In this document: one piece after another, positions 1 through 64,000 of the stretch | How positions within the stretch are numbered: the first letter of the stretch is position 1 | How the letters are laid out: the number at the start of each line of letters is the position of its first letter | Origin: an uncultured delta proteobacterium | GTDB taxonomy: Bacteria; Desulfobacterota; Binatia; HRBIN30; BPIQ01 | NCBI GenBank assembly: GCA_963761335.1 | Contig: CAVXGR010000018.1 | Location: 800,001 to 864,000 of the forward strand | Length of the DNA stretch: 64,000 nt | Direction: 5' to 3' | The notes under the pieces: generated by a model | Databases searched by the model: none | Told to the model about the DNA's origin: nothing | Seen by the model: the letters and a program-made list of their open reading frames with translations, nothing else | Position numbers and translations under genes: made by a program

Positions 1-275
1 TGGCGGCGCTGCTCTTCGGTCAGCTCCCCCAGCCGATCGCTCAGCTGGCGGATCTGCTCGCGCAGCTGCTGGAGCTCGGTGCCCGGGGTCTGCTGACCCT
101 GGCCGACATCCTCGACCGGCTTGGCGACGTCGGGGCGCGGCTTCGGCGCCTCGGCCCCCCGGGTAGGAGTGGAGGGCAGCGCCACCACCATGCTGCTCAA
201 CAGGATGCCGAACCAGACCCCCCACTGCCCTGCTCGCACAGACACGCCCTCCGCCGCGTCTTGTATGCGATGCAT
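1..275 (-). CDS. Partial (runs off window) secreted protein with N-terminal coiled coil, possibly porin/outer-membrane type
   Basis: My own translation of the minus strand from ATG at 275: MHRIQDAAEGVSVRAGQWGVWFGILLSSMVVALPSTPTRGAEAP...ELQQLREQIRQLSDRLGELTEEQRR. Hydrophobic signal-like segment then a heptad pattern; open to position 1. Start uncertain. Confidence 0.55.
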   Translation of the reverse strand, partial: MHRIQDAAEGVSVRAGQWGVWFGILLSSMVVALPSTPTRGAEAPKPRPDVAKPVEDVGQGQQTPGTELQQLREQIRQLSDRLGELTEEQRR

Positions 276-487
276 CGGCGATTCGTCAATTGCGCTTCCC
301 GGCGGCGCGCAGCGCCATCGCTTGCGTTCGCAAATAGAGTGCTTCTGCAATCCTTTCGGGAGATTCGTATCTTGACAAGTATTCGCCGACTCTACTAAAC
401 CCCCGAACTGGCACTGCTAGGGGGGCCGCCACAGGGCCCGTCACGGAAGCGACCGAGATTGTTGGCACTGGAGTAGAGGAGGGTGAA

Positions 488-1855
488 ATGAAGCGAGTCT
501 TGTGTCTGCTGTTGGGCGCCCCGGCGATTGCCGGGCTCGTCTTTCTGTCCGGCTGTGGCGACGGCGTCGAGCCGCGCCCCGCCACTCCAACGGTCCCGGC
601 GACCCAAACGCCGATTCCGCCGACCAACACGCCGGCGCTGACGGTGACGCCGAAACCGACCGATACCCCGTCCGGTCCCACCGTTCCCCCGACCCCGACC
701 GCCACCGGCTCTCCCCCTGTGGCCGTCTGCGGCAACGGCGTCATGGAGGGCAGCGAAGAGTGCGACGACGGCAACAACTACGGCGCTGACGGCTGTGCCG
801 CCAACTGCACCTTGGAGCAGAAGATCACCTTGGATCTCGGCATTCCGAACTGTGTCGGCGGGGAGTTCGACGGCGTCGCCTGCGATGCCTCGCAGCCCAA
901 CTTCGGCTGCAGCACCGGTACGTGTGGCTCGACCAGCCTGACGGTAGTCCACTCTACTCTGATCAACATCTACCTCCTCATATCCGGCATGCAGAGCTTC
1001 GAGATCGGTGGCATTACCGGGGCTGGCGGGACAACCGGCGCCGATGGCTTCACGGATTTCAACGAGGGCGAGATCCCGGTGGCCGCGAATGTGACGGACA
1101 GCAAGCTCGACACCATTCCGATCCCGGGTATCGGCTGCGCCTGTGTTCGCGGGCGGCCCGTGAAGAGCTGCGGAGGGCGGCCACTGCTTCCTGGCAACGG
1201 AATCGTCGACTGCACCGCCACCTGCGAGGGCGGTGACGAGGACGGGCTGTTCTGCGACCCAGAGGGTGGTGCGGGAAGTACGTGCCCCGGTGGCACTTGC
1301 ATGGCCAGGGATTCGCTGTGCGATGGCACCGATCAGGGCGCCTGCGCTTTCACTCACGGGTCAGGTAGATCGGCCTCTGGCGTGTTCGGCTGCAACGGTC
1401 TGACCGACATCGATTACGCCGTCACCCTGGACAGCACGGATACGAACGAGGCGACTCGCTCGACGTTCACGCGCAGCGGCGGCCAAGCGCCGGCAGGGTC
1501 AGCCTTCATCCTCAACAGCACGGCGATCGGCACGATCACCGGCAACTGCAGCAACGGCTCGGGCAACCCCGGGCTGGGTCCCGATGGCATCGCCTGCACG
1601 CCCGACGATCCGGCCCAGGGGCAGACCACAACCATTCCGCAGACCACCGGATCGGTGGCGGCCACGCTGACCCACGCCAACAACATGCCGAATGGGCAGA
1701 CCCTGTCGTGTACCGACCAGGGCAGTCCGGTCAGCAGCTGCGAGGCTCTCCTCGCCGGCAACGCCAGCGGCGCCGCCTTGGCGAACGCCTTCAACAGCGA
1801 GGACGTGGCCATTGTCGGCGACATTGCCGTCTGCGGGAAGTTCGTGGCGCAGTGA
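488..1855 (+). CDS. Cys-rich lipoprotein: Pro/Thr linker, Myxococcus Cys-rich repeat (DUF4215-like), divergent copy of the Cys-rich C-terminal module
   Basis: GAGGAGG RBS; lipobox LSGC; CGNGVMEGSEECDDGNNYGADGCAANC motif; GPDGIACTPDD resembles GADGIPCTADD of the 8910/12953/16119 proteins. Confidence 0.8.
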   Translation: MKRVLCLLLGAPAIAGLVFLSGCGDGVEPRPATPTVPATQTPIPPTNTPALTVTPKPTDTPSGPTVPPTPTATGSPPVAVCGNGVMEGSEECDDGNNYGADGCAANCTLEQKITLDLGIPNCVGGEFDGVACDASQPNFGCSTGTCGSTSLTVVHSTLINIYLLISGMQSFEIGGITGAGGTTGADGFTDFNEGEIPVAANVTDSKLDTIPIPGIGCACVRGRPVKSCGGRPLLPGNGIVDCTATCEGGDEDGLFCDPEGGAGSTCPGGTCMARDSLCDGTDQGACAFTHGSGRSASGVFGCNGLTDIDYAVTLDSTDTNEATRSTFTRSGGQAPAGSAFILNSTAIGTITGNCSNGSGNPGLGPDGIACTPDDPAQGQTTTIPQTTGSVAATLTHANNMPNGQTLSCTDQGSPVSSCEALLAGNASGAALANAFNSEDVAIVGDIAVCGKFVAQ

Positions 1856-1865
1856 CGCAGCAAAC

Positions 1866-1895
1866 GTCCGGGGGTGGTTCAATCCACCCCCGGAC
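1866..1895 (+). terminator. 12-bp perfect hairpin, probable terminator or mRNA stabiliser
   Basis: gtccgggggtgg-ttcaat-ccacccccggac just after the stop at 1855; weak U tract. Confidence 0.55.
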
Positions 1896-1943
1896 TCATT
1901 CCTTCCGCAATTTGGGTGCAGGGATGAGGGGGGTGTTCTTCGC

Positions 1944-2588
1944 GTGAATCGAGCGGATCATGCCTGGCTGCGGTCGATAGCCCGTCTCGCCATCGCCGCT
2001 GCGGTTGTCGCCATCGCCGCTTTCCCCTGCGGCGCGCAGGCCCAGAAAATGGCGCCTGACGGGGCCAGAACGGCTTTGCCAGATGGATTCGGCAAGGCCA
2101 AGCTGGGAATGTCGCCGCAGGAGGTCGCCAAGCTGTATCCGGAGCTGAAGAAGCTCGACCGGGAAGTTCTGGGTGCGACGCCAGTGTTCAGTCCCTTTGT
2201 GGTGCGGCAGCTCATCCCGTCGGTGGCACTTGCAGGTGCGCCTCACCCGGTCCCCGTCGAGCTGCGCTACTGGAAGGACAAGCTCTGGGTGATCATCGTC
2301 TACAACGGCCAGAACTCCGACGAGCAGATGACCGACGCCTTTACGGCGCTGTGCGGTAAGCCGTCTGCGGACAAGCCCGGCCCGGCGTGGTTTGGGGAGA
2401 AGGTGTCGATCTCCTCGGCGCCGAAGCAACACTGGTACGCGCTGGCGGACAACGCCCTGAGCAAACAAGCGCAAGAGCTCTTCGCCGAGGAAATGGCCAG
2501 GCAGCGTCAGATGGCGGCGCGCCGTGGCGCCGCAGCGGTGCCGGCAGCCTCGGCGCCGGCGGCGGCCGCCGAGTCAGGGGGGAAGTAA
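1944..2588 (+). CDS. Secreted hypothetical protein
   Basis: In-frame GTG at 1944 gives a signal peptide ending AQA-Q; the longer 1692 ORF overlaps the upstream gene and hairpin. Confidence 0.65.
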   Translation: MNRADHAWLRSIARLAIAAAVVAIAAFPCGAQAQKMAPDGARTALPDGFGKAKLGMSPQEVAKLYPELKKLDREVLGATPVFSPFVVRQLIPSVALAGAPHPVPVELRYWKDKLWVIIVYNGQNSDEQMTDAFTALCGKPSADKPGPAWFGEKVSISSAPKQHWYALADNALSKQAQELFAEEMARQRQMAARRGAAAVPAASAPAAAAESGGK

Positions 2589-2752
2589 TGCGACCGGGCG
2601 CTCGGAGGCCGCGAGGTCGCGCCGCGGACTCGCGAGTTTCTTCTGCATTGAAGATACGTTGGAGCAATTCAGGTCTTGACGGAGTTGTCGGGGCAGTGGT
2701 AGCGAGCAAGGTGCTCGTGCTGCGCTCTTGTTGCCTTCCGGGAGGTGTGTGA

Positions 2753-5341
2753 ATGAAGCGGCGAATCTCAGTCCGATCTGGAATCTTCCTATCCCTGCTT
2801 CTCTCTGCGGCGATGCTCGCCGGTTGCGGCGGCGACTCCGAGGTGACCGTCGTCCAGCCGATTCCGGTGACGGTGTCCGGTCAGGTGCAGCTGCCGCCCG
2901 CTTCGTTGGCACAGGCGCCGTCCTGGATCCGCCGCATCGCGGAGATCGTGGTGGCGCGCGCCGAGGCATTGATGGGCATCGCTCCGGCACCGAACGTCGA
3001 GGTCGACGCCGTCGGCGCCACCGACTCCGATCTGATCTCCCCCGAGGCCACTGGAGTTCTGCAGCCGGTCGGCGTGACGCTGACCGACGCCGACGGAGTC
3101 TACTCCGTGCCGATCGGTGAGCTGTCCCTCGACGGCTGCAACGGCGATGCCCAGCGTGTCGTCGTTCTCGCCCGCGCCGGCGGGATTACCCGCGCCTTCG
3201 CGTCGCGCCAGACCAGCGTCGACATCAACGCCGCCAGTGAGGCCGTGGTTCGCCTGGTGGCCGAGCGCATCACCGCCGATCCCGGCCTGAGCATCTGCGA
3301 TCTCACCAATGCCGAGATCGACAACATCCAGGGCGCCGTTTCGACGGCCACACTCGACGTCTCGGGCGCCACGGTCGACGAGATCAACAACAACGCCTTC
3401 GAGGCTGCGGCCGCGGACGAGGCGGTCAACGCCGCCCTCGACGCCGCCTTCGGAACCACAGGCTCGCCCACGCCGACGGCGACGCCGACCACCACCGGCA
3501 CCCCGGCAACGGCGTCGCCGACGGTCACCGCCGGGGCGGCGACGCAGACGCCGGTCGAGACACAGACCGGCGGCCCGACGGAAACCGCGGTCCCCGCGAC
3601 TTCTACTCCGATCTCGACCTTCACCCGCACGCCGACGATGCCGGTGGTGATGTTCACCTTCACTCCTACTTCGACGATGGTGCCGGTCACCCCGCCCACC
3701 GAGACGGAGACGCCGGCGCCGACCGAGACTCCCACTCCGGGACCGGAGATCGCCATCGGCACCGCCAGCGGCAACCCGGGCGATACCGTCGAGGTGCCGC
3801 TCTCGCTGCAGAGCAATGGCCCCAACATCATTCTCATTGCACCTCTGGAGATCACCTTCGATCCGGACGTCCTGACCTTCACCACTTGCACCTCACTGCT
3901 CTCCGCCGACTACACGGTGCAGGCGGCCAACCCCGACTCGGGCCTGCTGCGCTTGGTCGTGCAGTCGGGCGCCAACCTGGTGATTCCCGACGGCGAGTTC
4001 GCCACCTGCAGCTTCGAGATCGCAGCCTCGGCGACCCCGGGCGCGACCACGACTGTCGGCTTCCAGGCGGCCGGCATGAGCGACGACAACTTCAACGACA
4101 TCACCGGCTCCGGCGTCGACGGCTCGGTAACGGTCGCTGGCGGCGCCACGGAGACGCCGACGGAGACCGCTGTGGTGGAGACATCGACTCCCACTGTCGG
4201 TGGGCCCACGGAGACGGTCACGCCGATGGCCACGGCGACGCAGGCGCCGAACCTGCCCTCGATTACTATCGGTACGGCGAACGGCGACCCGGGTACAATG
4301 GTCTCGGTGCCGGTTTCCCTGAACAGCAACGGTGTCGACATCATCCTGATCGGGCCGCTCGAGTTCACCTTCGACCCGGCCGTCCTGACCTTCAACAACT
4401 GCACCTCCTCGCTGCCCGGTGATTACACGGTTCAAGCGGCGAACCCGGAAACGGGGTTGGTTCGTATGGTCATTCAGTCGGGGGCCAACCTCGTCATTCC
4501 GAACGACCAGTTGGCGACCTGCAGCTTCACCATCTCCGCCTCGGCAATGACAGGTACGACCACGCCGTTGACCTTCCAGGCGGCCGGGATGAGCGATGTG
4601 GACTTCAACGACATCACCGGGGCTGGCGTCAATGGCGAGGTTGGCATCGGCGCCGCCGCCGCGACGCCGACGGCCACGGTGACCGAGACCGCAGTGCCGG
4701 CTACCGAGACCGCAGTGCCGGCCACAGAGACCGCAGTGCCGGCCACAGAGACTGCGGTGCCGGCGACTGAGACTGCGGTGCCGGCGACTTCGGTGCCGGC
4801 GACCGAAACTGCGGTGCCGGCGACCGAGACTGCGGTGCCGGCGACCGAGACTGCGGTGCCGGCGACGGAGACTCCGGTGCCGCCGACCGCAACCGCGGTG
4901 CCGGCGACCCAGACGCCCACGGCGACCACCGGCATCTCCGGGCCCTCGATTGCCATTGGCTCCGGCACGGGAGCGCCAGGGGGAATGGCCTCGATACCGG
5001 TATCGCTGAGCAGCGGAGGCACCGACATCATCTTGATCGGGCCGCTCGAGTTCACCTTCGATTCTGCGGTGCTGACGTTCAACAGCTGCACCTCGTCGCT
5101 GCCGGGAAGCTACACGGTGCAGGCCGTTTCGCCGAGTGCGGGTCTGGTGCGCATGGTCATCCAGTCGGGGTCCAACCTGGTGATTCCCGACGGCGAGCTC
5201 GCCACCTGCAGCTTCACCATCGCCGCCTCGGCATCTGGCGGAACGATGACGCCGCTGATGTTCCAGGCGGCCGGGATGAGCGATGCGGACTTCAACGACA
5301 TCACCGCCGCGGGGACGGGCGGAATGGTCACCGTGGAGTGA
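2753..5341 (+). CDS. Lipoprotein scaffoldin-like protein A: N-terminal anchor domain plus 3 cohesin-like domains separated by Pro/Thr linkers
   Basis: Lipobox LAGC. Three ~130-aa repeats (~3746-4135, 4259-4648, 4946-5338) with cohesin pattern IG-x3-G-x-PG-x2-V-x-VP...L-x-F-x-FDP-x-VL...IP-x-G-x2-ATCSF-x-I...G-x-V-x-V. Confidence 0.8.
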   Translation: MKRRISVRSGIFLSLLLSAAMLAGCGGDSEVTVVQPIPVTVSGQVQLPPASLAQAPSWIRRIAEIVVARAEALMGIAPAPNVEVDAVGATDSDLISPEATGVLQPVGVTLTDADGVYSVPIGELSLDGCNGDAQRVVVLARAGGITRAFASRQTSVDINAASEAVVRLVAERITADPGLSICDLTNAEIDNIQGAVSTATLDVSGATVDEINNNAFEAAAADEAVNAALDAAFGTTGSPTPTATPTTTGTPATASPTVTAGAATQTPVETQTGGPTETAVPATSTPISTFTRTPTMPVVMFTFTPTSTMVPVTPPTETETPAPTETPTPGPEIAIGTASGNPGDTVEVPLSLQSNGPNIILIAPLEITFDPDVLTFTTCTSLLSADYTVQAANPDSGLLRLVVQSGANLVIPDGEFATCSFEIAASATPGATTTVGFQAAGMSDDNFNDITGSGVDGSVTVAGGATETPTETAVVETSTPTVGGPTETVTPMATATQAPNLPSITIGTANGDPGTMVSVPVSLNSNGVDIILIGPLEFTFDPAVLTFNNCTSSLPGDYTVQAANPETGLVRMVIQSGANLVIPNDQLATCSFTISASAMTGTTTPLTFQAAGMSDVDFNDITGAGVNGEVGIGAAAATPTATVTETAVPATETAVPATETAVPATETAVPATETAVPATSVPATETAVPATETAVPATETAVPATETPVPPTATAVPATQTPTATTGISGPSIAIGSGTGAPGGMASIPVSLSSGGTDIILIGPLEFTFDSAVLTFNSCTSSLPGSYTVQAVSPSAGLVRMVIQSGSNLVIPDGELATCSFTIAASASGGTMTPLMFQAAGMSDADFNDITAAGTGGMVTVE
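4682..4882 (+). repeat. 21-bp coding tandem repeat (TETAVPA)n in the scaffoldin linker
   Basis: TETAVPA x5, TSVPA, TETAVPA x3, TETPVPP; units differ mainly at third codon positions. Confidence 0.9.
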
Positions 5342-5414
5342 TCGTGCAAAGCGGCGGGCTCCGGCAGCGACGGCGCGCTTCGGTCAGTCTCGTAATGTGC
5401 TTGCGAGGGTGTGA

Positions 5415-8400
5415 ATGAAGCAGCGAATCTCAGCAGGGGCCCGTGCGCTGTTGCTGGTTGTGGTTTCGGCGGCGCTGCTTGCCGGTTGCGGCGGCAGCGC
5501 CGAGGTGCTGGTCACTCAGCCGGCGCCGTTGACGGTTGCCGGGCGCGTGCAGCTGCCGCCGGCGTCCTTTGCGCAGGCGCCGTCTTGGCTGCGCCGCTTC
5601 GCGGAGCTGGTTGTCGCCCGGGCCGAGGCCTTGATCGGCGTGGCGCCGGCGCCGAACGTGGGAGTTGTGGTCGTCGGCGTCTCCGACTCGGACCTCGCCT
5701 TTGGAGACGTGACGGCGCTGCCGGCAGTCGGCACCGGGTTCACCGACAGCGAAGGTCTCTACTCGGTGCCGGTCGGAGAGCTGGCCTTTGACGGATGCAA
5801 CGGCGACGGGCAGCGGATCCTCGCCTATACTCAGGCCGGGGGTCTGACCCGCGCTCTGGCGTTTCGGGAGACCAACGTCGATATCGACGCCAGCAGCGAA
5901 GCCGTCGTGCGACTGGTCGCCGAGCGGATTGCCGCAAACCCTCAGCTGAGCGTCTGCGACCTCTCGGACAGCGAGATCGAGAGCATTCTCATCGCCGTCG
6001 CCAATGCCAGCCTCGAGGTCTCCGGTGCCACGGCGGCCGAGATCAACGACAATGCCTTTGCGGCAGCGGCCGCGGATGCCACCGTCAACGCCACTCTCGA
6101 CTCCGCCTTCGGGGTGATCACGTCACCGACGCCGACGTCGACGCCGACCGGGACGAGGACCGCGGGAACGGCGTCGCCGACTGCGACGGCGACTGAGACG
6201 GCAGTCGAGTCGCCGACGGCGACACCGGCCGAGTCGGCGACCGCGACCCCGATTGCGGAAACCGCGACGCCGTCGGTGCCGGCGACCGCGAGCGCGACTT
6301 CGATCCCCACCTTCACGCGCACCCCCACCTCGCCGGCTTTCACTCCGACTTCGACGCGCACGGCGAGCGCCATGCCTTCGCCGACCCTCACCCAGGTGGA
6401 GTCGACCCCGACGCCAACCATGGTGAGCAATCCGTCGACGCCGACGGAGACGGCGCCGCTGCCCACCGTGACCAGCCCGCCGACCGCGCCTCCCACGATC
6501 ACGGCGACGGCGGAAGTGACGCCGACTCAAGCGGCGGGTCTGCCGTCGATCGTCCTGGGGGCGGCGAACGGCGAGCCGGGAAGCACCGTTTCGGTCCCGG
6601 TGTCGCTCGACAGCAACGGCATCGACATCATCTTGATCGGGCCGCTCGAGTTCACCTTCGACGATGCCGTGCTCACCTTCAACAGCTGTACCTCGTCGCT
6701 GCCCGCCGACTACACGGTCCAAGCGGCCAACCCCGAGACGGGATTGGTGCGCATGGTCATCCAGTCGGGGGCGAATCTCGTCATCCCGAACGGAGAGCTC
6801 GCCACCTGCAGCTTCACCATCTCGGCATCGGCTCAGCTCGGTACCTCATCGACGCTGGCCTTTCAGGCGGCGGGGATGAGCGACGCCGACTTCAACGATA
6901 TAACGGGCACAGGGGATGACGGCACCGTCGACATCGGCGCCGCCGAGACGCCGACTCCAACGACGACGAGCACCGTCGCGCTTGCGAGTGAAACGCCGAC
7001 GCACACCGCGGAGCCCACCGCGACGGCGACGGTTGCGGCAGCGACGGCGACGCCCACCGAGATGATGGCGAGCGGGCCGCAGATCGTGATCGACTCCGGG
7101 TCCGCGGCTCCGGGGGATGTGGTGAGCGTGGCGGTATCGCTGCAGAGCAACGGCACGAGCATCATTCTGATTGGGCCCCTGGAGTTCACCTTCGATCCGG
7201 CGGTGCTGACCTTCGGCAACTGCACATCGTCACTTTCAGCCGACTACACGGTCCAGGCGGCCAATCCCGACACGGGGTTGGTGCGCATGGTGATTCAGTC
7301 GGGGGCGAACCTGGTGATCCCGGACGGCCAGCTCGCCACTTGCAGCTTCACGGTGTCGGCCTCGGCCGATCTCGGAGCCATGACGCCACTGAGCTTCCAG
7401 GCGGCGGGCATGAGCGACGTCGATTTCAACGACATCACCGCGGGCGGCGTGAGCGGAGAGGTGACCGTGGGTAGTGCCGAGGCTTCGCCGACAGCCACCG
7501 AGCCGCCGGCGACGGCGACCGCGACCCAGCCGGCGGCGACCGCGACACCGACCGAGACCTCGGTACCGGCGACCGCGACTGAGACCTCGGGACCGCCTAC
7601 GGCGACGTCGGTACCGGCGACCGCCACCAGCACCGTGGCGCCGCCGGCTACCGAGACCTCGACTCCCGTTCCTCCGGCCACCGGGACGGCCACCGCCGTG
7701 CCGCCGAGCACCACGCCGACCGAGATGATGGCGAGTGGACCACAGATCGTCATCGGAGCCGGGGCCGCTGCTCCGGGCGAGATGGCGAGCGTGCCGGTTT
7801 CGCTGCAGAGCAACGGGCCCAGCATCATCCTCATCGGGCCGCTGGAGCTCACCTTCGATCCGGCGGTGCTGACCTTTGAGAGCTGCACCACGTCGCTGTC
7901 GGCCGACTATACGGTTCAGGCCGTCAGTCCCGAGACCGGGTTGGTACGCATGGTGATCCAGTCGGGGGCGAACCTGGTGATTCCGGATGGCGAGCTCGCC
8001 ACCTGCAGCTTCACGGTTTCCGCTTCGGCGGCTCTCGGGACGATGACGCCGTTGAACTTCCAGGCGGCGGGCTTGAGCGACGCCGACTTCAACGACCTCT
8101 CCGCCAGTGGCGTCAACGGCGAGGTGATGGTCGGCGGGGCAGCGGCAACGCCGACGGAGACCGAGGAGATTGCCACCGCGACGGCGACCCAGCCGCTGGC
8201 GACGCCGACGGAAACCGTGGTGCCGGCAACGGCGACCCAGCCCGCGGCGACGGCCACGGCCACGGAGACTTCGGTACCGCCGACGGCGACGAGCACAGCC
8301 CCGCCACCGGCCACCGAGACCAGCACGGCGGTCCCAGCGACGGAGACGCCGACGCAGCCATCGGGACCGCTGATCTCCATCGGCTCCGGGTCGGGTATGC

Positions 8401-8768
8401 CCGGCGACGTGGGGGTTCCGGTGCCGATCTCCTTCAACGGCGCCGGCACCAACATCATTTTGATTGCGCCTTTGGAGTTCACCTTCGACCCGGCAGTGCT
8501 GGAATACGTGACCTGTACGTCTTCCTTGCCTGCCGACTACACGGTCCAGTCGGCGTCGCCGGATCCGGGACTGGTGCGAATGGTGGTTCAGTCAGGGGCG
8601 AACCTGGTGATCCCGGCGGGACAGATCGCCACCTGCAGCTTCACGATCTCCGCCTCGGCTTCAGGGGGCACGATGACGCCGCTGACGTTCCAGGCCGCAG
8701 GGATGAGCGACGAGGAGTTCAACGACCTCTCCGCCAGCGGAATCAATGGGAGTATCGCAGTTCAATAG
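5415..8768 (+). CDS. Lipoprotein scaffoldin-like protein B: paralog of 2753 with 4 cohesin-like domains
   Basis: Lipobox LAGC; N-domain similar to 2753 (VQLPPAS.AQAPSW.RR.AE.VVARAEAL, SEAVVRLVAERI); cohesin-like repeats ~6546-6935, 7080-7469, 7743-8132, 8370-8765; same gtgtgaATGaagc start context. Confidence 0.8.
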   Translation: MKQRISAGARALLLVVVSAALLAGCGGSAEVLVTQPAPLTVAGRVQLPPASFAQAPSWLRRFAELVVARAEALIGVAPAPNVGVVVVGVSDSDLAFGDVTALPAVGTGFTDSEGLYSVPVGELAFDGCNGDGQRILAYTQAGGLTRALAFRETNVDIDASSEAVVRLVAERIAANPQLSVCDLSDSEIESILIAVANASLEVSGATAAEINDNAFAAAAADATVNATLDSAFGVITSPTPTSTPTGTRTAGTASPTATATETAVESPTATPAESATATPIAETATPSVPATASATSIPTFTRTPTSPAFTPTSTRTASAMPSPTLTQVESTPTPTMVSNPSTPTETAPLPTVTSPPTAPPTITATAEVTPTQAAGLPSIVLGAANGEPGSTVSVPVSLDSNGIDIILIGPLEFTFDDAVLTFNSCTSSLPADYTVQAANPETGLVRMVIQSGANLVIPNGELATCSFTISASAQLGTSSTLAFQAAGMSDADFNDITGTGDDGTVDIGAAETPTPTTTSTVALASETPTHTAEPTATATVAAATATPTEMMASGPQIVIDSGSAAPGDVVSVAVSLQSNGTSIILIGPLEFTFDPAVLTFGNCTSSLSADYTVQAANPDTGLVRMVIQSGANLVIPDGQLATCSFTVSASADLGAMTPLSFQAAGMSDVDFNDITAGGVSGEVTVGSAEASPTATEPPATATATQPAATATPTETSVPATATETSGPPTATSVPATATSTVAPPATETSTPVPPATGTATAVPPSTTPTEMMASGPQIVIGAGAAAPGEMASVPVSLQSNGPSIILIGPLELTFDPAVLTFESCTTSLSADYTVQAVSPETGLVRMVIQSGANLVIPDGELATCSFTVSASAALGTMTPLNFQAAGLSDADFNDLSASGVNGEVMVGGAAATPTETEEIATATATQPLATPTETVVPATATQPAATATATETSVPPTATSTAPPPATETSTAVPATETPTQPSGPLISIGSGSGMPGDVGVPVPISFNGAGTNIILIAPLEFTFDPAVLEYVTCTSSLPADYTVQSASPDPGLVRMVVQSGANLVIPAGQIATCSFTISASASGGTMTPLTFQAAGMSDEEFNDLSASGINGSIAVQ

Positions 8769-8909
8769 CGAGGAGTGAGCTCGGCGAGCTGAACGGGAGG
8801 CTTCGGGCAGAGGAGAGAAAAGGGGATTGCCAGCCGGCGCGGATCGTTCGGAATCGAGACCGGCCAGCTGGTACAAGTCACGCGGGCGCTGCTCCCGCAG
8901 GAGGGAATT

Positions 8910-10544
8910 ATGTTTCGGAAATTGACACTTACGAATGCGCTCGCGGCCCTGGCAGGCGTGGCCTGCATCTTGGCGCTGCCGGCGATGGTCGCGGCGCAGT
9001 GCCTTGGCGACTGCGACGCCAACAACAGCGTCACCGCTTCCGACCTGGCAAAGATCAATCAGCTGCTGCTCAAGTGCCCGTGCTCCGGTGGGTTGCTGGG
9101 GGGCGATCCGGCTGGCTGCGCCGGCGGCGGCACCATCACCTGCGCCGCCGCGGATAAGAACATGAACAACTGCATCACGGCCAGCGAGAAGGCGCAGATC
9201 AACGCGCAGGTGCTGAATAACGGCTCGACGTGCCCGGCGCCTCCCACCCCGACGCCGGTCATGAATTGCCCGCAGGACTTCACCGTGCAGCTGGCGGAGG
9301 CCAGCCAGGCGCGCATTCAGACTCTTGGCGTGGGTCTGTTCCCGACGACGGGGGGGTTGGCGCTGCAGGGAACCCTGAGGGTGGAGGTCTCGTGCCCGGA
9401 CGCCAACGGCATCGCCACCATCACCATGCCCGCGGCCGATGCCCACCTCCAGCCGGTCGATCTGGGCGCGCTGGGCACGGCCTGCGTCGAGCTGAGCGCC
9501 GACGCCGTTGGGACAGTCGATTGCGACGGTGGGTCGACACCGGGGCCGGACTTCACCTTCACCAAGGATCACGATACCAACCCGGCGCACACGATTGCCG
9601 GCTCGCCGCCCGGCCTGCCGAACGATGTGGAGTGCGACGACGTCTTCACGTTCGGCGGCCTGCCTCCCTCGTATGCCTGTCAGGAAGGGAAGAAGAGGTG
9701 TCTGGGGGGCACGAACTTCGGCATGCTCTGCACGACGGATGCCGGCTGTCCGGGCTCGACCTGCGTGGCGTGCTCGAGCGGAACCCGTTCGAACAGCACC
9801 TGCGACAGCCCCACGGTGATCACCGAGAGCGGCACGTTCCGGCCGGGAGACGTTGTTCTGACCACGGTGCAGAAGATCACGGTCGTGGCGCCGGCAGCGT
9901 ACGGGGCGGACGGGATACCGTGCACGGCGGACGACGGCGATCCGTCGCTGCCGCCGACCGAGTCCCCGGCGATCTTCAGCACGGGCCATGTGCAGGCAGA
10001 GGTGTGGGACGCGACCACGGCGGCAGGCGGGACGCTGAGCAAGAACAACCGCATCGGCACCGGGTCGTTGACTTCGTGCGAGACGAATGCGGACTGCCCG
10101 TCCATCTGTCTTGGAGGGAGCAACGCCGGTGGGCAGTGCTTCGTGGCCGGCGACTGTCCTGGAGGGAGCTGCCCGCGCACCCGGATCTGCATCGGAGGCA
10201 CCAACAATCTCCAACCGTGCCTCTACAACTCGGATTGCCCCGGCAGCGGCGCCTATTGCAACGACGTCGGCAATCTCCTGGAGACCTGCTACGAGGGCGA
10301 TCCACCGCTCGGCGGGGGGGCGCAGACGCTGTGCGGCACGGGACACGCGCAGCCGTGCTACTGCCGCGCCAAATGCAGTATGGCGGGCTGCGTCAACGGG
10401 ACCACTGGCAACCCGGGGAGCTGTGCGGCGGTGTTCAGCGCCTCTCCCAATCTGTCGGGCCTCAGCCTCGGTGGAGCCTTCCCGACACTCGACTTCACGC
10501 TCGGCGGCGACGCGGTCGTCTACTTCCAGTTCGTCGTGCAGTGA
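8910..10544 (+). CDS. Secreted protein with N-terminal dockerin-like domain and Cys-rich C-terminal module (copy 1)
   Basis: Signal peptide ending VAA-Q; duplicated Ca-loop/helix motifs GDCDANNSVTASDLAKINQLLL and ADKNMNNCITASEKAQINAQVL; PPTPTP linker; 425-aa module from CPQDFTVQL. Confidence 0.75.
   Translation: MFRKLTLTNALAALAGVACILALPAMVAAQCLGDCDANNSVTASDLAKINQLLLKCPCSGGLLGGDPAGCAGGGTITCAAADKNMNNCITASEKAQINAQVLNNGSTCPAPPTPTPVMNCPQDFTVQLAEASQARIQTLGVGLFPTTGGLALQGTLRVEVSCPDANGIATITMPAADAHLQPVDLGALGTACVELSADAVGTVDCDGGSTPGPDFTFTKDHDTNPAHTIAGSPPGLPNDVECDDVFTFGGLPPSYACQEGKKRCLGGTNFGMLCTTDAGCPGSTCVACSSGTRSNSTCDSPTVITESGTFRPGDVVLTTVQKITVVAPAAYGADGIPCTADDGDPSLPPTESPAIFSTGHVQAEVWDATTAAGGTLSKNNRIGTGSLTSCETNADCPSICLGGSNAGGQCFVAGDCPGGSCPRTRICIGGTNNLQPCLYNSDCPGSGAYCNDVGNLLETCYEGDPPLGGGAQTLCGTGHAQPCYCRAKCSMAGCVNGTTGNPGSCAAVFSASPNLSGLSLGGAFPTLDFTLGGDAVVYFQFVVQ
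9267..10544 (+). repeat. 1278-bp coding repeat, copy 1
   Basis: Colinear and equal in length to 14804-16081 and 17712-18989; about 30-35 aa differences from copies 2/3 by manual comparison. Confidence 0.95.
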
Positions 10545-10552
10545 CGGTGTCC

Positions 10553-10584
10553 GCGGGGGAGCCGGGTCGTCCCGGCTCCCCCGC
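10553..10584 (+). terminator. 14-bp perfect hairpin after the scaffoldin/dockerin genes
   Basis: gcgggggagccggg-tcgt-cccggctcccccgc followed by cattctt. Confidence 0.7.
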
Positions 10585-10650
10585 CATTCTTGGCGTCGCC
10601 GTTCTTGGCGTCGCCGGTTGCGCCCGACGCCATGTGAGGAAAACTATGGC

Positions 10651-10680
10651 TTGACACCTCGGCGGTCAGGGGACTAGAAG
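10651..10680 (+). promoter_or_regulatory. Putative sigma70 promoter
   Basis: TTGACA-18 nt-TAGAAG in the long intergenic region upstream of 10975. Confidence 0.35.
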
Positions 10681-10974
10681 GCGCTATAGGGCCATCAGGG
10701 GAATAGTCTCCAGAGGAGTACTCTGAACATTCTATGGAAGGTGCTCCGGCCTCTGGCCGGTTCCCTCGTGCATATGAGCGCGGGGCAGGGAGGAAAGCTC
10801 ATGAAGCGCGTCGTGTCGACAGGGGAGGGTTCCCGACACGCCAGATGTTCGCATCCCGCTCCCGCGCCGTCTCAATGGGCGCAGATTTTCCGTCGCTTTG
10901 CGGTAACGCATGCGATATAGTCAGTCCAGCGCGCTGAGGGTTGCCCGATTTCGGGCGCCGAAAAAAGGGGGAAG

Positions 10975-12885
10975 ATGATGTTCGCCGGCCGCAGTCGCTA
11001 CCGCAGGATTCTCATCGGAGCACTTTTCGTGGCGGGCCTCGGCGCTCTCGTGTTGGCGCCGTCCGTCGAAGCCCAGTTCGTTTACGTGAACAACAACCAG
11101 GCGCCCAGCAACTCGGTCAGCGGCCTGGCGGTCGACGGCAGCGGCGCCCTCTCTGCCGTCTCCGGCTCGCCGTTCGCGACCGGGGGAAGCGGTTCCTTCT
11201 CGTCCAATACCGGCGCCATCGACGTGGTGGTGACGGCGAACCGCCTCTACGCGACCAACTCGATCAGCAACTCCATCGCCGCCTTCGACATCAATGTCGA
11301 CGGGTCGCTCAGCACGATTCCCGGCTCGCCGTTCCCGACCCTCGGCAATCAGCCGAACGGCATCGCCGTCAACGACGGCGGCACGCGGCTCTTCGTCGCC
11401 CTCTTCAACAGCAACAGCGTCGCGGTCTTCAATATCGCCTCGAACGGCGCCCTGACCCATGTCTCGGGCTCCCCGTTCAGTCTCGGAACCGCGAACCCTC
11501 TGGACCTGGCAATCGACTCGGCCAACTCGCTTCTCTTTGCCAGCCACAACGCCGCGGGCGTGGGTGTGTACACCATCGGCGTCGGCGGTTCCCTCACCCC
11601 GATAGGTGGATCTCCCTTCGCCGGGGGCGGCGGTGATGAGCGCGGCCTTGGAGTCAACGGCGGCAAGACCCGGCTGTATCTGGCCGATCACGACGTGAAC
11701 ACCGTGAGCGGCTTCGACATCGGCGGCGGCGGCACGTTGACGGCGGTACCGGGCTCACCCTTCGTCGCCGGTACGGGTCCGACGGACGCGCTCTTCCATC
11801 CGTCGCTCTCGGTCCTCTACGTCACCAACGAGAGCAGCTCCAACATCTCCGCGTACGACATCGCCCCGGTCGGCACCCTGAGTGCTCTCGGCGGGTCGCC
11901 CTTCGCCTCCGGAGGGACGGGTGCCGGTGGGATGATCATCGACGCCACCAATGAGCGCCTCTTCGTCATCAATCGAACCTCTCACAGCGTGAGCTCGTTC
12001 GACATCGACGGCAGCGGCGGCCTGACCGCCGTCGCCGGCTCGCCGTTCGCCACCGGCGCCGCTTCGGGGACGCCCTTGTCGATCGCCTTGGCCGTCATCG
12101 ATACGGACGGCGATGGGGTTCCCAACGGCACGGACAACTGCCCGCTCATCTCCAATCCCGCGCAGACGGATACCGACGGCGACGGGATCGGTGACCTCTG
12201 CGACTCCGAGTGTACTGCCACAGCCCCTGGAGTATGTGTCCCGGGGCGGGGAAAACCCGCCACCGAGTGCTATCATGAGTTCATGGTGATCACCGACCCG
12301 CCACCCGCGGAGAATCCCAAGACCAACCTCCCCAACTTCCGCATCAACTGCCAGAACGGCAATTCCAGCTGCGACTTCGACAACGACGCGACTGATGACC
12401 ACTGCACCTTCAACGTGCGGGTATGCTTCAACAACAGCGATCCGCGGTTCCCGCTGTGCTCGCCGCGGGACGTGGCCACCTTTGACCTGAGGAAGCCGCG
12501 GCCGGGCGCGGCGCACAACGACGTATTCGACACCGCCAACATCAGCGAGTTCGAGCGCGTGGTCAACGGCGGCACCTGCGACAACGACGCGACGCGCAGC
12601 TGCCTCACGGCAGCCGACTGCACGGGCGGTGGGCTGTGCACGGATCCGCCCATCATTGGCACGGAGTTCGTCCATGGCCGCAACACGCTCCTTGCCGGCA
12701 GCCCGAATGGCACCTTGGACAACTGCTCCGACATCATGGAGCTGCAGGTGCCGCTGCGGCTGACGGGTGTGGGATACAAGAAGAAGACCAAGATCTTTCG
12801 GGTGAAAACGCGAACCTCGCCGCCGCCGAACAAGGGCGAGGTGGACACGGACGTGCTGAAGCTCACATGCGTTCCTGCGCCGTGA
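10975..12885 (+). CDS. Secreted lactonase/Pgl-like beta-propeller + thrombospondin type-3-like Ca repeat + Cys/basic 'DTD-x-L-x-L-x-C' domain
   Basis: Signal ending VEA-Q; seven GSPF-containing blades; [36 protein letters not shown]-terminal domain shared with 12953 and 16119. Confidence 0.8.
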
Positions 12886-12952
12886 GGCGCAGGCAGCGCG
12901 CCTGAGCCCGAGCACGAGATTCGTTTTCGCAAAGAATGAAGGGGAGCCACTC

Positions 12953-15900
12953 ATGAAGCGAATCATCGTTTCGACGGGAATCGCCGCGCTGTTGCTCGGC
13001 GCGCTGACAACACCAGCTCGAGCCATTCTGTTCGGCAGCATTCCCAACGCAAGTGGCTCCGATCTGGTGACCATCGATCAGGTCAACGGAACCGCCACGC
13101 TGGTGGGCGCCATCGGCTTCAAGGCGGTGAAGGGGCTTGCCGTGCGGCCATCGGACGGCACCATGTTTGCTTCCACCGGCTATGTCGCCGGCGGCACCAA
13201 CATCGGAAAGATCCTCACCGTCAACACCATGGGCGGCGTCGGAGCGGCGCTGCCGTCGCAGGATCAGGACGGCATCACGGCCTTGGCCTTCTCTCCGGGC
13301 GGTACCCTGTATGCCACCTGCCGTTGGTTCAACACCGACCACCAGCCGGACGTGCTGTGCACGATCAACCAGCTCGACGGGTCGGCGACCCCCGTGGATC
13401 AGTTTCAGGCGCTCGACCCCAATTTCCTGGTCGAGGGATTCGACGGCCTGGCGTTTGACTCGGGCGGAACCCTGTATGCGTCGACCAACAACTTCACCGC
13501 CGGTGAGCCGCAGCTGTACACGGTCAACCCCGCCACGGGCGTGGCCACCGTGGTTGGTCCGATTCGCACGGGTGGCGGGGTGCAACTGAGCGCCGGAGTC
13601 GTCGACATCCGCTTCATCGGCAGCACTCTCTTCGGTGCGACCTCGGATGGGCGCATCATCACCATCGACAAGGCGAGCGGCATCTACACCGTCGTCGGCC
13701 TTACCGGTCTCGGAAATGCCGAGGGCCTCGCCGAGCTCATCGTGAACACCCCGACGCCTACCATCCCGACGCCTCCGACGGGCACTGCCCCGCCGACGGC
13801 GACGCCGACCCCCAAGCCGTGTGCCGGAAAGCTTGCGCCCGTAAATCCATGCGCTCCCGGCCGCGGTTCGAAGAAGACAGATTGCTTCATGGAATGGCTG
13901 GTGACCCCCGTCCCCGGACTCGACCGCAAGGGGCTGCCCGTCAAGAAGGTGATCTGCTACGAGGGCGATCCAGCCTGTGACATCGACACTGACCTCGGCA
14001 ACAAAGAGTGCACCTTCCAGGCGCAGATCTGCCTGAATAACAACGATCCTCGCTTCCCAGAGTGCCAGCCACTGGACATTACCTCGTTCGAGGTGAAGAA
14101 GCCGAATCCCGATAAGCCGAAGGACGCCACCGACACCGCCAATGCGGCGACTCTCGAGGATCAGGCCGCCAACGGCTTCGGGATCACCGTGGTTCGCAAG
14201 AAGCTGGTAATCTCTCTCGAGTCCTCCGACTCGACTCCCGACGACTGCAGTCCAGCGCTCCCCTTGCGCGTGCCGCTGAAGGTCACCAACTCGGGCAAGA
14301 TCCGCAAGTTTCACAAGACATTCCGCATTCGCGGAACCACGTCTCTGCCGACGCGGCCCAATGTCGACACCGATGTGCTGCATCTGGAATGCCGGCCGAG
14401 CACCTGCGGCAACGGCATCATCGAGACCGATCACGAGGAGTGCGACGACGGCAATCGCCTGCCGGGCGACGGCTGCGACCAGGGTTGCCACATCGAGCCG
14501 ACGCCAGCGCCGACCAATACGCCGGTATCGACGAGCACCAGCGCGCCTACCGGCACCCCTCTACCGGAGACTCCGACAAGCACTCCGGTGATCACGGCTA
14601 CCAACACCGCGGTGCCGGCCACGGCGACGTTCACTGGTACATCGACGCCGATTGGGCCGACGTCTACCGCGACCGAGACGCCGATCCCGGCAGACACGGC
14701 AACGGTCACCGAGACGCCGATCCCGACGCAGACGGGGACGATCACGGAGACGCCGACGATCACGGAGACGGCGACGATCACGCCGACGGGGGCGCCGATC
14801 ACCTGTCCGCAGGACTTCACCGTGCAGCTGGCGTCGGCCAGCGAGGCGCGCATTCAGACGCTGGGTGTGGGTCTGTTCCCGACGACGGGGGGGTTGGCGC
14901 TGCAGGGGAGCCTGAGGGTGGAGGTTTCCTGCCCGGACGTGAACGGCATCGCCACCATCACCATGCCCGCGGCCGATGCCGACCTCCAGCCGGTCGATCT
15001 CGGCGCGCTGGGCACGGCCTGCGTCGAGCTGAGCGCCGACGCCGTTGGGACAGTCGATTGCGACGGTGGGACGACACCGGGGCCGGACTTCATCTTCACC
15101 AAGGATCACGATACCAACCCGGCGCACACGATTGCCGGCTCGCCGCCCGGCCTGCCGAACGATGCGGGGTGCGACGACGTCTTCACGTTCGGCGGCCTGC
15201 CTCCCTCGTATGCCTGCCTGGAAGGGACGAAGAGATGCCTGGGGGGCACGAACCTCGGCATGGTGTGCACGACGGATGCCGGCTGTCCGGGCTCGACCTG
15301 CGTGGCGTGCTCGAGCGGAACCCGTTCGAACAGCACCTGCGACAGCCCCACGGTGATCACCGAGAGCGGCACGTTCCGGCCGGGAGAGATCGTTCTGACC
15401 ACGGTGCAGAAGATCACGGTCCTGCCGCCGTCGGCGTACGGAGCCGACGGGATACCCTGCACGGCAGACGACGGCGCTCCGTCGCTGCCGCCGACCGAGT
15501 CCCCGGCGATCTTCAGCACGGGCCTCGTGCAGGCGAAGGTGTGGGACGCGACCACGGCGCAAAACGGGACGCTGAGCAAGAACAACCGCATCGACACCGG
15601 GTCGTTGACCTCGTGCGCGACGAATGCGGACTGCCCGTCTATCTGTATTGGGGGGAGCAACGCCGGTGGGCAGTGCTTCGTGGCCGGCGACTGTCCTGGG
15701 GGGAGCTGCCCGCGCACCCGGATCTGCATCGGGGGCACCAACAATCTCCATCCGTGCTTATACAACTCGGATTGCCCCGGCAGCGGCGCCTATTGCAACG
15801 ACGTCGGCAATCTCCTGGAGACCTGCTACGAGGGCGATCCACCGCTCGGCGGGGGGGCGCAGACGCTGTGCGGCCCGGGACACGTGGAGCCGTGCTACTG

Positions 15901-16081
15901 CCGCGCCAAATGCGGCTCGGCGGGCTGCGTCAACGGGACCACGGGCAACCCGGGGAGCTGCGCGGCGGTGTTCAGCGCCTCTCCCAGTCTGTCGGGGGTG
16001 GTCCTCGGCGGCGCCTTCCCGACGCTGGACTTCCAGCTCGGCGGCGACGCCGTCGTCTACTTCAACTTCGCCGTGCAGTGA
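12953..16081 (+). CDS. Secreted modular protein: beta-propeller, DTD-domain, Myxococcus Cys-rich repeat, Pro/Thr linker, Cys-rich module (copy 2)
   Basis: Signal ending ARA; repeated GLAF..GGTLYA / L.T.N..TG.AT.VG blades; CGNGIIETDHEECDDGNRLPGDGCDQGC; C-terminal module. Confidence 0.8.
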   Translation: MKRIIVSTGIAALLLGALTTPARAILFGSIPNASGSDLVTIDQVNGTATLVGAIGFKAVKGLAVRPSDGTMFASTGYVAGGTNIGKILTVNTMGGVGAALPSQDQDGITALAFSPGGTLYATCRWFNTDHQPDVLCTINQLDGSATPVDQFQALDPNFLVEGFDGLAFDSGGTLYASTNNFTAGEPQLYTVNPATGVATVVGPIRTGGGVQLSAGVVDIRFIGSTLFGATSDGRIITIDKASGIYTVVGLTGLGNAEGLAELIVNTPTPTIPTPPTGTAPPTATPTPKPCAGKLAPVNPCAPGRGSKKTDCFMEWLVTPVPGLDRKGLPVKKVICYEGDPACDIDTDLGNKECTFQAQICLNNNDPRFPECQPLDITSFEVKKPNPDKPKDATDTANAATLEDQAANGFGITVVRKKLVISLESSDSTPDDCSPALPLRVPLKVTNSGKIRKFHKTFRIRGTTSLPTRPNVDTDVLHLECRPSTCGNGIIETDHEECDDGNRLPGDGCDQGCHIEPTPAPTNTPVSTSTSAPTGTPLPETPTSTPVITATNTAVPATATFTGTSTPIGPTSTATETPIPADTATVTETPIPTQTGTITETPTITETATITPTGAPITCPQDFTVQLASASEARIQTLGVGLFPTTGGLALQGSLRVEVSCPDVNGIATITMPAADADLQPVDLGALGTACVELSADAVGTVDCDGGTTPGPDFIFTKDHDTNPAHTIAGSPPGLPNDAGCDDVFTFGGLPPSYACLEGTKRCLGGTNLGMVCTTDAGCPGSTCVACSSGTRSNSTCDSPTVITESGTFRPGEIVLTTVQKITVLPPSAYGADGIPCTADDGAPSLPPTESPAIFSTGLVQAKVWDATTAQNGTLSKNNRIDTGSLTSCATNADCPSICIGGSNAGGQCFVAGDCPGGSCPRTRICIGGTNNLHPCLYNSDCPGSGAYCNDVGNLLETCYEGDPPLGGGAQTLCGPGHVEPCYCRAKCGSAGCVNGTTGNPGSCAAVFSASPSLSGVVLGGAFPTLDFQLGGDAVVYFNFAVQ

Positions 16082-16084
16082 TGC
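14707..16084 (+). repeat. Coding repeat copy 2 (1278-bp module 14804-16081 plus ~100 bp of linker)
   Basis: Nearly identical to the sequence 2908 bp downstream, including TGATGC at the stop. Confidence 0.95.
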
Positions 16085-16118
16085 GTACTTGCGCCGAGCT
16101 GGGATCGAGGCCAAGTCG

Positions 16119-18989
16119 ATGAGAAAGCTGTGGGGGACGGTTCTCCTCGCCGTGCTTGCCGGTCCCGGGATCATGGCGGCGCACGCGGCCACTGTGACGT
16201 TGTTTCCCATGGCGGATACGCACCTCCGCAAAGGCTCGGCAAATACCCCCGAGGGCGGAGACGATTTCCTGCGAGTGCAGCAAACAGGTGACAACCGCGC
16301 TCTGGTTCTCTTCGACCAGACGCAAATCGCCAATGCCGTCGGCAGCGGGACGCTGCTCTCGGCGAATCTCCTGCTTTACGTGGAGTCCAGCACGGGCTGG
16401 TCGAGCAGCGGCCGCACGGTGGACATGCATCGCATCACGGGCTCGTGGACGGAGGACGGCGCCACTTGGAACTGCGCCGACGACACCAATACGCAGAACT
16501 CGCAACCCGACTGTAATCCCGAATGGGATGGCGGCACGTTCGATCCGACGCCGACCGACACGCTCCTGCACACCAACGATCTCTCGGGGTTCGTTCAGTT
16601 CAACGTCACCAGTGACGTGGCCGCCTTCCTCAGTGGGACTCCGAACGAGGGCTGGCTTCTCAAGAAGACGGATGAGACTCTCGGCGGAGGTGTCCGCTAC
16701 ACCTCGCGGGAAGGCGTCGCCAGCCAAGAGCCGCGCCTGGTCCTGGCGTACACCACCTCCGGTGGCGGTGCCCCTGGCACGTGCGACCAGAATGCGCCGG
16801 ACAACCTCTGTGTCCCCGGTGGCGGATCCAAGGCCAAAGACTGCAACTTCGAGTGGCGCGTCTTTGCACCGGCATCGCTGACCAGAAATGGAATCCCCAA
16901 GAAGAAGTTCATCTGCTACGAGGGTGATCCCGAGTGCGATGTCGATCCTGACATCGACAATCACAGCTGCACGTTCGATGTCTCGATGTGCATCAACAAC
17001 GAGGACCCACGGCTGCCGACGTGTACGCCATCGAACCTCGCCGTCGTCGAGCTGAAGAAGCCAAATCCGCGCAGGCCCAAGGACGACGCCGACGCGGCCG
17101 CCATTGCCTTGCTCGAGGGCGAGGCCGGCAGCAGCGGTGGCTTCGGCGTGACCGTCGTGCGCAGGAATCAGCTGGTCTTCAGCGGGTCTCCGAACAACAC
17201 GCCGAATCTCTGCAGCGGATTGCTCGACATTCCGGTTCCCTTGCGCAATCCCGCCATCGGTGTCTATCGCAAGGGACACAAAACGCTGCGCGTCCGCACC
17301 GTGACTTCCTTCAGCGACGTCGACACCGACAGCGTGCGCTTGGAGTGCTGGCCGAGCCTGTGCGGCAACAACGTCATCGATCCCAACGAAGAGTGTGACG
17401 ACGGCAATCGAACACCGGGAGACGGATGCAATCAGGGATGCAGGCTCGAGGCGGTCACTCCCACGCCGAGCACCTCGCCCACGGTCAGCCAGACGGCGAC
17501 GGCTTCCGCTACGGTGGCGCCTTCGAGTACGGTAACCGCTACGGACACGTCGACACCGAGCGGACCCACGTCTACCCCGACCGAGACGCCGATCCCGACG
17601 GCGACGGGAACCATCACCGAGACGCCGATCCCGACGCAGACGGGGACGATCACGGAGACGCCGACGATCACAGAGACGCCGACGATCACGCCGACGGGGG
17701 CGCCGATCACCTGTCCGCAGGACTTCACCGTGCAGCTGGCGTCGGCCAGCGAGGCGCGCATTCAGACGCTGGGTGTGGGTCTGTTCCCGACGACGGGGGG
17801 GTTGGCGCTGCAGGGGAGCCTGAGGGTGGAGGTTTCCTGCCCGGACGTGAACGGCATCGCCACCATCACCATGCCCGCGGCCGATGCCGACCTCCAGCCG
17901 GTCGATCTCGGCGCGCTGGGCACGGCCTGCGTCGAGCTGAGCGCCGACGCCGTTGGGACAGTCGATTGCGACGGTGGGACGACACCGGGGCCGGACTTCA
18001 TCTTCACCAAGGATCACGATACCAACCCGGCGCACACGATTGCCGGCTCGCCGCCCGGCCTGCCGAACGATGCGGGGTGCGACGACGTCTTCACGTTCGG
18101 CGGCCTGCCTCCCTCGTATGCCTGCCTGGAAGGGACGAAGAGATGCCTGGGGGGCACGAACCTCGGCATGGTGTGCACGACGGATGCCGGCTGTCCGGGC
18201 TCGACCTGCGTGGCGTGCTCGAGCGGAACCCGTTCGAACAGCACCTGCGACAGCCCCACGGTGATCACCGAGAGCGGCACGTTCCGGCCGGGAGAGATCG
18301 TTCTGACCACGGTGCAGAAGATCACGGTCCTGCCGCCGTCGGCATACGGAGCCGACGGGATACCCTGCACGGCAGACGACGGCGCTCCGTCGCTGCCGCC
18401 GACCGAGTCCCCGGCGATCTTCAGCACGGGCCTCGTGCAGGCGAAGGTGTGGGACGCGACCACGGCGCAAAACGGGACGTTGAGCAAGAACAACCGCATC
18501 GACACCGGGTCGTTGACCTCGTGCGCGACGAATGCCGACTGCCCGTCCATCTGTCTTGGGGGGAGCAACGCCGGTGGGCAGTGCTTCGTGGCCGGCGACT
18601 GTCCTGGGGGGAGCTGCCCGCGCACCCGGATCTGCATCGGGGGCACCAACAATCTCCATCCGTGCTTATACAACTCGGATTGCCCCGGCAGCGGCGCCTA
18701 TTGCAACGACGTCGGCAATCTCCTGGAGACCTGCTACGAGGGCGATCCACCGCTCGGCGGGGGGGCGCAGACGCTGTGCGGCACGGGACACGCGCAGCCG
18801 TGCTACTGCCGCGCCAAATGCGGCTCGGCGGGCTGCGTCAACGGGACCACGGGCAACCCGGGGAGCTGCGCGGCGGTGTTCAGCGCCTCTCCCAGTCTGT
18901 CGGGGGTGGTCCTCGGCGGCGCCTTCCCGACGCTGGACTTCCAGCTCGGCGGCGACGCCGTCGTCTACTTCAACTTCGCCGTGCAGTGA
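16119..18989 (+). CDS. Secreted modular protein: DNRLRE/CBM96-like domain, DTD-domain, Myxococcus Cys-rich repeat, Pro/Thr linker, Cys-rich module (copy 3)
   Basis: ATG 16119 gives signal MRKLWGTVLL...AHA; pattern ADTHL...NRALVLFD...SWTE..ATWN...FNVT.DV...NEGWLLK...SRE...PRLVL fits DNRLRE domains. Confidence 0.8.
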   Translation: MRKLWGTVLLAVLAGPGIMAAHAATVTLFPMADTHLRKGSANTPEGGDDFLRVQQTGDNRALVLFDQTQIANAVGSGTLLSANLLLYVESSTGWSSSGRTVDMHRITGSWTEDGATWNCADDTNTQNSQPDCNPEWDGGTFDPTPTDTLLHTNDLSGFVQFNVTSDVAAFLSGTPNEGWLLKKTDETLGGGVRYTSREGVASQEPRLVLAYTTSGGGAPGTCDQNAPDNLCVPGGGSKAKDCNFEWRVFAPASLTRNGIPKKKFICYEGDPECDVDPDIDNHSCTFDVSMCINNEDPRLPTCTPSNLAVVELKKPNPRRPKDDADAAAIALLEGEAGSSGGFGVTVVRRNQLVFSGSPNNTPNLCSGLLDIPVPLRNPAIGVYRKGHKTLRVRTVTSFSDVDTDSVRLECWPSLCGNNVIDPNEECDDGNRTPGDGCNQGCRLEAVTPTPSTSPTVSQTATASATVAPSSTVTATDTSTPSGPTSTPTETPIPTATGTITETPIPTQTGTITETPTITETPTITPTGAPITCPQDFTVQLASASEARIQTLGVGLFPTTGGLALQGSLRVEVSCPDVNGIATITMPAADADLQPVDLGALGTACVELSADAVGTVDCDGGTTPGPDFIFTKDHDTNPAHTIAGSPPGLPNDAGCDDVFTFGGLPPSYACLEGTKRCLGGTNLGMVCTTDAGCPGSTCVACSSGTRSNSTCDSPTVITESGTFRPGEIVLTTVQKITVLPPSAYGADGIPCTADDGAPSLPPTESPAIFSTGLVQAKVWDATTAQNGTLSKNNRIDTGSLTSCATNADCPSICLGGSNAGGQCFVAGDCPGGSCPRTRICIGGTNNLHPCLYNSDCPGSGAYCNDVGNLLETCYEGDPPLGGGAQTLCGTGHAQPCYCRAKCGSAGCVNGTTGNPGSCAAVFSASPSLSGVVLGGAFPTLDFQLGGDAVVYFNFAVQ

Positions 18990-18992
18990 TGC
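17615..18992 (+). repeat. Coding repeat copy 3 (module 17712-18989 plus linker)
   Basis: Module differs from copy 2 at 4 aa (ICIGG/ICLGG; PGHVE/TGHAQ) plus a few silent changes. Confidence 0.95.
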
Positions 18993-19133
18993 ATCTCAGA
19001 GAGGTGTCTCGCCGTCCCACCATGGGGCGGCGGGATGCCTTTCTTGCCCGTGGAGGGGGTCCCGCGCCTCGTTGTGCCCTTCTGCCGCGCGTGTTACTCA
19101 CCGTCGAGTAACTCGTTCGCCTGCTTCCCATCT

Positions 19134-21293
19134 ATGTCGCGACGCCGTCAGACCGGTCCCGCTGCGCGGGAGATTGATGTTCCCGCACACCGGCCGGCGG
19201 TACCGAGTGCACGGCGATGGTGGCAGCTGCCGCTCCTGATCGGAGCCATAGTCGCGATCGCTGTCGCTATCTGCTGCCTCAGCGTGGTGAGCGTTTCGAC
19301 CAACGACCTGTGGATTCATCTCAAGACCGGCGAGCTGATCTTGCAGACCGGCTCAGTTCCGCACAAAGACCCGTACTCGTTCACGGCAGCGGGACACGAC
19401 TACATCGCCCACGAATGGCTGGCCGGCGTGCTCTTCTACGGCGCATATGCCGTTCTCGGCGTTCCGGGGCTCATCCTGTTCAAGACCCTGATCATCCTCA
19501 TTGCGGCAGCTCTCCTGGGGCTCGTCTGTTTCACACATCGCGATCATCTGGCCATCGTGCTCGTGGCGTTCGGTGCCATGGCCTACATCGCGGCCGCGCG
19601 TTTTCTTGTCCGTCCGCACATCTTCTCGTATCTGATGCTGTGCGCCTACCTGTTCGTGTTCTTTCGGTATCGAGACGGAGGGCGGAATCGGCTGTGGCTC
19701 GCTGCCGTAGTTCCCCTGCAGGTGCTGTGGGCCAATCTCCACGGAGGATTCATTCAGGGGCTCGCACTTTTGGTCGTGTTCGCCATGGGAGAAGCGGTGG
19801 CATGGGGGCGAGCACGCCTTCTCGGCATCCGACGGGAGGATGCGGTGTCCTCCGGCGATCTGACTCTCCTGGCTGTCCTTCCGCTGGTGGCCACCGCCGT
19901 CTCGCTGATCAACCCATATGGTTTCCGCCTGCTGGAATTTCCTTTCCAGCTGACGGGAATGGAGGTGTTCATGAAGGACATCTTCGAGTGGCTCCCGGCA
20001 TTCAACGACTCCTTCGACGGCTCCTACATGTTCGCCGGCTATTGGATCTGGATCACGGTGCTGTTCGCGTCGTTCCTGTTCGGCAACGAGAAGAACGCCC
20101 CGGTCCCCTGGCGTGCTTGGGTTCAGCCTCTCAACCTCATCTTTCTGGGGGCGACGGCCATCTTCTCGTACTGCTTCATGTGGGCCCAGGGCACCCTGGA
20201 AGGCCACGTCGTCATGTGGACGGCAGTGGCCTTGTTGTTCTGTGCCGTCAACGTCCATCGTCTCGATCCCACCGAGGTGGCGATCGTGGCGATGATGTTT
20301 GCCATGTCCATGAAGCACAACCGCGCGATCACCGAAGCGGTGATCGTCACGACGCCGATTCTGACCCACAACCTGAGCCGTCTCGCTGACGAGCTCGGGC
20401 GCCGCCAGCGGACCGCGATCGTCCGAGTCGGTGGATCGCGGCCGGTAACGGTGGTTGCCCTGTCCTTGCTGCTCCTTGCGGAAGGGGCACACGCCCAGGT
20501 GTTCGGCTACTACTACAGTCGCTTCAGCAGGCGCGAGGGCGGGCTCGGCATTGCCGATACCATGCCCGTCTGCTCTGCCGATTATGTCGTCCGCCGGCAG
20601 CTGTCGGGCAACGCATTCACCTCGTACAACACGGCGGGGCTTCTGATCTTTCGCCGATACCCCGATGTCAAGGTCAGCATGGATTCGCGCAATGAAGTGT
20701 ACGGCGCGGAGCTATACCAAGAGTTCAAGAGCAGCCGGCAGTCTGCCGCGGCGATGAAGGCGTACCTCGACAAGCACCGGGTAGATTTCTTCTTCGTGAA
20801 CGCCGTGGATCTCTCTCCGCAAGCGAGCCAGTATCTGTTGGGCAGCGGCGAGTGGGTACAGGTATATTTCGACCATCAGGTGGTCATCCTGGTCCGCAAC
20901 GAGCCCCGTTTCGCGGAGGTCATTCGCGAGGACGCCTACTCCTCGATCTTCCCGAGCATCAATCGGCAGAACTTCGTGCCGCCGGCGCAGGCGGAGGACT
21001 ATCTCCGGGAGGCCACCCGCGCTGCAAGCCTGTGCGACCGCGCCTGGCTGCCTCGCTGGTATCGAGCGGTGGCACTGGCGCGGTTGGGTCGCTACCGAGA
21101 GGCGACGGAGGCGGTCCAGGATCTCCTGAAGGTGCGCCCGGATGTCTCCTTTGCCTGGACTCTCCTCGGAAACCTGTACGTCACGATGCAGGAGAAAGAG
21201 AAGGCGATCGACGCTTACCAAGAGGCGTTGGCCTGGAACCCCAGCTACGAGCCGGCGCATCAGGGTCTCGAAAAGCTGAGATCGCGCAGGTGA
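19134..21293 (+). CDS. Polytopic membrane protein, GT-C-like glycosyltransferase with C-terminal TPR repeats
   Basis: DLWIHLKTG...DPYSF...HEWL, RPHIFS, LWANLHGGF, NPYG motifs; many TM segments; TPR-like AWTLLGNLY...AIDAYQEAL..NP. Start may be 19035. Confidence 0.65.
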   Translation: MSRRRQTGPAAREIDVPAHRPAVPSARRWWQLPLLIGAIVAIAVAICCLSVVSVSTNDLWIHLKTGELILQTGSVPHKDPYSFTAAGHDYIAHEWLAGVLFYGAYAVLGVPGLILFKTLIILIAAALLGLVCFTHRDHLAIVLVAFGAMAYIAAARFLVRPHIFSYLMLCAYLFVFFRYRDGGRNRLWLAAVVPLQVLWANLHGGFIQGLALLVVFAMGEAVAWGRARLLGIRREDAVSSGDLTLLAVLPLVATAVSLINPYGFRLLEFPFQLTGMEVFMKDIFEWLPAFNDSFDGSYMFAGYWIWITVLFASFLFGNEKNAPVPWRAWVQPLNLIFLGATAIFSYCFMWAQGTLEGHVVMWTAVALLFCAVNVHRLDPTEVAIVAMMFAMSMKHNRAITEAVIVTTPILTHNLSRLADELGRRQRTAIVRVGGSRPVTVVALSLLLLAEGAHAQVFGYYYSRFSRREGGLGIADTMPVCSADYVVRRQLSGNAFTSYNTAGLLIFRRYPDVKVSMDSRNEVYGAELYQEFKSSRQSAAAMKAYLDKHRVDFFFVNAVDLSPQASQYLLGSGEWVQVYFDHQVVILVRNEPRFAEVIREDAYSSIFPSINRQNFVPPAQAEDYLREATRAASLCDRAWLPRWYRAVALARLGRYREATEAVQDLLKVRPDVSFAWTLLGNLYVTMQEKEKAIDAYQEALAWNPSYEPAHQGLEKLRSRR

Positions 21294-21329
21294 GCGGCAG
21301 AGGCGAGATCAGGACCGTACCGGGTACCG

Positions 21330-21937
21330 CAGCGATATTGCGCGCCCTGCTCCGGTCGGCTACGGTGCCTACCGACGGCGTCTCCCCGCTGGCGTCTTGC
21401 CGGAGAGGTCAGTCGTCGTTCGTGGCACATCGTTCGAGTTCGAAGGAGGCTTTGAAATGTGGGTGAGAAGCAGATGGCTCGGCGCGGGTACGGTCCTGCT
21501 GGCGGTCTGTGCTCTGATCGCTGGCTGCTCGGTGAGGCATCGCGAAAGTCCGGCGGAGTCGGCGGCCGCCGCCAAGCCTCCTGTTCCCCCGGCTGGGCGC
21601 CCCGGCGCGCTGGTCCAGCTGGGGGAGAATCAGCTCCTCTTGGACACCGATTCCGACCCGGACGACGGCGACGCGCCGCTGACCGTCCACTTCACCGCGG
21701 GGCCCTTCATCGAAGACGACGTGCAGAACCCGACCTACAAGTGGGACTTCGGTGACGGCACGCAGTCGCAGGAACAAAATCCCACTCATACGTACGCGAA
21801 CCCGGGAGACTACACGGCGGTTGTGACCATGACCGACGGAGACAAAGCCGGCAGCGACGACCTCGAAATCACCGTTCACCCACCCAAGAAAGGAAAGAAG
21901 TCGAAGTAGCTGGCACGGACCGCCTCTGGCGGATGGT
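21330..21937 (+). repeat. Left copy of a diverged direct repeat (PKD-lipoprotein gene with flanks)
   Basis: Shares gctacggtgcct, ttgccgga.aggtc, catcgttcgagt.cga.ggaggctttgaaATG and tagctg.cacgg...ctggcggatgg with 39722-40000. Confidence 0.8.
21457..21909 (+). CDS. PKD-domain lipoprotein
   Basis: GGAGG RBS; lipobox IAGC; GDAPLTVHF...YKWDFGDG..SQEQNPTHTYANPGDYTAVVT. Confidence 0.85.
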   Translation: MWVRSRWLGAGTVLLAVCALIAGCSVRHRESPAESAAAAKPPVPPAGRPGALVQLGENQLLLDTDSDPDDGDAPLTVHFTAGPFIEDDVQNPTYKWDFGDGTQSQEQNPTHTYANPGDYTAVVTMTDGDKAGSDDLEITVHPPKKGKKSK

Positions 21938-22017
21938 GTCGTGCGTCCTCCCCCCGGACCGATCTGGGGAGCACCGAGCTCACCGCGCAGGGGATCGGCT
22001 CACCTGGAGCCCCAGGC

Positions 22018-23742
22018 ATGAGCCGGCCCGCCGAAGCGTCGAACAGCGCCGCTAGCGTCGCCGGAAGGCGCGGGCCTGCAGCGGCCAGTGGAGAGGCTGT
22101 GCGGCCGCGGCCGCCGTTCCGCTTCGAGCGCCGCTGGGCGGTGGTTCTGGCCTGTGTGTTCGCCGTCTCTCTCGGGGTGCGTCTCTACGGGGCGCTGACC
22201 ATCGGAGTCGACCTCGACGGACCCGGGACCTTCCGCATCATCAACTACGACGAGGGCAACTCCTGCGAGGGCGCCCTCGGCTATCTTCCGTACCCTCGCT
22301 TTCTCGGCTTGCAGATCGTGCCCCTGGCGACGCTGCTGGGATACCCGCCACCGGCGCACACGATGCCGCGGCCGGCGGCCGGTACCCGCGAGTACCAGGC
22401 GGAGGCAATGCGGGCGAAGGCCTATTGCGAGAGCCGACCGCTGGTGATGATCCAGCGGATCTACTCGGCGGTCAGCGGTGCGCTCGCGGTGGTTCTGTTG
22501 GGCGCCATTGCCCTCATGATGTTTCCCGAGCGGCCGCAGATCGCCTGGACCGCGTGCGTCCTGCTCGGCCTGTCCAACCTGCACATCGGCGAATCGCACT
22601 CGGCAACCACCGATGCGCCGCAGCTCTTCTTCATTGTCCTGTTCACCGCCACCGTCCTCTACGCCGCCGTCTCCAAGAGGCGATGGCCTCTGATTCTCAG
22701 CCTCTTGCTGCTCGTCTTCGCGGTCTGGGTGAAGTACTACGTCTTCGCCGTGCTCGCCTATGCCTGCGTCCTGCCGAGCCTGCAGCTGCGACGACACTGG
22801 CGGACCTACCTGGCAGGCGCGGCGGCCGCAGCGGTCGTCCTCGTGCTGCTGGTCGGCTGGCATCACATCTTCGAAACCGTGTGGGCGCGCCGCTATCTGC
22901 TGTGGGGCTCGGAGAAGAGTCTCTTCGGCACCGGGTACGGTCACATCGGCACCTGGCGCCGCTGGGTGCGCAACGCCGTCGATCTGGTGAGCGTGCACGT
23001 GGTGGGGATCGGCTTCCCGGCCTTTGCTTTTGCCTGCTACGGCCTGTCACGCGCCGTGCATGATCGCGAGCGGCGCTCCCTGTGGCTGGCCCAGCTGCCG
23101 GCCGCCGCCTACCTGGTGTACATGCTGGTCCTCGGGCCGGTTACCTACTATCGGCACTATCTGCCACTGTTCCTCCCGGTGACCCTTCTCGCCGCCTACG
23201 GCTTCTGGGAGTCGGGCTGGGCGAGAAATCGGGCTCTGCTGGCGATCTTTCTCCTCTATCCGCTCCTGCTCACCGCCGATTCGGAGCTCAACTATCGCAA
23301 CGACCCGCGCCGGCAGCTGCGCCAGTGGTACCAGGAGCACCCGGGAGCGCGCGTCCTGGCTTCCTACTACGTGGTGCCGCCGGCAGGGTCGAGCACGGCG
23401 CTGTTCGACATGGCCGCCTATCTCCGCTACGGCATGCGTTATCTGGGCAGAGCCGACTACCTCATCCTCAGTGAGAACTGGTACGACACGTCCTTTGCGA
23501 ACGAGCTCAACGGGCCGATCGCCTGGAACCCGGAGTGGTTGATCAAGACGACGGCGGCCTATGCGACGGAATACCGCCGCATCCTGTCCAACCAGGATCC
23601 CAATCTGGAGCCGGCGGGGGAGATCGACATTCGTCATTTCACCCCGGAGTTCCTGATTCACCGCTATTTCTACGGCACCTTCCAGCTCTTCATCGGCGAC
23701 ATCAGGATCTTTCGCATCCGCCCTTCTCCCGGCGCAGGGTGA
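22018..23742 (+). CDS. GT-C fold membrane glycosyltransferase (PMT/ArnT-like)
   Basis: First TM followed by an NYDE acidic loop; SHSATTD, multiple TMs, YYRHYLPL; soluble C-terminal domain. Confidence 0.65.
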   Translation: MSRPAEASNSAASVAGRRGPAAASGEAVRPRPPFRFERRWAVVLACVFAVSLGVRLYGALTIGVDLDGPGTFRIINYDEGNSCEGALGYLPYPRFLGLQIVPLATLLGYPPPAHTMPRPAAGTREYQAEAMRAKAYCESRPLVMIQRIYSAVSGALAVVLLGAIALMMFPERPQIAWTACVLLGLSNLHIGESHSATTDAPQLFFIVLFTATVLYAAVSKRRWPLILSLLLLVFAVWVKYYVFAVLAYACVLPSLQLRRHWRTYLAGAAAAAVVLVLLVGWHHIFETVWARRYLLWGSEKSLFGTGYGHIGTWRRWVRNAVDLVSVHVVGIGFPAFAFACYGLSRAVHDRERRSLWLAQLPAAAYLVYMLVLGPVTYYRHYLPLFLPVTLLAAYGFWESGWARNRALLAIFLLYPLLLTADSELNYRNDPRRQLRQWYQEHPGARVLASYYVVPPAGSSTALFDMAAYLRYGMRYLGRADYLILSENWYDTSFANELNGPIAWNPEWLIKTTAAYATEYRRILSNQDPNLEPAGEIDIRHFTPEFLIHRYFYGTFQLFIGDIRIFRIRPSPGAG

Positions 23743-23788
23743 AGACATTCGGGACATCTCGGCCACGATGGGAGGTGGCGGACGGCGG

Positions 23789-24811
23789 TCACGGGTCTTG
23801 CGGCTGCGCCTTGGACGACTTTCGCCGCCTCACGGCGGTGGCCGGGCGCAGCGAGAAATCCCAGAGCTCGAGGAGCGCACCGGCGAGGGCAATCACCACC
23901 TGCATGGCGAACAGGAGAAGGGCATAACCCAGGGCCTCCGGTGCGGCGACGCCGTACAGGTGCATGAAGGCGACGAACCCTGCTTCGCGGAGCCCGAGGC
24001 CGCCGATGGTCAGAGGAAACAGGGTCATCAGGAAGACCGCCGAGCGCATCCAGGCGATGCCGATGAGGGGAATCGAGAGGCTCATGCCGCGTGCCAGATA
24101 GTAGCCCGCGAAGATGAACCCGCAGTAGGCCAGGAGTGCCAGAAGCAGCAGCATTCCCAGAGCCGCCGGGCGCAGCTGGTGGTAGGCGGTGACCGCTTTC
24201 CAGATGCGTGTGGCCATGCGGAAGATCCGCGGCGGCAGGCGCGTCTCGAACCGCAGGAGCAGGCGGTGCAAGATGCCCGAGAAGCGGGACGAGAGAAAGG
24301 GCAGGAGAGCGACGCCCATGCCGCTCGAGAGCAGCAGGGAGATCCACCAGAGCTCCTCGCTCTCGACGGGGAGGCCGTGCCGCTCGAGCCCCAGGAAAAG
24401 GCTGATCGACAGCACCGCGACGCCGATCGAGAGCATCTGCTGGAAGGCGATCAGGGCGCCGGCTTCGTGTCCGCTGCCGCGCTTGCGGTAGCGATACCAG
24501 CGGACGCCCGTGGCCACGCCGCGGGGCATGAAGACCGTGTAGAAACGAACCGCGATGTTGAGCTTGATGAGCTCGAGCAGCGTCATTTCGATTCGCGCGG
24601 TGTGCAGGATGAGGCGCGTGGAGAGGGACGGAAGGATGATTCCGGCAGCGCAGGTTGCCACCAGAGCCAGAAGCGCGTCGCCGGGATCGACTGAGGCCAG
24701 AGCGCTGCCGACCTGCCGGAGATCCACGGATGCGAATACGGCGGCGAGGATGCCCGCAGTGATGGCGAGACGCAGCGCCGCACGGCGCTTGCTCGCGGTC
24801 AAGAAGCTCAC
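23789..24811 (-). CDS. Lysylphosphatidylglycerol-synthase TM-domain (UPF0104) flippase-like protein
   Basis: About 8 TMs; PLTIGGLGLREAGFV signature; GTG start at 24811 chosen over 24994. Confidence 0.75.
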   Translation of the reverse strand: MSFLTASKRRAALRLAITAGILAAVFASVDLRQVGSALASVDPGDALLALVATCAAGIILPSLSTRLILHTARIEMTLLELIKLNIAVRFYTVFMPRGVATGVRWYRYRKRGSGHEAGALIAFQQMLSIGVAVLSISLFLGLERHGLPVESEELWWISLLLSSGMGVALLPFLSSRFSGILHRLLLRFETRLPPRIFRMATRIWKAVTAYHQLRPAALGMLLLLALLAYCGFIFAGYYLARGMSLSIPLIGIAWMRSAVFLMTLFPLTIGGLGLREAGFVAFMHLYGVAAPEALGYALLLFAMQVVIALAGALLELWDFSLRPATAVRRRKSSKAQPQDP

Positions 24812-25008
24812 CGGGCCCCCATCGCCACGGCGGCTGGGCTCGCCACGGCCGCACGGCAAGCGACCGCGGCTACGGGCATGGCCTCGCCTCGGCACGCATG
24901 CCTGCCTGATGCAAGGTCGGCGCCTCGAAAGCAAGGGTCCGAAAGGACCAATCGCGCCCCCGAGCGTGTTTGACAAGCTTCGATTCCAGCGCAACAGACA
25001 GTGTGCCG

Positions 25009-25944
25009 ATGAAGCTTCTCATTCAAATTCCCTGCCACAATGAAGAGCGGACGTTGCCGGTCACCTTGGCCGATCTTCCGAAGCAGATCACCGGGGTCGA
25101 TGCGATCGAGATCTTGGTGATCGATGACGGAAGCACTGACCATACCCTCGATGTGGCTCGCCAGCTGGGGGTCGATCACGTGGTGAGCTTCGCGGCGAGA
25201 CGTGGTCTCGCGAAGGCGTTCATGGCCGGCCTCGACGCCTGCCTGGAGTGCGGTGCCGACATCATCGTCAACACCGACGGCGACAACCAGTACTGCGGCG
25301 CCGACGTCGAGAAGCTGGTGCAGCCGATCCTTGCGGGGCACGCCGACATGGTCGTCGGCTGTCGCCCCATCGAGGACATCGGCCATTTCTCCTGGGTGAA
25401 GAAGCGCCTGCAGCACTGGGGCAGCCGCACCGTGCGCGGGCTCTCAGGACTGGACGTCCCCGACGCCACGAGCGGCTTTCGCGCCTTCAGCCGCGAGGCG
25501 GCGCTGCGCTTGAATATCATCAGCGACTTCACCTACACGATCGAGACGCTGGTCCAGGCGGGCAAGAAGAACATCGCCACGATGTGGGTGCCGGTGCGGG
25601 TGAACGACCCGTTGCGGGAGTCGCGGTTGTTCACCGGTATTCCGCAGTACCTGCGCCGGATGATCCCGGGCATGCTGCGGATCTACGCCACCTACGAGCC
25701 GCTGAAGGTCTTCTCGCTCATCGGCGTCGCCCTGGCGGGGGTTGGGATGGTGCCCATCCTGCGGTTCCTCTACTTCTACGCGATCGGAGACGGACGCGGT
25801 CACGTGCAGTCTCTGGTCGTGGGTGCCGCGACCCTGCTGGTCGGGTTTCAGGTCTTGGTGATTGCGCTGCTGGCTGACCTCATCGCCGCCAACCGACGAC
25901 TGGTGGAGGATGCCCTCTACCGCATGCGGCGGCGGAGCGACTGA
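25009..25944 (+). CDS. GT2 glycosyltransferase (polyprenol-phosphate hexose synthase-like) with two C-terminal TMs
   Basis: IPCHNEE, IDDGSTD, NTDGDNQY, DATSGFRAF. Confidence 0.9.
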   Translation: MKLLIQIPCHNEERTLPVTLADLPKQITGVDAIEILVIDDGSTDHTLDVARQLGVDHVVSFAARRGLAKAFMAGLDACLECGADIIVNTDGDNQYCGADVEKLVQPILAGHADMVVGCRPIEDIGHFSWVKKRLQHWGSRTVRGLSGLDVPDATSGFRAFSREAALRLNIISDFTYTIETLVQAGKKNIATMWVPVRVNDPLRESRLFTGIPQYLRRMIPGMLRIYATYEPLKVFSLIGVALAGVGMVPILRFLYFYAIGDGRGHVQSLVVGAATLLVGFQVLVIALLADLIAANRRLVEDALYRMRRRSD

Positions 25945-25952
25945 CCGGCGGC

Positions 25953-27125
25953 ATGCGCGTTCTCTTCCTGACCTCGACCTATCCAATTCCACAGGATCCC
26001 GGCTGGGGGCCGTTCGTGCAGACAGTCGCGCGCGGTGTGGCCTTGCAGGGGTGCTCGGTTCGCGTCCTCATGTTTTCGCCCGATCACCATGAGCACCGCT
26101 ACGACGACGGCGACGGCGTCGAGGTCTACCTGTATCCGTACGTTCGCCGCCAGCCCGTGCGATTGCACCTCCATCAGGGCCTCATTCCCTCGGTGCGCCA
26201 CAGCTGGCTGGCTCGCCTGCAGGTTCCCGCCTATCTGCGCGCCTCGCGGCGGGGGCTCGAGCGACACCTCGATGAGTTCTCGCCCGACGTCGTGCATGCC
26301 CACTGGTACCTGCCGGCGGGATGGGTGGCGAGCCGCGTCGCCGAGAAGCGGCGCTGCAAGCTGGTGACGACTGCATGGGGAGCGGAGTTCCACCTTCCGG
26401 TGCGCTGGCCGTTCACCCGCCTTCTGCGAGGCGTGGATGCGCGCAGCGCCCGGACGGCAGCCGTGAGCCAGTACATGCGCACCCGTGCCCGCCTCTACGG
26501 GCTCGACACGGCGAAGATGGCGGTCGTGCCGAATGGCGTCGACACGAGCCGATTTCACCCGGGCGGCGGGCGGGCGCCGGGCGGCGATCGGTTCGTGATC
26601 GGAACGGCGCGGCGGCTGGTGCCGGAGAAACGGGTGGAGCACCTCATCGAGGCCGTCGCTCTTCTTCCAGGGGCGGTGCGCAGCCGCGTCGAGGTACGAA
26701 TCGCCGGCGATGGGCCCGACCGGCAGCGCCTCGAACGCTTGGCCGAGCAGCGCGGGCTCCACGGCCAGGTGTCCTTTCTGGGCCCGGTCGCCAACCGCGA
26801 CATGCCCGAGGTCCTCCGGGGGTTTGACGTGTTCGTCAACCCGAGCATCCAGGAAGGTATGGCCACGGCGAACCTGGAGGCGATGGCATGCGGAGTGGCG
26901 ATTCTCGCCTATCGGGGGGTCGGCAACGAGGAAGTGGTGGTGGACGGCGAAACCGGCTACCTGGTGCCGAGCCAGTCCATCGAGGCGCTGGCTGAGCGGC
27001 TGGCGGCGCTCGCCGCCGAAGCGGAGCAGGGCCGCCAGCTGGGACGGAGAGGGCGCGCCCTGGTCGAAGAACACTTCTCGCAAGACGCCGTGGGACGGGA
27101 GTACCTCGAGGTGTACGGGAAATGA
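25953..27125 (+). CDS. GT4 glycosyltransferase
   Basis: DVVHAHW, VPNGVD, GDGP, EGMATANLEAMACG. Confidence 0.9.
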   Translation: MRVLFLTSTYPIPQDPGWGPFVQTVARGVALQGCSVRVLMFSPDHHEHRYDDGDGVEVYLYPYVRRQPVRLHLHQGLIPSVRHSWLARLQVPAYLRASRRGLERHLDEFSPDVVHAHWYLPAGWVASRVAEKRRCKLVTTAWGAEFHLPVRWPFTRLLRGVDARSARTAAVSQYMRTRARLYGLDTAKMAVVPNGVDTSRFHPGGGRAPGGDRFVIGTARRLVPEKRVEHLIEAVALLPGAVRSRVEVRIAGDGPDRQRLERLAEQRGLHGQVSFLGPVANRDMPEVLRGFDVFVNPSIQEGMATANLEAMACGVAILAYRGVGNEEVVVDGETGYLVPSQSIEALAERLAALAAEAEQGRQLGRRGRALVEEHFSQDAVGREYLEVYGK

Positions 27126-27841
27126 TTCGCCCTCATGCGAACGACATCCGCAGCCGGCCAGGCGAACCGGTCGCTGCCGTCGCCACCGGCAGCGGGTTGG
27201 GCACTCCTGGTCGTCTCGGCACTTGCTATCGTCTCGAGGTCTTCCGGCGATGGGGCATCCGGCCGCTCGGCGGGCGCGCCATGGACATCGGCTGCTACGA
27301 CGGTCAGTTTCTCGCGCAGTTCCCCGACATCGAGCGCGTCGCCATCGATATGGATCCCCATCCTGCGGCCGATTACCCGTTCGTGCGCGGCGACGCCTGC
27401 GATCTCCCGTTTGCGTCGGACGCCTTCGACGATGTCTTCGCGTTCGAGGTGATCGAGCACGTCGGCGACCAGCGGCGCCTGCTGGCGGAGGCCGTGCGCG
27501 TTCTCAAGCCGGGCGGCCGGCTGGTTCTCTCGACTCCGCATCGCAGTTTCCGCGTCTGGCCTCCCATGCTGACCGGATGGGTTCATCGCCGCTGGGGGCA
27601 TCCGCGCGGATTCATGGGATACGGCGAAGAGGACCTCCGGCGGTGGCTTCCCCCAGGCGTGACGGTCACCTTCCGCCGCTGGGCCGGCGGCCGCTTCGCG
27701 CGATTCTACTTTCCGCTGCGGTTGGGGTGGGGCGTCGCTCCGCGGCTGACCAGTCGACTGGTCCGAGCGGCGGCGATGCGCGACGCCGGGGAAGATGCCC
27801 GCAAGCGGTCGTACCTGCTGTTTGCCTTCGTGCAGAAGTGA
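27122..27841 (+). CDS. Class I SAM-dependent methyltransferase
   Basis: MDIGCYDG, GDACDLPF..DAFD, EVIEHV, RVLKPGG. Confidence 0.85.
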   Translation: MIRPHANDIRSRPGEPVAAVATGSGLGTPGRLGTCYRLEVFRRWGIRPLGGRAMDIGCYDGQFLAQFPDIERVAIDMDPHPAADYPFVRGDACDLPFASDAFDDVFAFEVIEHVGDQRRLLAEAVRVLKPGGRLVLSTPHRSFRVWPPMLTGWVHRRWGHPRGFMGYGEEDLRRWLPPGVTVTFRRWAGGRFARFYFPLRLGWGVAPRLTSRLVRAAAMRDAGEDARKRSYLLFAFVQK

Positions 27842-27853
27842 GACACGAGACGG

Positions 27854-28957
27854 ATGGCGCGCCAGGTATTGCACGTGAGCACGACGCTCAACACCGGGGG
27901 TGCGCAGCGCGTCACCAGCACGCTCCTCCGGCATCTGAGTCGGCAGGTGGTGTCCTCACGTCTGTGCCTGGTGCGCAACGACATCGGCTTCGATGTCCCA
28001 GGAGACGTTTCCGTGCACTGTCTCGACCATCGAAGGCCCTGGGACTGGCCGCGCACCGTCTTTCGTCTCCGCCGGCTCATCGAGGACACCGCCCCGGATG
28101 TGGTGCTCAGCAACGTCAGTGCAACGAGCCTCCTCACCGGCCTGGCGCTGCTCTCCTGCCGTCGCCAGCCGGTGTGGATCGTCCGCATTGCCGGGAGCCC
28201 GGCGCATCACGACGGGCTGATCCGCACGCTCATCGCCAATCGCGTTTACCCGCGTGCCGATCGCTTCGTGGTCAACTCGCGCGGCTTGGGGGAGGGGCTC
28301 GCGCGCCGTCATCCGTTCACCGCAGGAAAGATCGACTGCCTTGCGAATCCCACCGATTTTTCCATGATTGATCGACTGGCCGCTGAGCCTCCGCCGCATC
28401 GCAAGGAGGGCGCGGGGCCGCTGGTGATCGCCGTGGGGCGCCTGTTCCCGCAGAAGCGCTACGACCTCCTGATCCGTGCCTTTGCGGCGGCGGGCGGCGA
28501 CAGCGGCGCGACCCTGTGGATCTGTGGCGATGGACCGCTGCGCCAGCCGCTGACCTCATTGATCGCCGACCTCCGACTGCAGGAGCGCGTTCGCCTTCTC
28601 GGGTTTTGCGAGAATCCGTTCGCACTCCTCCGGCAGGCGGATGTCTTCGTCATGACGAGTGATTGGGAGGGGCTGCCGAACGCCTTGATCGAGGCCCAGG
28701 GGCTCGGCATTCCCGCTGTCTCCACGCGTTGTCCGTATGGCCCGGAAGAGATCATCGAGGCGGAGCGGACGGGGATCCTGGTCCCGCCCGGTGACGTCGG
28801 AGCCATCGCCGCGGCCATGCGTCGATTGCTCGGCGACGCGACTCTTCGGGCGCAGATGGCCAGGGAAGCGCGAGCCCATGCTCGGGCGCATTTCGGCGTC
28901 GAGCTCCTGGCCGGCGCCTGGGAGAATCTGCTCGCCAATCAGCAGGCCAGCCGGTGA
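27854..28957 (+). CDS. GT4 glycosyltransferase
   Basis: GGAQR, VGRLFPQK, SDWEGLPNALIEA. Confidence 0.9.
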   Translation: MARQVLHVSTTLNTGGAQRVTSTLLRHLSRQVVSSRLCLVRNDIGFDVPGDVSVHCLDHRRPWDWPRTVFRLRRLIEDTAPDVVLSNVSATSLLTGLALLSCRRQPVWIVRIAGSPAHHDGLIRTLIANRVYPRADRFVVNSRGLGEGLARRHPFTAGKIDCLANPTDFSMIDRLAAEPPPHRKEGAGPLVIAVGRLFPQKRYDLLIRAFAAAGGDSGATLWICGDGPLRQPLTSLIADLRLQERVRLLGFCENPFALLRQADVFVMTSDWEGLPNALIEAQGLGIPAVSTRCPYGPEEIIEAERTGILVPPGDVGAIAAAMRRLLGDATLRAQMAREARAHARAHFGVELLAGAWENLLANQQASR

Positions 28958-29901
28958 CGAAAGTGGAGACCTCGCGCCTCATCGTCGAGCCTCCCTGGGA
29001 GATCCTGATCTGCCCGTACTGCGGCGCCGACCTGGTCCGCAGCGCCGGCGGAGCGCGGTGTCGGCCCTGTGCGGCGGAGTATTGCGCGGATGCGGATGGC
29101 GCCCTCGACCTGCGCTTGCAGCGGGCGAAGACCGTCGCCGTCGAGCATGAACTGGGAACCGATCTCTTCTCGCGCCAACACCCCGACTTCAGCCCTCTCG
29201 ACGCCAACCCGGAGATCCCGGTCGATTATGGCGGCGTCGAGGTGCCGGTCCATCTCACGCAGGCGATGCTGCGTCATCTGCCGGCGGCCCGTGGCGCCGG
29301 CGCCCGCCTCCTGGACCTCGGGTGCGGCAAGGGCGGCTATCGCCCGGTGGCCGAGCGGGCAGGGTATCAGTGGACGGGCGTGGACTTTCACGAGCCCGGC
29401 GCGCCGATTCATGCCGACGCGCACGCGCTGCCGTTTCGCGACGCCAGCTTCGACTTCATTCTGAGCCTGGCCATGCTCGAGCACGTGCGCTATCCGCTGA
29501 TCGTGTTGCGCGAGGCGCTGCGCGTGCTCAAGCCCGGCGGCGGCATGCTCGGGAGCGTGGCGTTCCTCGTGCCGTTTCACGGCGGCGGAAGCTACTACGA
29601 CATGACGCATCTGGGCATCTTCAACGGGCTCGCGGATGCGGGCTTTCAGGTGCAGCGCATTGCGCCGGACCCGCGATACAGCGGGCTGCGAGCGCTGTCT
29701 CACGCGGGTCTCTTCCTCGGCTCGCCGCGCCGGCTCGCTTACGCCTTGGTCCAGCCCCTGGAGCTGCTGCATCGGCTGTGGTGGCGGCTCCTTCGTCTCC
29801 GTGATCGCAGCTATACGCCGGAGAGTCGCCTTCGACACGTGGCTGGGGCGTTCATCTTCGTCGCCTCCCGCCCCGAGACCGCTCGTGATTCTGCGGGCTG
29901 A
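28954..29901 (+). CDS. Class I SAM methyltransferase with N-terminal CxxC..CxxC (Trm112-like) segment
   Basis: ICPYCG...CRPC; LLDLGCGKG; ADAHALPF; RVLKPGG. Confidence 0.85.
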   Translation: MTKVETSRLIVEPPWEILICPYCGADLVRSAGGARCRPCAAEYCADADGALDLRLQRAKTVAVEHELGTDLFSRQHPDFSPLDANPEIPVDYGGVEVPVHLTQAMLRHLPAARGAGARLLDLGCGKGGYRPVAERAGYQWTGVDFHEPGAPIHADAHALPFRDASFDFILSLAMLEHVRYPLIVLREALRVLKPGGGMLGSVAFLVPFHGGGSYYDMTHLGIFNGLADAGFQVQRIAPDPRYSGLRALSHAGLFLGSPRRLAYALVQPLELLHRLWWRLLRLRDRSYTPESRLRHVAGAFIFVASRPETARDSAG

Positions 29902-29907
29902 CGACTC

Positions 29908-31257
29908 GTGCCTTTCCTGAGCTTCCGGAGGGGGCCGGCAAAGGGCGATCCCGCGAGCCCGCAGCGCCGCGTCTTGCGACACTCCGCCTGGCTGTTCGCG
30001 GCACAGGTGGTCACCGCCGTCCTGATGCTCGCGCAAGGCCTGATTCTCGCCAGAGCTCTCGGCGTTGCTCCGTACGGAGCCTGGGCGCTGGTCACCACCT
30101 ACGTCCTGACCGTGAACCAGTTCTTCGACTGTCGGGTATGGGAAGCTCTGATCAAGTTCGTGCCCGAGTATCGGGCGCGAGGGCAGGGAGGCAAGGTCAA
30201 CGCCACCGTCCGCCTCTGCTTCGCGGTGCAGGTGGTGACCGGCGTGGTGAGCTGTTTGGTCGCCGTGCTGACGGCCTCGCCGGCGGCCCGCTGGCTCCTG
30301 AAGGACCCCGGAAGTGCTCCGCTGTTTTCCCTCTTTGCCGCTTATGCGATCCTGAACATCCCCTATGAGCCGACGTCCGCACTGCTGCGCGTCGCCGACC
30401 AGTTCGACTCGTTGGCGATCCATCGCGTGGTGGTGGCCGGCGCCCGCACCGCGGCGATCATCGTCGTCTGGCTGGTCGGGCCGACGGTCACGCGCATGTT
30501 GATTGCGCACCTCGCCGGGACCGTGGCAGGGCTGCCGCTGCTCGCCGTGTACGGACGCCGCGCCGGCAGGCATCTGGGTCTCTCCCTCCGGAGCCGCGGC
30601 GAACCTCCGCTGACGCGGCGCGAGTATCTGGCTCAGGCACGCTTCATCGGCCTCACCAGCCTCATTGCCACCAGCCGGATCGTTTCCTCCAGGGCGGATA
30701 ACCTGGTGCTGGCGCTCTTTGCGACGCCGGCTGCGGTCGGCCTGTACGACGTCGCCCGCAGGGCGGTTCTCCAGCTCAACAGCCTCTCCGGCGCGCTGTA
30801 CGAGGCCATCTTCCCCGAGGTCTCCAGACTGGTGGCGACCGGGGCTTTGGATAACCTGCGTACCCTGATCAGACAGGTGTCGTTCACCGTGCTGGTGGCC
30901 GTCGTGCCCTTCTGCCTCGTGGTCACACTGGCGGCGCCGCATGTTGTCGTCGCGCTTTTCGGCGAGCCGTATCGCGCCGCCGCGCCCTTGCTCCAGATCC
31001 TGGTCTGGCAGCTGCTCTGGCTTCCGCTCCTCTGGTTCCCCGGCTTCCTGCTGACGACCGACCGCGCCGGCCTGTTGATGCGCCTCACGGGGCTCGATTC
31101 CCTCATTCTTCTGGTGCTGCTCGGGGTCCTCGTTCCCGCTCTCGGCGCCACCGGCGCCGCACTCTCGTCGACGGCGCACCAGCTCATCTGGTGCGGGTTG
31201 GTCCTCGCCCTGGTGCGCCGCGGTGGCGGCGCCGTCTCGCTTCAGCGGAGCGCCTGA
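29908..31257 (+). CDS. Oligosaccharide flippase (Wzx/MOP family)
   Basis: LARALG...YG, DNLVL.....AVGLY, FP..SRL, LFGEPY..AA..LQIL, LVPALGATGAA. Confidence 0.85.
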   Translation: MPFLSFRRGPAKGDPASPQRRVLRHSAWLFAAQVVTAVLMLAQGLILARALGVAPYGAWALVTTYVLTVNQFFDCRVWEALIKFVPEYRARGQGGKVNATVRLCFAVQVVTGVVSCLVAVLTASPAARWLLKDPGSAPLFSLFAAYAILNIPYEPTSALLRVADQFDSLAIHRVVVAGARTAAIIVVWLVGPTVTRMLIAHLAGTVAGLPLLAVYGRRAGRHLGLSLRSRGEPPLTRREYLAQARFIGLTSLIATSRIVSSRADNLVLALFATPAAVGLYDVARRAVLQLNSLSGALYEAIFPEVSRLVATGALDNLRTLIRQVSFTVLVAVVPFCLVVTLAAPHVVVALFGEPYRAAAPLLQILVWQLLWLPLLWFPGFLLTTDRAGLLMRLTGLDSLILLVLLGVLVPALGATGAALSSTAHQLIWCGLVLALVRRGGGAVSLQRSA

Positions 31258-31263
31258 CGATCC

Positions 31264-32178
31264 ATGAGTATCCACGTGCAATTCATCTGGCGCGATCGCT
31301 GCCCGGTCTGTGCGTCGCAGGCCACCAGGCAGCTACTCAGCTGTCCCTTCACCGACGGGCGGGTGCGCGGCTTCCTCGATACCTATTACGAAGGAAGGGT
31401 TCCCGCGTCGACCCTTGGCGGGGCGAGCTTTGTCGTGGACGAGTGTCGGGAGTGCGGCCTGCTCTTCCAGCGGGAGATCCTCTCTCCGCCGGGTATGGAG
31501 ATGCTGTACGAGCACTGGATTTCAGCCGGCCAGAGCCTCGACAAGAAGCGATATGCCGACCTCGGCCTGTTCCTGGAGTACGCACGTCAGGTCGCCGCCA
31601 TTCCGCGGCTGTGCGGGCGGCCGCCGCACGAGATACGCGTCCTCGAGTACGGCGCGGGTTGGGGACACTGGTTGCGGATGGCTGACGCCTTTGGCTTCGA
31701 TGCAACGGGCATCGAGCTGTCCCGAGTGCGGGTGCAGTTCGCGCGGGGGAAGGGTCTCAAGATCATCGAGGATCTCGAGACGCAGGAGGACGAAACCTTC
31801 CACTACGTCTACTCCAACCAGACATTCGAGCACCTCTCCCATCCCCTCGAGGTGGCCCGGGAGCTGGCGAGAGTGCTGGCGCCGGGCGGTGTCCTGTACC
31901 TTCAGGTGCCGGATGGGCGGAGGATGCGGCGATGGCTGGCAGACCCCGCCTGGAAGGCGCGCAAGGATGCTCTCCACCCCTTGGAACACATCAATTGTTA
32001 TGGGCGGCGGAGCCTGGTGCGGTTGGGGGAGGCGGTGGGGTTGCAGCGGATGGCGCCGCCATATCAGCCGGAATTCACCGACCTGACCCGCTTTCTCCGC
32101 TCGCATCTGGAGCTCGTCTACGACAGCCTGCTGGGGACGCGTGTCTTCTTTCGCAAGCCGCCCGGCCCTTCCGGCTGA
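31264..32178 (+). CDS. Class I SAM methyltransferase with zinc-ribbon N-terminus
   Basis: CPVC...CRECG; VLEYGAGWG; FEHL.HP; LAPGG; EHIN. Confidence 0.85.
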   Translation: MSIHVQFIWRDRCPVCASQATRQLLSCPFTDGRVRGFLDTYYEGRVPASTLGGASFVVDECRECGLLFQREILSPPGMEMLYEHWISAGQSLDKKRYADLGLFLEYARQVAAIPRLCGRPPHEIRVLEYGAGWGHWLRMADAFGFDATGIELSRVRVQFARGKGLKIIEDLETQEDETFHYVYSNQTFEHLSHPLEVARELARVLAPGGVLYLQVPDGRRMRRWLADPAWKARKDALHPLEHINCYGRRSLVRLGEAVGLQRMAPPYQPEFTDLTRFLRSHLELVYDSLLGTRVFFRKPPGPSG

Positions 32179-32186
32179 GGAACCGC

Positions 32187-33377
32187 ATGCGCATTCACTA
32201 CCTCAGCAACTCGCTCATCCCATCGCGTGCCGCCAACGCCGTGCAGGTGATGCGCATGTGCGAGGCGCTGGCGCGTCGGGGGCATGAGGTCACGCTGTTC
32301 GCGCGCTCGGGGCAGGATGCGGGCGACCCGTATGCGACGTACGGCGTGACGCCTTGCTTCGACATCGCCTACTGCCGGCGGCCGGCCGCCGGGCCCGCGG
32401 GGGCGCTGGCGTATGCCGTCGAGGTTCGGCGCGCCGTCGGCCAGCGCCGCAGAGCGGACCTGTTCTACTCGCGGCATGCCTGGTCTCTTGCGGCTGCCGC
32501 CGGGCCGCTGGTTCCGGTCGTCTTCGAAGCCCACCAAGCGCCGGCATTCCTGGACGGAATATTGGAAGGCCGCCTTTTCAGGCGCCGGAACTTTGCGCGC
32601 CTGGTGACCATCTCAGAGGCGCTGCGCCGCGAGTACCTGCGGCGCTATCCGGCCTTGCCGCCGGTGCGCGTGCAGGTCGCTCACGATGCTGCCGAACCAT
32701 TCGGCGAACGGGCCATCGACCCGGTGGAGCTGCGCCGCAGCACCCGCGAGCCGCGCCTGCGGGTCGGCTACATCGGGCAGCTGTATGCCGGAAAGGGCAT
32801 GGAGGTCGTCTCCGCGCTTGCACGCCGCCGCGCCGACGTGGACTTTCACGTCGTCGGCGGCGACGAAGCGGAGCTGCGTCATTGGCGGCAAGCGACCTCC
32901 GGGTCGGAGAATCTCTTCTTCTATGGACATGTAGCCGCTGCCCACACCGCCGCGTATGTCCAGTCCATGGACGTGCTGCTCGCCCCCTACCAGACCCGGG
33001 TGGCACAGGCGGGAGGCGACCGGGACATCGGGCGATGGATGTCGCCACTCAAGATCTTCGAGTACATGGCCGGCGGCAAGGCGATTGTCGCCTCCGACCT
33101 TCCGGTCATCAGGGAGATTCTGCAGAACGGCGTTACCGCTTTGCTGGTGGCGCCGGCGGATCTGGACGCCTGGGGGGCGGCGTTGGTGAAGCTCGAGGAG
33201 GTGGCGACCCGCCAGCGGCTCGGGGCTGCAGCGGCCGACGTCGCCCGGCGTTTGCACACCTGGTCGGCGCGCGCCGCGCGAGTGTTGGAGGGCATCGAGC
33301 ACCGCGGCGGGCCCGTCACCCCGCCACGGCCAAAGGTTCCCTCTCCCGCATCTTTTCGCGGGAGAGGGTCAGGGTGA
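32187..33377 (+). CDS. GT4 glycosyltransferase
   Basis: ATG 32187 after GAGG; ANAVQVMRMCEA; GYIGQLYAGKG; SPLKIFEYMA. Confidence 0.9.
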   Translation: MRIHYLSNSLIPSRAANAVQVMRMCEALARRGHEVTLFARSGQDAGDPYATYGVTPCFDIAYCRRPAAGPAGALAYAVEVRRAVGQRRRADLFYSRHAWSLAAAAGPLVPVVFEAHQAPAFLDGILEGRLFRRRNFARLVTISEALRREYLRRYPALPPVRVQVAHDAAEPFGERAIDPVELRRSTREPRLRVGYIGQLYAGKGMEVVSALARRRADVDFHVVGGDEAELRHWRQATSGSENLFFYGHVAAAHTAAYVQSMDVLLAPYQTRVAQAGGDRDIGRWMSPLKIFEYMAGGKAIVASDLPVIREILQNGVTALLVAPADLDAWGAALVKLEEVATRQRLGAAAADVARRLHTWSARAARVLEGIEHRGGPVTPPRPKVPSPASFRGRGSG

Positions 33378-33459
33378 GGGCATCGCCCTTGGGACAGCGG
33401 GGTTGAACGCTGGTCGTCCGGCTGTTACGTGCAGGCGGTTCATGATCGAGCGGCTGTAG

Positions 33460-34257
33460 ATGAGCGCGAGACCGAGCCTTCTCGATCTCGTTCGCATCAC
33501 GTGGGGAGCCTTCTTTGCCCGTGAGGAGCGGCACCGCTACGAGTGCCGGCATACGCTGCTCTCGGGCATCGCCCGCCTGTGGCAGCTGCGGGTGTACAAC
33601 AAGAACCTGTACTGGTTCACGGACCAGGAGTACCTGGAGGCCTGGCGGGCATTCCCGGAAGGCGACGGGAAGGTGCACGATCGCAAGTTCGTGCTGCTGC
33701 AGCTGGCGAAGTGGGCGGCGCGGTTGCCGGGCGACACCGCCGAATGCGGGGTGTTCAACGGCGGGAGCAGTTATCTGATCTGCTACGCGAGAGCTCGATA
33801 CGCTCCCGATCGGGTTTTCAAACACTATGCCTTCGACTCCTTCGAAGGTCTGTCGGCGCCGGCGCGCCAGGACGCACCGGAGCAGGCGCGGACCTTCCGC
33901 TGGCGGCCGCACGATCTGCGTGTGCCGGAAGAGCGCGCCCGCCGCAACCTGAGCCAGTTCCCGTTCGTCGAGATCTACAAGGGATGGATCCCGGAGACCT
34001 TCCATCACGTCAGCGACCGGCACTTTTCGCTGGTCCATCTCGACGTCGACCTCTATCAGCCGACCCGCGACTCACTCGAGTTCTTCTATCCGCGTCTGGT
34101 CGAGGGGGGCATGCTGATCTGTGACGATTACGGATCCGAAGCCTGTCCCGGGGCGCGGCAGGCGTGCGACGAGTTCGCGAAAGGCACGCCACATCCCGTG
34201 ATTCACCTGCCGACGGGGCAGGGCGTGCTCATCAAGCTCCCGTCCACAACGGGGTAG
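33460..34257 (+). CDS. TylF/MycF/NovP-family O-methyltransferase
   Basis: GDTAECGV..G.S, FDSFEGL, KGWIPET, VHLDVDLY, GGMLICDDY. Confidence 0.9.
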   Translation: MSARPSLLDLVRITWGAFFAREERHRYECRHTLLSGIARLWQLRVYNKNLYWFTDQEYLEAWRAFPEGDGKVHDRKFVLLQLAKWAARLPGDTAECGVFNGGSSYLICYARARYAPDRVFKHYAFDSFEGLSAPARQDAPEQARTFRWRPHDLRVPEERARRNLSQFPFVEIYKGWIPETFHHVSDRHFSLVHLDVDLYQPTRDSLEFFYPRLVEGGMLICDDYGSEACPGARQACDEFAKGTPHPVIHLPTGQGVLIKLPSTTG

Positions 34258-34267
34258 GAGTCGGGAG

Positions 34268-35224
34268 ATGGCGATCCCACTCGTGAACCCTTCGACGCAC
34301 AATGCGCTGGTCGCCCGTGGAGACGCTCTCTATGACTCGGTCACCGACGTGCGAGTGGCGCCGGTGGTGGATTCCCTGCCGCGCTTCTGCGACATGGGGG
34401 CGCCCGAGGCGGAGAGCTGGGCCTTCGAGTGGAACACGTGGGAGCATACGCTCAGCGACGCGCGAAGCACCGGAGACGCGAAGTACCGGGAGATTCTCAG
34501 CCGAACGCATTTCGGCGAGCTCGCACTGGAGGGCCGGACGATTCTCGAGTGCGGCTGCGGGGGAGGCGACGACACCGAGGTGCTTCTGCGGCTTCCTTTT
34601 TCCGAGGTGCATGCCATCGACCTCAGCAGGGCGATCGATCGGGCGCACAGGTACCTGAAGGACGAGCGGCTGGTTCTCTCCCAGGCCTCGATCTATGCGA
34701 TCCCGTACCGCGACCGGGCCTTCGACGTCGTCTTCTGCCACCGGGTCCTGCAGCACACTCCCGACCCACCCCGTGCCCTCCGGGCGCTGTGCAAGAAGGT
34801 GAAACCCGGTGGGGTGCTGTTCGTGCACAGCTACAACAAGAGCTGGTTCTACCTGATGAACTACAAGTACAAGTATCGCTTTCTCAGCAAGCGGCTGCCG
34901 CCGGGGTGGATCTATGCGCTGCTTCAGCGATACGGGCGAACCCTCTATAGGCTCACCGAGCGCATGCGCACCGGTAACGTCGTTCTGCAGGGGCTTTCCT
35001 GGAGCTTCGTGCCCTTCGATTGGGTGAAGTCGTACGGGAACATGAACGCCGAGCAGCGGCTCGACCTGCTCAAGCTCGTCACCTTCGATGCGCTCACGCC
35101 GCGGTACGACAGGCCGATGCGCTGGCAAACCATGCGCCGCATCCTCGAGGACGAAGGCTTCATCATCCGCTTTGCCCAGCATCGGTACGATTCCCCGCTG
35201 CTCTGCACGGCGGTGCGGCGGTAG
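34268..35224 (+). CDS. Class I SAM-dependent methyltransferase
   Basis: ILECGCGGG, FDVVFCHRVLQHTPDP, VKPGG. Confidence 0.85.
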   Translation: MAIPLVNPSTHNALVARGDALYDSVTDVRVAPVVDSLPRFCDMGAPEAESWAFEWNTWEHTLSDARSTGDAKYREILSRTHFGELALEGRTILECGCGGGDDTEVLLRLPFSEVHAIDLSRAIDRAHRYLKDERLVLSQASIYAIPYRDRAFDVVFCHRVLQHTPDPPRALRALCKKVKPGGVLFVHSYNKSWFYLMNYKYKYRFLSKRLPPGWIYALLQRYGRTLYRLTERMRTGNVVLQGLSWSFVPFDWVKSYGNMNAEQRLDLLKLVTFDALTPRYDRPMRWQTMRRILEDEGFIIRFAQHRYDSPLLCTAVRR

Positions 35225-35240
35225 CCTGGAGGCGCCGGCC

Positions 35241-37001
35241 ATGTGCGGCATCCTCGGGGGAACCGATCCGGCATGGGACTACGATGGTGCTGTGCAAGCG
35301 CTGCGCCATCGCGGTCCCGATCGGCAGCGAGTCAGCCGCTGCGGCGAGGTCACGCTGGGATTCGCCCGTCTGGCGATCATCGACCTGAGCGAAGCGGCGG
35401 ATCAGCCGATGTCGGCGCTCGACGGGCAGGTGTGGCTGGTCTTCAACGGAGAGATCTATGGCTACGCCGCTCTGCGCCAGCGGCTCCTGGGGCTCGGCTA
35501 TCGATTTCGGTCGCAGTCCGACACCGAGGTGCTGCTCAACGCCTACCTCCACTGGGGGGACGGCTTCGTCGAGCACGTGGACGGGATGTTTGCGGCGGTG
35601 CTCTACGATGCGCGCCGGCGTCAGCTCAAGCTGTTTCGCGACCGGCCGGGCATCAAGCCGCTGTACTACTATGCCGATGGCCGGCGCTTCGCCTTCGCTT
35701 CGGAGCTCAAGGGCATCACGGCGCTGCTCGGCGGCGCCGGGCTCGATGAGGACCCGACCGCCATCTACGATTTCCTCACCTATCGGTACATCCCCGCTCC
35801 CAAGACCCTCTATCGCAACGTGTTCAAGCTGGAGCCGGCGAGCTGGCTGACCTTCGATCTGGAACGGCGTGCCATTACCGAGCCTCGCCGTTACTGGCGG
35901 CTCGAGGTTCCCTCGGACCCGCCGCCGGTCGGCAGCCAAGAGGCCGCAGGGCAGCTGACGCGGTTGCTCGAGGAATCGGTGGACGAGCAGCTGGTGGCCG
36001 ACGTTCCGGTGGGATTCTTTCTGAGCGGCGGAGTGGACTCGAGCACGGTGGTCGCCGCCGCGGCTCGATCGCATGACCGTCTCGAGACGTTCTGCATCGG
36101 CTTCGACAGGGCCGAGAATACGGAAACGCCGTTCGCTCGCGAGGTGGCCCGCGCCTACCACACCGACCATCACGAGCGGACCCTTTCGTTCGCCGAGGCG
36201 GAGCAGCTCTTCTCGCGGCTGAAGGATTGGTACGACGAGCCCTTCTATGACAGCTCGGCGTTCCCGACGTACCTGGTGTCGAAATTCGCTCGCGAATCGG
36301 TGACCGTGGCGTTGACGGGCGACGGCGGCGATGAGGTGTTCGGCGGCTACTTGTGGCACGACCTGTTTCGCCGTTGGTCCGCCCTGTCGATCCCCGGTGG
36401 CCGCCGTCTGGCCGAGGTGCTGGCCCGCTTGAAGCGGGCGGTGCCGGTGAACTCGCTCCCCTATCGCCTCTGCGACCGGGTCGAGCTGATGGCTTCGGAC
36501 GACCTGGCGCTCTATGCCAAGCTGCTGGCCGGGATGAGCCATCACGAGAAGCGCCCGTACGCGGAGCGCTGTGGGATCGAATCCGGTTACGACGATTACT
36601 GGCACTTTCGGCGGTACTGGCGGCCCGAGCTGCCGCTGCGCACGCGGCTCCAGTACCTCGAGTTTCACACCTACCTGCCCGACGACATCCTGACGAAAGT
36701 CGATCGGGTCAGCATGGCGGTGTCGCTCGAGGCCCGTGTGCCGCTACTCAGCCGCAAGCTGGTCGAGTTCAGCTTTGCTCTCCCGGAAGAGGTGCGCTAC
36801 TGCGGCGGTCAGCCGAAGGGGCTCCTCAAGCGCGCCTGCGTGGATCGCTTACCGCCGGCCATCCTGCAGCGCCGGAAGCAGGGCTTCAGCATGCCTCGTC
36901 ACTATCGGCGCCGCGACAGGCTCTCTCGGCAAGAGCGGGTTCTCGGAGAGCTCTTCGGCTTTCCGTCCTCGGCGGCCGTCGCGGAATCGACGCGGCGATG
37001 A
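35241..37001 (+). CDS. asnB: Asparagine synthase-family glutamine amidotransferase (probably glycan amidation)
   Basis: N-terminal MCGI (Ntn Cys), HRGPD, RLAIID, FNGEIY, FLSGGVDSS, LTGDGGDE. Confidence 0.9.
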   Translation: MCGILGGTDPAWDYDGAVQALRHRGPDRQRVSRCGEVTLGFARLAIIDLSEAADQPMSALDGQVWLVFNGEIYGYAALRQRLLGLGYRFRSQSDTEVLLNAYLHWGDGFVEHVDGMFAAVLYDARRRQLKLFRDRPGIKPLYYYADGRRFAFASELKGITALLGGAGLDEDPTAIYDFLTYRYIPAPKTLYRNVFKLEPASWLTFDLERRAITEPRRYWRLEVPSDPPPVGSQEAAGQLTRLLEESVDEQLVADVPVGFFLSGGVDSSTVVAAAARSHDRLETFCIGFDRAENTETPFAREVARAYHTDHHERTLSFAEAEQLFSRLKDWYDEPFYDSSAFPTYLVSKFARESVTVALTGDGGDEVFGGYLWHDLFRRWSALSIPGGRRLAEVLARLKRAVPVNSLPYRLCDRVELMASDDLALYAKLLAGMSHHEKRPYAERCGIESGYDDYWHFRRYWRPELPLRTRLQYLEFHTYLPDDILTKVDRVSMAVSLEARVPLLSRKLVEFSFALPEEVRYCGGQPKGLLKRACVDRLPPAILQRRKQGFSMPRHYRRRDRLSRQERVLGELFGFPSSAAVAESTRR

Positions 37002-37017
37002 GGCCGATAACCTCGAT

Positions 37018-37848
37018 ATGAGCGCCACACCGCCGAAGCGATTCACATCCGCTCAGCCACGGTCGGCAGGCGGCTCGATTTCCGTCCTGGCAGGAAGGCT
37101 GCTCTCGGGCGGCTTTCGCTGGACGTGGAGACTTTGCAATCTCATGTCGCGGCGCGGGATCAACCGCTTCATCGACCAGAATCTGTCCCGCGTATCGCCG
37201 CGGCACGTGGTTCTCAACATCGGCTCGGGCGGCCTGATCGCCGAGCGCATCCGCGGGTGGCGCGAGCGGACCGGCTTTCGACTGTGGTCGCTCGACATCG
37301 ATCCGACATACGGGCCCGACGTCGTCGGCGACATCACCGCCGACCCGCTCGCGGGCGACGCCTTCGATTGGATCTTCATGCTGGAAGTCCTGGAGCACGT
37401 GAAGGAGCCGCAGCGCGCCATCGAAAACATCTGCCGGGCGCTCAAGCCCGGGGGGCGGCTGGTGCTCTCCACTCCCTTTTTGTTCCCGCTGCACGATCGC
37501 CCCAACGACTACTTTCGATACACCGAGTACGGTCTGCGCCATCTCTGCCGGGACCTGCGGGCGGTCGAGGTAACGCCGAGGGATGACTGGGTGAACACGA
37601 TCTCCGTGCTCGCCGGGCGACTCTTCATGGAGCCCGGGATTCGTTACCGGATTGCGGGGCCGCCGTTGGTTCTGCTCTTGCTCGCCGTGCAGCCGGCGCT
37701 GTGGATCATCGGTCGACTGTTCCCGACGGACTACTGCGCGACGGGATATGTGCTCACCGGCCTGAAGCCCGGTGGAGATGAGGCGGGGGCGTCCGCGAAA
37801 GGGGACGGAGCCGAAGCGCGCCATGCGTCGGCTCGCGAGAGGTCCTGA
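37018..37848 (+). CDS. Class I SAM-dependent methyltransferase
   Basis: VLNIGSGG, LEVLEHV, ALKPGG, STPFLFPLHD.P.DYFRYT. Start approximate. Confidence 0.85.
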   Translation: MSATPPKRFTSAQPRSAGGSISVLAGRLLSGGFRWTWRLCNLMSRRGINRFIDQNLSRVSPRHVVLNIGSGGLIAERIRGWRERTGFRLWSLDIDPTYGPDVVGDITADPLAGDAFDWIFMLEVLEHVKEPQRAIENICRALKPGGRLVLSTPFLFPLHDRPNDYFRYTEYGLRHLCRDLRAVEVTPRDDWVNTISVLAGRLFMEPGIRYRIAGPPLVLLLLAVQPALWIIGRLFPTDYCATGYVLTGLKPGGDEAGASAKGDGAEARHASARERS

Positions 37849-38465
37849 TGTCGTCCCCGGAAGTCGGCGCGAGCTTCTGGGTGAGTGCCACTGTGCTCGC
37901 CGTCTTTCTCGGCTACTTCGCCGTGGCGCTGGCGGCGACAATTCTGCACCGGTACCGCCGTGCACGCGAGGCCTATCTGGCGATCTTCTTTGCGCTGGTG
38001 ATCGTCCCGGGACTGACTGGAGTATGGGCGTGGCCGTTCTTCACGTGGCATCTGTACCGCTATCGGGCTCCGACGGATGTGACCTTCTACGAGATCCGGG
38101 TCGCCGACGGCGCCGGGCACGAGCTCAAGTACGATGCCCGCGCCGTGCCACCATCTCTGGCGACCCCGCTGACGCGCTTCGCGGCGCGCTTTCCCACCTA
38201 CTCGCCGAAGCATTCCCGCGCCTTCGCGAATTACCTCCTGGAGCGGGCGCGCACCTATCGTGCCCGCATTGAGACTGGAAGGCGCGGCTACTTGCGATAC
38301 CTGAGGTTTCCACGACACCAGCTGGGCTTCTATTGGACCAAGGACCTGCTTGCCGGCCTGGGACCATTCGAGAAGGTGCGCATCTATCGGGTTCACCTCA
38401 GGCTGTCGGGTGACGGAGAGGAGCTGTTGGCCAGGGAGGAGCAGCCGGTGGCCGATTATCCGTGA
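37848..38465 (+). CDS. Hypothetical membrane protein (2 N-terminal TMs, WPFFTWHLY motif)
   Basis: Translationally coupled to both neighbours; hydrophobic N-terminus. Confidence 0.65.
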   Translation: MSSPEVGASFWVSATVLAVFLGYFAVALAATILHRYRRAREAYLAIFFALVIVPGLTGVWAWPFFTWHLYRYRAPTDVTFYEIRVADGAGHELKYDARAVPPSLATPLTRFAARFPTYSPKHSRAFANYLLERARTYRARIETGRRGYLRYLRFPRHQLGFYWTKDLLAGLGPFEKVRIYRVHLRLSGDGEELLAREEQPVADYP

Positions 38466-39691
38466 TGTTCATCAACTATTTCGCACACGATACGCGGCCC
38501 TCCGGCTTCAACACGGCGGTGGCGCGGGTGCTGCTCGGCGCCTATGCGGTCTGGAAGCTGCTGAGCTACCGCTTGGACAGGTTGCAGGACTGGCCTGAAT
38601 TCCTCTTCCTCGTGCACCGGCACCGCTTCTTCCTGCCCTTTCCCGGCTATCTCGCCTATCTTCCGATCGAGCAGTGGATAGCGGTTTTTCTCCTGATTCT
38701 GTTCGCCATTGGCTGGCGCATCGGCTTCACGGCGTTCACCAGCGCCCTTCTGATCGGCCACATGATCGCGCTGCACTACGCCGTGACCAACTCGGGGGCG
38801 ACGTTTCTGCCGGCGATCTACATGTTGATCTTTTTCGCCGTCTTCCGGGAAACGGATGACCTCTCCATCGACACCGTCCGCGGCGCGAAGCACGAGCCGC
38901 TGGCCGCCTTGGTCGCAGATCTCGCGGCGAGCGCGCGCGCCCCACGCGACATGGCGATCTTGAAGTGGACGCTGGTGACCATCGCCCTGACGTATTTCTT
39001 CACCGGCTACGCCAAGCTGCTGATCGGCGGCTTGAGCTGGGCGACGGGGCAGAACCTGGCGACCTTCATCCACTCGGATTCGATCATGTATCTGAACGGT
39101 ATTCCCGTCGTCGGCCGCTTCCTCATGGACCACGCGTGGCTTGCCGACGCCTCCGCGGTAGCCACGGTGGTGCTCGAATGCGGTTTTCTGGTGGGCGTGC
39201 TGCTGGGCCTGCCCATAACGCCGTTCATTCTCGGACTGGCCGGGCTGCACGTCATGATCGCGCTCGGGATGCGCATCTTCTTCTTCGATCAGTTTCTGCT
39301 CTATTTGCTGTTCGTTCCCTGGGATCGGCTGTACGCGCGGCTGGCAGGCACCCAGCCGGTCACGGTCGTCTACGACGCCGGGTCGGAGCTCTGTGCCCGC
39401 ATCCTGCTCCTCTTCAAGCATCTGGACATCCACGACAGCATCGCCTTCCGCCCGGCGGCGGATCTCCTTGCCGGGGGCGAGCCGCCGCGCTTCGGCTCCA
39501 CCCCGAGGATACTCCTCCTGCGGGATGGAGAATCGTACGCGGGATACCACGCCTTCCGTGAGCTGCTGCGGCACTGCGGAATTTTCGCGCCGCTGGTTTG
39601 GATCATGGGTTGGCCCCCGGTCGCACGGGCCGGCGAACGCGCCTGCCGGCGGATTGCTGGCAGGGGCGTGCCTGGACATGGCGAGCGTTGA
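38462..39691 (+). CDS. HTTM-like membrane protein fused to a degenerate DCC1/DUF393 domain
   Basis: YFFTGYAKL..GG..W..G, LECGF, LHVMIALGM.IFF resemble HTTM; C-terminal VVYDAGSELC...G.SYAGY.AF resembles DCC with the first Cys replaced. Confidence 0.6.
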   Translation: MMFINYFAHDTRPSGFNTAVARVLLGAYAVWKLLSYRLDRLQDWPEFLFLVHRHRFFLPFPGYLAYLPIEQWIAVFLLILFAIGWRIGFTAFTSALLIGHMIALHYAVTNSGATFLPAIYMLIFFAVFRETDDLSIDTVRGAKHEPLAALVADLAASARAPRDMAILKWTLVTIALTYFFTGYAKLLIGGLSWATGQNLATFIHSDSIMYLNGIPVVGRFLMDHAWLADASAVATVVLECGFLVGVLLGLPITPFILGLAGLHVMIALGMRIFFFDQFLLYLLFVPWDRLYARLAGTQPVTVVYDAGSELCARILLLFKHLDIHDSIAFRPAADLLAGGEPPRFGSTPRILLLRDGESYAGYHAFRELLRHCGIFAPLVWIMGWPPVARAGERACRRIAGRGVPGHGER

Positions 39692-39851
39692 CCGCGGTTT
39701 TCGAACCCGGATGACGCGGCAGACGATGTTGCGCACGCTGCCTCGGTCCGCTACGGTGCCTCGCGACGGTATCCGCCCCTCCGGCACGGTGGTTGCCGGA
39801 AGGTCGGCCGGCATTCACTGTTCATCGTTCGAGTCCGAGGGAGGCTTTGAA

Positions 39852-39977
39852 ATGCGGGCGACAAGCAGATGGCTCGGTATGGCGACGGCGCTGCTGGCGG
39901 TCTCGGGTCTGATCGCCGCATGCACCGACGACTTCGACATCACCGTCTATCCGCGGGCGGGAAGAAGAAATAGCTGA
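39852..39977 (+). pseudogene. Internally deleted relic of the PKD lipoprotein gene (within right repeat copy ~39722-40000)
   Basis: MRATSRWLGMATALLAVSGLIAAC-TDDFDITVYP matches the N-terminus (SRWLGAGTVLLAVCALIAGC) and C-terminus (SDDLEITVHP) of 21457 with the middle missing. Confidence 0.75.
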
Positions 39978-40067
39978 CACGGCGCAGGGCTGGCGGATGG
40001 CATGGCGATATCCCCGTTCGGCCGCTCTGCGATCAAGCGCCTGCACCTCGCATAGGATCTGCTCGCC

Positions 40068-41360
40068 GTGAATCGGAAATGGGCTCGGAGCGCTTGGACC
40101 CTGCTCGGCCTCGGCCTCGCCGGGCTGGGGGTGAGCCTTTATCTTCTCTCCGTTCACCGGGCGATCGCGGCGGCGCAGGGAGCTGGCTACACCGGCTTCT
40201 GCAACATCAACGAGACGGTGAACTGCGAGGTCGTGCTCTCCAGCCGGTACGCGTATTTGTTCGGCTATCCGGTTGCCGGCTGGGCCGCGCTCGCCTACCT
40301 CGGGCTCCTTGGCCTGGCGGCGGCGATGCTGCGCGTGTCGCGCTTCTCCACGCGCCGGCGCCTGGCACAGCTCACCTTCGGCTTCGTGGCTTGGAACGCA
40401 ATCTTCTCGTACTACATGGCGGCCGTCGCCCTCTTCTCCATCGGCGCCATCTGCATCTTGTGTACCTCGCTGTACGTCATCAACACCGCGGCACTTCCGG
40501 CCGGTTGGATGCTGTACGCTGGCGTCGAAGCCGAGGGTCGGAAGCGAGGTTCCGCTTCGCCGGACCTGGCGCGTCGCAACCGCCTGGTGATCGGCGGCTC
40601 CGTAGCCGTTCTGGTCGCCATTCTGGCGCTGGCGGCGTACGAGGGGCGGCGCGGAGGTGCGCAGACTCTCGACGAAATTCGCCGTGCCAATCCAGATTTC
40701 TACCGCTGGTACACCAGTCAGCCGATCGAGCAGGTTCCCGCCGTCGGTCGCGATCTCGGCGGCCCCGACGCCGCGGTCACCATCATCGAGTTCTCCGATT
40801 TCGAGTGCGGCCACTGCGCCGCCGCACACCGCGTTTTGCAGGAGGTCCTGCCGCGCTATCGCGGCGAGGTTCGAGTCGTGTTTCGCAACTACCCGCTCGA
40901 CAAGTCGTGCAATCCGCTGCTGACCACGCAGCTGCACGACTACGCATGCGAAGCCGCAGTGGCCGCGGAGTGCGCCGGCGAGCAGGGCAAGTTCTGGCCG
41001 TACCACGATCTTCTCTTCGAGAATCAGAGCGACCTGTCGCCCGAGAACCTGCGCCGTTTCGCGCGCCAGCTGAAGCTCGACATGGACGCTTTCCAGAGCT
41101 GCCTCGGCAGCGAGAAGGCGCACGAGCGCGTGAAGCAGGACGTCGAAGAAGGAAATCGCCTGCGCATCGAGTCGACGCCGACGATGTTCATCAACGGCCG
41201 CGTGATTCACGGCTCTCTCGACGCCGACCTGCTTCGCTACGCAATCGCCATCGAACGCGCCAAGCTGCAGTCGTTGCGAGAGAATCGCGATCGCGACGCG
41301 GTGGCGCGCGCGTTTCCGCGCCGCCCTGCCGCTCGCGTCGAGCGCCGCGCCAGCGCCTGA
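40068..41360 (+). CDS. VKOR-DsbA (thioredoxin-fold) fusion, disulfide bond formation
   Basis: FCNINETVNCEVVLSSRYAYLFG.PVA and CILC (VKOR); IIEFSDFECGHC, FRNYPL, STPTMFING (DsbA). Confidence 0.9.
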   Translation: MNRKWARSAWTLLGLGLAGLGVSLYLLSVHRAIAAAQGAGYTGFCNINETVNCEVVLSSRYAYLFGYPVAGWAALAYLGLLGLAAAMLRVSRFSTRRRLAQLTFGFVAWNAIFSYYMAAVALFSIGAICILCTSLYVINTAALPAGWMLYAGVEAEGRKRGSASPDLARRNRLVIGGSVAVLVAILALAAYEGRRGGAQTLDEIRRANPDFYRWYTSQPIEQVPAVGRDLGGPDAAVTIIEFSDFECGHCAAAHRVLQEVLPRYRGEVRVVFRNYPLDKSCNPLLTTQLHDYACEAAVAAECAGEQGKFWPYHDLLFENQSDLSPENLRRFARQLKLDMDAFQSCLGSEKAHERVKQDVEEGNRLRIESTPTMFINGRVIHGSLDADLLRYAIAIERAKLQSLRENRDRDAVARAFPRRPAARVERRASA

Positions 41361-41592
41361 GGCAATCGATGCTAGCGCCGGCGCTAACGTTTACGTTGAC
41401 ACCTCTCCGGCACGGCGCTTGCGCGGAACGAATTTGAAGTGTTCGAGAAAATTTTCTTGACAACGAAAACCACTGCGACTAATTAGGCAAGCTCTCGTTT
41501 CCCAAACACACAAACGAAACCAAGAATGAGTCTTTCGGCAACTCTCTTCGCCCTTCCCAAGTCGGAAGGCGAGAAGGGGCTGTTGAGCCTTG

Positions 41593-41669
41593 CTGTGCAC
41601 AGACATGTGGATGAGTGTTGCAAGTGGCGAGGAGCGGGACGCTTTCCGACTTATCCGCAGTGTGGACAA
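41593..41669. promoter_or_regulatory. Cluster of DnaA-box-like 9-mers upstream of dnaA
   Basis: TGTGGATGA 41606-41614, TTATCCGCA 41651-41659, TGTGGACAA 41661-41669 (each one mismatch from TTATCCACA or its complement); palindrome CTGTGCACAG 41593-41602. Confidence 0.6.
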
Positions 41670-41726
41670 ACTGTTGTGGTGCAGGGAGGAACGCGGGGGA
41701 GCGTTCTTCGGGAGGGGCGGCACGCG

Positions 41727-43100
41727 ATGGGAACAATCTGGGGCCGGGTACTGCCCATTCTGCGCGAGCAGGTGGGCGAGCGCAGCTTTCAAACGTGGAT
41801 CGAGCCGCTGCGCGGCGTGGAGGAAGAAGGAGGAATCCGACTGGAGGTTCCCAGTCGGTTCCATCAGGAATGGATCTCGCGCAACTTTCTGTTGGCCATA
41901 CGGGAGGCGCTGGCGCGCCTCGCCGGAGCACCTCGGGAAGTTCGCGTCGTCATCTGCAGCGACATCGCAACGCCGCCGCCGGCGAGAGGGCCGATGCGCG
42001 CCGGCGACGGCGTGTCGCGCGAGCGGCGTCCGGTCTTCGGCCGGCTGGTGGCGACGCACACTTTCTCCAATCTGGTCGTCGGCGAGTCGAACCGGATGGC
42101 GCATGACGCGGCGCGGGCGGTGGCGCGCGAGCCGGGGCGCGAGTTCAACCCGCTCTTCATTCACGGCGGGGTAGGGCTGGGAAAGACGCATCTGGTGAAC
42201 GCGGTCGCGCACGAGTTTCTCGGCCGCTCCACCCGACAGCGGATCGCCTGCCTCGCTGCCGAGACGTTCATGAACAATCTGATCACCTGCCTTCGGCAGG
42301 ATCAGATGGGATCGTTTCGCCAGCGATTCCGAAACCTCGACGTGCTGATTCTCGACGATGTGCAGTTCCTCGCCGGGAAGGAGCGCACCCAGGAGGAGTT
42401 CTTCCACACCTTCAATGCCTTGCACGCCGAGGGAAGGCAGATCGTGCTGACGTCGGACAAGGCGCCGGGCGGAATCAAGGGGCTCGAGCAACGACTGCGG
42501 AGCCGCTTCGACGGGGGCTTGACCGCGTACATCCATCCGCCCACGTACGAGATGCGGGTGGCGATCGCCGAGCGCAAGGCCGCGGCACGCGGCGTGGATC
42601 TGCCGCGCGAAGTAGCCGTGTATCTGTCGCAGCGCGTCGGCTCGAGCGTGCGCGAGCTCGAGGGAGCGTTGACGCGAGTCGTTGCCACGGCGGCGTTGCG
42701 GCGAATGCCGATCACCTTGGCGCTGGCACAGGAATCGCTCGCCGCCTACGGAGCACAAGTAGCGGCGCTCTCGCTCGACGAGATCATCGAGCAGGTGAGC
42801 ATCGAGTTTCGCGTCGCGCCGGCGGATCTGAAGTCGTCGGGGCGGGCGCAGGCGCTGATCCTGCCGCGCCACCTCGCCATGTATCTCTGCCGCACGCTCG
42901 CCTTGGCATCGTTTGCGAGCATCGGTGAAAAGCTTGGGGGCCGGGATCACTCAACGGTGATGCACGCGGTGCGGGGGGTGGAACGGAAGAGGGAGGCCGA
43001 TTCGGCCACGGCCTCCCTCATCGCACGCCTGGAATCGGCGCTGCGGGGACGTGCCGAGGCCGCCGAGCGCGGTCCCGGCGAGCGTCGCTGCGCTCGCTGA
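41727..43100 (+). CDS. dnaA: Chromosomal replication initiator DnaA
   Basis: SFQTWI (domain I), FNPLFIHGGVGLGKTHL, LILDDVQFLAGKERTQEEFFHTFN, VRELEGAL, GGRDHSTVMHA; GGAGG RBS before ATG 41727. Confidence 0.95.
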   Translation: MGTIWGRVLPILREQVGERSFQTWIEPLRGVEEEGGIRLEVPSRFHQEWISRNFLLAIREALARLAGAPREVRVVICSDIATPPPARGPMRAGDGVSRERRPVFGRLVATHTFSNLVVGESNRMAHDAARAVAREPGREFNPLFIHGGVGLGKTHLVNAVAHEFLGRSTRQRIACLAAETFMNNLITCLRQDQMGSFRQRFRNLDVLILDDVQFLAGKERTQEEFFHTFNALHAEGRQIVLTSDKAPGGIKGLEQRLRSRFDGGLTAYIHPPTYEMRVAIAERKAAARGVDLPREVAVYLSQRVGSSVRELEGALTRVVATAALRRMPITLALAQESLAAYGAQVAALSLDEIIEQVSIEFRVAPADLKSSGRAQALILPRHLAMYLCRTLALASFASIGEKLGGRDHSTVMHAVRGVERKREADSATASLIARLESALRGRAEAAERGPGERRCAR

Positions 43101-43333
43101 GGCGTCGCGGAGAAGGGTGACGCGCCGTCCCGGGGTTGCCGGGGGTGGGGGAGGAGGTTGTGCGGGCGGCGCGTTCACCCGCTGTCCCTGAAGGCCGGGC
43201 CGGCGAAGGCAGGCTCTCCCAAGCCGGGAAAGCCGCGGGCCGTCGCTTGCGGGGCCCGCTTATTGACAAATCCGCATGTGGAGAGAAAAGTAGCGAACTC
43301 TCAGGGTCGCAGAGGAAGCACATCAAAGAGAAT

Positions 43334-46213
43334 ATGTACAAGCGTGCGCGCCGAGCGGCGTTACTCCTTTTGTCGCTCGTGCTCGTCACGAGTCAGGTGG
43401 CTTCGGCCAGTGTCTACCTCCTGAAAGGCAACGGCGACGGCAGCTTCGCTCCCTTTCCGAACCCGGAGATCGCCACCGGCGGGGGCGGGGGGGCCGCCAT
43501 CGTTGCCGGAGACTTCAACGGCGACCGGCGCCTGGATCTGGCGATATCCAATGCCGACACGGGCAACGTCTCCGTTCTGATCTCGAATGGCGACGGTACC
43601 TTCCAGACGCCCATCATCCTCCCCGCCGGGGATACTCCCGGGGCGCTGGTGGCCGCGGACTTCAACAGCGACGGCTTCGACGACGTGGCGGTGATCAATA
43701 CGAACGCCGACGTGGTCGACAACATCAACGTCTATCTCCGCGACCAGTCGCACAACCGCTTTGTCTCTGCTCCTGGAGACGTGGTCGTGGATGCCGGCCC
43801 GATCGGTCTGGTCGCCGCCGACTTCGACCACGATTCGGGGCGCACCATCGACTTGCTGGCCGCGCAGGGCGCCAGTGGCGGCGTTACCAACATGTTCCTC
43901 AACCTGAACGAGGGCAGCGGATCGTTCATGCCGCCGCCGGGCGGGCAGCCGAATGCCCTCAACCTGGGCACCGAGCAGGAGGCTCTCGCCACCGGCGATC
44001 TGAACGGCGACAACCTTCCCGACGTGGTGGTTTTCCCTGATCCGCCGAGCCAAATCTTCGTCCTGCGCAATACCACCACAGGCGGCACGGTCAGCTTCGG
44101 CAGAAGCAGTCTGAGCCTGTCCAGTGGGGACGACTTTCCGGATCAGGTCGATTACCCCCAAGGGATCGTCCTGGCCGACGTCAACCGCGACAGCAAGCTC
44201 GACTTGGTCATAGCGGATAACTTCGACGACCAGGTACTGATTTTGACCGGCAACGGCAACGCCACGTTCTCTGGGACTCCGATCATGATTCCGACGACCG
44301 GACTCGGTCCCTCGTCGGTGGCGGTTGCCGATTTGCGCAGCTCAAACGACATCGTGGTGACCAATCAGGACGACGATACGGTGACGGTGCTGTTGCAGGG
44401 GAACGACAACGGCAGCTTTCCCGACACGCAGACCTACGACGTCAACGGCGAGCCGATCGGCGTCGCCGTGCTCGACCTCGACGGCGACGGCAAGCTCGAC
44501 CTGGCGGTGCTGAGCCCTTTCGAGCAAGGCGTCGTTGCCACCGTCACGCCGACCTTCACGCCGGCTCCCAACGTACCCTCGGCGACGCCGACGACCCCGG
44601 CGCCGACCAACACCCCAACCATCACCTCGACCGCGACCTCCACCCCGACTCCGGTGCCGACCGCGGCGCTGGGGCTGTGCAACCTCCGCCTTCCGGGCCC
44701 GGGTCTGCCGACGGCCACTGCCGGTCCATTGACCTCGCAGCCGGATGGGGTGACCAGCGGCGACTTCGACGGCGACGCCCACATGGATATCGCCGTCAGC
44801 GACGCCCTCAATAACCGGATCCTGATCTTCTCGCAGTTTGGTGTCCTCCCCAACAGCGGCGCCTTGACGGCGCGGGCGGTGCGCAATGCGCCGCTGGCAG
44901 TGAACCCGTGCGAACCCGGTCCGCCCGACTTCCCGCAGATCCAAGTGTCCGCCGATGTTACGGAAGTGACCGGCGCCGGACTCTCCAATCCGGGCGCGCT
45001 GGTGGCCGCGGACCTGAATCGCGATGGGCGACTCGATCTCGCCGTGGCGGTCGACGGAGGCGTGGCTCTATTGTTCGGAAGCGCCCAGGGTGGCTTCGAG
45101 GCGCCGCTTCTGGTGAGCACCAGTGGCTCGGATCGACCGCGGGCGCTGATCGCCGAGGATTTGAACGGCGACACGTACCCCGACCTGGTCCTGGCCAACG
45201 GGCAGACGTCCCTGTCGCTCTTCTGCAGCGCCGGCCATTCCTCCACTGCCGCCAGCAACCTCTTTCCCACCGAGCGGCAGGTGGTCATCAGCCGGCGGGC
45301 CGACGCTCTGGTCGCGGCTCACTTCGACCAGGATGGAAAGATCGACCTGGGAACGGGGAACGAGGACGTCCCTGACGTGACCATTCTCCTGCAGGACGGT
45401 GTGGCCCAGGCGGACGGCTGTCCGGGGTTCCAGCCGCGCAGCTTTGCCCGCCGCTCGTTCCCGGTGTCGGCCCTGGTTGCCGGTGACTTCGACAGCAACG
45501 GCATCTCGGATTTCGCGCTGACGCGTCCCGGTACGGTGGACGGCACCGCGGAGCTCTGGATCGGCAGCACTCTCGGCTCGGGGGCACCCGACTTCAGCTT
45601 CTCCGACAGCCTGAGCGTGCAAGCGGCGCCGAGTGCGGCCGGTACGGCCGACTTCGACCGCGACGGCCGACTGGACCTGGTCGTCGCCAACAGTGGCTCC
45701 GACAGTCTGAGCTTTGCCTTCGGCGCCAGCGGCGGGGGCCTCTTCGCGTCGAACTCGGTGGCCGTCGGCAAGTCGCCGGTTGCCCTCAACGTCGTCGATA
45801 TCGACCGGGACGGCAAGCCGGACGTGATCACGGCCAATCCGGGCGATGGCACGATATCGATTCTGCTCAGCAGCCGTCCACCTCCAACGCCGACACCCAC
45901 ACAGACATCGACACCGACGGTCACGCCCACGGCGACCATGACCGGGACCGATACTCCGACCGGTACCTGGACGCCGACCGAGACGGCCACCGTCACCCCC
46001 ACCGCCACTCGCACCCGGCGGGAGACAGTGACGCCCGTTCCGCCGACGGCGACCCCGACAAAGATGCGCCCCTTCGATCTGGCGCCGGGCTGCGCCATCG
46101 GCCATGGAGGCTCGGCCGGCTGGGCGTGGCTGCTGTTCCCCGCTTTGCTGTGGCTGGCGCGGGGGCGCCGCCGGAGAGCGGCCACCGCGGACCGCTCGAA
46201 GATTTGGCAATGA
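43334..46213 (+). CDS. FG-GAP/VCBS repeat surface protein (two propeller blocks) with Pro/Thr stalk and MYXO-CTERM-like tail
   Basis: Many D-[FL]-[ND]-x-DG-x2-D-[LIV] motifs; C-terminus PGCAIGHGGSAGWAWLLFPALLWLARGRRRR. Confidence 0.85.
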   Translation: MYKRARRAALLLLSLVLVTSQVASASVYLLKGNGDGSFAPFPNPEIATGGGGGAAIVAGDFNGDRRLDLAISNADTGNVSVLISNGDGTFQTPIILPAGDTPGALVAADFNSDGFDDVAVINTNADVVDNINVYLRDQSHNRFVSAPGDVVVDAGPIGLVAADFDHDSGRTIDLLAAQGASGGVTNMFLNLNEGSGSFMPPPGGQPNALNLGTEQEALATGDLNGDNLPDVVVFPDPPSQIFVLRNTTTGGTVSFGRSSLSLSSGDDFPDQVDYPQGIVLADVNRDSKLDLVIADNFDDQVLILTGNGNATFSGTPIMIPTTGLGPSSVAVADLRSSNDIVVTNQDDDTVTVLLQGNDNGSFPDTQTYDVNGEPIGVAVLDLDGDGKLDLAVLSPFEQGVVATVTPTFTPAPNVPSATPTTPAPTNTPTITSTATSTPTPVPTAALGLCNLRLPGPGLPTATAGPLTSQPDGVTSGDFDGDAHMDIAVSDALNNRILIFSQFGVLPNSGALTARAVRNAPLAVNPCEPGPPDFPQIQVSADVTEVTGAGLSNPGALVAADLNRDGRLDLAVAVDGGVALLFGSAQGGFEAPLLVSTSGSDRPRALIAEDLNGDTYPDLVLANGQTSLSLFCSAGHSSTAASNLFPTERQVVISRRADALVAAHFDQDGKIDLGTGNEDVPDVTILLQDGVAQADGCPGFQPRSFARRSFPVSALVAGDFDSNGISDFALTRPGTVDGTAELWIGSTLGSGAPDFSFSDSLSVQAAPSAAGTADFDRDGRLDLVVANSGSDSLSFAFGASGGGLFASNSVAVGKSPVALNVVDIDRDGKPDVITANPGDGTISILLSSRPPPTPTPTQTSTPTVTPTATMTGTDTPTGTWTPTETATVTPTATRTRRETVTPVPPTATPTKMRPFDLAPGCAIGHGGSAGWAWLLFPALLWLARGRRRRAATADRSKIWQ

Positions 46214-47739
46214 GCTCCAATAGCTGGAAAGAGAAGATGCCGATGCGCGGGTCGCGGCTGAGCGTCCTTGCGATGCTCGTCCTCATGGTCGCCGTATCGC
46301 CGGCAGGCGCGCAGCTGCCCGCGTATGGTCGTTGCGACATCTCCGTCGGGGGAAACCGCGATCTGGTGGCTGGGACGTCAGGCCTGTTCAACCAGGACTC
46401 CGTTCCGGATTTCGCGCTCGCCGACAATGCCGGTGGGCTCGTGGTGCTGAATTCCACCGCCAACGCGCTCGACGATCTCACCCAGAAGAATTGCACCGAC
46501 GCCTACGGGCCGCCGCAGGATCTCAGCGTCGCGAGCCGCCCGCTGGCGGTAACCTCCGGCCAGATCGACGGCGACGGTGCCGTCGACCTCGCGGCGGCCA
46601 CCCTCGAGACCGTCAGCCTCCTCTACGGAGATCGATCCGGAGGATTCGGTTCTCTGCAGAATCTCGCCAACTTGCAGCTGAGCAGCCCGAGCGATGTGGC
46701 CATTGCCGATCTGAACAAAGACGGACGTTCCGATCTCATCGTCGGCGACAGCGCCAACCAGTCCGTCGTCATCTTTCTTGGCCAATCGACGTCGCGCACC
46801 TTTGCTTTCTCGCAGCGGCTCATCGTCGGCCAGCCGGTGGTCAGCATCGCGGTCGCCGACTTCGACCAGGACGGCCTGCTGGACGTCGCCGCGCTCGACG
46901 ATCAGGCCGGCAATGTGACCCTGTTCTATCAGAGCTCGCTGACTCCCGGACAGTTCCCGACCCAGCCGAGCAATACCGTTGCGGTTGGAGGTGCGCCGCT
47001 CGCCATGGTGGCGGCGGTGCGGGATTTAAGCGCCGTGCCGCCGCAACCGGACTTCAATGGGGATCAGCTTCCGGATCTGGCGATTGCGACCTCGAACGGG
47101 GTGGCGGTCGTTATCAACGCCGGTGGGACGCCCACCGTCCTGCGGCGGCCGGTCACTGGGCTGACCCCGGCGGCGATTGCCGTTGCGGATCTCGACCAGG
47201 ACGGGAATCTCGATGTGGTGATCGCCGATGCCGGTGCCAGCGAAGCTCATTTCTTCGTCGGCCACGGCGACGGAACACTGACCGATGCGGGGGGCATCGA
47301 GACCGGCTCGGGGCCGACCGACGTCTTCCTGCCCGATCTCGACGGCGATGGACTTCCCGACGTGGTCACGGTCAACAATGCGGCCGGGAATGTCTCCCTG
47401 CTGTTGAGCTCCAGTGTGCCGACGCGCACGCCGACCTTGACGTCGTCGCCGACGGAAACCCCGACCGAAACGCCGACGGAAACCCCGACCGCAACGCCCA
47501 CCGAGACGCCGACGCAAACCCCCACCGCGACGCCGACGGAGACCCAGACGTTCACGCCGACCCAGACGCCGACGGCGACGGGGATCGCTCCGACCAATAC
47601 TCCGGGGCTCTTCGGAATTCAGGGTCCCTCGTGCGCGGTGCGCGCGGGTGCTCCGGTGAGCGCCGCCGACCTCGTCTGGTTGGTTCCATTGGCGGCGTAC
47701 GCCCTCGTGCGTCGCCGCAGGAGATCGCAGGTCGGATAG
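46210..47739 (+). CDS. FG-GAP/VCBS repeat surface protein with TPTE stalk and MYXO-CTERM-like tail
   Basis: ATGA overlap with the upstream stop (start could be 46237/46243); FG-GAP motifs; GPSCAVRAG...[18 protein letters not shown]. Confidence 0.85.
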
Positions 47740-47745
47740 GGCGCC

Positions 47746-49140
47746 TTGACCGGGATTACCGCATACGGGTTCTACATCCCTCGTTTTCGCCTGGAGCGCG
47801 CCGAGATCGCTCGGGCTTGGGGCGGCCGGCAGCCGGCCGGCTCGATTGCGGTCGCCAACTACGATGAAGACGCGTTGACCCTGGGCGCGGAGGCGGCGGC
47901 GGACTGCCTGGGGCGATTCGGCTGCCACCCGGACAGCCTGCTCTTCGCCAGCACCACTTCTCCATACGCCGAGAAGCAGGTCGCCAGCTATATCGCCACC
48001 GTCTGCGATCTGCCCCGGCGCCTGTGGACGGCGGACTTCTGCGGCTCGGTGCGCGGCGGCCTCACGGCGCTGATGGCGGCCGGGCACGCCGTATCCTCGG
48101 GAGCGCGCCGCGAGGTGATGGTGACCGCCGCGGACATGCGCCTCGGCGAGCCGCAGGGCGAGCTCGAGGGGTGGTTTGGCGATGCTGCCGCGGCGGTGTG
48201 CATCGGCACCCAGGGTGTGCTCGCGGAGCTCGTCGACCAGGAGAGCGTCGCCGAGGAGTTCACCCATTTCTGGCGCCTGGATCAGGGCCGCTTCGTGCAG
48301 GCGTTCTCTGGGAAATTCTCCAACACCTACGGCTATGTCCGCGATCTCGGGGAGGCCGTAGGGGCGCTGCTGGAGAGGCGCGCCCTGAAGCCCGGAGATA
48401 TCTCCTACCTGGCGGTGGCGTCGCCCGACGGTCGCGCCTCTGCCGACCTCGCAAAGGCCCTGGGCTTCGAGCCGAAGCGCCAGCTGCGCAACCCGCCGCA
48501 CCCGTCCATCGGCAGCGCCGGGGTCGCCGACCCACTCCTGGCCTTGATCGCTGTTCTGGAAGAGGCCAAGCCCGGAGAGCTCATCGTCGCCGGCGGCTAC
48601 GGTGAGGGCGCCGACGCCGTTCTGATCCGCGTCACTGCCGATGGCTCTGGCCGGGGCATGTCGCTGAAACGCCACCTCGACGGCGGCACCAGGCTGCCGA
48701 GCTATGAGAAGTATCTGAAGTACCGCCGCATTGTGCCGACCGAGGAGACCGGTGAGGCGATCAACAACGTGCTCGAGTACAAGGAGCTGAAGCAGGACGT
48801 CCGCCTTTACGGCAGCCGTTGCGGCAGCTGCGGCACGGTCCAGTATCCGATCGCCCGCGTCTGCATCAAGTGCAGAGCCCGCGATGGCCTCACTGCCCAC
48901 AGATTGTCGCGGCGCGGCCAGGTTTTCACCTTCACGGTCGATCATCTCATCGCCAATGCCGAGCACCCTCTGCCGATGGTGGTGTTGGATCTCGAGGGAG
49001 GCGGCCGGCTCTACCTGCAGGCGACCGACGCCGAGGACGCCGAGGTTCAAGTGGGCCAGCAGATGATGCTGACGTTCCGCCATCTGCACGAGGGCGGTGG
49101 CAACCACAACTACTATTGGAAGGCCCGGCCGGAGCGCTGA
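47746..49140 (+). CDS. HMG-CoA-synthase-like domain fused to DUF35 Zn-ribbon/OB-fold
   Basis: GITAYG.YIP..RL, DEDALTL, GDAAAA, GYGEGAD; C-terminal GSRCGSCG...YP...C..C and YYWKA. Confidence 0.85.
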   Translation: MTGITAYGFYIPRFRLERAEIARAWGGRQPAGSIAVANYDEDALTLGAEAAADCLGRFGCHPDSLLFASTTSPYAEKQVASYIATVCDLPRRLWTADFCGSVRGGLTALMAAGHAVSSGARREVMVTAADMRLGEPQGELEGWFGDAAAAVCIGTQGVLAELVDQESVAEEFTHFWRLDQGRFVQAFSGKFSNTYGYVRDLGEAVGALLERRALKPGDISYLAVASPDGRASADLAKALGFEPKRQLRNPPHPSIGSAGVADPLLALIAVLEEAKPGELIVAGGYGEGADAVLIRVTADGSGRGMSLKRHLDGGTRLPSYEKYLKYRRIVPTEETGEAINNVLEYKELKQDVRLYGSRCGSCGTVQYPIARVCIKCRARDGLTAHRLSRRGQVFTFTVDHLIANAEHPLPMVVLDLEGGGRLYLQATDAEDAEVQVGQQMMLTFRHLHEGGGNHNYYWKARPER

Positions 49141-49156
49141 CCGCAGGAGGACTGGG

Positions 49157-50299
49157 ATGAAGGACCAGGTCGCCGTGATCGGCGTCGGCTGCACCAAGTT
49201 CGGAGATTTGTTCGACAAGAGCTACGAGGAGCTGATTTGCGACGCCGCCTTCGAGGCCTATGCCGACGCCGGCATCGAGCCGGAGCGAATCGACGCGGCC
49301 TACCTGGGCACGTACCTGCCGGGTCCCAACGGCGGCAAGGCGGCGGTGTCGCTCGGTGATGCACTGCGCCTGTACGATCGGCCGATCACGCGGGTCGAGA
49401 ACTATTGCGCCACCGGGACCGACGCCTTCCGCAACGGCTGTATGGCCATCGCCTCGGGAACCTGTGACGTCGTCCTCGTCCTCGGTGCCGAGAAGCTCAA
49501 GGATCGCGGCGGGCGCGGCCTGCCGCGCCTCGGCCATCCCCTGCTCGCCAAGGGCAACTCTGCGCCGGGGCTCTTTGCGCTGGCGGCCAACCGCTACATG
49601 CACACCTTTGGCATGGGACGGGAGACGCTCGCTGCAGTCGCCGTGAAGAACCACCGCAACGGCGCCAGGAATTGGCGCGCTCATCTGCGTATGGAGGTCA
49701 CCGCCGAGCAGGTCCTGAAGGCACCCATGATCGCCTGGCCATTCGGGCTCTTCGACTGCTGCCCGACCACGGACGGCGCCGCCGCGGCGATTCTCTGTCG
49801 CGCCGACCTGGCGCGCCAGCTGGGCCGAGAGCCGGTGCTGGTGAAGGGATTCGGGCTGGCGGTGACCACGGGCCGCCCGTACTTCGATCCCACCTTCGAC
49901 TATCTGGGCTTTCGCTCGACACAGCAGGCCGCAGCGCAGGCGTATCGGATGGCGGGAGTGACGCCCGCGGACATCAGCTTTGCCGAGGTCCACGACTGCT
50001 TCACCTGGACCGAGATCAGCAACACGGAAGACCTGGGCTTCTGCGCCAAGGGGCAGGGAGGCAAGCTCGTCGAGGAGGGGCGCACGGCGCTGGAAGGGGA
50101 CATTCCCATCAACCCAAGCGGCGGCCTGAAATCGTTCGGCCATCCGATCGGCGCCAGCGGCGTTCGCATGATCTTCGAGTGCGTCGAGCAGCTGCGGGGG
50201 CGCTGTGAGGAACGGCAGGTAAAGGGCGCCAAGCTGGGGCTGGCGCACAACGTCGGCGGCCCCGGCGCCGTATCCTGTGTCGTGATCCTGGGCAACTGA
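49157..50299 (+). CDS. Thiolase (SCP2/acetyl-CoA acetyltransferase type)
   Basis: AGGAGG RBS; VENYCATG, DCCPTTDGAAA, AEVHDCF, NPSGGLKSFGHPIGASG, HNVGG. Confidence 0.9.
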   Translation: MKDQVAVIGVGCTKFGDLFDKSYEELICDAAFEAYADAGIEPERIDAAYLGTYLPGPNGGKAAVSLGDALRLYDRPITRVENYCATGTDAFRNGCMAIASGTCDVVLVLGAEKLKDRGGRGLPRLGHPLLAKGNSAPGLFALAANRYMHTFGMGRETLAAVAVKNHRNGARNWRAHLRMEVTAEQVLKAPMIAWPFGLFDCCPTTDGAAAAILCRADLARQLGREPVLVKGFGLAVTTGRPYFDPTFDYLGFRSTQQAAAQAYRMAGVTPADISFAEVHDCFTWTEISNTEDLGFCAKGQGGKLVEEGRTALEGDIPINPSGGLKSFGHPIGASGVRMIFECVEQLRGRCEERQVKGAKLGLAHNVGGPGAVSCVVILGN

Positions 50300-50349
50300 C
50301 GCAAGGCGCAACAGGCGACCCCTGCCTGTCTCATTTCACCGCAGCCAGC

Positions 50350-50446
50350 TGTTTCGTTTCGCACATCCGCAGCTGCGGCAAAGCCCGCTTGGGAGGGCGT
50401 AAGCGGAGCAGCTTCCGCATCAGGGCTTGGTGGCATAGCTCCTGCT
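50350..50446 (+). promoter_or_regulatory. Sigma54 promoter with upstream enhancer-like site
   Basis: TGGCAT-AGCTC-CTGCT at 50431-50446 (GG-N10-GC); TGT-N10-ACA at 50350-50365. Confidence 0.55.
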
Positions 50447-50492
50447 TCCCGGCTTGTGCGTTTCCCCTGAAGCGGTAAGGAGAGGAGTGCCA

Positions 50493-50978
50493 ATGGAGGC
50501 TGCTGAGCGCCTGAGTAGCTGGACAAGCAACGACGTGTCGGCGGAACGTCACGTTCCGAGGTTGGTCGAGCCCGAGGTGCTGCTACCCTCGCAGTACTTC
50601 GAGTTGCTGACCGGACACAGCATTCTCGAGGGGGAGAAGCGCCTCATGCTGGCCATTCTCGAGGATGCGGTTTCGTGCTTTCAGAAGTACGAGAGCGCCG
50701 ATCGCGGTCGCAACAAGCGCCTTTTCGAAGAGGCGGCCGAGTGGATCTTCGAGGACGAGGGCGGCTGGGTGTTTTCCTTCGAGTCGGTCTGCGATGCGCT
50801 GGGCATTGATTCGCATTTCCTGCGCAACGGCCTGCAGCGTTGGAGAGAACATCGCGGCGACGACGCGAAATCGGTCGCCAAGTTTTCCCGCGTGCGCCTG
50901 CGCGCCGCCCGCCGGCACAAGATCCTCCCCTTCCGCGAGCGCCGCCGCCGGCCGAGCGGCGCCCCCGCGGTGGCCTGA
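50493..50978 (+). CDS. Small helical hypothetical protein with basic C-terminus
   Basis: GAGGAG RBS; LLPSQYF...GEKRLMLAILEDAV...EWIF...FSFESVCDALGID...LR.GL; no recognised domain. Confidence 0.75.
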   Translation: MEAAERLSSWTSNDVSAERHVPRLVEPEVLLPSQYFELLTGHSILEGEKRLMLAILEDAVSCFQKYESADRGRNKRLFEEAAEWIFEDEGGWVFSFESVCDALGIDSHFLRNGLQRWREHRGDDAKSVAKFSRVRLRAARRHKILPFRERRRRPSGAPAVA

Positions 50979-51090
50979 GACGTCGCCAATTTGCCGCCGC
51001 CACTGGCAATTTGCGTCAACGGTGACGGCGGCTAATCGCTTTTCGCGGCGCGCCAGGAGCATCTCATCTGGCGCGTGACCTGTGCCGTCG

Positions 51091-51106
51091 TGGCACCGGC
51101 TTTGCT
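51091..51106 (+). promoter_or_regulatory. Consensus sigma54 (-24/-12) promoter
   Basis: TGGCAC-CGGCT-TTGCT matches TGGCAC-N5-TTGCW, about 30-40 nt before the kinase start. Confidence 0.75.
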
Positions 51107-51135
51107 GCCCCGATGTCATCAAGACAAGTGCGACG

Positions 51136-52803
51136 ATGGGGCACCGCATGCGATATGCGCCGGCCACCGCGGCTGAAGCTGGCTTCGATGCCAAGCGCAC
51201 AGTTATTCTCTTGCGCTCAGCTGTGGTCGTTTCGACCAGCTACCTGATCCTCTTTGCCGAGCCGCAAACCACTCCTTCGGGGGTGGCCTACATCCTCACT
51301 CTGCTGCTGAGCAACGTGGCGCTGGCATGTCTGCCGCGCGAGTTGTTCCACAAGCCCCACTTTGCCGCCGCGCTCCTGCTCGGCGACACCGCCGCGGTTC
51401 TCGTGGGGCTCTACCACACCGTCGGCTTTTCCCAGGACTTCCTCATCGTCTATTTCTTCACGATCTTTCTCACCACGGCTGCCGCGAACCTCGTGCAGAT
51501 CGCCACAGGAGCGACCCTCGTAGCAGGGCTGTACGGTTACTGGCTGTGGATGAGCTCTCCTCACGGCCTCACCTCTGGGGAATGGCTGCGCCTGCCGTTC
51601 TTCTTCATCATCGCCGTCTTCTACGCGTACGTCACCGAGGAGACCAAGCGGGAGCGCCGGCGCCGCGTTCACGCTGAGGCCGAGAGCGAGCAGTTGCGCT
51701 TTCTCCTCAGCCTCGGGAATACATTCTCGCAGCGAGTCGCAAATCGCGAGCTTGTCGGGCAGATCGGTTCTCTGGTGCAGGCCGCCTTTCCGCGGGTGGC
51801 ATGCGAGGTCCATCTCGACAGCCACGCCTGCCGTTCCGGTGGAGAGCTCTGGCTGCCGATTGCTGCTCATGGGCAGACCTTCGGCTGGCTGTCGGCGAAA
51901 AGCCGCGACGGCAAGCGTCTGCGCGCCGAGGAGGAGCAGTGCTGCCGCGTGGTTGCGCTGGCAGCCGGCAATGCCCTCTACACTGCCGAGCAGGTCGCCG
52001 CGGCGCGGGAGGGCGATCGCGTCAAGGAGGAGTTTCTCGGGGTCATGTCCCACGAGCTGCGGACGCCGCTGCACGCCATCCTCGGCTATGCGGAGATGGT
52101 CGACATGATGCTCGAGACCGGCGAGGGCGAATCGGCGCGCGAGAGCCTCGGCCGACTGCGTGCAAATGCCTCCCGCATGCAGGACCTGGTGGAGGAGATG
52201 CTCTGTTTTGCCGAGCTCCGCGCCGGGCAGACCTCGCTGCGAGTCGAGCCCGTCGACCTGTGCGCTCTGTTCGAGCACTTTGCCGCCGGCATGGACAGTC
52301 AGCTGGCGGGTCGTCCCATCCGCTTCGAGTGGAGCGTCGAATCGGGACTTGCAGAAGTGCGTACCGACAAACGCAAGTTGCGGCAGCTGGTCAGCGGTCT
52401 GCTGAGCAACGCCACCAAGTTCACGGAACGCGGCTTCGTCCGCCTATCGGCGCGCCTGGCCGCGGAGGGCATCGTCGAGATCGAGGTGCGCGACTCCGGC
52501 ATCGGCATCGACCCCAAGGACTTCGCTCGTATCTTCGAGAAGTTCCGCCAGCTCGACGGCTCGCTGACGCGGCGCTTCGACGGCATCGGCCTCGGCCTGC
52601 CTCTGGCGCAGGCGCTGGCGCACACGCTCGGCGGCCGCATCGAAGTCGACAGCCGCCCGCGAGAAGGGGCGAGCTTTCGCGTGCGTCTGCCGCGCGACGC
52701 CGGGAGCCCGGCCGGGGTCGGGGCGCTCGAGAAAGCCGCTGTTCCCCGAGGCGTCGACGACGATGAAATTCCAGTCTTCATCCGCCCGCAGGCGGCGGCG
52801 TGA
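51136..52803 (+). CDS. Membrane sensor histidine kinase (HisKA + HATPase_c)
   Basis: About 6 N-terminal TMs; MSHELRTPL (H box), LLSNATKFT (N), DSGIGI (G1), IFEKF (F), GIGLGL (G2). Start 51136 or 51148. Confidence 0.9.
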
Positions 52804-52804
52804 G

Positions 52805-53119
52805 TCAGACCACGAAGCCGGCGAATTTCACGCTCCAGGGGATGAAGGAGAACAGCTCGTAGATACAGGCGAGAAAGACAAGAACCCACGGCACCGCCGG
52901 ATGGCGCCTCTGCCAGAGGAGAAAGACCAGAAGCAGGCAGGCCTTCGCCTTGAAGATCAGGAGCGCCAGCCCGACCCCGAGGTGGGGGAAGATCGACAGC
53001 AGCAGTGGGTTCGCCTCTCCACAGCCCATGCGCAGCCCCTCGTAGGTGGCGATGCCGTCGAACAGCTGTAGCGCCAGGTTGAGAACGAACAGCTGATAGA
53101 CCGTGGTGTGGTCGCGCAT
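52805..53119 (-). CDS. Small membrane protein, DUF5658-like
   Basis: LQLFDGIATY.GL..G..EANPLL...K pattern; 3 TMs. Confidence 0.65.
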   Translation of the reverse strand: MRDHTTVYQLFVLNLALQLFDGIATYEGLRMGCGEANPLLLSIFPHLGVGLALLIFKAKACLLLVFLLWQRRHPAVPWVLVFLACIYELFSFIPWSVKFAGFVV

Positions 53120-53211
53120 GGGCCCAGATCCCCGCTAGCCGACGGGCCGCCGTTTGTCGAGAAAAATGGAGCGCTGGCGGCAGATTTTGAGGTGACGGGC
53201 GGCCGGCGCTG

Positions 53212-54423
53212 CTAGTAGAGAACCCGCGCCTCCCGGAGGCGTTCGACCTCGCCTGGCGAGTAGCCGAGAATCTCGCACATCACGTAGGCAGTGTGCTCCC
53301 CGAGGCAGGGTGCCGCATGGCGCACCGCGAGCGGGCTGCCGTGCAGCTTCCAGGGAATACCGAGGTGCTGGCGAACGCCCACCTCGGGGTGCTCGATCTC
53401 GGTGAAGAAGCCGCGGCTCTGCAAGTGGGGGTCGCCTGACAGATCTCGATTGGTCATCGATGGGCAGGCGGGGATTCCCAGCGCCAGCAGGGTCCCCGCC
53501 ACCGCCTCGGGTGTCTGCTCTCGCGTCCACACCGCGACCGTGGATTCGAGCGCATCCTCGTGCTGCTTGCGGCCGGCGGTTTCGGCGAAGCGGCGATCAC
53601 CCTCGAGGCAGAGCAGGGGAGCGAGCCGCCGCCACTCGGCATCGCTGCGCACGGCGATGGCGACCCAGCGATCCCTGCCGGCGCAGCGGAACACACCATG
53701 CGGTGCCATGTGCGGATCGCGGTTGCCCTGCCGCCCCGGCTGGGTGCCGTTCATCACCTGCTCCATCAGGCCCTCGGGCAGCACGGCCACGGCGGTCTCC
53801 TCCTGGGACAGATCGATGTACTGGCCGCGTCCGGTGCGCTGGCGATAGAGCAGGGCGGCGAGCACGGCGACGGCGCCGTGCAGCCCCGCCGTCGGATCTC
53901 CGTAGGAGATGCCGACGTGCATCGGCGGCCAGCCGGCGTAGCCGGTCAGTGAGGACATTCCGGAGAGAGGTACCTGCGCCGGACCATAGGAGACGAAGTC
54001 CCGCTCGGGGCCGGTGGCACCGTAGCCGGACATGGCGATCATGATCAGGTCGGGCCGCACCTTGGCCAGGGCCGCGTAGCCCAGGCCGATGCGGTCCATG
54101 ACGCCGGCGGCGAAGTTCTCGCAGACGATGTCACTGCGGGCCACCAGCTCCTTGGCGATGCGCACGGCCTCGTCCTTCTTGAGATCCAGGCTCAGGCTCA
54201 GCTTTCCCTGGTTGTACTGATTGAAGTAGCCGCTGCGGTTGATGCCCGGTTGCCCATCCGCCCACGGCGGCAGCAGGCGGGTGACGCAGGTGCGGCTCAG
54301 GGTCTCGACGCGCACCACCTCGGCGCCGAGATGGGCGAGCTGCAAGGTGCAGAAGGGGCCGGCCCACACCCAGGTGAAGTCGGCGACCCGGATTCCCTCC
54401 AGAGGACGGCGGCGCGCGGGCAT
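53212..54423 (-). CDS. Class III CoA-transferase (CaiB/BaiF), Asp-containing subunit
   Basis: PLEGIRVADF...AGP, GAEVVRVE, NQGKLSLSLDLK, ENF, SYGDPTAG, APCLGEHT; start may be 54450. Confidence 0.9.
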   Translation of the reverse strand: MPARRRPLEGIRVADFTWVWAGPFCTLQLAHLGAEVVRVETLSRTCVTRLLPPWADGQPGINRSGYFNQYNQGKLSLSLDLKKDEAVRIAKELVARSDIVCENFAAGVMDRIGLGYAALAKVRPDLIMIAMSGYGATGPERDFVSYGPAQVPLSGMSSLTGYAGWPPMHVGISYGDPTAGLHGAVAVLAALLYRQRTGRGQYIDLSQEETAVAVLPEGLMEQVMNGTQPGRQGNRDPHMAPHGVFRCAGRDRWVAIAVRSDAEWRRLAPLLCLEGDRRFAETAGRKQHEDALESTVAVWTREQTPEAVAGTLLALGIPACPSMTNRDLSGDPHLQSRGFFTEIEHPEVGVRQHLGIPWKLHGSPLAVRHAAPCLGEHTAYVMCEILGYSPGEVERLREARVLY

Positions 54424-54436
54424 TCTCTCGGACACC

Positions 54437-55714
54437 TCAGATGATCTCATCCCGGCTCAGGCTCTGCCGTTCGGTTTCCCCGAGGCCGAGGATGTCGCCG
54501 TAGACGGCGTCGTTGTGCTGGCCGAGCAGCGGCGCCGGCGAGCGCAGGCGCCATGGGCTGGCGGACATCTTGTAGGGGGCCCCGGGGTAGAGCAGCGCAC
54601 CGGCACGCGGGTGCTCCAGGGTCGCGAAAAAGCCTCGCGCCTGCAGATGTGGCGAGGCGAGCAGATCGCCCATGGTCGACACCGGGGCCAGCGGAATCCG
54701 CCGCGCCTGACCGTCGCGGTAGAGCGCGTCGACGCTCTGCTCGCGCATCCACTCGGACATCAGCAGCTTCAGCGCGTCCCAGTTGGCGGCGCGCGACAGG
54801 CGCGAGTCGAAGAGCTCCATCTCCGCCCATTCGGGGCTGCCCATCAGCTCCACCAGCGATCTCCACTGGTGCTCCTCGACGCAGCAGACGAAGATCCAGC
54901 CGTCGCGGCACTCGAAGAAGTCCAGGGGATGTAGCGGCTTCACACCGAGGCGCGAGGCGACCAGGCCCTGGTATGGCCAGTACTCGAAGGTCAGCTCGAG
55001 GATCGACGCCAGGCACTCCTGAATCGATACCTCCACGTGTTGCCCCAGTCCCGAAATCGAGCGCTCGAAGACGGCCCCCAGGGTGGCGATGGCGGCGTTC
55101 AGGCCCCCCTGGAATCCGGCCTGGCTGCCGAAGGCCTTCAGCGGCGGCATGTCGTCACTGCCCCGACCGCCGCCGTTGAGGGCGGCGATGCCGCCGGCAT
55201 TCCACAGAGTCAGGTCGGTGGCGGCATCGTTGGCGCGCCGGCCGCTCAGGCCGAAGGGCGTGATCGAGGTCATCACCAGTCGGGGGTGGCGTTGCCCGAG
55301 GTCTCCGTAGTCGAGGCCGAGAGCCGCCATCTCCGGCGGCGGCACGTCGTGGATGAGGACATCGGCATGCCCGGCCAGATCCACCAGCAGCTCTCGTCCG
55401 CGCGGATGCCGGGCATCGAGCCGGATGCCGCGCTTGTTGGCGTTGAGGCTCAAGAACAGGCCGCTGCATTCGCGGTCGGGGATGCCGCGGGGAAAGGGGC
55501 CGCGGTGGCGCGCCGGATCGCCTTCCGGGGGCTCGACCTTGATCACCTCGGCGCCGAGATCGGCCAGCAGCTTGGCAGCGTATGCCGCCGGCACCAAGCG
55601 GCCGTACTCGACGACCCGTAAACCCGCGAGAGCCTGCTCCAGAGTGTCGACCTCGAAGGCGGCCGTGTACCAGATGACGGCGGTATCGCCAAGCGGCCCG
55701 CAGCGAGGAACCAC
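54437..55714 (-). CDS. Class III CoA-transferase subunit apparently lacking the catalytic Asp
   Basis: LAGLRVVE, LADLGAEVIKVEPPEGDP, NANKRG, APLLGQHN; QAGFQGG where the partner has YGDPTAG. Start uncertain. Confidence 0.85.
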   Translation of the reverse strand: MVPRCGPLGDTAVIWYTAAFEVDTLEQALAGLRVVEYGRLVPAAYAAKLLADLGAEVIKVEPPEGDPARHRGPFPRGIPDRECSGLFLSLNANKRGIRLDARHPRGRELLVDLAGHADVLIHDVPPPEMAALGLDYGDLGQRHPRLVMTSITPFGLSGRRANDAATDLTLWNAGGIAALNGGGRGSDDMPPLKAFGSQAGFQGGLNAAIATLGAVFERSISGLGQHVEVSIQECLASILELTFEYWPYQGLVASRLGVKPLHPLDFFECRDGWIFVCCVEEHQWRSLVELMGSPEWAEMELFDSRLSRAANWDALKLLMSEWMREQSVDALYRDGQARRIPLAPVSTMGDLLASPHLQARGFFATLEHPRAGALLYPGAPYKMSASPWRLRSPAPLLGQHNDAVYGDILGLGETERQSLSRDEII

Positions 55715-55864
55715 CCGTCCGCACGCTACCCGGGCAGAGCTTGGCAGCGCTTCTCGCTTGACAGTGAGGAGCGGTTAATGGTCAGTGTCCGGGAGAAGAG
55801 CATTCGCAGAGCGGCCTGCGGTCGCGGCCGGACGGGGAGAAACAGAAGAGGTATCGAGGTATCT

Positions 55865-56569
55865 ATGATTCGCAAGGCGGGTAGCTGTCTCGTTTACGTG
55901 TGCTTGGTCGTGGCGATGCTGGGCTGCGGCCACAACGGTGGTGTCGTCGCCGGCCTCACCGGGCCGGAGCCGGCGCCGGATTCTCCGGTGGTGACCGGAG
56001 GCGTGTTGGCCCCCAACGGCGAGCTCGCCTACGCGCCGTCGCTCCTGCAGCGCTTCGCGGATCTCGTCCTGCCTACGGCGAGGGCGCTCGACCCCCGCGT
56101 GACCAACATCGGTGCCGGCGTCAACGTCGTCTTCGAGCAGCTCTACGACACCTCGACGCCCGGGCAGTTCGAGGAGGTGCGCCTCAGCAGCAGTCCGACC
56201 AATCTGAGCGGCCGCTTTGCGGTCGCCATTCCGGACTACATCGTCATTGGCGCCTGCCCGCCTCTCATGCTCAAGGTCGGTGAAGGCCCGACCCTGACGC
56301 GGGCCCTGGTCTACGACCAGAGCGATCAGGACGTCCGTCCGGAGAGCGAGGCGGTGGTGCGCCTGATCTTCTCTCTGCTCGCCGATCGACCCGCGGTCGG
56401 GATCTGCGATTTCTCCGCGGACGAGATCGCGCAGCTGACCGCCATGGTCGAGGACGATGCCGCCTCCACCTTCGGCGACAGCGTGCAGGACCTCAACGAC
56501 CGCGTCGAGCAGCTCGCCGCCGCCGACCCGGACGTGGTGAACGCCCTGAACGCCTTTGCCGGTCGCTAG
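55865..56569 (+). CDS. Lipoprotein consisting only of the scaffoldin N-terminal anchor domain
   Basis: GAGGT RBS; lipobox MLGC; APSLLQRFADLV...ARAL, LTRAL, SEAVVRLI, ICDFSADEI, AAADP.V..AL align with the 2753/5415 N-domains. Confidence 0.8.
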   Translation: MIRKAGSCLVYVCLVVAMLGCGHNGGVVAGLTGPEPAPDSPVVTGGVLAPNGELAYAPSLLQRFADLVLPTARALDPRVTNIGAGVNVVFEQLYDTSTPGQFEEVRLSSSPTNLSGRFAVAIPDYIVIGACPPLMLKVGEGPTLTRALVYDQSDQDVRPESEAVVRLIFSLLADRPAVGICDFSADEIAQLTAMVEDDAASTFGDSVQDLNDRVEQLAAADPDVVNALNAFAGR

Positions 56570-56668
56570 CAGCCCGAGCCGCTGGCGAATCCGGCGGCCG
56601 GCCCTCCCGAGCGGCTCCGGAACGGGCGGAAGCGCCCAATTCCAACGCCGTAGCGAGGAGAAATTGTC

Positions 56669-56698
56669 TTGACAAATATTGGAAGCTCAGTCCATACT
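56669..56698 (+). promoter_or_regulatory. Putative sigma70 promoter
   Basis: TTGACA-18 nt-CATACT about 100 nt upstream of 56800. Confidence 0.5.
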
Positions 56699-56799
56699 GC
56701 GGCGCACTTTCGGCAGGGATGTATGCCGGGGTCGCGCGTCAGTGGGCCGGGACGTGGGCGGTCAAAGTTGTGGTTCAGTAAGTAGGAGAGAAACGGACT

Positions 56800-58251
56800 A
56801 TGCGACGACTCGGACTTCACGCGGCGATGGCTGCCACTGCCCTGCTGATGGCAGCCCAAATGGTCGCCGCGCAGATCCCTGCAGATACCTGTACGGCCTT
56901 TCAGTCCAGTGTTGAGTTCAGCCTGGAGTGTCCGATCGACAACCCGCCCTCCACCTGTGTGGACGATGGCCTCGGTGCCCAGGCGGTGGTCTCCGCGGAC
57001 GTGGACGGCGACGGCATCCCCGACCTGGTGATCGCCAACAACGAATCGGACAACGTCAGCGTTCTCTACGGCAACGGCGACGGGACCTTCGTCGAGCCGC
57101 CCGTCAACGTCGAGGCCTTCTTCGGCCCCTCTGCCGTGGCTGTGGCGGACATGAACCGGGACGGCAAACGCGACATCGTCGTCGCCCACGACTTCGACAG
57201 CAACGTGGCAATTCTCTTGCAGGGCGCCACGCGCGACAGCTTCACTCTGGGAGGCGACCTGGGCACCGGCGACGGACCGGAGGGATTAGTGGTGGCCGAC
57301 TTCAACGGCGACGGCTTTCCCGACGCCGCCACCGCCAATTACAGCGACGACAACAGCACGGTCTCGGTTCTGCTGGGTGCCGGCGACGGGACCTTCATGT
57401 CGCGGGCCGACTACATGACCTCCACTGAGTCTTTTGTCGGGCCCTTCGCGCTCGCCGTCGCCGACTTGAACCGCGACGGCTTTCTCGACTTGGCGGTCGC
57501 CAACGCCGACGATTCACCGAGCAGTGTCGGCGTCCTCTTGGGGGCCGGCGACGGCAACTTCGACCTGCTCTCGACCTTCCCGGTCGGCCGCGACCTCGGC
57601 GGGCCGGTTTCCATTGCGATAGCGGATTTCAACATCGACAATATTCCCGACGTGGTGACCGCCAACGAGGACGACTTCACGGTGTCGGTGCTGCTCGGAC
57701 AGGGCGATGGGCAGCTGGGAACCAAGACCGACATCGAGGTGGGGATCAGCCCGGAAGCAGTTGCCGTGTCGGATCTGAACCTCGACGGCCGTCCCGACAT
57801 CGCGGTGGCCAACTCGCTGGCGGACAGCGACGGAGTGACGGTCCTGCGCGGCGATGGCTCCGGAGCCTTTCTGGCCGGCGATGCCGGCGGTTGTGCGGAT
57901 TCGGGCAATTTCGCCATCGGCGGCTTTCTTCCCACCGGCATCGCGATCGGGGATTTCAATCGCAACGGGAAGCATGATATTGCTACCGCGAACAGCGATG
58001 ACCCTTCAATGGCGGTGTCCGTATTGCTCAACAGCGGCAATCTGCTCCTGGGCGACAGCAACGCCGACGGCAGCCTCACCACCGCCGACGTCGACCAGGT
58101 CGTTCCGGAGATATTTGACGGAGACGGGTCAAACGTGATTACTGTGGCGGGTGGAACGACGCAATCGGGGCCAGGAGTAGATGGGAACAAAGATCATGTC
58201 ATCAGCGCAGCGGACATTTTGGCAGTCGCGACCATCGTGGTCGGCGGGTGA
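56800..58251 (+). CDS. Secreted FG-GAP propeller with C-terminal dockerin-like domain
   Basis: Signal ending VAA-Q; seven D-x-[ND]-x-[DN]-G-type FG-GAP repeats; C-terminal GDSNADGSLTTADVDQVV and VDGNKDHVISAADILAV. Confidence 0.8.
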   Translation: MRRLGLHAAMAATALLMAAQMVAAQIPADTCTAFQSSVEFSLECPIDNPPSTCVDDGLGAQAVVSADVDGDGIPDLVIANNESDNVSVLYGNGDGTFVEPPVNVEAFFGPSAVAVADMNRDGKRDIVVAHDFDSNVAILLQGATRDSFTLGGDLGTGDGPEGLVVADFNGDGFPDAATANYSDDNSTVSVLLGAGDGTFMSRADYMTSTESFVGPFALAVADLNRDGFLDLAVANADDSPSSVGVLLGAGDGNFDLLSTFPVGRDLGGPVSIAIADFNIDNIPDVVTANEDDFTVSVLLGQGDGQLGTKTDIEVGISPEAVAVSDLNLDGRPDIAVANSLADSDGVTVLRGDGSGAFLAGDAGGCADSGNFAIGGFLPTGIAIGDFNRNGKHDIATANSDDPSMAVSVLLNSGNLLLGDSNADGSLTTADVDQVVPEIFDGDGSNVITVAGGTTQSGPGVDGNKDHVISAADILAVATIVVGG

Positions 58252-58276
58252 AAACCCCAACGAGGAGGAGAGACCC

Positions 58277-59254
58277 ATGACAGTTTGGATGGCTCGGGTG
58301 CTTGCGGTGGCGGCGGGGGCCCTTCTGGTAGGTGCCGGCGCAAGCTACGCGCAGCTCGCGCAGTGCGCAGGGGACGGATGCGTCAACGTCTCGGTTGTCA
58401 GTCCGGCGGGCGGCCCCTTTGCCGTGGGCGACACGCTCACTGTCGGGGTGAACTTCGCGCAGGGCACTGGAGACACTCCGCCCGGCGGACGCGGTGATGT
58501 CGCGGCGATTGCCTTCACTCTCGCCATTCCCAATCTGGAGCTCGCCGATTGCAGCAGCCCGGATGCGAATGGGCTCACCCCCGCGTTCGATGTGTCCTCG
58601 GTATCGGATACGTATCGGGTCGTGATCGAGAACACCCAGTGCGTCGATGCCACTCGGACCCCTCCGCTCGACCGCACGCATTGCCTGTGCCCGACGCGAG
58701 AGGGTGACACACGCGATCCGTTCATCAACGTGGTGGTGTTCGGCCCGAAGGATCTGCCGACCCCAGGGGCTGGATCCGTCACTATTCCTCCGCTGCCGGC
58801 GAGCGGCAAGCTGCTCGACGTCAACCTGAAGGTCTCCGCCGACGCCACCGGGACGAGCTCGGCGCTTCACCTCTACAACGAGGTGAGCGATGCCGCGGCA
58901 CCGACCTTCGGTGCGCTCCTGTCGATTGGCGACACCCAGGCGGTCGACGTCACCGGCTGCCGGGGGCCAGGCGAGAGCATATCCTCGTGCACCGATCGCT
59001 CCGGGCAGTCCAACGTGACCACAGTGGACGGCCAGGTCGCCATCACCGGCACCGTCTCCTCGTGCATCGGCGACTGCAACAACGATTGCGAGATCAGCCT
59101 CCTCGAGTTGCAGCAGGCCCTGAATTTCTTCGTCAGCGATACGGAGCCGACGACTTGCCCCTCGTACGGCTCTTCGGTCAGCTTGCTCAACCTTCAAAAG
59201 GCCCTCAACGTGTTTGTTGGCCTGAACGGGGTGTGTCCACAGCCCTGTCCCTGA
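58277..59254 (+). CDS. Secreted cohesin-like + dockerin-like adaptor protein
   Basis: GAGGAG RBS; signal; VGDTLTVGVNF...AAIAFTL...LP.SGKLLDVNLKVSADA...VDGQVAI (divergent cohesin-like); CIGDCNNDCEISLLELQQALNFF...VSLLNLQKALNVF. Confidence 0.65.
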   Translation: MTVWMARVLAVAAGALLVGAGASYAQLAQCAGDGCVNVSVVSPAGGPFAVGDTLTVGVNFAQGTGDTPPGGRGDVAAIAFTLAIPNLELADCSSPDANGLTPAFDVSSVSDTYRVVIENTQCVDATRTPPLDRTHCLCPTREGDTRDPFINVVVFGPKDLPTPGAGSVTIPPLPASGKLLDVNLKVSADATGTSSALHLYNEVSDAAAPTFGALLSIGDTQAVDVTGCRGPGESISSCTDRSGQSNVTTVDGQVAITGTVSSCIGDCNNDCEISLLELQQALNFFVSDTEPTTCPSYGSSVSLLNLQKALNVFVGLNGVCPQPCP

Positions 59255-59356
59255 TCGGAATTGCGGCTGAGAGAAACTTTCAACTTGGGCTTTGCAGGAA
59301 CCAGATTGCGACGGAGAGTCGGTTCTTCTAACCGTCACTCGAAGATGGAGGATGAG

Positions 59357-60220
59357 ATGAGAGCATTCAAGGTAGCGGCTTGGACACTTTTGGCGGCGGT
59401 TGTCTCTTGGGCGATGCCGGGCATCGCCGCGGCAACGGTGAGCCTTTCGGTTGGGGATGCTTCCGGACAGCCCGGGGACATGGTGACGGTCGTGGTGTCG
59501 CTGGCGAAGACGGGAAGCGAGAGTGTCGGGTCGATCGCGGGTGTGCTCAACTATCAGGCCAGCACTCCGATCGCGGCGAACGGCACCACGCCGGTTTGTC
59601 AGGCGCTCGTCACCGTGGATCTGAGCAAGTTCGGCTTCCTTCCCACCGGGTGCACGGCCGATTCGTCCTGCACCTCCGTGAAGGCGACTTTGCTCAATAG
59701 CGCCGATACGGCGGCGGGTGATGTGTTCCAGTGCACTGTGGCCATCGCCGCCGATGCGACCCCAGGATCCTACGATCTCATGCTGACCGGCGCATCGTTT
59801 ACCGACCCCGCAGGGACGGTGGAGACTCAGATCGACGACGCAACCGGCACCATCATGGTCTTGGCGCCGACCGAGACGCCGCTGCCGACGGAGACGAGCA
59901 CCATTACGGTGACGCCGACCGAGACCAACACGCCGGAAGCAACCAACACGGCACTGCCGCCGACCGAGACCCCGATTCCCGCGGATACGAACACGCCGAA
60001 CCCGACGGCGACCGTTCCCGCGGCGACAGCGACTCCGGTGAAGAGTTCCACGCCGCTCCCGACGGCTACCGTGCCCGTCAATCCGACGAGCACCGCCATA
60101 CCCCCGGGTTTCCTCGAGGATGACGGCTGCCAGATCAGTGCAAGCGGCGGCACCGGGAATCCGTGGCTGTTGCTGATTCCGGCTGCGGTTCTGATCGGAG
60201 TGCGTCGCCGGCGCCGCTGA
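59357..60220 (+). CDS. Single cohesin-like domain + Pro/Thr stalk + MYXO-CTERM-like anchor (anchoring scaffoldin)
   Basis: LSVGDASGQPGDMVTVVVSL...GDVFQCTVAIAADATPGSY.L...FTDPAG...GTIMV; DDGCQISASGGTGNPWLLLIPAAVLIGVRRRRR. Confidence 0.75.
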   Translation: MRAFKVAAWTLLAAVVSWAMPGIAAATVSLSVGDASGQPGDMVTVVVSLAKTGSESVGSIAGVLNYQASTPIAANGTTPVCQALVTVDLSKFGFLPTGCTADSSCTSVKATLLNSADTAAGDVFQCTVAIAADATPGSYDLMLTGASFTDPAGTVETQIDDATGTIMVLAPTETPLPTETSTITVTPTETNTPEATNTALPPTETPIPADTNTPNPTATVPAATATPVKSSTPLPTATVPVNPTSTAIPPGFLEDDGCQISASGGTGNPWLLLIPAAVLIGVRRRRR

Positions 60221-60253
60221 TCCACAAGAGCCGTAAGCTAACAGTCTACTCAG

Positions 60254-60281
60254 AAAGGGGGCCAGAAATGGCCCCCTTTTT
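60254..60281 (+). terminator. Intrinsic terminator
   Basis: aaagggggcca-gaaa-tggcccccttttt. Confidence 0.85.
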
Positions 60282-60326
60282 GCTTTCTATGTCAGGCTCC
60301 GGAGGACCCGCTCAATTCGCCCGCTC

Positions 60327-62519
60327 TTGATCTTTGCGCTTCTGCTGATCGGCATACCCAGTGCCGGAGCGCAGCCGTATTCGGCGGAGATGCTGCCGAT
60401 GGGGAGGGGGGTCTCCCCGATGGTGACGGCTACCCTGGGAGCCGGGGGCAGTACCCACAGACGCGCACTGTCAGCGGCATCGCCGCCGGTGAGCCCAGCG
60501 GCACCGGCGCTGGTGGCGGTGCTCTCCTCCGCGGAGGCCGTCCGCACGCTCACCGATGCCGGTGTTCCGGTGGCTGCGCAGCTCGGGCGCGCCGTGTCCA
60601 TCATCCGCGGCGACTCCGACGTCGTCGAGCGCCTCAGCCGCATCCCGGAGGTTCTCTCGGTAAGACTGCCGCAGATGCTGCGCCTCCAGCTCGACGTACC
60701 CGGGCAGGGCTATGGAGCGGTGAAGATCCAGCAGACAGAAGGCCTCAGCGGCGCCGGCACGCTCTTCGGTATCATCGACAGCGGTATCGACTACACGCAT
60801 CTGGACCTCCGCCACGCCGACGGAACCACTCGCATCAAGGCGCTCTGGGATCAGCTGGACACGAGCTACGCCGACTCCGGGGGCACCATCGGCAGCCCGC
60901 CGCCGATGAACCAGGATGGATCGCCCGGGCGGGGGACGGTCTACACGGAGGAGCAGATCAACACCGCCCTCGACGGCTCCGGTATCGTCAACAGTGTCGA
61001 TCTGGTCGGTCACGGAACCCTGGTCGCCAGCATCGCCGCCGGCAATGGTCAGGCGACGGGGGGAGGGGAACCGTCCGGTGTCTACCTCGGCGTCGCTCCG
61101 CAGGCGGATATCATCGCCGTGCGCGCTGGAGGCGTGGACAGATCGGACACCAACATCAATGGCGACGTCATCGGCGGCCTTCAATGGATCGACGGAATGG
61201 CCACGGCCCTGGGCGAGCCAGTGGTCGTGAACATGAGCTTTGGCGGTCAGGTCGGCGCACACGATGGCACCACGCCGGAGGAGATCGCCATCGATTCGTT
61301 CGCACAACGATCTGGCCGCGCGGTGTCGGTCTCGGCAGGGAACGACGGCACCCAGGCCATTCACGCCAGTGGCTCGACTCGCAACACGGCAACCCTCGAC
61401 GTCTTCTATAGCGGGCAGAGCCCCAGGATCGTGGTCGACTGCTGGATACCCGGCTCCGACATCGTCGATCTCGGCTTCACCGATCCGGATGGCGCGGGAG
61501 TCCTCGACGCCAACGTCGCCGAGGGCCTCTGTGCCGTCACGCGCGGCAGCGTCAACAAGGTGTCCACCTGTCTCGGTGCGCCGAGTGCGCTCAACGGGGA
61601 TCGTGAGGTGATCTTCTTGGTCGAGCCGCTGACCAACTCGACACCGATTTCCTCCGGCGATTGGAAGTTCTACCTGCGCGACGAGGGTGGGGTTCAGGAC
61701 GGGACCTTCGACTGCTGGGAAGCCTCCCTGGAGCCGTTCACCAGCAACGTCGATCGCAGGGTCACCATCGGGCAGCCGGGAACGGCCAGAGGCGCGATCA
61801 CCGCCGGAGCCTGGTCGGGGCGCAGCTCGTGGCCGAGTCTCCAGGGCGAGACCGTCAAGGAAGGGCTGACGATCGGGGCCTTGGCGGCGTTCTCCAGTGT
61901 CGGGCCAACGCGCGACGGTCGCTTGAAGCCGGAGCTGACGGCCCCCGGCGAGTGGGTCCTGGGCGCCTGGTCGATTGCCGACGGCAGCGGCTCCGGTATC
62001 GCCGCCGTTCCCCCGGACCCGACGCGGGTCGCATCCGACGGCGTCCATGTGGCCGCGCGCGGTACCAGCTTCTCCGCCCCACAGGTCGCCGGAGCGATCG
62101 ACCTGCTGTTCGAGCTCGATCCGTCTCTGACGGCCGCCGACCTGCGCTCTCTGCTGACGCAGAGCGCCAGCGCCGACGAGTTCACCGGAGACGTCCCCAA
62201 TGACGATTGGGGCTTCGGCAAGCTCGACGTGCAGCAGGCGATTGCCGTCCTGCCCACGGCGCTGGCGACCTCGCCTACGGTCGAGCCGACCTCGACGCCG
62301 ACGGCGACCTCGATCCCCGCGACTGCATCGCCCACCACCACCGCGACGCACACGCTCATCCCCTCGCCAACGGCCAGCCTTCCTCGGTCGTCGGGTGGCG
62401 GTGGGAGCGGGTGCGCCGTGCGCGGCTCGGGAGGGAGGGGTGGCGGCCCACTTGCCCTCCTGGCGGCGCTCGCCGCCGTGGGGATTTCGTTTCGCCGGCG
62501 ACGGCAAACGCAATCTTGA
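60327..62519 (+). CDS. S8 subtilisin-like serine protease with inserted domain, Pro/Thr stalk and MYXO-CTERM-like tail
   Basis: Triad motifs GIIDSGID, GHGTLVASIAAG, GTSFSAPQVAG; SAGN oxyanion; SGCAVRG...LALLAALAAVGISFRRRR. TTG start uncertain. Confidence 0.9.
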   Translation: MIFALLLIGIPSAGAQPYSAEMLPMGRGVSPMVTATLGAGGSTHRRALSAASPPVSPAAPALVAVLSSAEAVRTLTDAGVPVAAQLGRAVSIIRGDSDVVERLSRIPEVLSVRLPQMLRLQLDVPGQGYGAVKIQQTEGLSGAGTLFGIIDSGIDYTHLDLRHADGTTRIKALWDQLDTSYADSGGTIGSPPPMNQDGSPGRGTVYTEEQINTALDGSGIVNSVDLVGHGTLVASIAAGNGQATGGGEPSGVYLGVAPQADIIAVRAGGVDRSDTNINGDVIGGLQWIDGMATALGEPVVVNMSFGGQVGAHDGTTPEEIAIDSFAQRSGRAVSVSAGNDGTQAIHASGSTRNTATLDVFYSGQSPRIVVDCWIPGSDIVDLGFTDPDGAGVLDANVAEGLCAVTRGSVNKVSTCLGAPSALNGDREVIFLVEPLTNSTPISSGDWKFYLRDEGGVQDGTFDCWEASLEPFTSNVDRRVTIGQPGTARGAITAGAWSGRSSWPSLQGETVKEGLTIGALAAFSSVGPTRDGRLKPELTAPGEWVLGAWSIADGSGSGIAAVPPDPTRVASDGVHVAARGTSFSAPQVAGAIDLLFELDPSLTAADLRSLLTQSASADEFTGDVPNDDWGFGKLDVQQAIAVLPTALATSPTVEPTSTPTATSIPATASPTTTATHTLIPSPTASLPRSSGGGGSGCAVRGSGGRGGGPLALLAALAAVGISFRRRRQTQS

Positions 62520-62553
62520 CGCTCGGATGCCTGTCGAATAAGAACGGGAGCCC

Positions 62554-63801
62554 ATGGATCGAGGTGATCGCCGCGTGGTCGTCACCGGCATTGGCCTCGT
62601 GACCCCGCTCGGTATCGGCATTGAGAGGAACTGGGAAGGTCTGATGTCGGGCCGCTCGGGGATCGGCCCAATCACGCGTTTCGACGCAGCGAAGTTTCCG
62701 TCGCGTATCGCGGGAGAGGTGCGCGATTTCGACCCACAAACGTACATCGAGAAGCGGGAGATCAAGAAGATGGACCGCTTCGTCCAGATGTCCATGGCGG
62801 CGGCACAGATGGCTCTCGAAGACTCTCATCTGCGCATCGATCTGCCCGCCGCCCACCGCGTGGGCGTGGTTCTCGGCATCGGCATGGGCGGCATCGCCAC
62901 CATCGAGGAGCAGCTGTCGAACTTCATGCAGTTCGGATTGAAACGCATGTCTCCCTTCTTCATCCCGCGGCTGATCGCCAACATGGCGCCGGGGCAGATC
63001 GCCATCCACGTCGGCGCCAAGGGGACGAACTATGCGATCGTCAGCGCCTGCGCCTCTTCGGCGCACGCCATCGGCGAGTCTTTCCGGCTGATTCGCCATG
63101 GTTACCAGGACGCGATGATCACCGGTGGAGCCGAAGCCTGCATCACTCCGACCGGAGTTGGCGGCTTTGCCGTCATGCGCGCCCTCTCGACCCGCAACCA
63201 GGACCCCGAGCGCGCCAGTCGACCCTTCGATTTGAGTCGCGACGGGTTTGTCATCGCTGAGGGGGCCGCGATCCTCGTCCTCGAGGAGGCGTCTGCGGCG
63301 GATCGGCGCGGTGCGCCGATCTATGCCGAAGTGATTGGCTACGGCGCCACCGGCGATGCCTACCACATCACCTCGCCACCCACCGATGGCGACGGCGCAA
63401 TGCGCTGCATGCAGGAGACAATGGCAGATGCCGGAATCCGTCCGGCGGACGTCGATTACATCAATGCCCACGGCACCTCGACGCCGCACAACGACTCCGC
63501 CGAGACCACGGCGATCAAGGGTGCCTTCGGAGAGCACGCCTACCGCCTCGCCGTCAGCTCCACGAAGTCGCAGACGGGCCACATGCTCGGGGGCGCCGGT
63601 GGCGCCGAGGCGGCATTCACCGCTCTGGCGATCAAGAGGGAGATGATTCCGGCAACCATGAACTACGAGGTTGCGGATCCTTCCTGCGATCTCGACTACG
63701 TTCCCAACCACCCGCGCAGCGCGTCGTTGCGAATTGCCCTCTCCAACTCGTTCGGCTTCGGCGGAACCAACGCCTGTGTCGCCCTGCGCCGCTGGGAATA
63801 G
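62554..63801 (+). CDS. fabF: Beta-ketoacyl-ACP synthase II
   Basis: RRVVVTGIG, SACASSAHAIG, DYINAHGTST, KSQTGHMLG, SNSFGFGGTN. Confidence 0.95.
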   Translation: MDRGDRRVVVTGIGLVTPLGIGIERNWEGLMSGRSGIGPITRFDAAKFPSRIAGEVRDFDPQTYIEKREIKKMDRFVQMSMAAAQMALEDSHLRIDLPAAHRVGVVLGIGMGGIATIEEQLSNFMQFGLKRMSPFFIPRLIANMAPGQIAIHVGAKGTNYAIVSACASSAHAIGESFRLIRHGYQDAMITGGAEACITPTGVGGFAVMRALSTRNQDPERASRPFDLSRDGFVIAEGAAILVLEEASAADRRGAPIYAEVIGYGATGDAYHITSPPTDGDGAMRCMQETMADAGIRPADVDYINAHGTSTPHNDSAETTAIKGAFGEHAYRLAVSSTKSQTGHMLGGAGGAEAAFTALAIKREMIPATMNYEVADPSCDLDYVPNHPRSASLRIALSNSFGFGGTNACVALRRWE

Positions 63802-63804
63802 TCT

Positions 63805-64000
63805 GTGGGCGCTGCAGAGCTCTTCGAGCGCCGCCTGCTGGTCGTCGTCGGCAAGGGCGGCGTCGGCAAGACCACGGTCGCTTCCGCGCTGGCGCTGGAA
63901 TCAGCCCACCGCGGCTTCCGGACGCTGCTCATCGAGGTGGACGGTGTTGGCCGCGCCGCTCAGCTCTTCGGGGTCGCCAAGCGGGATCCCGGGGAGGTGC
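63805..64000 (+). CDS. ArsA/GET3-family ATPase, partial
   Basis: My own translation from GTG 63805: ...LFERRLLVVVGKGGVGKTTVASALALESAHRGFRTLLIEVD; runs off the window. Confidence 0.75.
   Translation, partial: MGAAELFERRLLVVVGKGGVGKTTVASALALESAHRGFRTLLIEVDGVGRAAQLFGVAKRDPGEV

Follow-up and report, generated by a model that had tools for sequence, protein, structure and literature searches.

A cysteine-rich barrel-like module apparently homogenised across four secreted-protein genes, three of them near a lipoprotein cohesin scaffold, in an uncultured soil bacterium

An uncultured soil bacterium carries nearly the same 3′ end on four genes with different 5′ parts, and one of these genes lies directly behind two lipoproteins that hold arrays of cohesins. 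What does the common end do, how has it come to be so uniform, and does its position beside the cohesins matter? The window, by which we mean the whole stretch of 64,000 nucleotides that was analysed, contains three of the copies (c1, c2 and c3, in genes 1, 2 and 3), and the fourth (c4) lies on another contig of the same genome, G000, at C12:828348-829625. The features of the locus on which the argument turns are these:

488..1855, + strand: lipoprotein (LSGC), PT linker, DUF4215 repeat and a divergent family C-terminal domain ending GDIAVCGKFVAQ at the stop (Pfam; NCBIfam DUF4215/myxo_disulf_rpt)
2753..5341, + strand: scaffoldin A, lipoprotein (LAGCGG), N-terminal domain of about 230 aa, PT linkers, 3 cohesins
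3746-4135, 4259-4642 and 4949-5335, + strand: scaffoldin A cohesins (Pfam Cohesin, E 9.3e-39, 3 stretches)
5415..8768, + strand: scaffoldin B, lipoprotein (LAGCGG), N-terminal domain as in scaffoldin A, 4 cohesins
6549-6935, 7080-7469, 7743-8129 and 8376-8762, + strand: scaffoldin B cohesins (Pfam Cohesin, E 5.9e-49, 4 stretches)
8910..9266, + strand: gene 1 head, with signal peptide, Cys-stapled dockerin-like double F-hand (8994-9236) and short PT linker
9267..10544, + strand: module copy c1, 425 codons and stop (repeat search, direct comparison)
10068..10376, + strand: lineage-specific Cys-rich insert of about 100 residues in a predicted barrel loop (module residues 268-369, 14 Cys)
10338..10350, + strand: tract where c1 = c3 (TGHAQP) and c2 = c4 (PGHVEP), module sites 1072, 1082 and 1084
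10975..12885, + strand: secreted lactonase-type propeller, TSP3 repeat and cysteine-rich middle module (Pfam Lactonase, TSP_3)
12953..14803, + strand: gene 2 head, with signal peptide, DUF4394 propeller, middle Cys module and DUF4215 (about 13820-14500), PT linker
14804..16081, + strand: module copy c2 (repeat search, direct comparison)
16119..17711, + strand: gene 3 head, with signal peptide, DNRLRE/CBM96 (about 16212-16745), middle Cys module and DUF4215 (about 16794-17453), PT linker; start set at MRKLWG, inside the longer frame 15624-18989
17712..18989, + strand: module copy c3 (repeat search, direct comparison)

The first-pass annotation had described three 1,278-bp copies of equal length starting at 9267, 14804 and 17712, and a repeat search with direct, ungapped comparison bears this out. 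Nucleotide identity is 93.5% between c1 and c2 (83 differences), 93.7% between c1 and c3 (81) and 99.4% between c2 and c3 (8). Of the 425 encoded residues, 4 distinguish c2 from c3, and c1 departs from these two at 38 and 34 (91-92% identical), in agreement with the 4 residues and roughly 90% given earlier. Copy c4 is 7 nucleotides from c2 and 11 from c3, and follows a fourth type of head built of 'TDLNGDGD' repeats. Every copy in the window forms the 3′ end of an open frame and runs up to its stop codon (frames 8910-10544, 12953-16081 and 16119-18989). In the 30-nt windows that flank the copies, identity is about 20-40%, the chance level for the 66% G+C DNA found here; the homology of c2, c3 and c4 extends 140-160 nt further upstream, into the Pro/Thr linker. 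The module is acidic (pI 4.2, 39 Asp/Glu) and holds 30 Cys, and all four copies end in F(N/Q)F(A/V)VQ.

The heads in the window were earlier called dockerin-like, beta-propeller and DNRLRE/CBM96-like, and this is what the profile searches return: a Dockerin_1-like region below the cut-off in gene 1, DUF4394 in gene 2, and DNRLRE_dom (E 3.5e-22) and CBM96 (E 1.4e-11) in gene 3, which also matches DUF4215 and myxo_disulf_rpt. The further claim that the heads are unrelated holds only in part: genes 2 and 3 have in common a middle cysteine-rich module with DUF4215, at about 50% identity; their scores are 30.4 and 32.8 bits for DUF4215 (PF13948, cut-off 27) and 43.8 and 48.1 bits for myxo_disulf_rpt (TIGR02232, cut-off 20.8). 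The protein encoded at 10975..12885 has a phmmer match to the middle module of gene 2 (E 5.5e-31) and ends without the C-terminal family domain. Signal peptides on the module genes and lipoboxes on the scaffoldins mark both groups of proteins with features of export.

The pattern of differences speaks to how the 3′ ends became alike. Between genes 2 and 3, amino acid identity leaps at the PT linker from about 50% to 421 of 425. Four copies can be split two against two in three ways, and module sites 769, 897 and 1072 between them display every one; the TGHAQP/PGHVEP tract has its counterparts at 15875-15887 in c2 and 18783-18795 in c3. Synonymous divergence (dS) is 0.012-0.019 among c2-c4 and 0.12-0.13 from these to c1, and in the tree the four copies form one clade (SH-aLRT 99), sister to the module of P0004. 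The identity leap, the site splits and the dS values bear out the earlier suggestion of recent domain shuffling or gene conversion; as judged from these comparisons, recent gene conversion or 3′-end exchange among the module genes is well supported, and such homogenisation explains why near-identical versions sit in four genes. By alignment of the copies, one break point falls within the DNA of the Pro/Thr linker, and the stop codon marks the second. The near-identity could alternatively stem from a recent duplication of 3′ ends rather than from repeated conversion. Relatives of the heads also speak for conversion: in P0004, an orthologue of gene 1, the N-terminal part is nearly unchanged (103 of 109 residues, or 94% identity in the dockerin part) and the module is only 52-59% identical, and P0035, the nearest relative of the gene 3 head at 47% identity, has a family domain that groups with a distant clade.

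The module itself matches no Pfam or NCBIfam family at E≤0.01, the only row at E≤10 being Nodulin_late (E 1); a sequence search of the PDB with profile A1 returned 0 matches at E≤1, and neither the module nor the core domain of P0026 had a usable match in the ESM Atlas. The first-pass annotation had proposed a search for homologs; phmmer with copy 1 alone recovers a family, and a rare one (93 of 1.84 billion cluster representatives at E≤1e-3). The four copies match the A1 profile at E 1e-89 to 1e-94 with the family motifs present, values that are partly so by construction because the copies contributed 2 of the 46 rows of A1. Of 41 genomes in the order, 40 have a family match, and single genomes carry several paralogues; in a phylum-wide sample 3 of 151 genomes match, all three of them in the same class. 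On the strength of these searches, we conclude that the module belongs to a so far uncatalogued family of domains in this bacterial class. Family domains are 250-425 residues long, and 70 of the 93 representatives reach the last strand, with 66 of the 70 finishing no more than 15 aa from the protein end. A scan of genome contigs with profile A2 found four weak loci, one of them labelled Candidatus Binatia; two metagenome scans for relatives found nothing close, and a search for longer homologous proteins returned P0100 and P0055 only, with no orthologues of genes 2-4.

An AF2 model of module copy 1, computed with the 46 sequences of A1, reached pLDDT 83.1 and pTM 0.77, and the single-sequence model (pLDDT 38) was unusable. 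In the A1 model, module residues from about 25-267 and 370-425 form the core, which is predicted to be an elongated eight-stranded up-and-down beta-barrel with strands mostly 6-8 residues long. The conserved motifs are DCDGG, DH-N-T, GLPDDPxCD, CNSP, GPDGxPCTADD, DANN, GGGFPALD and GDIATTFQF; most of those with Asp and Cys fall between predicted strands, and GGGFPALD and GDIATTFQF lie in the final hairpin. The Cys-rich insert (pLDDT 54-80 in the model) is present in the four copies and shorter in P0004, its columns are occupied in at most 10% of the other 43 aligned relatives, and it matches no Pfam or NCBIfam family at E up to 0.01.

Structural comparison returns eight-stranded barrels as best matches, namely OmpA, NspA and OmpW (Z 8.8-9.0) and the soluble protein DynF (Z 8.3-8.8), with the proviso that models with no clear match commonly reach such scores, a Z of 8-9 being equal to or barely over what is usual for them. 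DynF (PDB 6ubl) resembles the module as an elongated up-and-down barrel (146-151 residues aligned, rmsd 3.1-4.2, 15% identity), and the YceI-like polyisoprenoid-binding proteins 1wub, 1y0g and 2x34 resemble it in overall elongated up-and-down form (Z 4.5-6.8). The module has no sequence relation to these barrels and goes beyond them in its 30 Cys, in conserved loops that are acidic and in long inserts rich in Cys; a bound hydrophobic ligand in its barrel would be only an analogy. Foldseek found no PDB match at E≤0.001, and its top rows (pore-forming toxins and class II fusion proteins, TM about 0.1) are noise. The first-pass annotation had named a known catalytic fold as an outcome that would speak against its proposal; by the Foldseek and structural match lists, the modelled fold is not one known to be catalytic. 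An autotransporter beta-domain was dropped at Z 3.5-3.9, and TraA-type Cys repeats were dropped because they score below the cut-off and occur only in another protein.

Gene 1 offers a way in which the module may be presented outside the cytoplasm. It lies directly 3′ of the two lipoproteins that hold all seven strong cohesins of the genome, each of which exceeds the curated cut-off of PF00963. Its head matches Dockerin_1 (PF00404) over profile positions 1-56 of 57 with 18.5 bits (E 0.0023) against a cut-off of 22.9. Residues 30-110 comprise two tandem segments of calcium loop and helix, with DCDxNxxVxxxD/E-helix occurring twice (alignment A3, 5 relatives, in which D6, D54, N56 and E65 are invariant). 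When a profile of six relatives is compared with the PDB, calmodulin EF-hands come first (E 0.004), followed by the dockerin 2ccl_B (E 0.14). A cohesin gene followed by a gene for a dockerin-like part plus the family domain is found in G000, G026:C140 and G036:C27. The earlier proposal that gene 1 docks on its neighbouring scaffoldins is supported by this context, that is, by its adjacency to the cohesin lipoproteins and by the gene order in G026 and G036.

The architectures of relatives suggest what is being displayed. Lipoproteins L019-L021 of genus g4 carry the scaffoldin N-domain, a PT linker and the family domain, without a cohesin; the N-domain of scaffoldin B is 31% identical to them over 258 aa (E 9e-18). 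The host's own C11:225468 and L025 carry DUF4215, then the family domain in an internal position, a PT linker and a true C-terminal Dockerin_1 (E 9.7e-8 in L025), and the domain is the sole cargo of gene 1, L014 and G026:C140, proteins with a putative dockerin. The stalk fused to the domain and the domain with its own C-terminal dockerin speak for a payload on display more than for a connector.

We propose that the family domain is such a payload, most likely a calcium-stabilised binding module, held outside the cytoplasm in three interchangeable ways. It would be docked in gene 1, where a dockerin-like head precedes the module behind scaffoldins with 3 and 4 cohesins, and the scaffoldin pair would present up to seven modules on two stalks. 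In relatives it would be displayed by direct fusion to the same lipoprotein stalk domain, and in genes 2 and 3 and the C12 gene it would be joined in cis to other heads that appear non-enzymatic. The heads of 46 of the 93 representatives were scanned and no enzyme family was found among them. Conversion would hold all copies in a cell at one specificity. We regard this whole account, in which converted copies of a secreted barrel domain are displayed as a docked or fused payload, as our best explanation, with the chances of its being right and wrong about evenly balanced.

A less probable but substantial competitor is that the domain is a C-terminal sorting or anchoring device, like the CTDs of the T9SS or SLH modules, so that a class-specific export or attachment machinery, or an envelope component, binds the barrel and exports or holds the heads. 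The nearness of the last strand to the C-terminus in 66 of 70 representatives speaks for it, as do a conserved final hairpin (GGGFPALD...GDIATTFQFVAQ), the many different heads that precede the domain across PT linkers, the several paralogues per genome across the order, and P0041, in which a cohesin is joined to the family domain at the protein end, as in anchoring scaffoldins. Against such a device speak the dockerin-bearing proteins that have the domain as their only cargo, its internal position ahead of a PT linker and true dockerin, and L019-L021, which end in it yet are already lipid-anchored; moreover, the module matches neither Por_Secre_tail nor any other sorting-signal model in Pfam or NCBIfam. 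The T9SS CTDs of Bacteroidota (Por_Secre_tail) are likewise beta-rich, end many unrelated secreted proteins and occur as several paralogues per genome. They are roughly 80-100 residues long, whereas the family domain here spans 250-425, can be internal and can be the sole cargo of dockerin proteins. The Slam/T11SS cargo barrels (TbpB, HpuA, fHbp, hemophilin) also join a variable N-terminal part to a conserved C-terminal barrel, but their structural Z to the module is only 4.3-5.2; a search for Slam (PF04575) was silent in this genome and equally so in 14 control genomes and is thus uninformative. An integral eight-stranded outer-membrane barrel that anchors the heads, like OmpA, OmpX or NspA, deserves hardly any credence. 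Small outer-membrane barrels (OmpA N-domain, OmpX, Ail, NspA, OmpW) do stand at the top of the structural comparison, with Z 7.4-9.0 over 134-147 residues, led by OmpA (Z 9.0, 142 aligned), NspA (8.9) and OmpW (8.8), with OprF-N, PagL, Ail and OmpX also among the top matches. Soluble DynF, however, scores equally (Z 8.8), and the domain here is Cys-rich, acidic, short-stranded and sometimes internal, with no OMP family match in Pfam or NCBIfam. Outer-membrane barrels typically bear a C-terminal aromatic beta-signal; it is absent from all four module copies, whose final residue is Q, and among the 93 relatives the last residue is Q in 30 and F in 2.

The first-pass annotation, which took the common C-terminus for an assembly or export module, had offered another model, in which the module may self-associate and gene 1 thereby tether genes 2 and 3 to the scaffoldins. 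Extended to the C12 gene, this model would have conversion keep the interfaces compatible. If like must bind like, one would expect all four copies to be homogenised, including the one on another contig, and gene 1 has no other cargo; in relatives, however, the domain is joined straight to a stalk or dockerin and nothing hints at a second partner gene, and we consider the model improbable. A homodimer prediction (alignment A1, two copies) returned no verdict, scoring 0.00 where 0.42 is the mark, and speaks neither for nor against it. The repeats might even be an artefact in which one gene end, for copies 2 and 3 or for all, was placed repeatedly by the assembler. The 99.4% identity of c2 and c3 only 2.9 kb apart would fit this, as would public data consisting of short contigs, none of which runs across a whole copy, and one public contig (X1 record 4, 15412-16018) that is a mosaic of c4-like and c3-like sites. 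Each copy nevertheless has unique flanks and an intact reading frame, fixed differences separate the copies at 7-11 sites (81-85 for c1), and the source contig is 1.19 Mb long. Another public contig (X1 record 2, 14573-14980, 0 differences) crosses the unique linker into c2, and one more runs towards c3 (17393-17608). This comparison drew on short contigs from four soil-metagenome runs of one study, where uncovered parts are uninformative, and we judge an artefact very unlikely.

Within the displayed-payload reading, a bolder version would make the barrel a fast-evolving specificity module, either a surface for self- or kin-recognition or a barrel that captures hydrophobic substrates, multivalent on the lipoprotein cohesin scaffold. 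Conversion would then keep one specificity per cell while orthologues diverge fast, as the dockerin part (94%) and module (52-59%) of gene 1 and its orthologue might suggest. We treat this version as a long shot; if true, an uncultured class would possess an 'identity tag' system maintained by concerted evolution.

To our knowledge, cohesin-dockerin systems are understood almost only as Firmicutes cellulosomes. The arrangement described here resembles non-cellulosomal cohesin-dockerin display (PF00963, PF00404) in its repeated cohesins parted by Pro/Thr linkers, in the duplicated calcium-loop/helix (F-hand) module of the neighbouring gene, and in the recurrence among relatives of the order cohesin, then dockerin-like cargo. 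It differs in that its scaffoldins are lipoproteins and come from an uncultured class that is probably diderm, that the dockerin-like module is N-terminal, Cys-stapled and below the Pfam cut-off, and that the predicted cargo is a non-enzymatic barrel and not a glycoside hydrolase. A full-text term search of the main Binatota genome paper found no mention of cohesin, dockerin or secretion, and literature on Binatota/Binatia with cohesin, dockerin, secreted or C-terminal domain held nothing on this system among the matches listed. The locus, with two lipid-anchored scaffolds, seven cohesins and then a minimal dockerin-like cargo bearing an uncatalogued putative barrel, is a compact and testable cohesin-dockerin-like case in a globally distributed uncultured class. 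The fusion of the domain to at least three other heads, with copies that conversion would keep identical, provides a natural experiment on how parts of modular surface proteins are exchanged and synchronised.

A definition of the family from its 93 cluster representatives, for which Pfam has no model, would give an annotation to secreted proteins throughout the order, several in each genome. One lies in the window itself: the lipoprotein at 488..1855 matches the family HMM with 26.4 bits over profile positions 43-314, and the match runs to its last residue.

A repeat search and direct comparison find three copies of 1,278 nt, without gaps, beginning at 9267, 14804 and 17712 of the window, a 66% G+C stretch at positions 800001-864000 of contig C18 in a genome of 6.26 Mb and 29 contigs. 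Each copy runs to the stop codon of an open frame, and the product is a C-terminal, Cys-rich module of 425 aa.

Genes ending in a copy of the module
Gene 1: 8910-10544, 544 aa, ends in copy c1
Gene 2: 12953-16081, 1,042 aa, ends in copy c2
Gene 3: 16119-18989, 956 aa, ends in copy c3 (start set at MRKLWG, within the longer frame 15624-18989)

The first-pass annotation had described three 1278-bp copies of equal length, the second and third differing by 4 aa and the first about 90% identical, and both descriptions hold. Copies c2 and c3 differ at 8 nt (99.4% identity) and 4/425 residues, c1 and c2 at 83 nt (93.5% identity) and 38/425 residues, and c1 and c3 at 81 nt and 34/425 residues. A search of the same genome extends the set to a fourth copy, c4 (C12:828348-829625), with 7 nt differences from c2 and 11 from c3. 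Homology of c1 to the other copies begins at the first Cys codon, that among c2, c3 and c4 extends 140-160 nt more in the 5' direction into a Pro/Thr linker, and that of all four halts at the stop codon; beyond the copy edges, identity is 20-40% in 30-nt windows. Terminator-like inverted repeats lie directly 3' of the c1 and c4 stop codons (10545-10604 and C12:829626-829685), and share no homology beyond being G+C-rich inverted repeats.

Each copy carries a different type of head. In gene 1 the signal peptide is followed by about 80 residues that contain several cysteines and a pair of calcium-loop/helix segments; this module covers the whole Pfam Dockerin_1 profile at 18.5 bits (E 0.0023), under the 22.9 cut-off. 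Pfam and NCBIfam identify a DUF4394 propeller as the head of gene 2 and a DNRLRE/CBM96 domain as that of gene 3, and c4 follows a fourth kind of head made of 'TDLNGDGD' repeats. The N-terminal partners had been called unrelated, and their head types are indeed distinct, but genes 2 and 3 share, with about 50% identity, a Cys-rich middle module followed by a DUF4215/myxo_disulf_rpt repeat. This uncatalogued middle module (about 190 aa; CYEGDPxCDxD...CxNNxDPRxPxC...KKPxP) precedes DUF4215 in genes 2 and 3, forms the C-terminal end of a lactonase-propeller protein, and occurs in six ORFs of the genome.

Middle module sites
Window: within ORF 10975-12885 (lactonase-propeller protein); 13820-14380 (gene 2); 16794-17340 (gene 3)
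Other ORFs of the genome: C21:247126-249372; C18:475227-477521; C12:386219-388096

Several comparisons bear on why the copies are so alike. Between genes 2 and 3, identity rises from about 50% in the middle module to 421/425 residues in the C-terminal module, with the switch located within the Pro/Thr linker. Among the 89 variable sites of the four copies, 76 set c1 apart, and all three ways of splitting the copies two by two are seen among the rest: c1,c2 against c3,c4 at site 769, c1,c4 against c2,c3 at site 897, and c1,c3 against c2,c4 at sites 1072, 1082 and 1084. Without recombination, no single tree fits all three. The only close relative, cluster representative P0004 (506 aa), matches gene 1 at 103/109 N-terminal residues, signal peptide included, and its module, which is missing one Cys repeat, has only 52-59% identity. 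In another representative, P0035, a DNRLRE head with 47% identity to the gene 3 head is joined to a family domain from a distant clade; a quick IQ-TREE analysis of 67 rows groups c1-c4 in a single clade (SH-aLRT 99) whose sister is P0004 (100). Because of the identity jump, the site splits and these two relatives, we favor conversion or exchange of 3' ends over whole-gene duplication. Gene conversion or 3'-end exchange is thus well supported from sequence comparison; the first-pass annotation had proposed recent domain shuffling or gene conversion. Values of dS are 0.012-0.019 within c2-c4 and 0.12-0.13 from c1 to these, and dN/dS between c1 and the other copies is 0.35-0.40, which indicates that the module is under purifying selection.

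Near-identical copies could also reflect misassembly. The public data found were Logan contigs from four soil-metagenome runs of one study, and no record in these spans any copy. One contig runs from the unique linker of gene 2 into c2 (14573-14980) with 0 differences, and another extends from unique sequence to within the linker that c3 shares (17393-17608). Distinct flanks, intact frames and fixed differences argue that the copies are real. A further contig (X1 record 4; 15412-16018, 607 nt) resembles c4 at module sites 828, 837 and 897, and c3/c1 at sites 1072, 1082 and 1084; it represents either a further, fifth population variant or a graph chimera.

The module represents a genuine but uncatalogued domain family, restricted to one class and with a predicted barrel fold. 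It is acidic (pI 4.2; 39 Asp/Glu to 15 Lys/Arg), contains 30 Cys, and matches no family in Pfam (2025 copy) or NCBIfam (June 2026) and no sequence in the PDB, profile search included. Exhaustive searching of 1.84 billion cluster representatives by phmmer returned 93 proteins at E<=1e-3, of which 54 reach E<=1e-10 and 9 reach E<=1e-30, and a profile built from 46 of these same 93 matches 90 of them. The last strand is present in 70 of these 90, and 66 of the 70 end at most 15 residues from the protein C-terminus, usually as GGGFPALD...GDIATTFQFVAQ. By profile search, the family occurs in 40/41 genomes of the same order (a tally that takes in unpublished G029), mostly with several matches each, and in just 3/151 genomes of an even phylum sample, all of the same class. 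Ten ORFs of the genome carry the domain. A possibly broken copy at C11:126473-127612 (minus; 379 aa) stops before the last hairpin and covers profile positions 17-259 only.

A single-sequence structure model of the module reached pLDDT 38, and AlphaFold2 with a 46-row family alignment gave pLDDT 83.1 and pTM 0.77. Foldseek found nothing at E<=0.001 with this model. VIA-align against 48,161 chains, together with re-examination of the top 994 Foldseek hits, ranked eight-stranded up-and-down barrels first. Because the Z values lie at or just above the tool's 'common' level, we claim the general fold alone.

Structural comparison of the module model with barrel proteins
OmpA, outer-membrane barrel: Z 9.0, 142 residues aligned
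NspA, outer-membrane barrel: Z 8.9
OmpW, outer-membrane barrel: Z 8.8
DynF, soluble barrel: Z 8.3-8.8, 146-151 aligned, 15% identity
YceI-like polyisoprenoid binders, soluble barrels: Z 4.5-6.8
PsbO, soluble barrel: Z about 5
Slam-cargo barrels, surface lipoprotein barrels: Z 4.3-5.2

We reject an integral outer-membrane barrel as very unlikely, given the 30 Cys and acidic composition, the domain's terminal Q, which is not an aromatic, and predicted strands of mostly 6-8 residues in a domain that is able to be internal. Conservation mapped on the model defines a core of residues ~25-267 plus 370-425, in which conserved GGGFPALD and GDIATTFQF form the last hairpin. The motifs DCDGG, DHNT, GLPDDPxCD, CNSP, GPDGxPCTADD and DANN are conserved, mostly between predicted strands. 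Residues 268-369 are an insert (14 Cys, pLDDT 54-80) confined to the four copies and, shortened, to P0004. A 419-aa protein at C18:510520-511779 (minus; locus L009:544-1803) has about ten CxGGxNxGxxCxxDxDCPGGxC repeats resembling those of the insert, a MYXO-CTERM-like tail (18 bits, cut-off 20) and weak TraA and Myxo_Cys_RPT matches.

Gene 1 is directly preceded by two lipoproteins (lipobox LAGCGG), scaffoldins A and B, bearing 3 and 4 cohesins; these are the genome's seven strongest cohesin matches, with one more above cut-off on contig C7. The same order, a cohesin gene and then a gene for a dockerin-like head plus family domain, occurs at G026:C140 and at G036:C27, where the cohesin gene has four cohesins, and in five further genomes (G003, G014, G018, G020, G024) cohesin genes adjoin genes that join this dockerin-like module to different cargo. 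Genus g4, also of this order, has lipoproteins (612-659 aa) that consist of a scaffoldin-type N-domain (31% identity to that of scaffoldin B over 258 aa, E 9e-18), a Pro/Thr linker and a terminal family domain, with no cohesin, and are fusions of parts that are split here into scaffoldin and gene 1. Another arrangement, DUF4215, family domain, Pro/Thr linker and a true C-terminal Dockerin_1, is found at C11:225468 and in a related locus labelled Candidatus Binatia (L025; Dockerin_1 E 9.7e-8). Heads of the 46 representatives scanned (of 93) contained no enzyme family; DUF4215 occurred in 13, and CBM96, DUF11, DUF7450, cohesin and disintegrin in one each.

The strong C-terminal bias of the family domain keeps alive its main rival reading, as a sorting or anchoring part. 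However, the g4 proteins are already lipid-anchored, and the domain is the sole cargo of the dockerin in the G026:C140 and G036:C27 genes, C11:225468 and L025, and for these reasons we read it as a displayed payload and not an anchor. We give about even chances to the module being a binding payload that would be displayed on the cohesin scaffold. It is most likely a binding module, predicted to be stabilised by disulfides and calcium, and analogy with the DynF and YceI barrels suggests that its ligand may be a hydrophobic small molecule. The first-pass annotation had suggested a hypothetical bridge, in which self-association of the module could let gene 1, with its dockerin-like head, tether the other two proteins to the scaffoldins. 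As a binding payload, the module would make the locus work in the same way as non-cellulosomal cohesin-dockerin display, although the scaffolds here are lipoproteins, the dockerin-like module is N-terminal and Cys-stapled, and the cargo is a new barrel. The barrel family is absent among the matches listed for Binatota/Binatia literature on cohesin, dockerin, secreted or C-terminal domains, and the full text of the main Binatota genome paper (PMC8262859) does not use the terms cohesin, dockerin, secretion, outer membrane or cysteine-rich.

The scaffoldin N-terminal domain (2753-3450 and 5415-6120; about 230 aa), common to the g4 lipoproteins, is without a Pfam family, and within scaffoldin B (6481-8607) the four units of cohesin plus linker form direct DNA repeats with 60-82% identity to the reference unit and a spacing of 534-663 nt. 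ORF 488-1855 encodes a DUF4215 lipoprotein that also contains a divergent member of the barrel family; in its closest paralogue, C24:93840-94916, whose frame apparently breaks off early, a Cys-stapled dockerin-like head replaces the lipobox. Downstream, the product of 19035-21293 is a polytopic membrane protein whose C-terminal part is a TPR region (TPR families only in Pfam).

Follow-up and report, generated by a model that had tools for sequence, protein, structure and literature searches.

Three adjacent plus-strand genes, here called G2, G3 and G4, form a conserved unit or operon of Candidatus Binatia that encodes an FG-GAP propeller with a C-terminal dockerin, a divergent cohesin joined to a dockerin-type tail, and a single cohesin on a Pro/Thr stalk with a C-terminal sorting tail. 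These genes are part of a real, non-cellulosomal cohesin–dockerin system. We propose, at roughly even confidence, that their products build a calcium-dependent cohesin–dockerin-type assembly on the cell envelope, arranged as a chain from G2 to G3 to G4.

Organization and conservation of the locus

The preliminary description of the window, the whole 64,000-nucleotide stretch of DNA that was analysed, had listed four consecutive plus-strand genes, with G1 preceding G2, and all four are present between 55865 and 60220 (Table 1). The host is an uncultured member of the Binatia from soil. Of 40 related genomes, 38 contain a single copy of a G3 relative (the unpublished genome G029 is counted within the 38). 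Thirteen of 14 loci have an FG-GAP gene immediately 5′ of G3. Immediately 3′ of G3 there is a cohesin gene in all 10 loci of one set of relatives, and in 11 of 14 loci of relatives the product of this 3′ cohesin gene terminates in a DDDGC...GW...RRRSR tail. Because G3 relatives are this widespread and the gene order recurs, sequence conservation identifies G1–G4 as real genes rather than chance open reading frames of a GC-rich genome. The conserved unit consists of three genes rather than four, and G1 adjoins the cluster in just 1 of 14 relatives' loci.

G2–G3–G4 are flanked by a promoter-like site and a strong terminator-like site. The former is the sole such site in 55500–63000, compared to a mean of 0.6 in shuffled sequence; the latter is a hairpin with a 14-bp stem containing 8 G–C pairs, a 4-nt loop and a T-rich tail. 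Contigs 92–99% alike to G2, G3 and G4 were present in an RNA library, a type of library that can contain DNA, and one contig of 265 nt, with 2 differences, bridges the G2 stop and the G3 start.

Table 1. Coordinates of features in the window and the basis of each assignment
Feature	Position	Strand	Basis or remarks
Lipoprotein scaffoldin 1	2753..5341	+	N-domain, Pro/Thr linkers, 3 cohesins; Pfam Cohesin E 9.3e-39
Lipoprotein scaffoldin 2	5415..8768	+	N-domain, Pro/Thr linkers, 4 cohesins; Pfam Cohesin E 5.9e-49
Secreted Cys-rich protein, N-terminal dockerin-like module	8910..10544	+	Pfam Dockerin_1, own-genome profile
G1, lipoprotein, scaffoldin N-terminal domain alone	55865..56569	+	234 aa; BLASTP, alignment, profile
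Promoter-like site 5′ of G2	56669..56698	+	TTGACA-18-CATACT, 10/12 matches; consensus match only
G2, signal peptide and seven-bladed FG-GAP beta-propeller	56800..58050	+	Pfam FG-GAP_3, FG-GAP
G2, C-terminal dockerin	58051..58251	+	Two calcium-loop/helix segments, own-genome dockerin profile
G3, signal peptide	58277..58366	+	Hydrophobic N-terminus ending SYA/Q, read from sequence
G3, divergent cohesin domain, residues 31–258	58367..59050	+	Foldseek, VIA; insertions and conserved Cys
G3, Cys-rich dockerin-type tail	59063..59254	+	Family consensus, hhalign; second calcium loop degenerate
G4, signal peptide	59357..59437	+	Hydrophobic N-terminus ending IAA/A, read from sequence
G4, cohesin domain	59438..59857	+	hhalign, BLASTP, sub-cut-off Pfam
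G4, Pro/Thr stalk	59861..60112	+	84 residues, 19 Pro and 25 Thr = 52%
G4, C-terminal sorting tail	60113..60220	+	DDGC motif, hydrophobic helix, RRRRR
Terminator-like hairpin 3′ of G4	60251..60282	+	Consensus match only
S8 subtilase, separate unit	60327..62519	+	Pfam Peptidase_S8 E 1.3e-32

Domain identities of G2, G3 and G4

In G2 (gene 56800–58251), Pfam FG-GAP_3 matched seven stretches (E 5.3e-51) and FG-GAP matched at E 1.5e-24. The G2 tail, which lacks Cys, contains two loops of the D-x-N-x-D type, a helix after each of them, and a long Gly-rich linker. This tail scored 13.3 bits against Pfam Dockerin_1, below the cut-off of 22.9, and was matched over hmm positions 5–54 (E 2.6e-7, 31.9 bits) by a profile of 19 Pfam-certified dockerins from the same genome that was searched against all 53,144 six-frame ORFs. 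The same dockerin subtype is present in a paralog, L019, and in the same-family relative L076. G2 resembles integrin-alpha and other FG-GAP propellers (VCBS, ASPIC-type) in its seven repeats, but its tether is a dockerin rather than a transmembrane leg. It would be the displayed head of the assembly, an integrin-like propeller with a ligand or a surface as its presumed target.

Neither the cohesin domain nor the tail of G3 (58277–59254) matched Pfam. In an AlphaFold2 model with a pLDDT of 74.9 overall and 36–56 over the tail, residues 3–19 were modelled as a helix, and residues 31–258 matched solved cohesins with a Foldseek E of 1.1e-8. Superposition on 6kgd_A (VIA) gave a Z of 13.7 and an rmsd of 2.5 with 140 of 146 residues aligned, and 49 of 50 structural neighbours among the matches listed by VIA were cohesins. 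Thus modelled, the N-terminal domain of G3 is a cohesin fold, with 11–24% sequence identity to solved cohesins, about 85 extra residues compared to them, and invariant Cys residues at 30, 35, 92, 122, 136 and 138.

The G3-tail family has the consensus GDCNGDGxVxxxEL...FDxNxNGxVxIxEL and matched Pfam-certified dockerins at 96.8% and E 2.8e-10 (hhalign). In the window's copy the first calcium loop is intact and the second is lost. Because of this loss and the low pLDDT of the modelled tail, its competence as a plug in this very genome is doubtful.

The G4 (59357–60220) cohesin scored 19.7–21.3 bits against Pfam Cohesin, below the cut-off of 24.1, although 5 of 8 members of its family match that model. 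Pfam cut-offs are thus missed by all four cohesin and dockerin modules of the cluster, which counts against the proposed assembly. The G4 cohesin aligned with the window's seven Pfam-certified scaffoldin cohesins over 130 columns (hhalign 97.2%, E 3e-11) and had a BLASTP E of 2e-5. The domain assignments of the preliminary description for G2, G3 and G4 were thus borne out, including its reading of the N-terminal domains encoded from 58277 and 59357 as cohesins.

A genome-wide set of cohesins and dockerins

The genome encodes 20 cohesin domains in 11 ORFs and 2 more of the G3 class, or about 22 altogether. Pfam Dockerin_1 gave 47 matches, 25 of them above cut-off, and dockerin-bearing ORFs numbered 60 by an iterated in-genome profile and 52 by a certified-only profile. 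The module of the window's Cys-rich protein (8910–10544) scored 18.6 bits over positions 1–56 of the 57 in Dockerin_1, below cut-off, and E 0.0021 against the own-genome certified-dockerin profile. The operon would then be one node in a network of about 22 cohesin modules and 50–60 dockerin-tagged secreted proteins. Identifiable dockerin cargo included no carbohydrate-active enzymes; it comprised propellers, proteases, a multihaem cytochrome and dehydrogenases. The system is non-cellulosomal: a scan of 57 dockerin-bearing ORFs detected no catalytic family of glycoside hydrolases, and the window's scaffoldins showed no CBM.

The modules could instead be look-alikes that do not pair, with tails that are calcium-binding EF-hand pairs stabilising secreted proteins or binding an envelope component (polysaccharide, S-layer), cohesin folds that serve as spacers or adhesive beta-sandwiches, and a gene neighbourhood that reflects shared export and envelope location. 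Consistent with this explanation, Pfam assigned 10 of 16 G3-family tails to EF-hand families and none of the 16 to Dockerin_1, a search of the tail profile against solved structures returned EF-hand proteins only (best E 0.0011), and half of the window's G3 tail is degenerate. Peer and colleagues, in 2009, reportedly described cohesins and dockerins without a known role as widespread outside cellulosomes. We consider such unpaired look-alikes unlikely, however: cohesins and dockerins have expanded together in one genome, they sit on complementary classes of protein (multi-socket lipid-anchored versus diverse single-tail secreted), and the tail family is homologous to certified dockerins at the profile level. 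In addition, orthologs of the neighbouring S8 subtilase in L009, L010 and L013 carry a dockerin-type tail in place of a membrane tail, which suggests that dockerin-type and membrane anchoring are interchangeable.

Non-cellulosomal modules from Archaeoglobus fulgidus (2xdh) and the Clostridium perfringens toxin complex (2jh2, 2vo8, 2w1n) likewise belong to proteins unrelated to cellulose breakdown, and the 2xdh and C. perfringens cohesins matched G3 with Z scores of 11.4–12.3. Compared to these examples, the set described here is expanded genome-wide, has dedicated multi-cohesin scaffoldins and includes a core of three genes that is conserved across an order. A literature search found no paper linking Binatota or Binatia with cohesin or dockerin.

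Proposed order of the tiers

Multi-tier cellulosomes contain adaptor scaffoldins, such as R. flavefaciens ScaC and A. cellulolyticus ScaA, and anchoring scaffoldins, such as C. thermocellum OlpA, OlpC and SdbA and R. flavefaciens ScaE. The Binatia system shares with them the cohesin fold (the solved ScaC, OlpA, OlpC, SdbA and ScaE cohesins are among the G3 matches), the two-segment calcium-loop dockerin, a cohesin-plus-dockerin adaptor and a single-cohesin anchor on a linker, and multi-cohesin primary scaffoldins alongside many dockerin-tagged proteins. It differs in its host, a Binatia MAG (formerly placed with Deltaproteobacteria) rather than a Gram-positive anaerobe; in anchoring by a lipoprotein N-domain or a MYXO-CTERM-type tail rather than by SLH domains or sortase; in that no CBM was detected on its scaffoldins and no glycoside-hydrolase catalytic family in the 57 scanned dockerin ORFs; and in the extra residues and conserved cysteines of the G3 cohesin. 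Because the G3 and G4 domains proved to be cohesins and the genes occur together with dockerin-bearing proteins in relatives in a recurring order, an anchor/adaptor/cargo architecture analogous to multi-tier cellulosomes, as first suggested, is a fair description; a strictly linear chain fits less well with the near-identical tails found in relatives.

In the chain that we propose, G4 would be the anchor, exported by Sec, with the Pro/Thr stalk keeping its cohesin away from the membrane. G3 would be the adaptor, inserting its dockerin-type tail into a cohesin, most likely that of G4, and offering its own divergent cohesin as a second socket. G2 would most likely dock on G3, because in this genome's family its dockerin type differs from that of G3 and directly precedes a G3-type cohesin in the fused paralog L019. 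This protein of 1369 aa consists of FG-GAP repeats, a G2-type long-linker dockerin, a G3-class cohesin (the genome's sole other one), a Pro/Thr linker and a second dockerin. Its domain order favours the tiered reading, but the fusion could also reflect domain shuffling without interaction.

An alternative is that G2, G3 and, in relatives, also the S8 protein plug directly and in parallel into G4-type or scaffoldin cohesins with no hierarchy, making the cluster a small hub in which the G3 cohesin is a spare socket or recruits another dockerin protein. In 9 of 12 relatives, the best match of the G2 tail among 14 G3 tails was that of its own genome. The two tails were 0.62–0.79 identical in 10 of 13 within-genome pairs, and their mean identity was 0.63 within genomes versus 0.51 between genomes (Mann-Whitney p 5e-4, with kin that are not independent). 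Such near-identity in most relatives favours parallel docking over a linear chain, as do G4 orthologs with two cohesins in L012, L015, L016, L017 and L079 and the sharing of the same tail type by the S8 orthologs of L009, L010 and L013. However, the likeness of the tails could merely result from gene conversion between neighbours, the window's G4 has a single cohesin, and G2 and G3 tails are of different type in the window and L076 only (identity 0.37), where G2 has the non-Cys long-linker dockerin. With the pairing of modules in the fused paralog also against it, parallel docking is possible but on balance improbable.

Far less probable still is self-assembly of G3 into a head-to-tail fibre or sheet, with G4 as its starting point and G2 as its cap. 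The presence of a cohesin and a dockerin in one small, widely conserved single-copy protein whose gene lies beside anchor and propeller genes in relatives' loci would allow such an arrangement, but nothing specific points to it, the G3 model has no confident contact between the tail (pLDDT <60) and its own cohesin, and the fused paralog terminates in a different dockerin type.

Proposed anchoring of G4

In the G2–G3–G4 chain, the MYXO-CTERM-type tail of G4 would be cut and lipid-linked by a myxosortase-type CPBP protease encoded in the genome. The tail scored 18.2 bits against TIGR03901 MYXO-CTERM and 22.5 bits in a six-frame genome search, around the cut-off of 20, and that search gave 20 matches, 10 of which were above cut-off. 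A CPBP protease gene at G000:C18:876522-876830, 14 kb downstream of the window, scored 105.6 bits against the NF040914 myxosortase core (curated cut-off 100). MrtX cleaves MYXO-CTERM and puts TraA on the Myxococcus surface (PMC11980579); by analogy, the assembly would be surface-exposed. The G4 tail resembles those of this Myxococcota system in its tripartite form of Cys motif, hydrophobic helix and Arg-rich end. A preprint records MYXO-CTERM in Myxococcota and Bradymonadales only and regards matches elsewhere as singletons (10.1101/2023.06.07.544157), whereas in this Binatia genome 10 tails exceed the threshold. The G4 family also differs in having its own tail motif (DDDGC-x-IV-x-P...GW-x-LL-x-P...RRRSR) and a cohesin as cargo. 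The tail of the adjacent S8 subtilase is of the same kind as that of G4 (17.1 bits; 23.6 bits in the six-frame search).

The stand-alone N-domain G1

As the preliminary description had stated, G1 is the scaffoldin N-domain alone: over its whole length it aligns with the N-terminal ~235 residues of both scaffoldins, with 29% identity over 198 aa to residues 24–211 of the 2753–5341 protein (BLASTP E 9e-10). Its supposed role in linking the cluster to the 2.7–10.5 kb locus did not hold up, given how rarely it adjoins the cluster in relatives. G1 would be an addition specific to the lineage, equivalent to the domain that anchors the multi-cohesin scaffoldins as lipoproteins but lacking cohesins. 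The start at 55865 agrees with the N-termini of homologs, and the lipobox Cys (C21-G22) is the same in all 40 members of the family that were aligned. The domain occurs in 4 copies in its own genome, and the family has 170 representatives at E<=0.001, either stand-alone or N-terminal in proteins of 560–1385 aa. An AlphaFold2 model of G1 (pLDDT 85.9) consists of a beta-sandwich and four helices, and its best fold matches are weak ones to transthyretin/CarboxypepD_reg-like sandwiches (Z<=6.7).

Conservation of the G2-G3-G4 gene unit

The preliminary description had placed four consecutive genes (G1-G4) on the + strand, and we confirmed all four there, separated by gaps of 25-231 bp. G1 encodes a lipoprotein domain, G2 an FG-GAP propeller with a dockerin, G3 a divergent cohesin with a Cys-rich tail, and G4 a cohesin on a Pro/Thr stalk with a sorting tail. 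GC content is 63-68% throughout the region, and the possibility that G1-G4 are spurious open reading frames (ORFs) of a 66% GC genome was ruled out by their homologs and synteny. A promoter-like site and a terminator-like hairpin, both consensus matches, enclose exactly G2-G3-G4. In one sediment RNA library, contigs were 92-99% alike on G2, G3 and G4, and one spanned the G2/G3 junction; DNA may be present in this library, and the contigs cannot prove a transcript. The listed contigs leave G1 and most of the S8 subtilase gene uncovered, which carries no information on expression, and the small shares of words found in other runs carry none on habitat.

Coordinates of features in the window, elsewhere in the same genome (G000) and in relatives
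Feature	Position	Strand	Remarks
G1	55865-56569	+	read from sequence
G2	56800-58251	+	read from sequence
G3	58277-59254	+	read from sequence
G4	59357-60220	+	read from sequence
S8 subtilase	60327-62519		downstream of G4
fabF			after the S8 subtilase gene
Two family III CoA-transferases		other strand	upstream of G1-G4
Promoter-like site	56669-56698		consensus match only; upstream of G2
Terminator-like hairpin	60251-60282		consensus match only; 14-bp stem; after G4
First scaffoldin	2753-5341		three Pfam-certified cohesins on Pro/Thr linkers
Second scaffoldin	5415-8768		four Pfam-certified cohesins on Pro/Thr linkers
Cys-rich protein 1	8910-10544		N-terminal dockerin-like module
Cys-rich protein 2	12953-16081		DUF4394 and DUF4215
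DUF4215 protein	488-1855		
MYXO-CTERM-like tail	46088-46177		ends a 1030-aa ORF
CPBP protease gene	L080:1468-2097	-	209 aa
CPBP protease, NF040914 match	G000:C18:876522-876830		
G2/G3-type fusion (L019)	G000:C12:726388-730494	-	1369 aa
Dockerin ORF beside two cohesin ORFs	G000:C13:182913-186813		dockerin ORF of 134 aa
Cohesin/dockerin-like ORF	G000:C25:56595-59480		962 aa
G4-class ORF pair	G000:C11:606412-607402	-	
Extra gene between G3 and G4	L011:8900-10015		relative
S8 orthologs	L009:9025-11205; L010:9970-12135; L013:10214-12484		three relatives

Of 40 relatives searched, 38 have G3 and 31 have the G1 domain (37/39 and 30/39, respectively, without the unpublished genome G029, which both tallies count). 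The ten records of G3 relatives are labeled Candidatus Binatia (6), 'bacterium' (2), Thermodesulfobacteriota (1) and Deltaproteobacteria (1). Synteny in related metagenome-assembled genomes, which the preliminary description had proposed as a check, was found at all ten loci of a first set: G3 directly follows an FG-GAP gene whose product has a dockerin-type tail and directly precedes a cohesin gene, which at one locus is a contig-end fragment. Four further loci included two (L078 and L079) that repeat the G2-G3-G4 order. Two loci come from the same family as the window's genome; L076 retains G1-G2-G3 as far as the contig end, and L077 has G3 followed by a multi-cohesin scaffoldin with the N-terminal domain (N-domain), with G2 not found at this locus. 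A strongly conserved tail (DDDGC-x-IV...GW-x-LL-x-P...RRRSR) ends the downstream cohesin gene in 11 of the 14 loci. At one relative's locus, the extra gene between G3 and G4 encodes a G4-class cohesin with a dockerin-type tail, a second adaptor.

Domain composition of the encoded proteins

The domain assignments made at the outset for G1 (a scaffoldin N-domain alone), G2 (an FG-GAP propeller with a C-terminal dockerin-like motif) and G4 (a cohesin on a Pro/Thr stalk with a sorting tail) were borne out, and the assignment of G3 as a cohesin-dockerin adaptor held for the cohesin and gave mixed results for the dockerin tail.

The G2 product is a secreted FG-GAP propeller of seven blades (FG-GAP_3, E 5.3e-51, 171.5 bits against a cut-off of 26.9, in 7 stretches), and its C-terminal ~65 residues contain two D-x-N-x-D-type loops with a helix after each. 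The calcium loops read DSNADGSLTTAD and DGNKDHVISAAD. This tail falls under the cut-off of Pfam Dockerin_1 (PF00404), scoring 13.3 versus 22.9 bits (E 0.099, profile positions 1-52 of 57), and was matched at E 2.6e-7 by a profile built solely from 19 Pfam-certified dockerins of this genome and searched against 53,144 six-frame ORFs. The tail combines a duplicated calcium-loop/helix pattern with homology to certified dockerins.

G4 likewise scores below the Pfam Cohesin cut-off of 24.1 (19.7 bits for the whole protein and 21.3 bits for the domain alone, over profile positions 1-41 only), and five of eight members of its family match Pfam Cohesin at E≤0.1 (best 7.9e-7). Aligned by hhalign with the window's seven Pfam-certified cohesins, however, G4 is homologous over its full length (97.2%, E 3e-11, 130/133 columns), and a G4-class profile recovers these certified cohesins with per-domain E values of 1e-6 to 1e-10. 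The cohesin is followed by an 84-residue stalk that is 52% Pro+Thr and by a tail, LEDDGCQISASGGTGNPWLLLIPAAVLIGVRRRRR, with the tripartite signature of a Cys motif, a transmembrane helix and an Arg-rich extreme C-terminus (LEDDGC...hydrophobic helix...RRRRR at the protein end). The tail Cys is kept in all of the relatives' tails listed.

Against the MYXO-CTERM model (TIGR03901, cut-off 20), the G4 tail scored 18.2 bits in a protein scan and 22.5 bits in a six-frame genome search, the similar ending of the S8 protease scored 17.1 and 23.6 bits, and the genome as a whole gave 20 matches, 10 of them above the cut-off. The same genome encodes a candidate myxosortase, a CPBP protease that scores 105.6 bits against the cut-off of 100 for the myxosortase core (NF040914) and lies outside the window, ~12.5 kb from its end and ~14 kb after the S8 gene; none of 14 control genomes exceeded this cut-off. 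The protease gene adjoins genes for a PilT-like ATPase and an RlpA-like lipoprotein. In Myxococcus, the myxosortase MrtX cleaves MYXO-CTERM and is required for surface anchoring of TraA (PMC11980579). The signal's curators report it only in Myxococcota and Bradymonadales (10.1101/2023.06.07.544157), and the G4 tail lies outside this curated range, given the six Candidatus Binatia records among the relatives. Elsewhere in the window, the MYXO-CTERM-like tail of the 1030-aa ORF scored 18.8 bits, slightly under the cut-off. In three relatives, the S8 ortholog has a Cys-type dockerin-like tail in place of the membrane tail seen in the window, and the two endings would therefore be alternative tethers for the same enzyme.

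G3 had no family match in Pfam or NCBIfam. Its 15 relatives are ~300 aa long, and Pfam Cohesin (PF00963) matched just one of the 16 family members (E 0.049), which does not establish membership at the sequence level; hhalign of G3 against the scaffoldin cohesins gave only 14% (E 0.0019). An AlphaFold2 model of G3 had a pLDDT of 74.9 overall and mostly 85-96 over residues 30-200. Residues 31-258 match solved cohesins: Foldseek returned 86 matches at E≤0.001, cohesins first (R. flavefaciens ScaC, E 1.1e-8), and VIA aligned G3 with a C. acetobutylicum cohesin (6kgd_A) with Z 13.7 and rmsd 2.5 over 140/146 residues, with cohesins making up 49 of the 50 entries listed. As modeled, the G3 domain has the nine-stranded jelly-roll cohesin fold; compared with a classical cohesin, it has ~85 additional residues, and it contains invariant cysteines. 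When solved structures were searched with a G3-family profile, no cohesin or dockerin chain was returned, and the tail matched EF-hand proteins only (best E 0.0011).

The tails of the G3 family share a consensus with both loops, GDCNGDGxVxxxEL...C..FDxNxNGxVxIxEL...GC. These tails match the 19 certified dockerins by hhalign across both loops (96.8%, E 2.8e-10), but Pfam assigned EF-hand families to 10/16 and Dockerin_1 to 0/16. The window's own G3 tail had no match in the certified-only dockerin profile, and its second loop has a four-residue deletion and lacks the acidic ligands; the same-family locus L076 keeps both loops. Because the window's tail is half degenerate, it is doubtful that this copy functions as a plug. 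Longer fused forms of G3 were not found at E≤1e-5 in the homolog search, which is weak evidence given that the fusion in the same genome (L019) was also missed.

Possible linear or parallel docking of G2 and G3

In the proposed tiered arrangement, G4 would serve as the anchor, G3 as the adaptor and G2 as the displayed head. Two observations favor such a linear chain in the window's genome, as judged from sequence. The G2 and G3 tails are of different types both in the window and in a same-family relative (identity 0.37), and in the paralog L019, FG-GAP repeats and a G2-type long-linker dockerin directly precede a G3-type cohesin, which is followed by a Pro/Thr linker and a second dockerin. The L019 cohesin, the only other G3-class cohesin in the genome, is 41% identical to that of G3 (E 1e-28), and the protein is in effect G2 and G3 in one chain; fusions of this kind are often seen for interacting partners.

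Docking of both G2 and G3 on G4 nevertheless fits the pattern in most other relatives, in which the G2 and G3 tails of one genome are near-identical and G4 often carries two cohesins. Of 12 G2 tails compared with 14 G3 tails, 9 had their closest match in the partner from their own genome, and mean tail identity was 0.63 within genomes versus 0.51 between genomes (Mann-Whitney p 5e-4, with kin not independent). The differing tails and the L019 fusion speak against this parallel arrangement in the window's lineage, just as the near-identical tails elsewhere speak against a chain. The tiered assembly put forward in the preliminary description is therefore partly supported, with all binding, calcium dependence and surface location predicted. 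A complex prediction that paired residues 24-172 of G4 (the cohesin) with residues 258-325 of G3 (the tail), run without controls, gave a score of 0.15 and a mark of 0.32, which speaks neither for nor against this pairing.

Relationship of G1 to the scaffoldins

A Pfam scan of G1 gave no match. Over its whole length, G1 aligns in a three-way comparison with the first ~235 residues of both scaffoldins (BLASTP 29% over 198 aa, E 9e-10) and is thus the scaffoldin anchoring domain standing alone, in agreement with the preliminary description. The signal peptide ends ...VVAMLGC-G, with the lipobox Cys read from sequence, and C21-G22 are invariant in 40/40 aligned family members; by this lipobox, G1 is a predicted lipoprotein. 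An exhaustive HMMER search found 170 representatives of the family at E≤0.001, either as stand-alone proteins of ~230-270 aa or at the N-terminus of proteins of 560-1385 aa, and the window's genome has four copies of the domain.

In the AlphaFold2 model of G1 (pLDDT 85.9), residues 42-150 form a beta-sandwich and residues 159-232 four helices. Fold searches with this model were not decisive: the best Foldseek match was transthyretin/HIUase-like (E 0.012), with type II X-dockerin chains at about 0.02; the best match in VIA wide had Z 6.7, beneath the level regarded as meaningful; and ESM Atlas returned only 'hypothetical/putative lipoprotein' clusters. The second-best fold match, too weak to call, was to Geobacter PgcA (non-haem domain, 9i0e_A; Z 6.2, 124 residues), a lipoprotein cytochrome that likewise has Pro/Thr linkers.

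The cluster had been tied to the scaffoldin locus through this N-domain. G1 does share the domain, but it lies beside the cluster at just one of the 14 loci, and neither phmmer nor the N-domain profile found G1 homologs in the first ten loci. In four relatives (G003, G012, G015 and G024), G1-type N-domain genes share contig and strand with G3, ~33-34 kb away. This spacing, like the ~50 kb between scaffoldins and cluster in the window, suggests a loosely conserved larger neighborhood.

A probable genome-wide cohesin-dockerin network

Across the window's genome, Pfam Dockerin_1 gave 47 matches at E≤1, 25 of them above the cut-off; an iterated in-genome dockerin profile found 60 ORFs, and the certified-only profile found 52 at E<1e-3. 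Cohesin profiles detected 20 domains in 11 ORFs plus two domains of the G3 class, compared with 16 matches (8 above the cut-off) for Pfam Cohesin alone. This disparity between many secreted proteins with a single tail and few lipid-anchored proteins with several sockets points to a cohesin-dockerin display logic. A scan of 57 dockerin ORFs gave Pfam matches at E≤1e-5 for 26 of them. Their cargo included FG-GAP, NHL, Kelch, RCC1 and lactonase-type propellers, two trypsins, a multihaem cytochrome, GSDH, beta-helix/NosD, MbnP, a phosphoesterase and lectin-like domains. No glycoside-hydrolase catalytic family was found by Pfam among the 57, although undetected enzymes are possible because the other 31 ORFs had no match; one beta-helix protein touches PF12708 under stronger Beta_helix/NosD matches.

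The architecture parallels the ScaC-type adaptors and OlpA/SdbA/ScaE-type anchors of multi-tier cellulosomes. Cellulosome dockerins, however, are borne by carbohydrate-active enzymes, unlike the cargo found here; cellulosome scaffoldins carry a CBM, whereas these scaffoldins show only Cohesin above the Pfam cut-off; and cellulosomes are anchored by SLH or sortase rather than by a lipoprotein N-domain and a MYXO-CTERM-type tail. A cellulosome proper was ruled out by the lack of glycoside-hydrolase families among the dockerin ORFs scanned and of a CBM on the scaffoldins. Non-cellulosomal cohesin-dockerin modules reportedly occur across all domains of life, and the Binatia system belongs with these. 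It differs from other such modules in being expanded, with dedicated scaffoldins and new anchor types, and in having a core operon conserved across an order. Within the full-text literature, a scope that leaves out most subscription journals, we found no paper pairing Binatota with dockerin, Binatia with cohesin or MYXO-CTERM with dockerin, and broader searches of the same scope returned cellulosome and rumen/gut settings only.

Cohesin-dockerin assembly is a textbook case of modular extracellular protein engineering and, to our knowledge, is understood almost only in cellulose-degrading Firmicutes. Binatia are uncultured bacteria, once grouped with Deltaproteobacteria, that are widespread in soil and sediment and known only from metagenomes. 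We tentatively propose, as a joint reading that we consider somewhat more apt to fail than to hold, a Binatia 'surface-ome' of ~twenty sockets on lipid-anchored scaffoldins, 50-60 plug-tagged secreted proteins and a three-gene, three-tier adhesin core. In this proposal, anchoring would follow two routes, an N-terminal lipoprotein domain or a myxosortase-processed C-terminal MYXO-CTERM-type tail; propellers, proteases, a multihaem cytochrome and dehydrogenases would be the recruited cargo; and the near-universal core would self-assemble as propeller on adaptor on anchor, integrin-like. If true, it would be the first multi-tier cohesin-dockerin machine on an outer membrane and the first MYXO-CTERM/myxosortase system beyond Myxococcota and Bradymonadales. 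MYXO-CTERM-type tails with a myxosortase-core protease outside Myxococcota would broaden the range of this sorting pathway, and an expanded, lipid-anchored, non-carbohydrate version would make cohesin-dockerin a general cell-surface organizing principle. New orthogonal plug-socket pairs, including Cys-rich ones, would serve synthetic biology, and the system would give a first handle on how Binatia interact with their surroundings. The system is of interest for the lineage that hosts it, its anchoring chemistry and the network size, with the pairings themselves predicted.

Several other loci contain related modules. The two Cys-rich proteins of the window have in common a ~430-residue Cys-rich C-terminal domain without a Pfam match, and DUF4215 recurs in a third window protein. 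On contig C13 of the same genome, a dockerin ORF adjoins two cohesin ORFs, and the 962-aa protein on C25 is probably another adaptor-like protein, because a cohesin and a dockerin-like module lie in one ORF. Two adjacent ORFs on C11 each encode half of a G4-class cohesin, the second ending in a MYXO-CTERM tail (30.9 bits); the pair resembles a single G4 paralog divided through a frame change or a misassembly.
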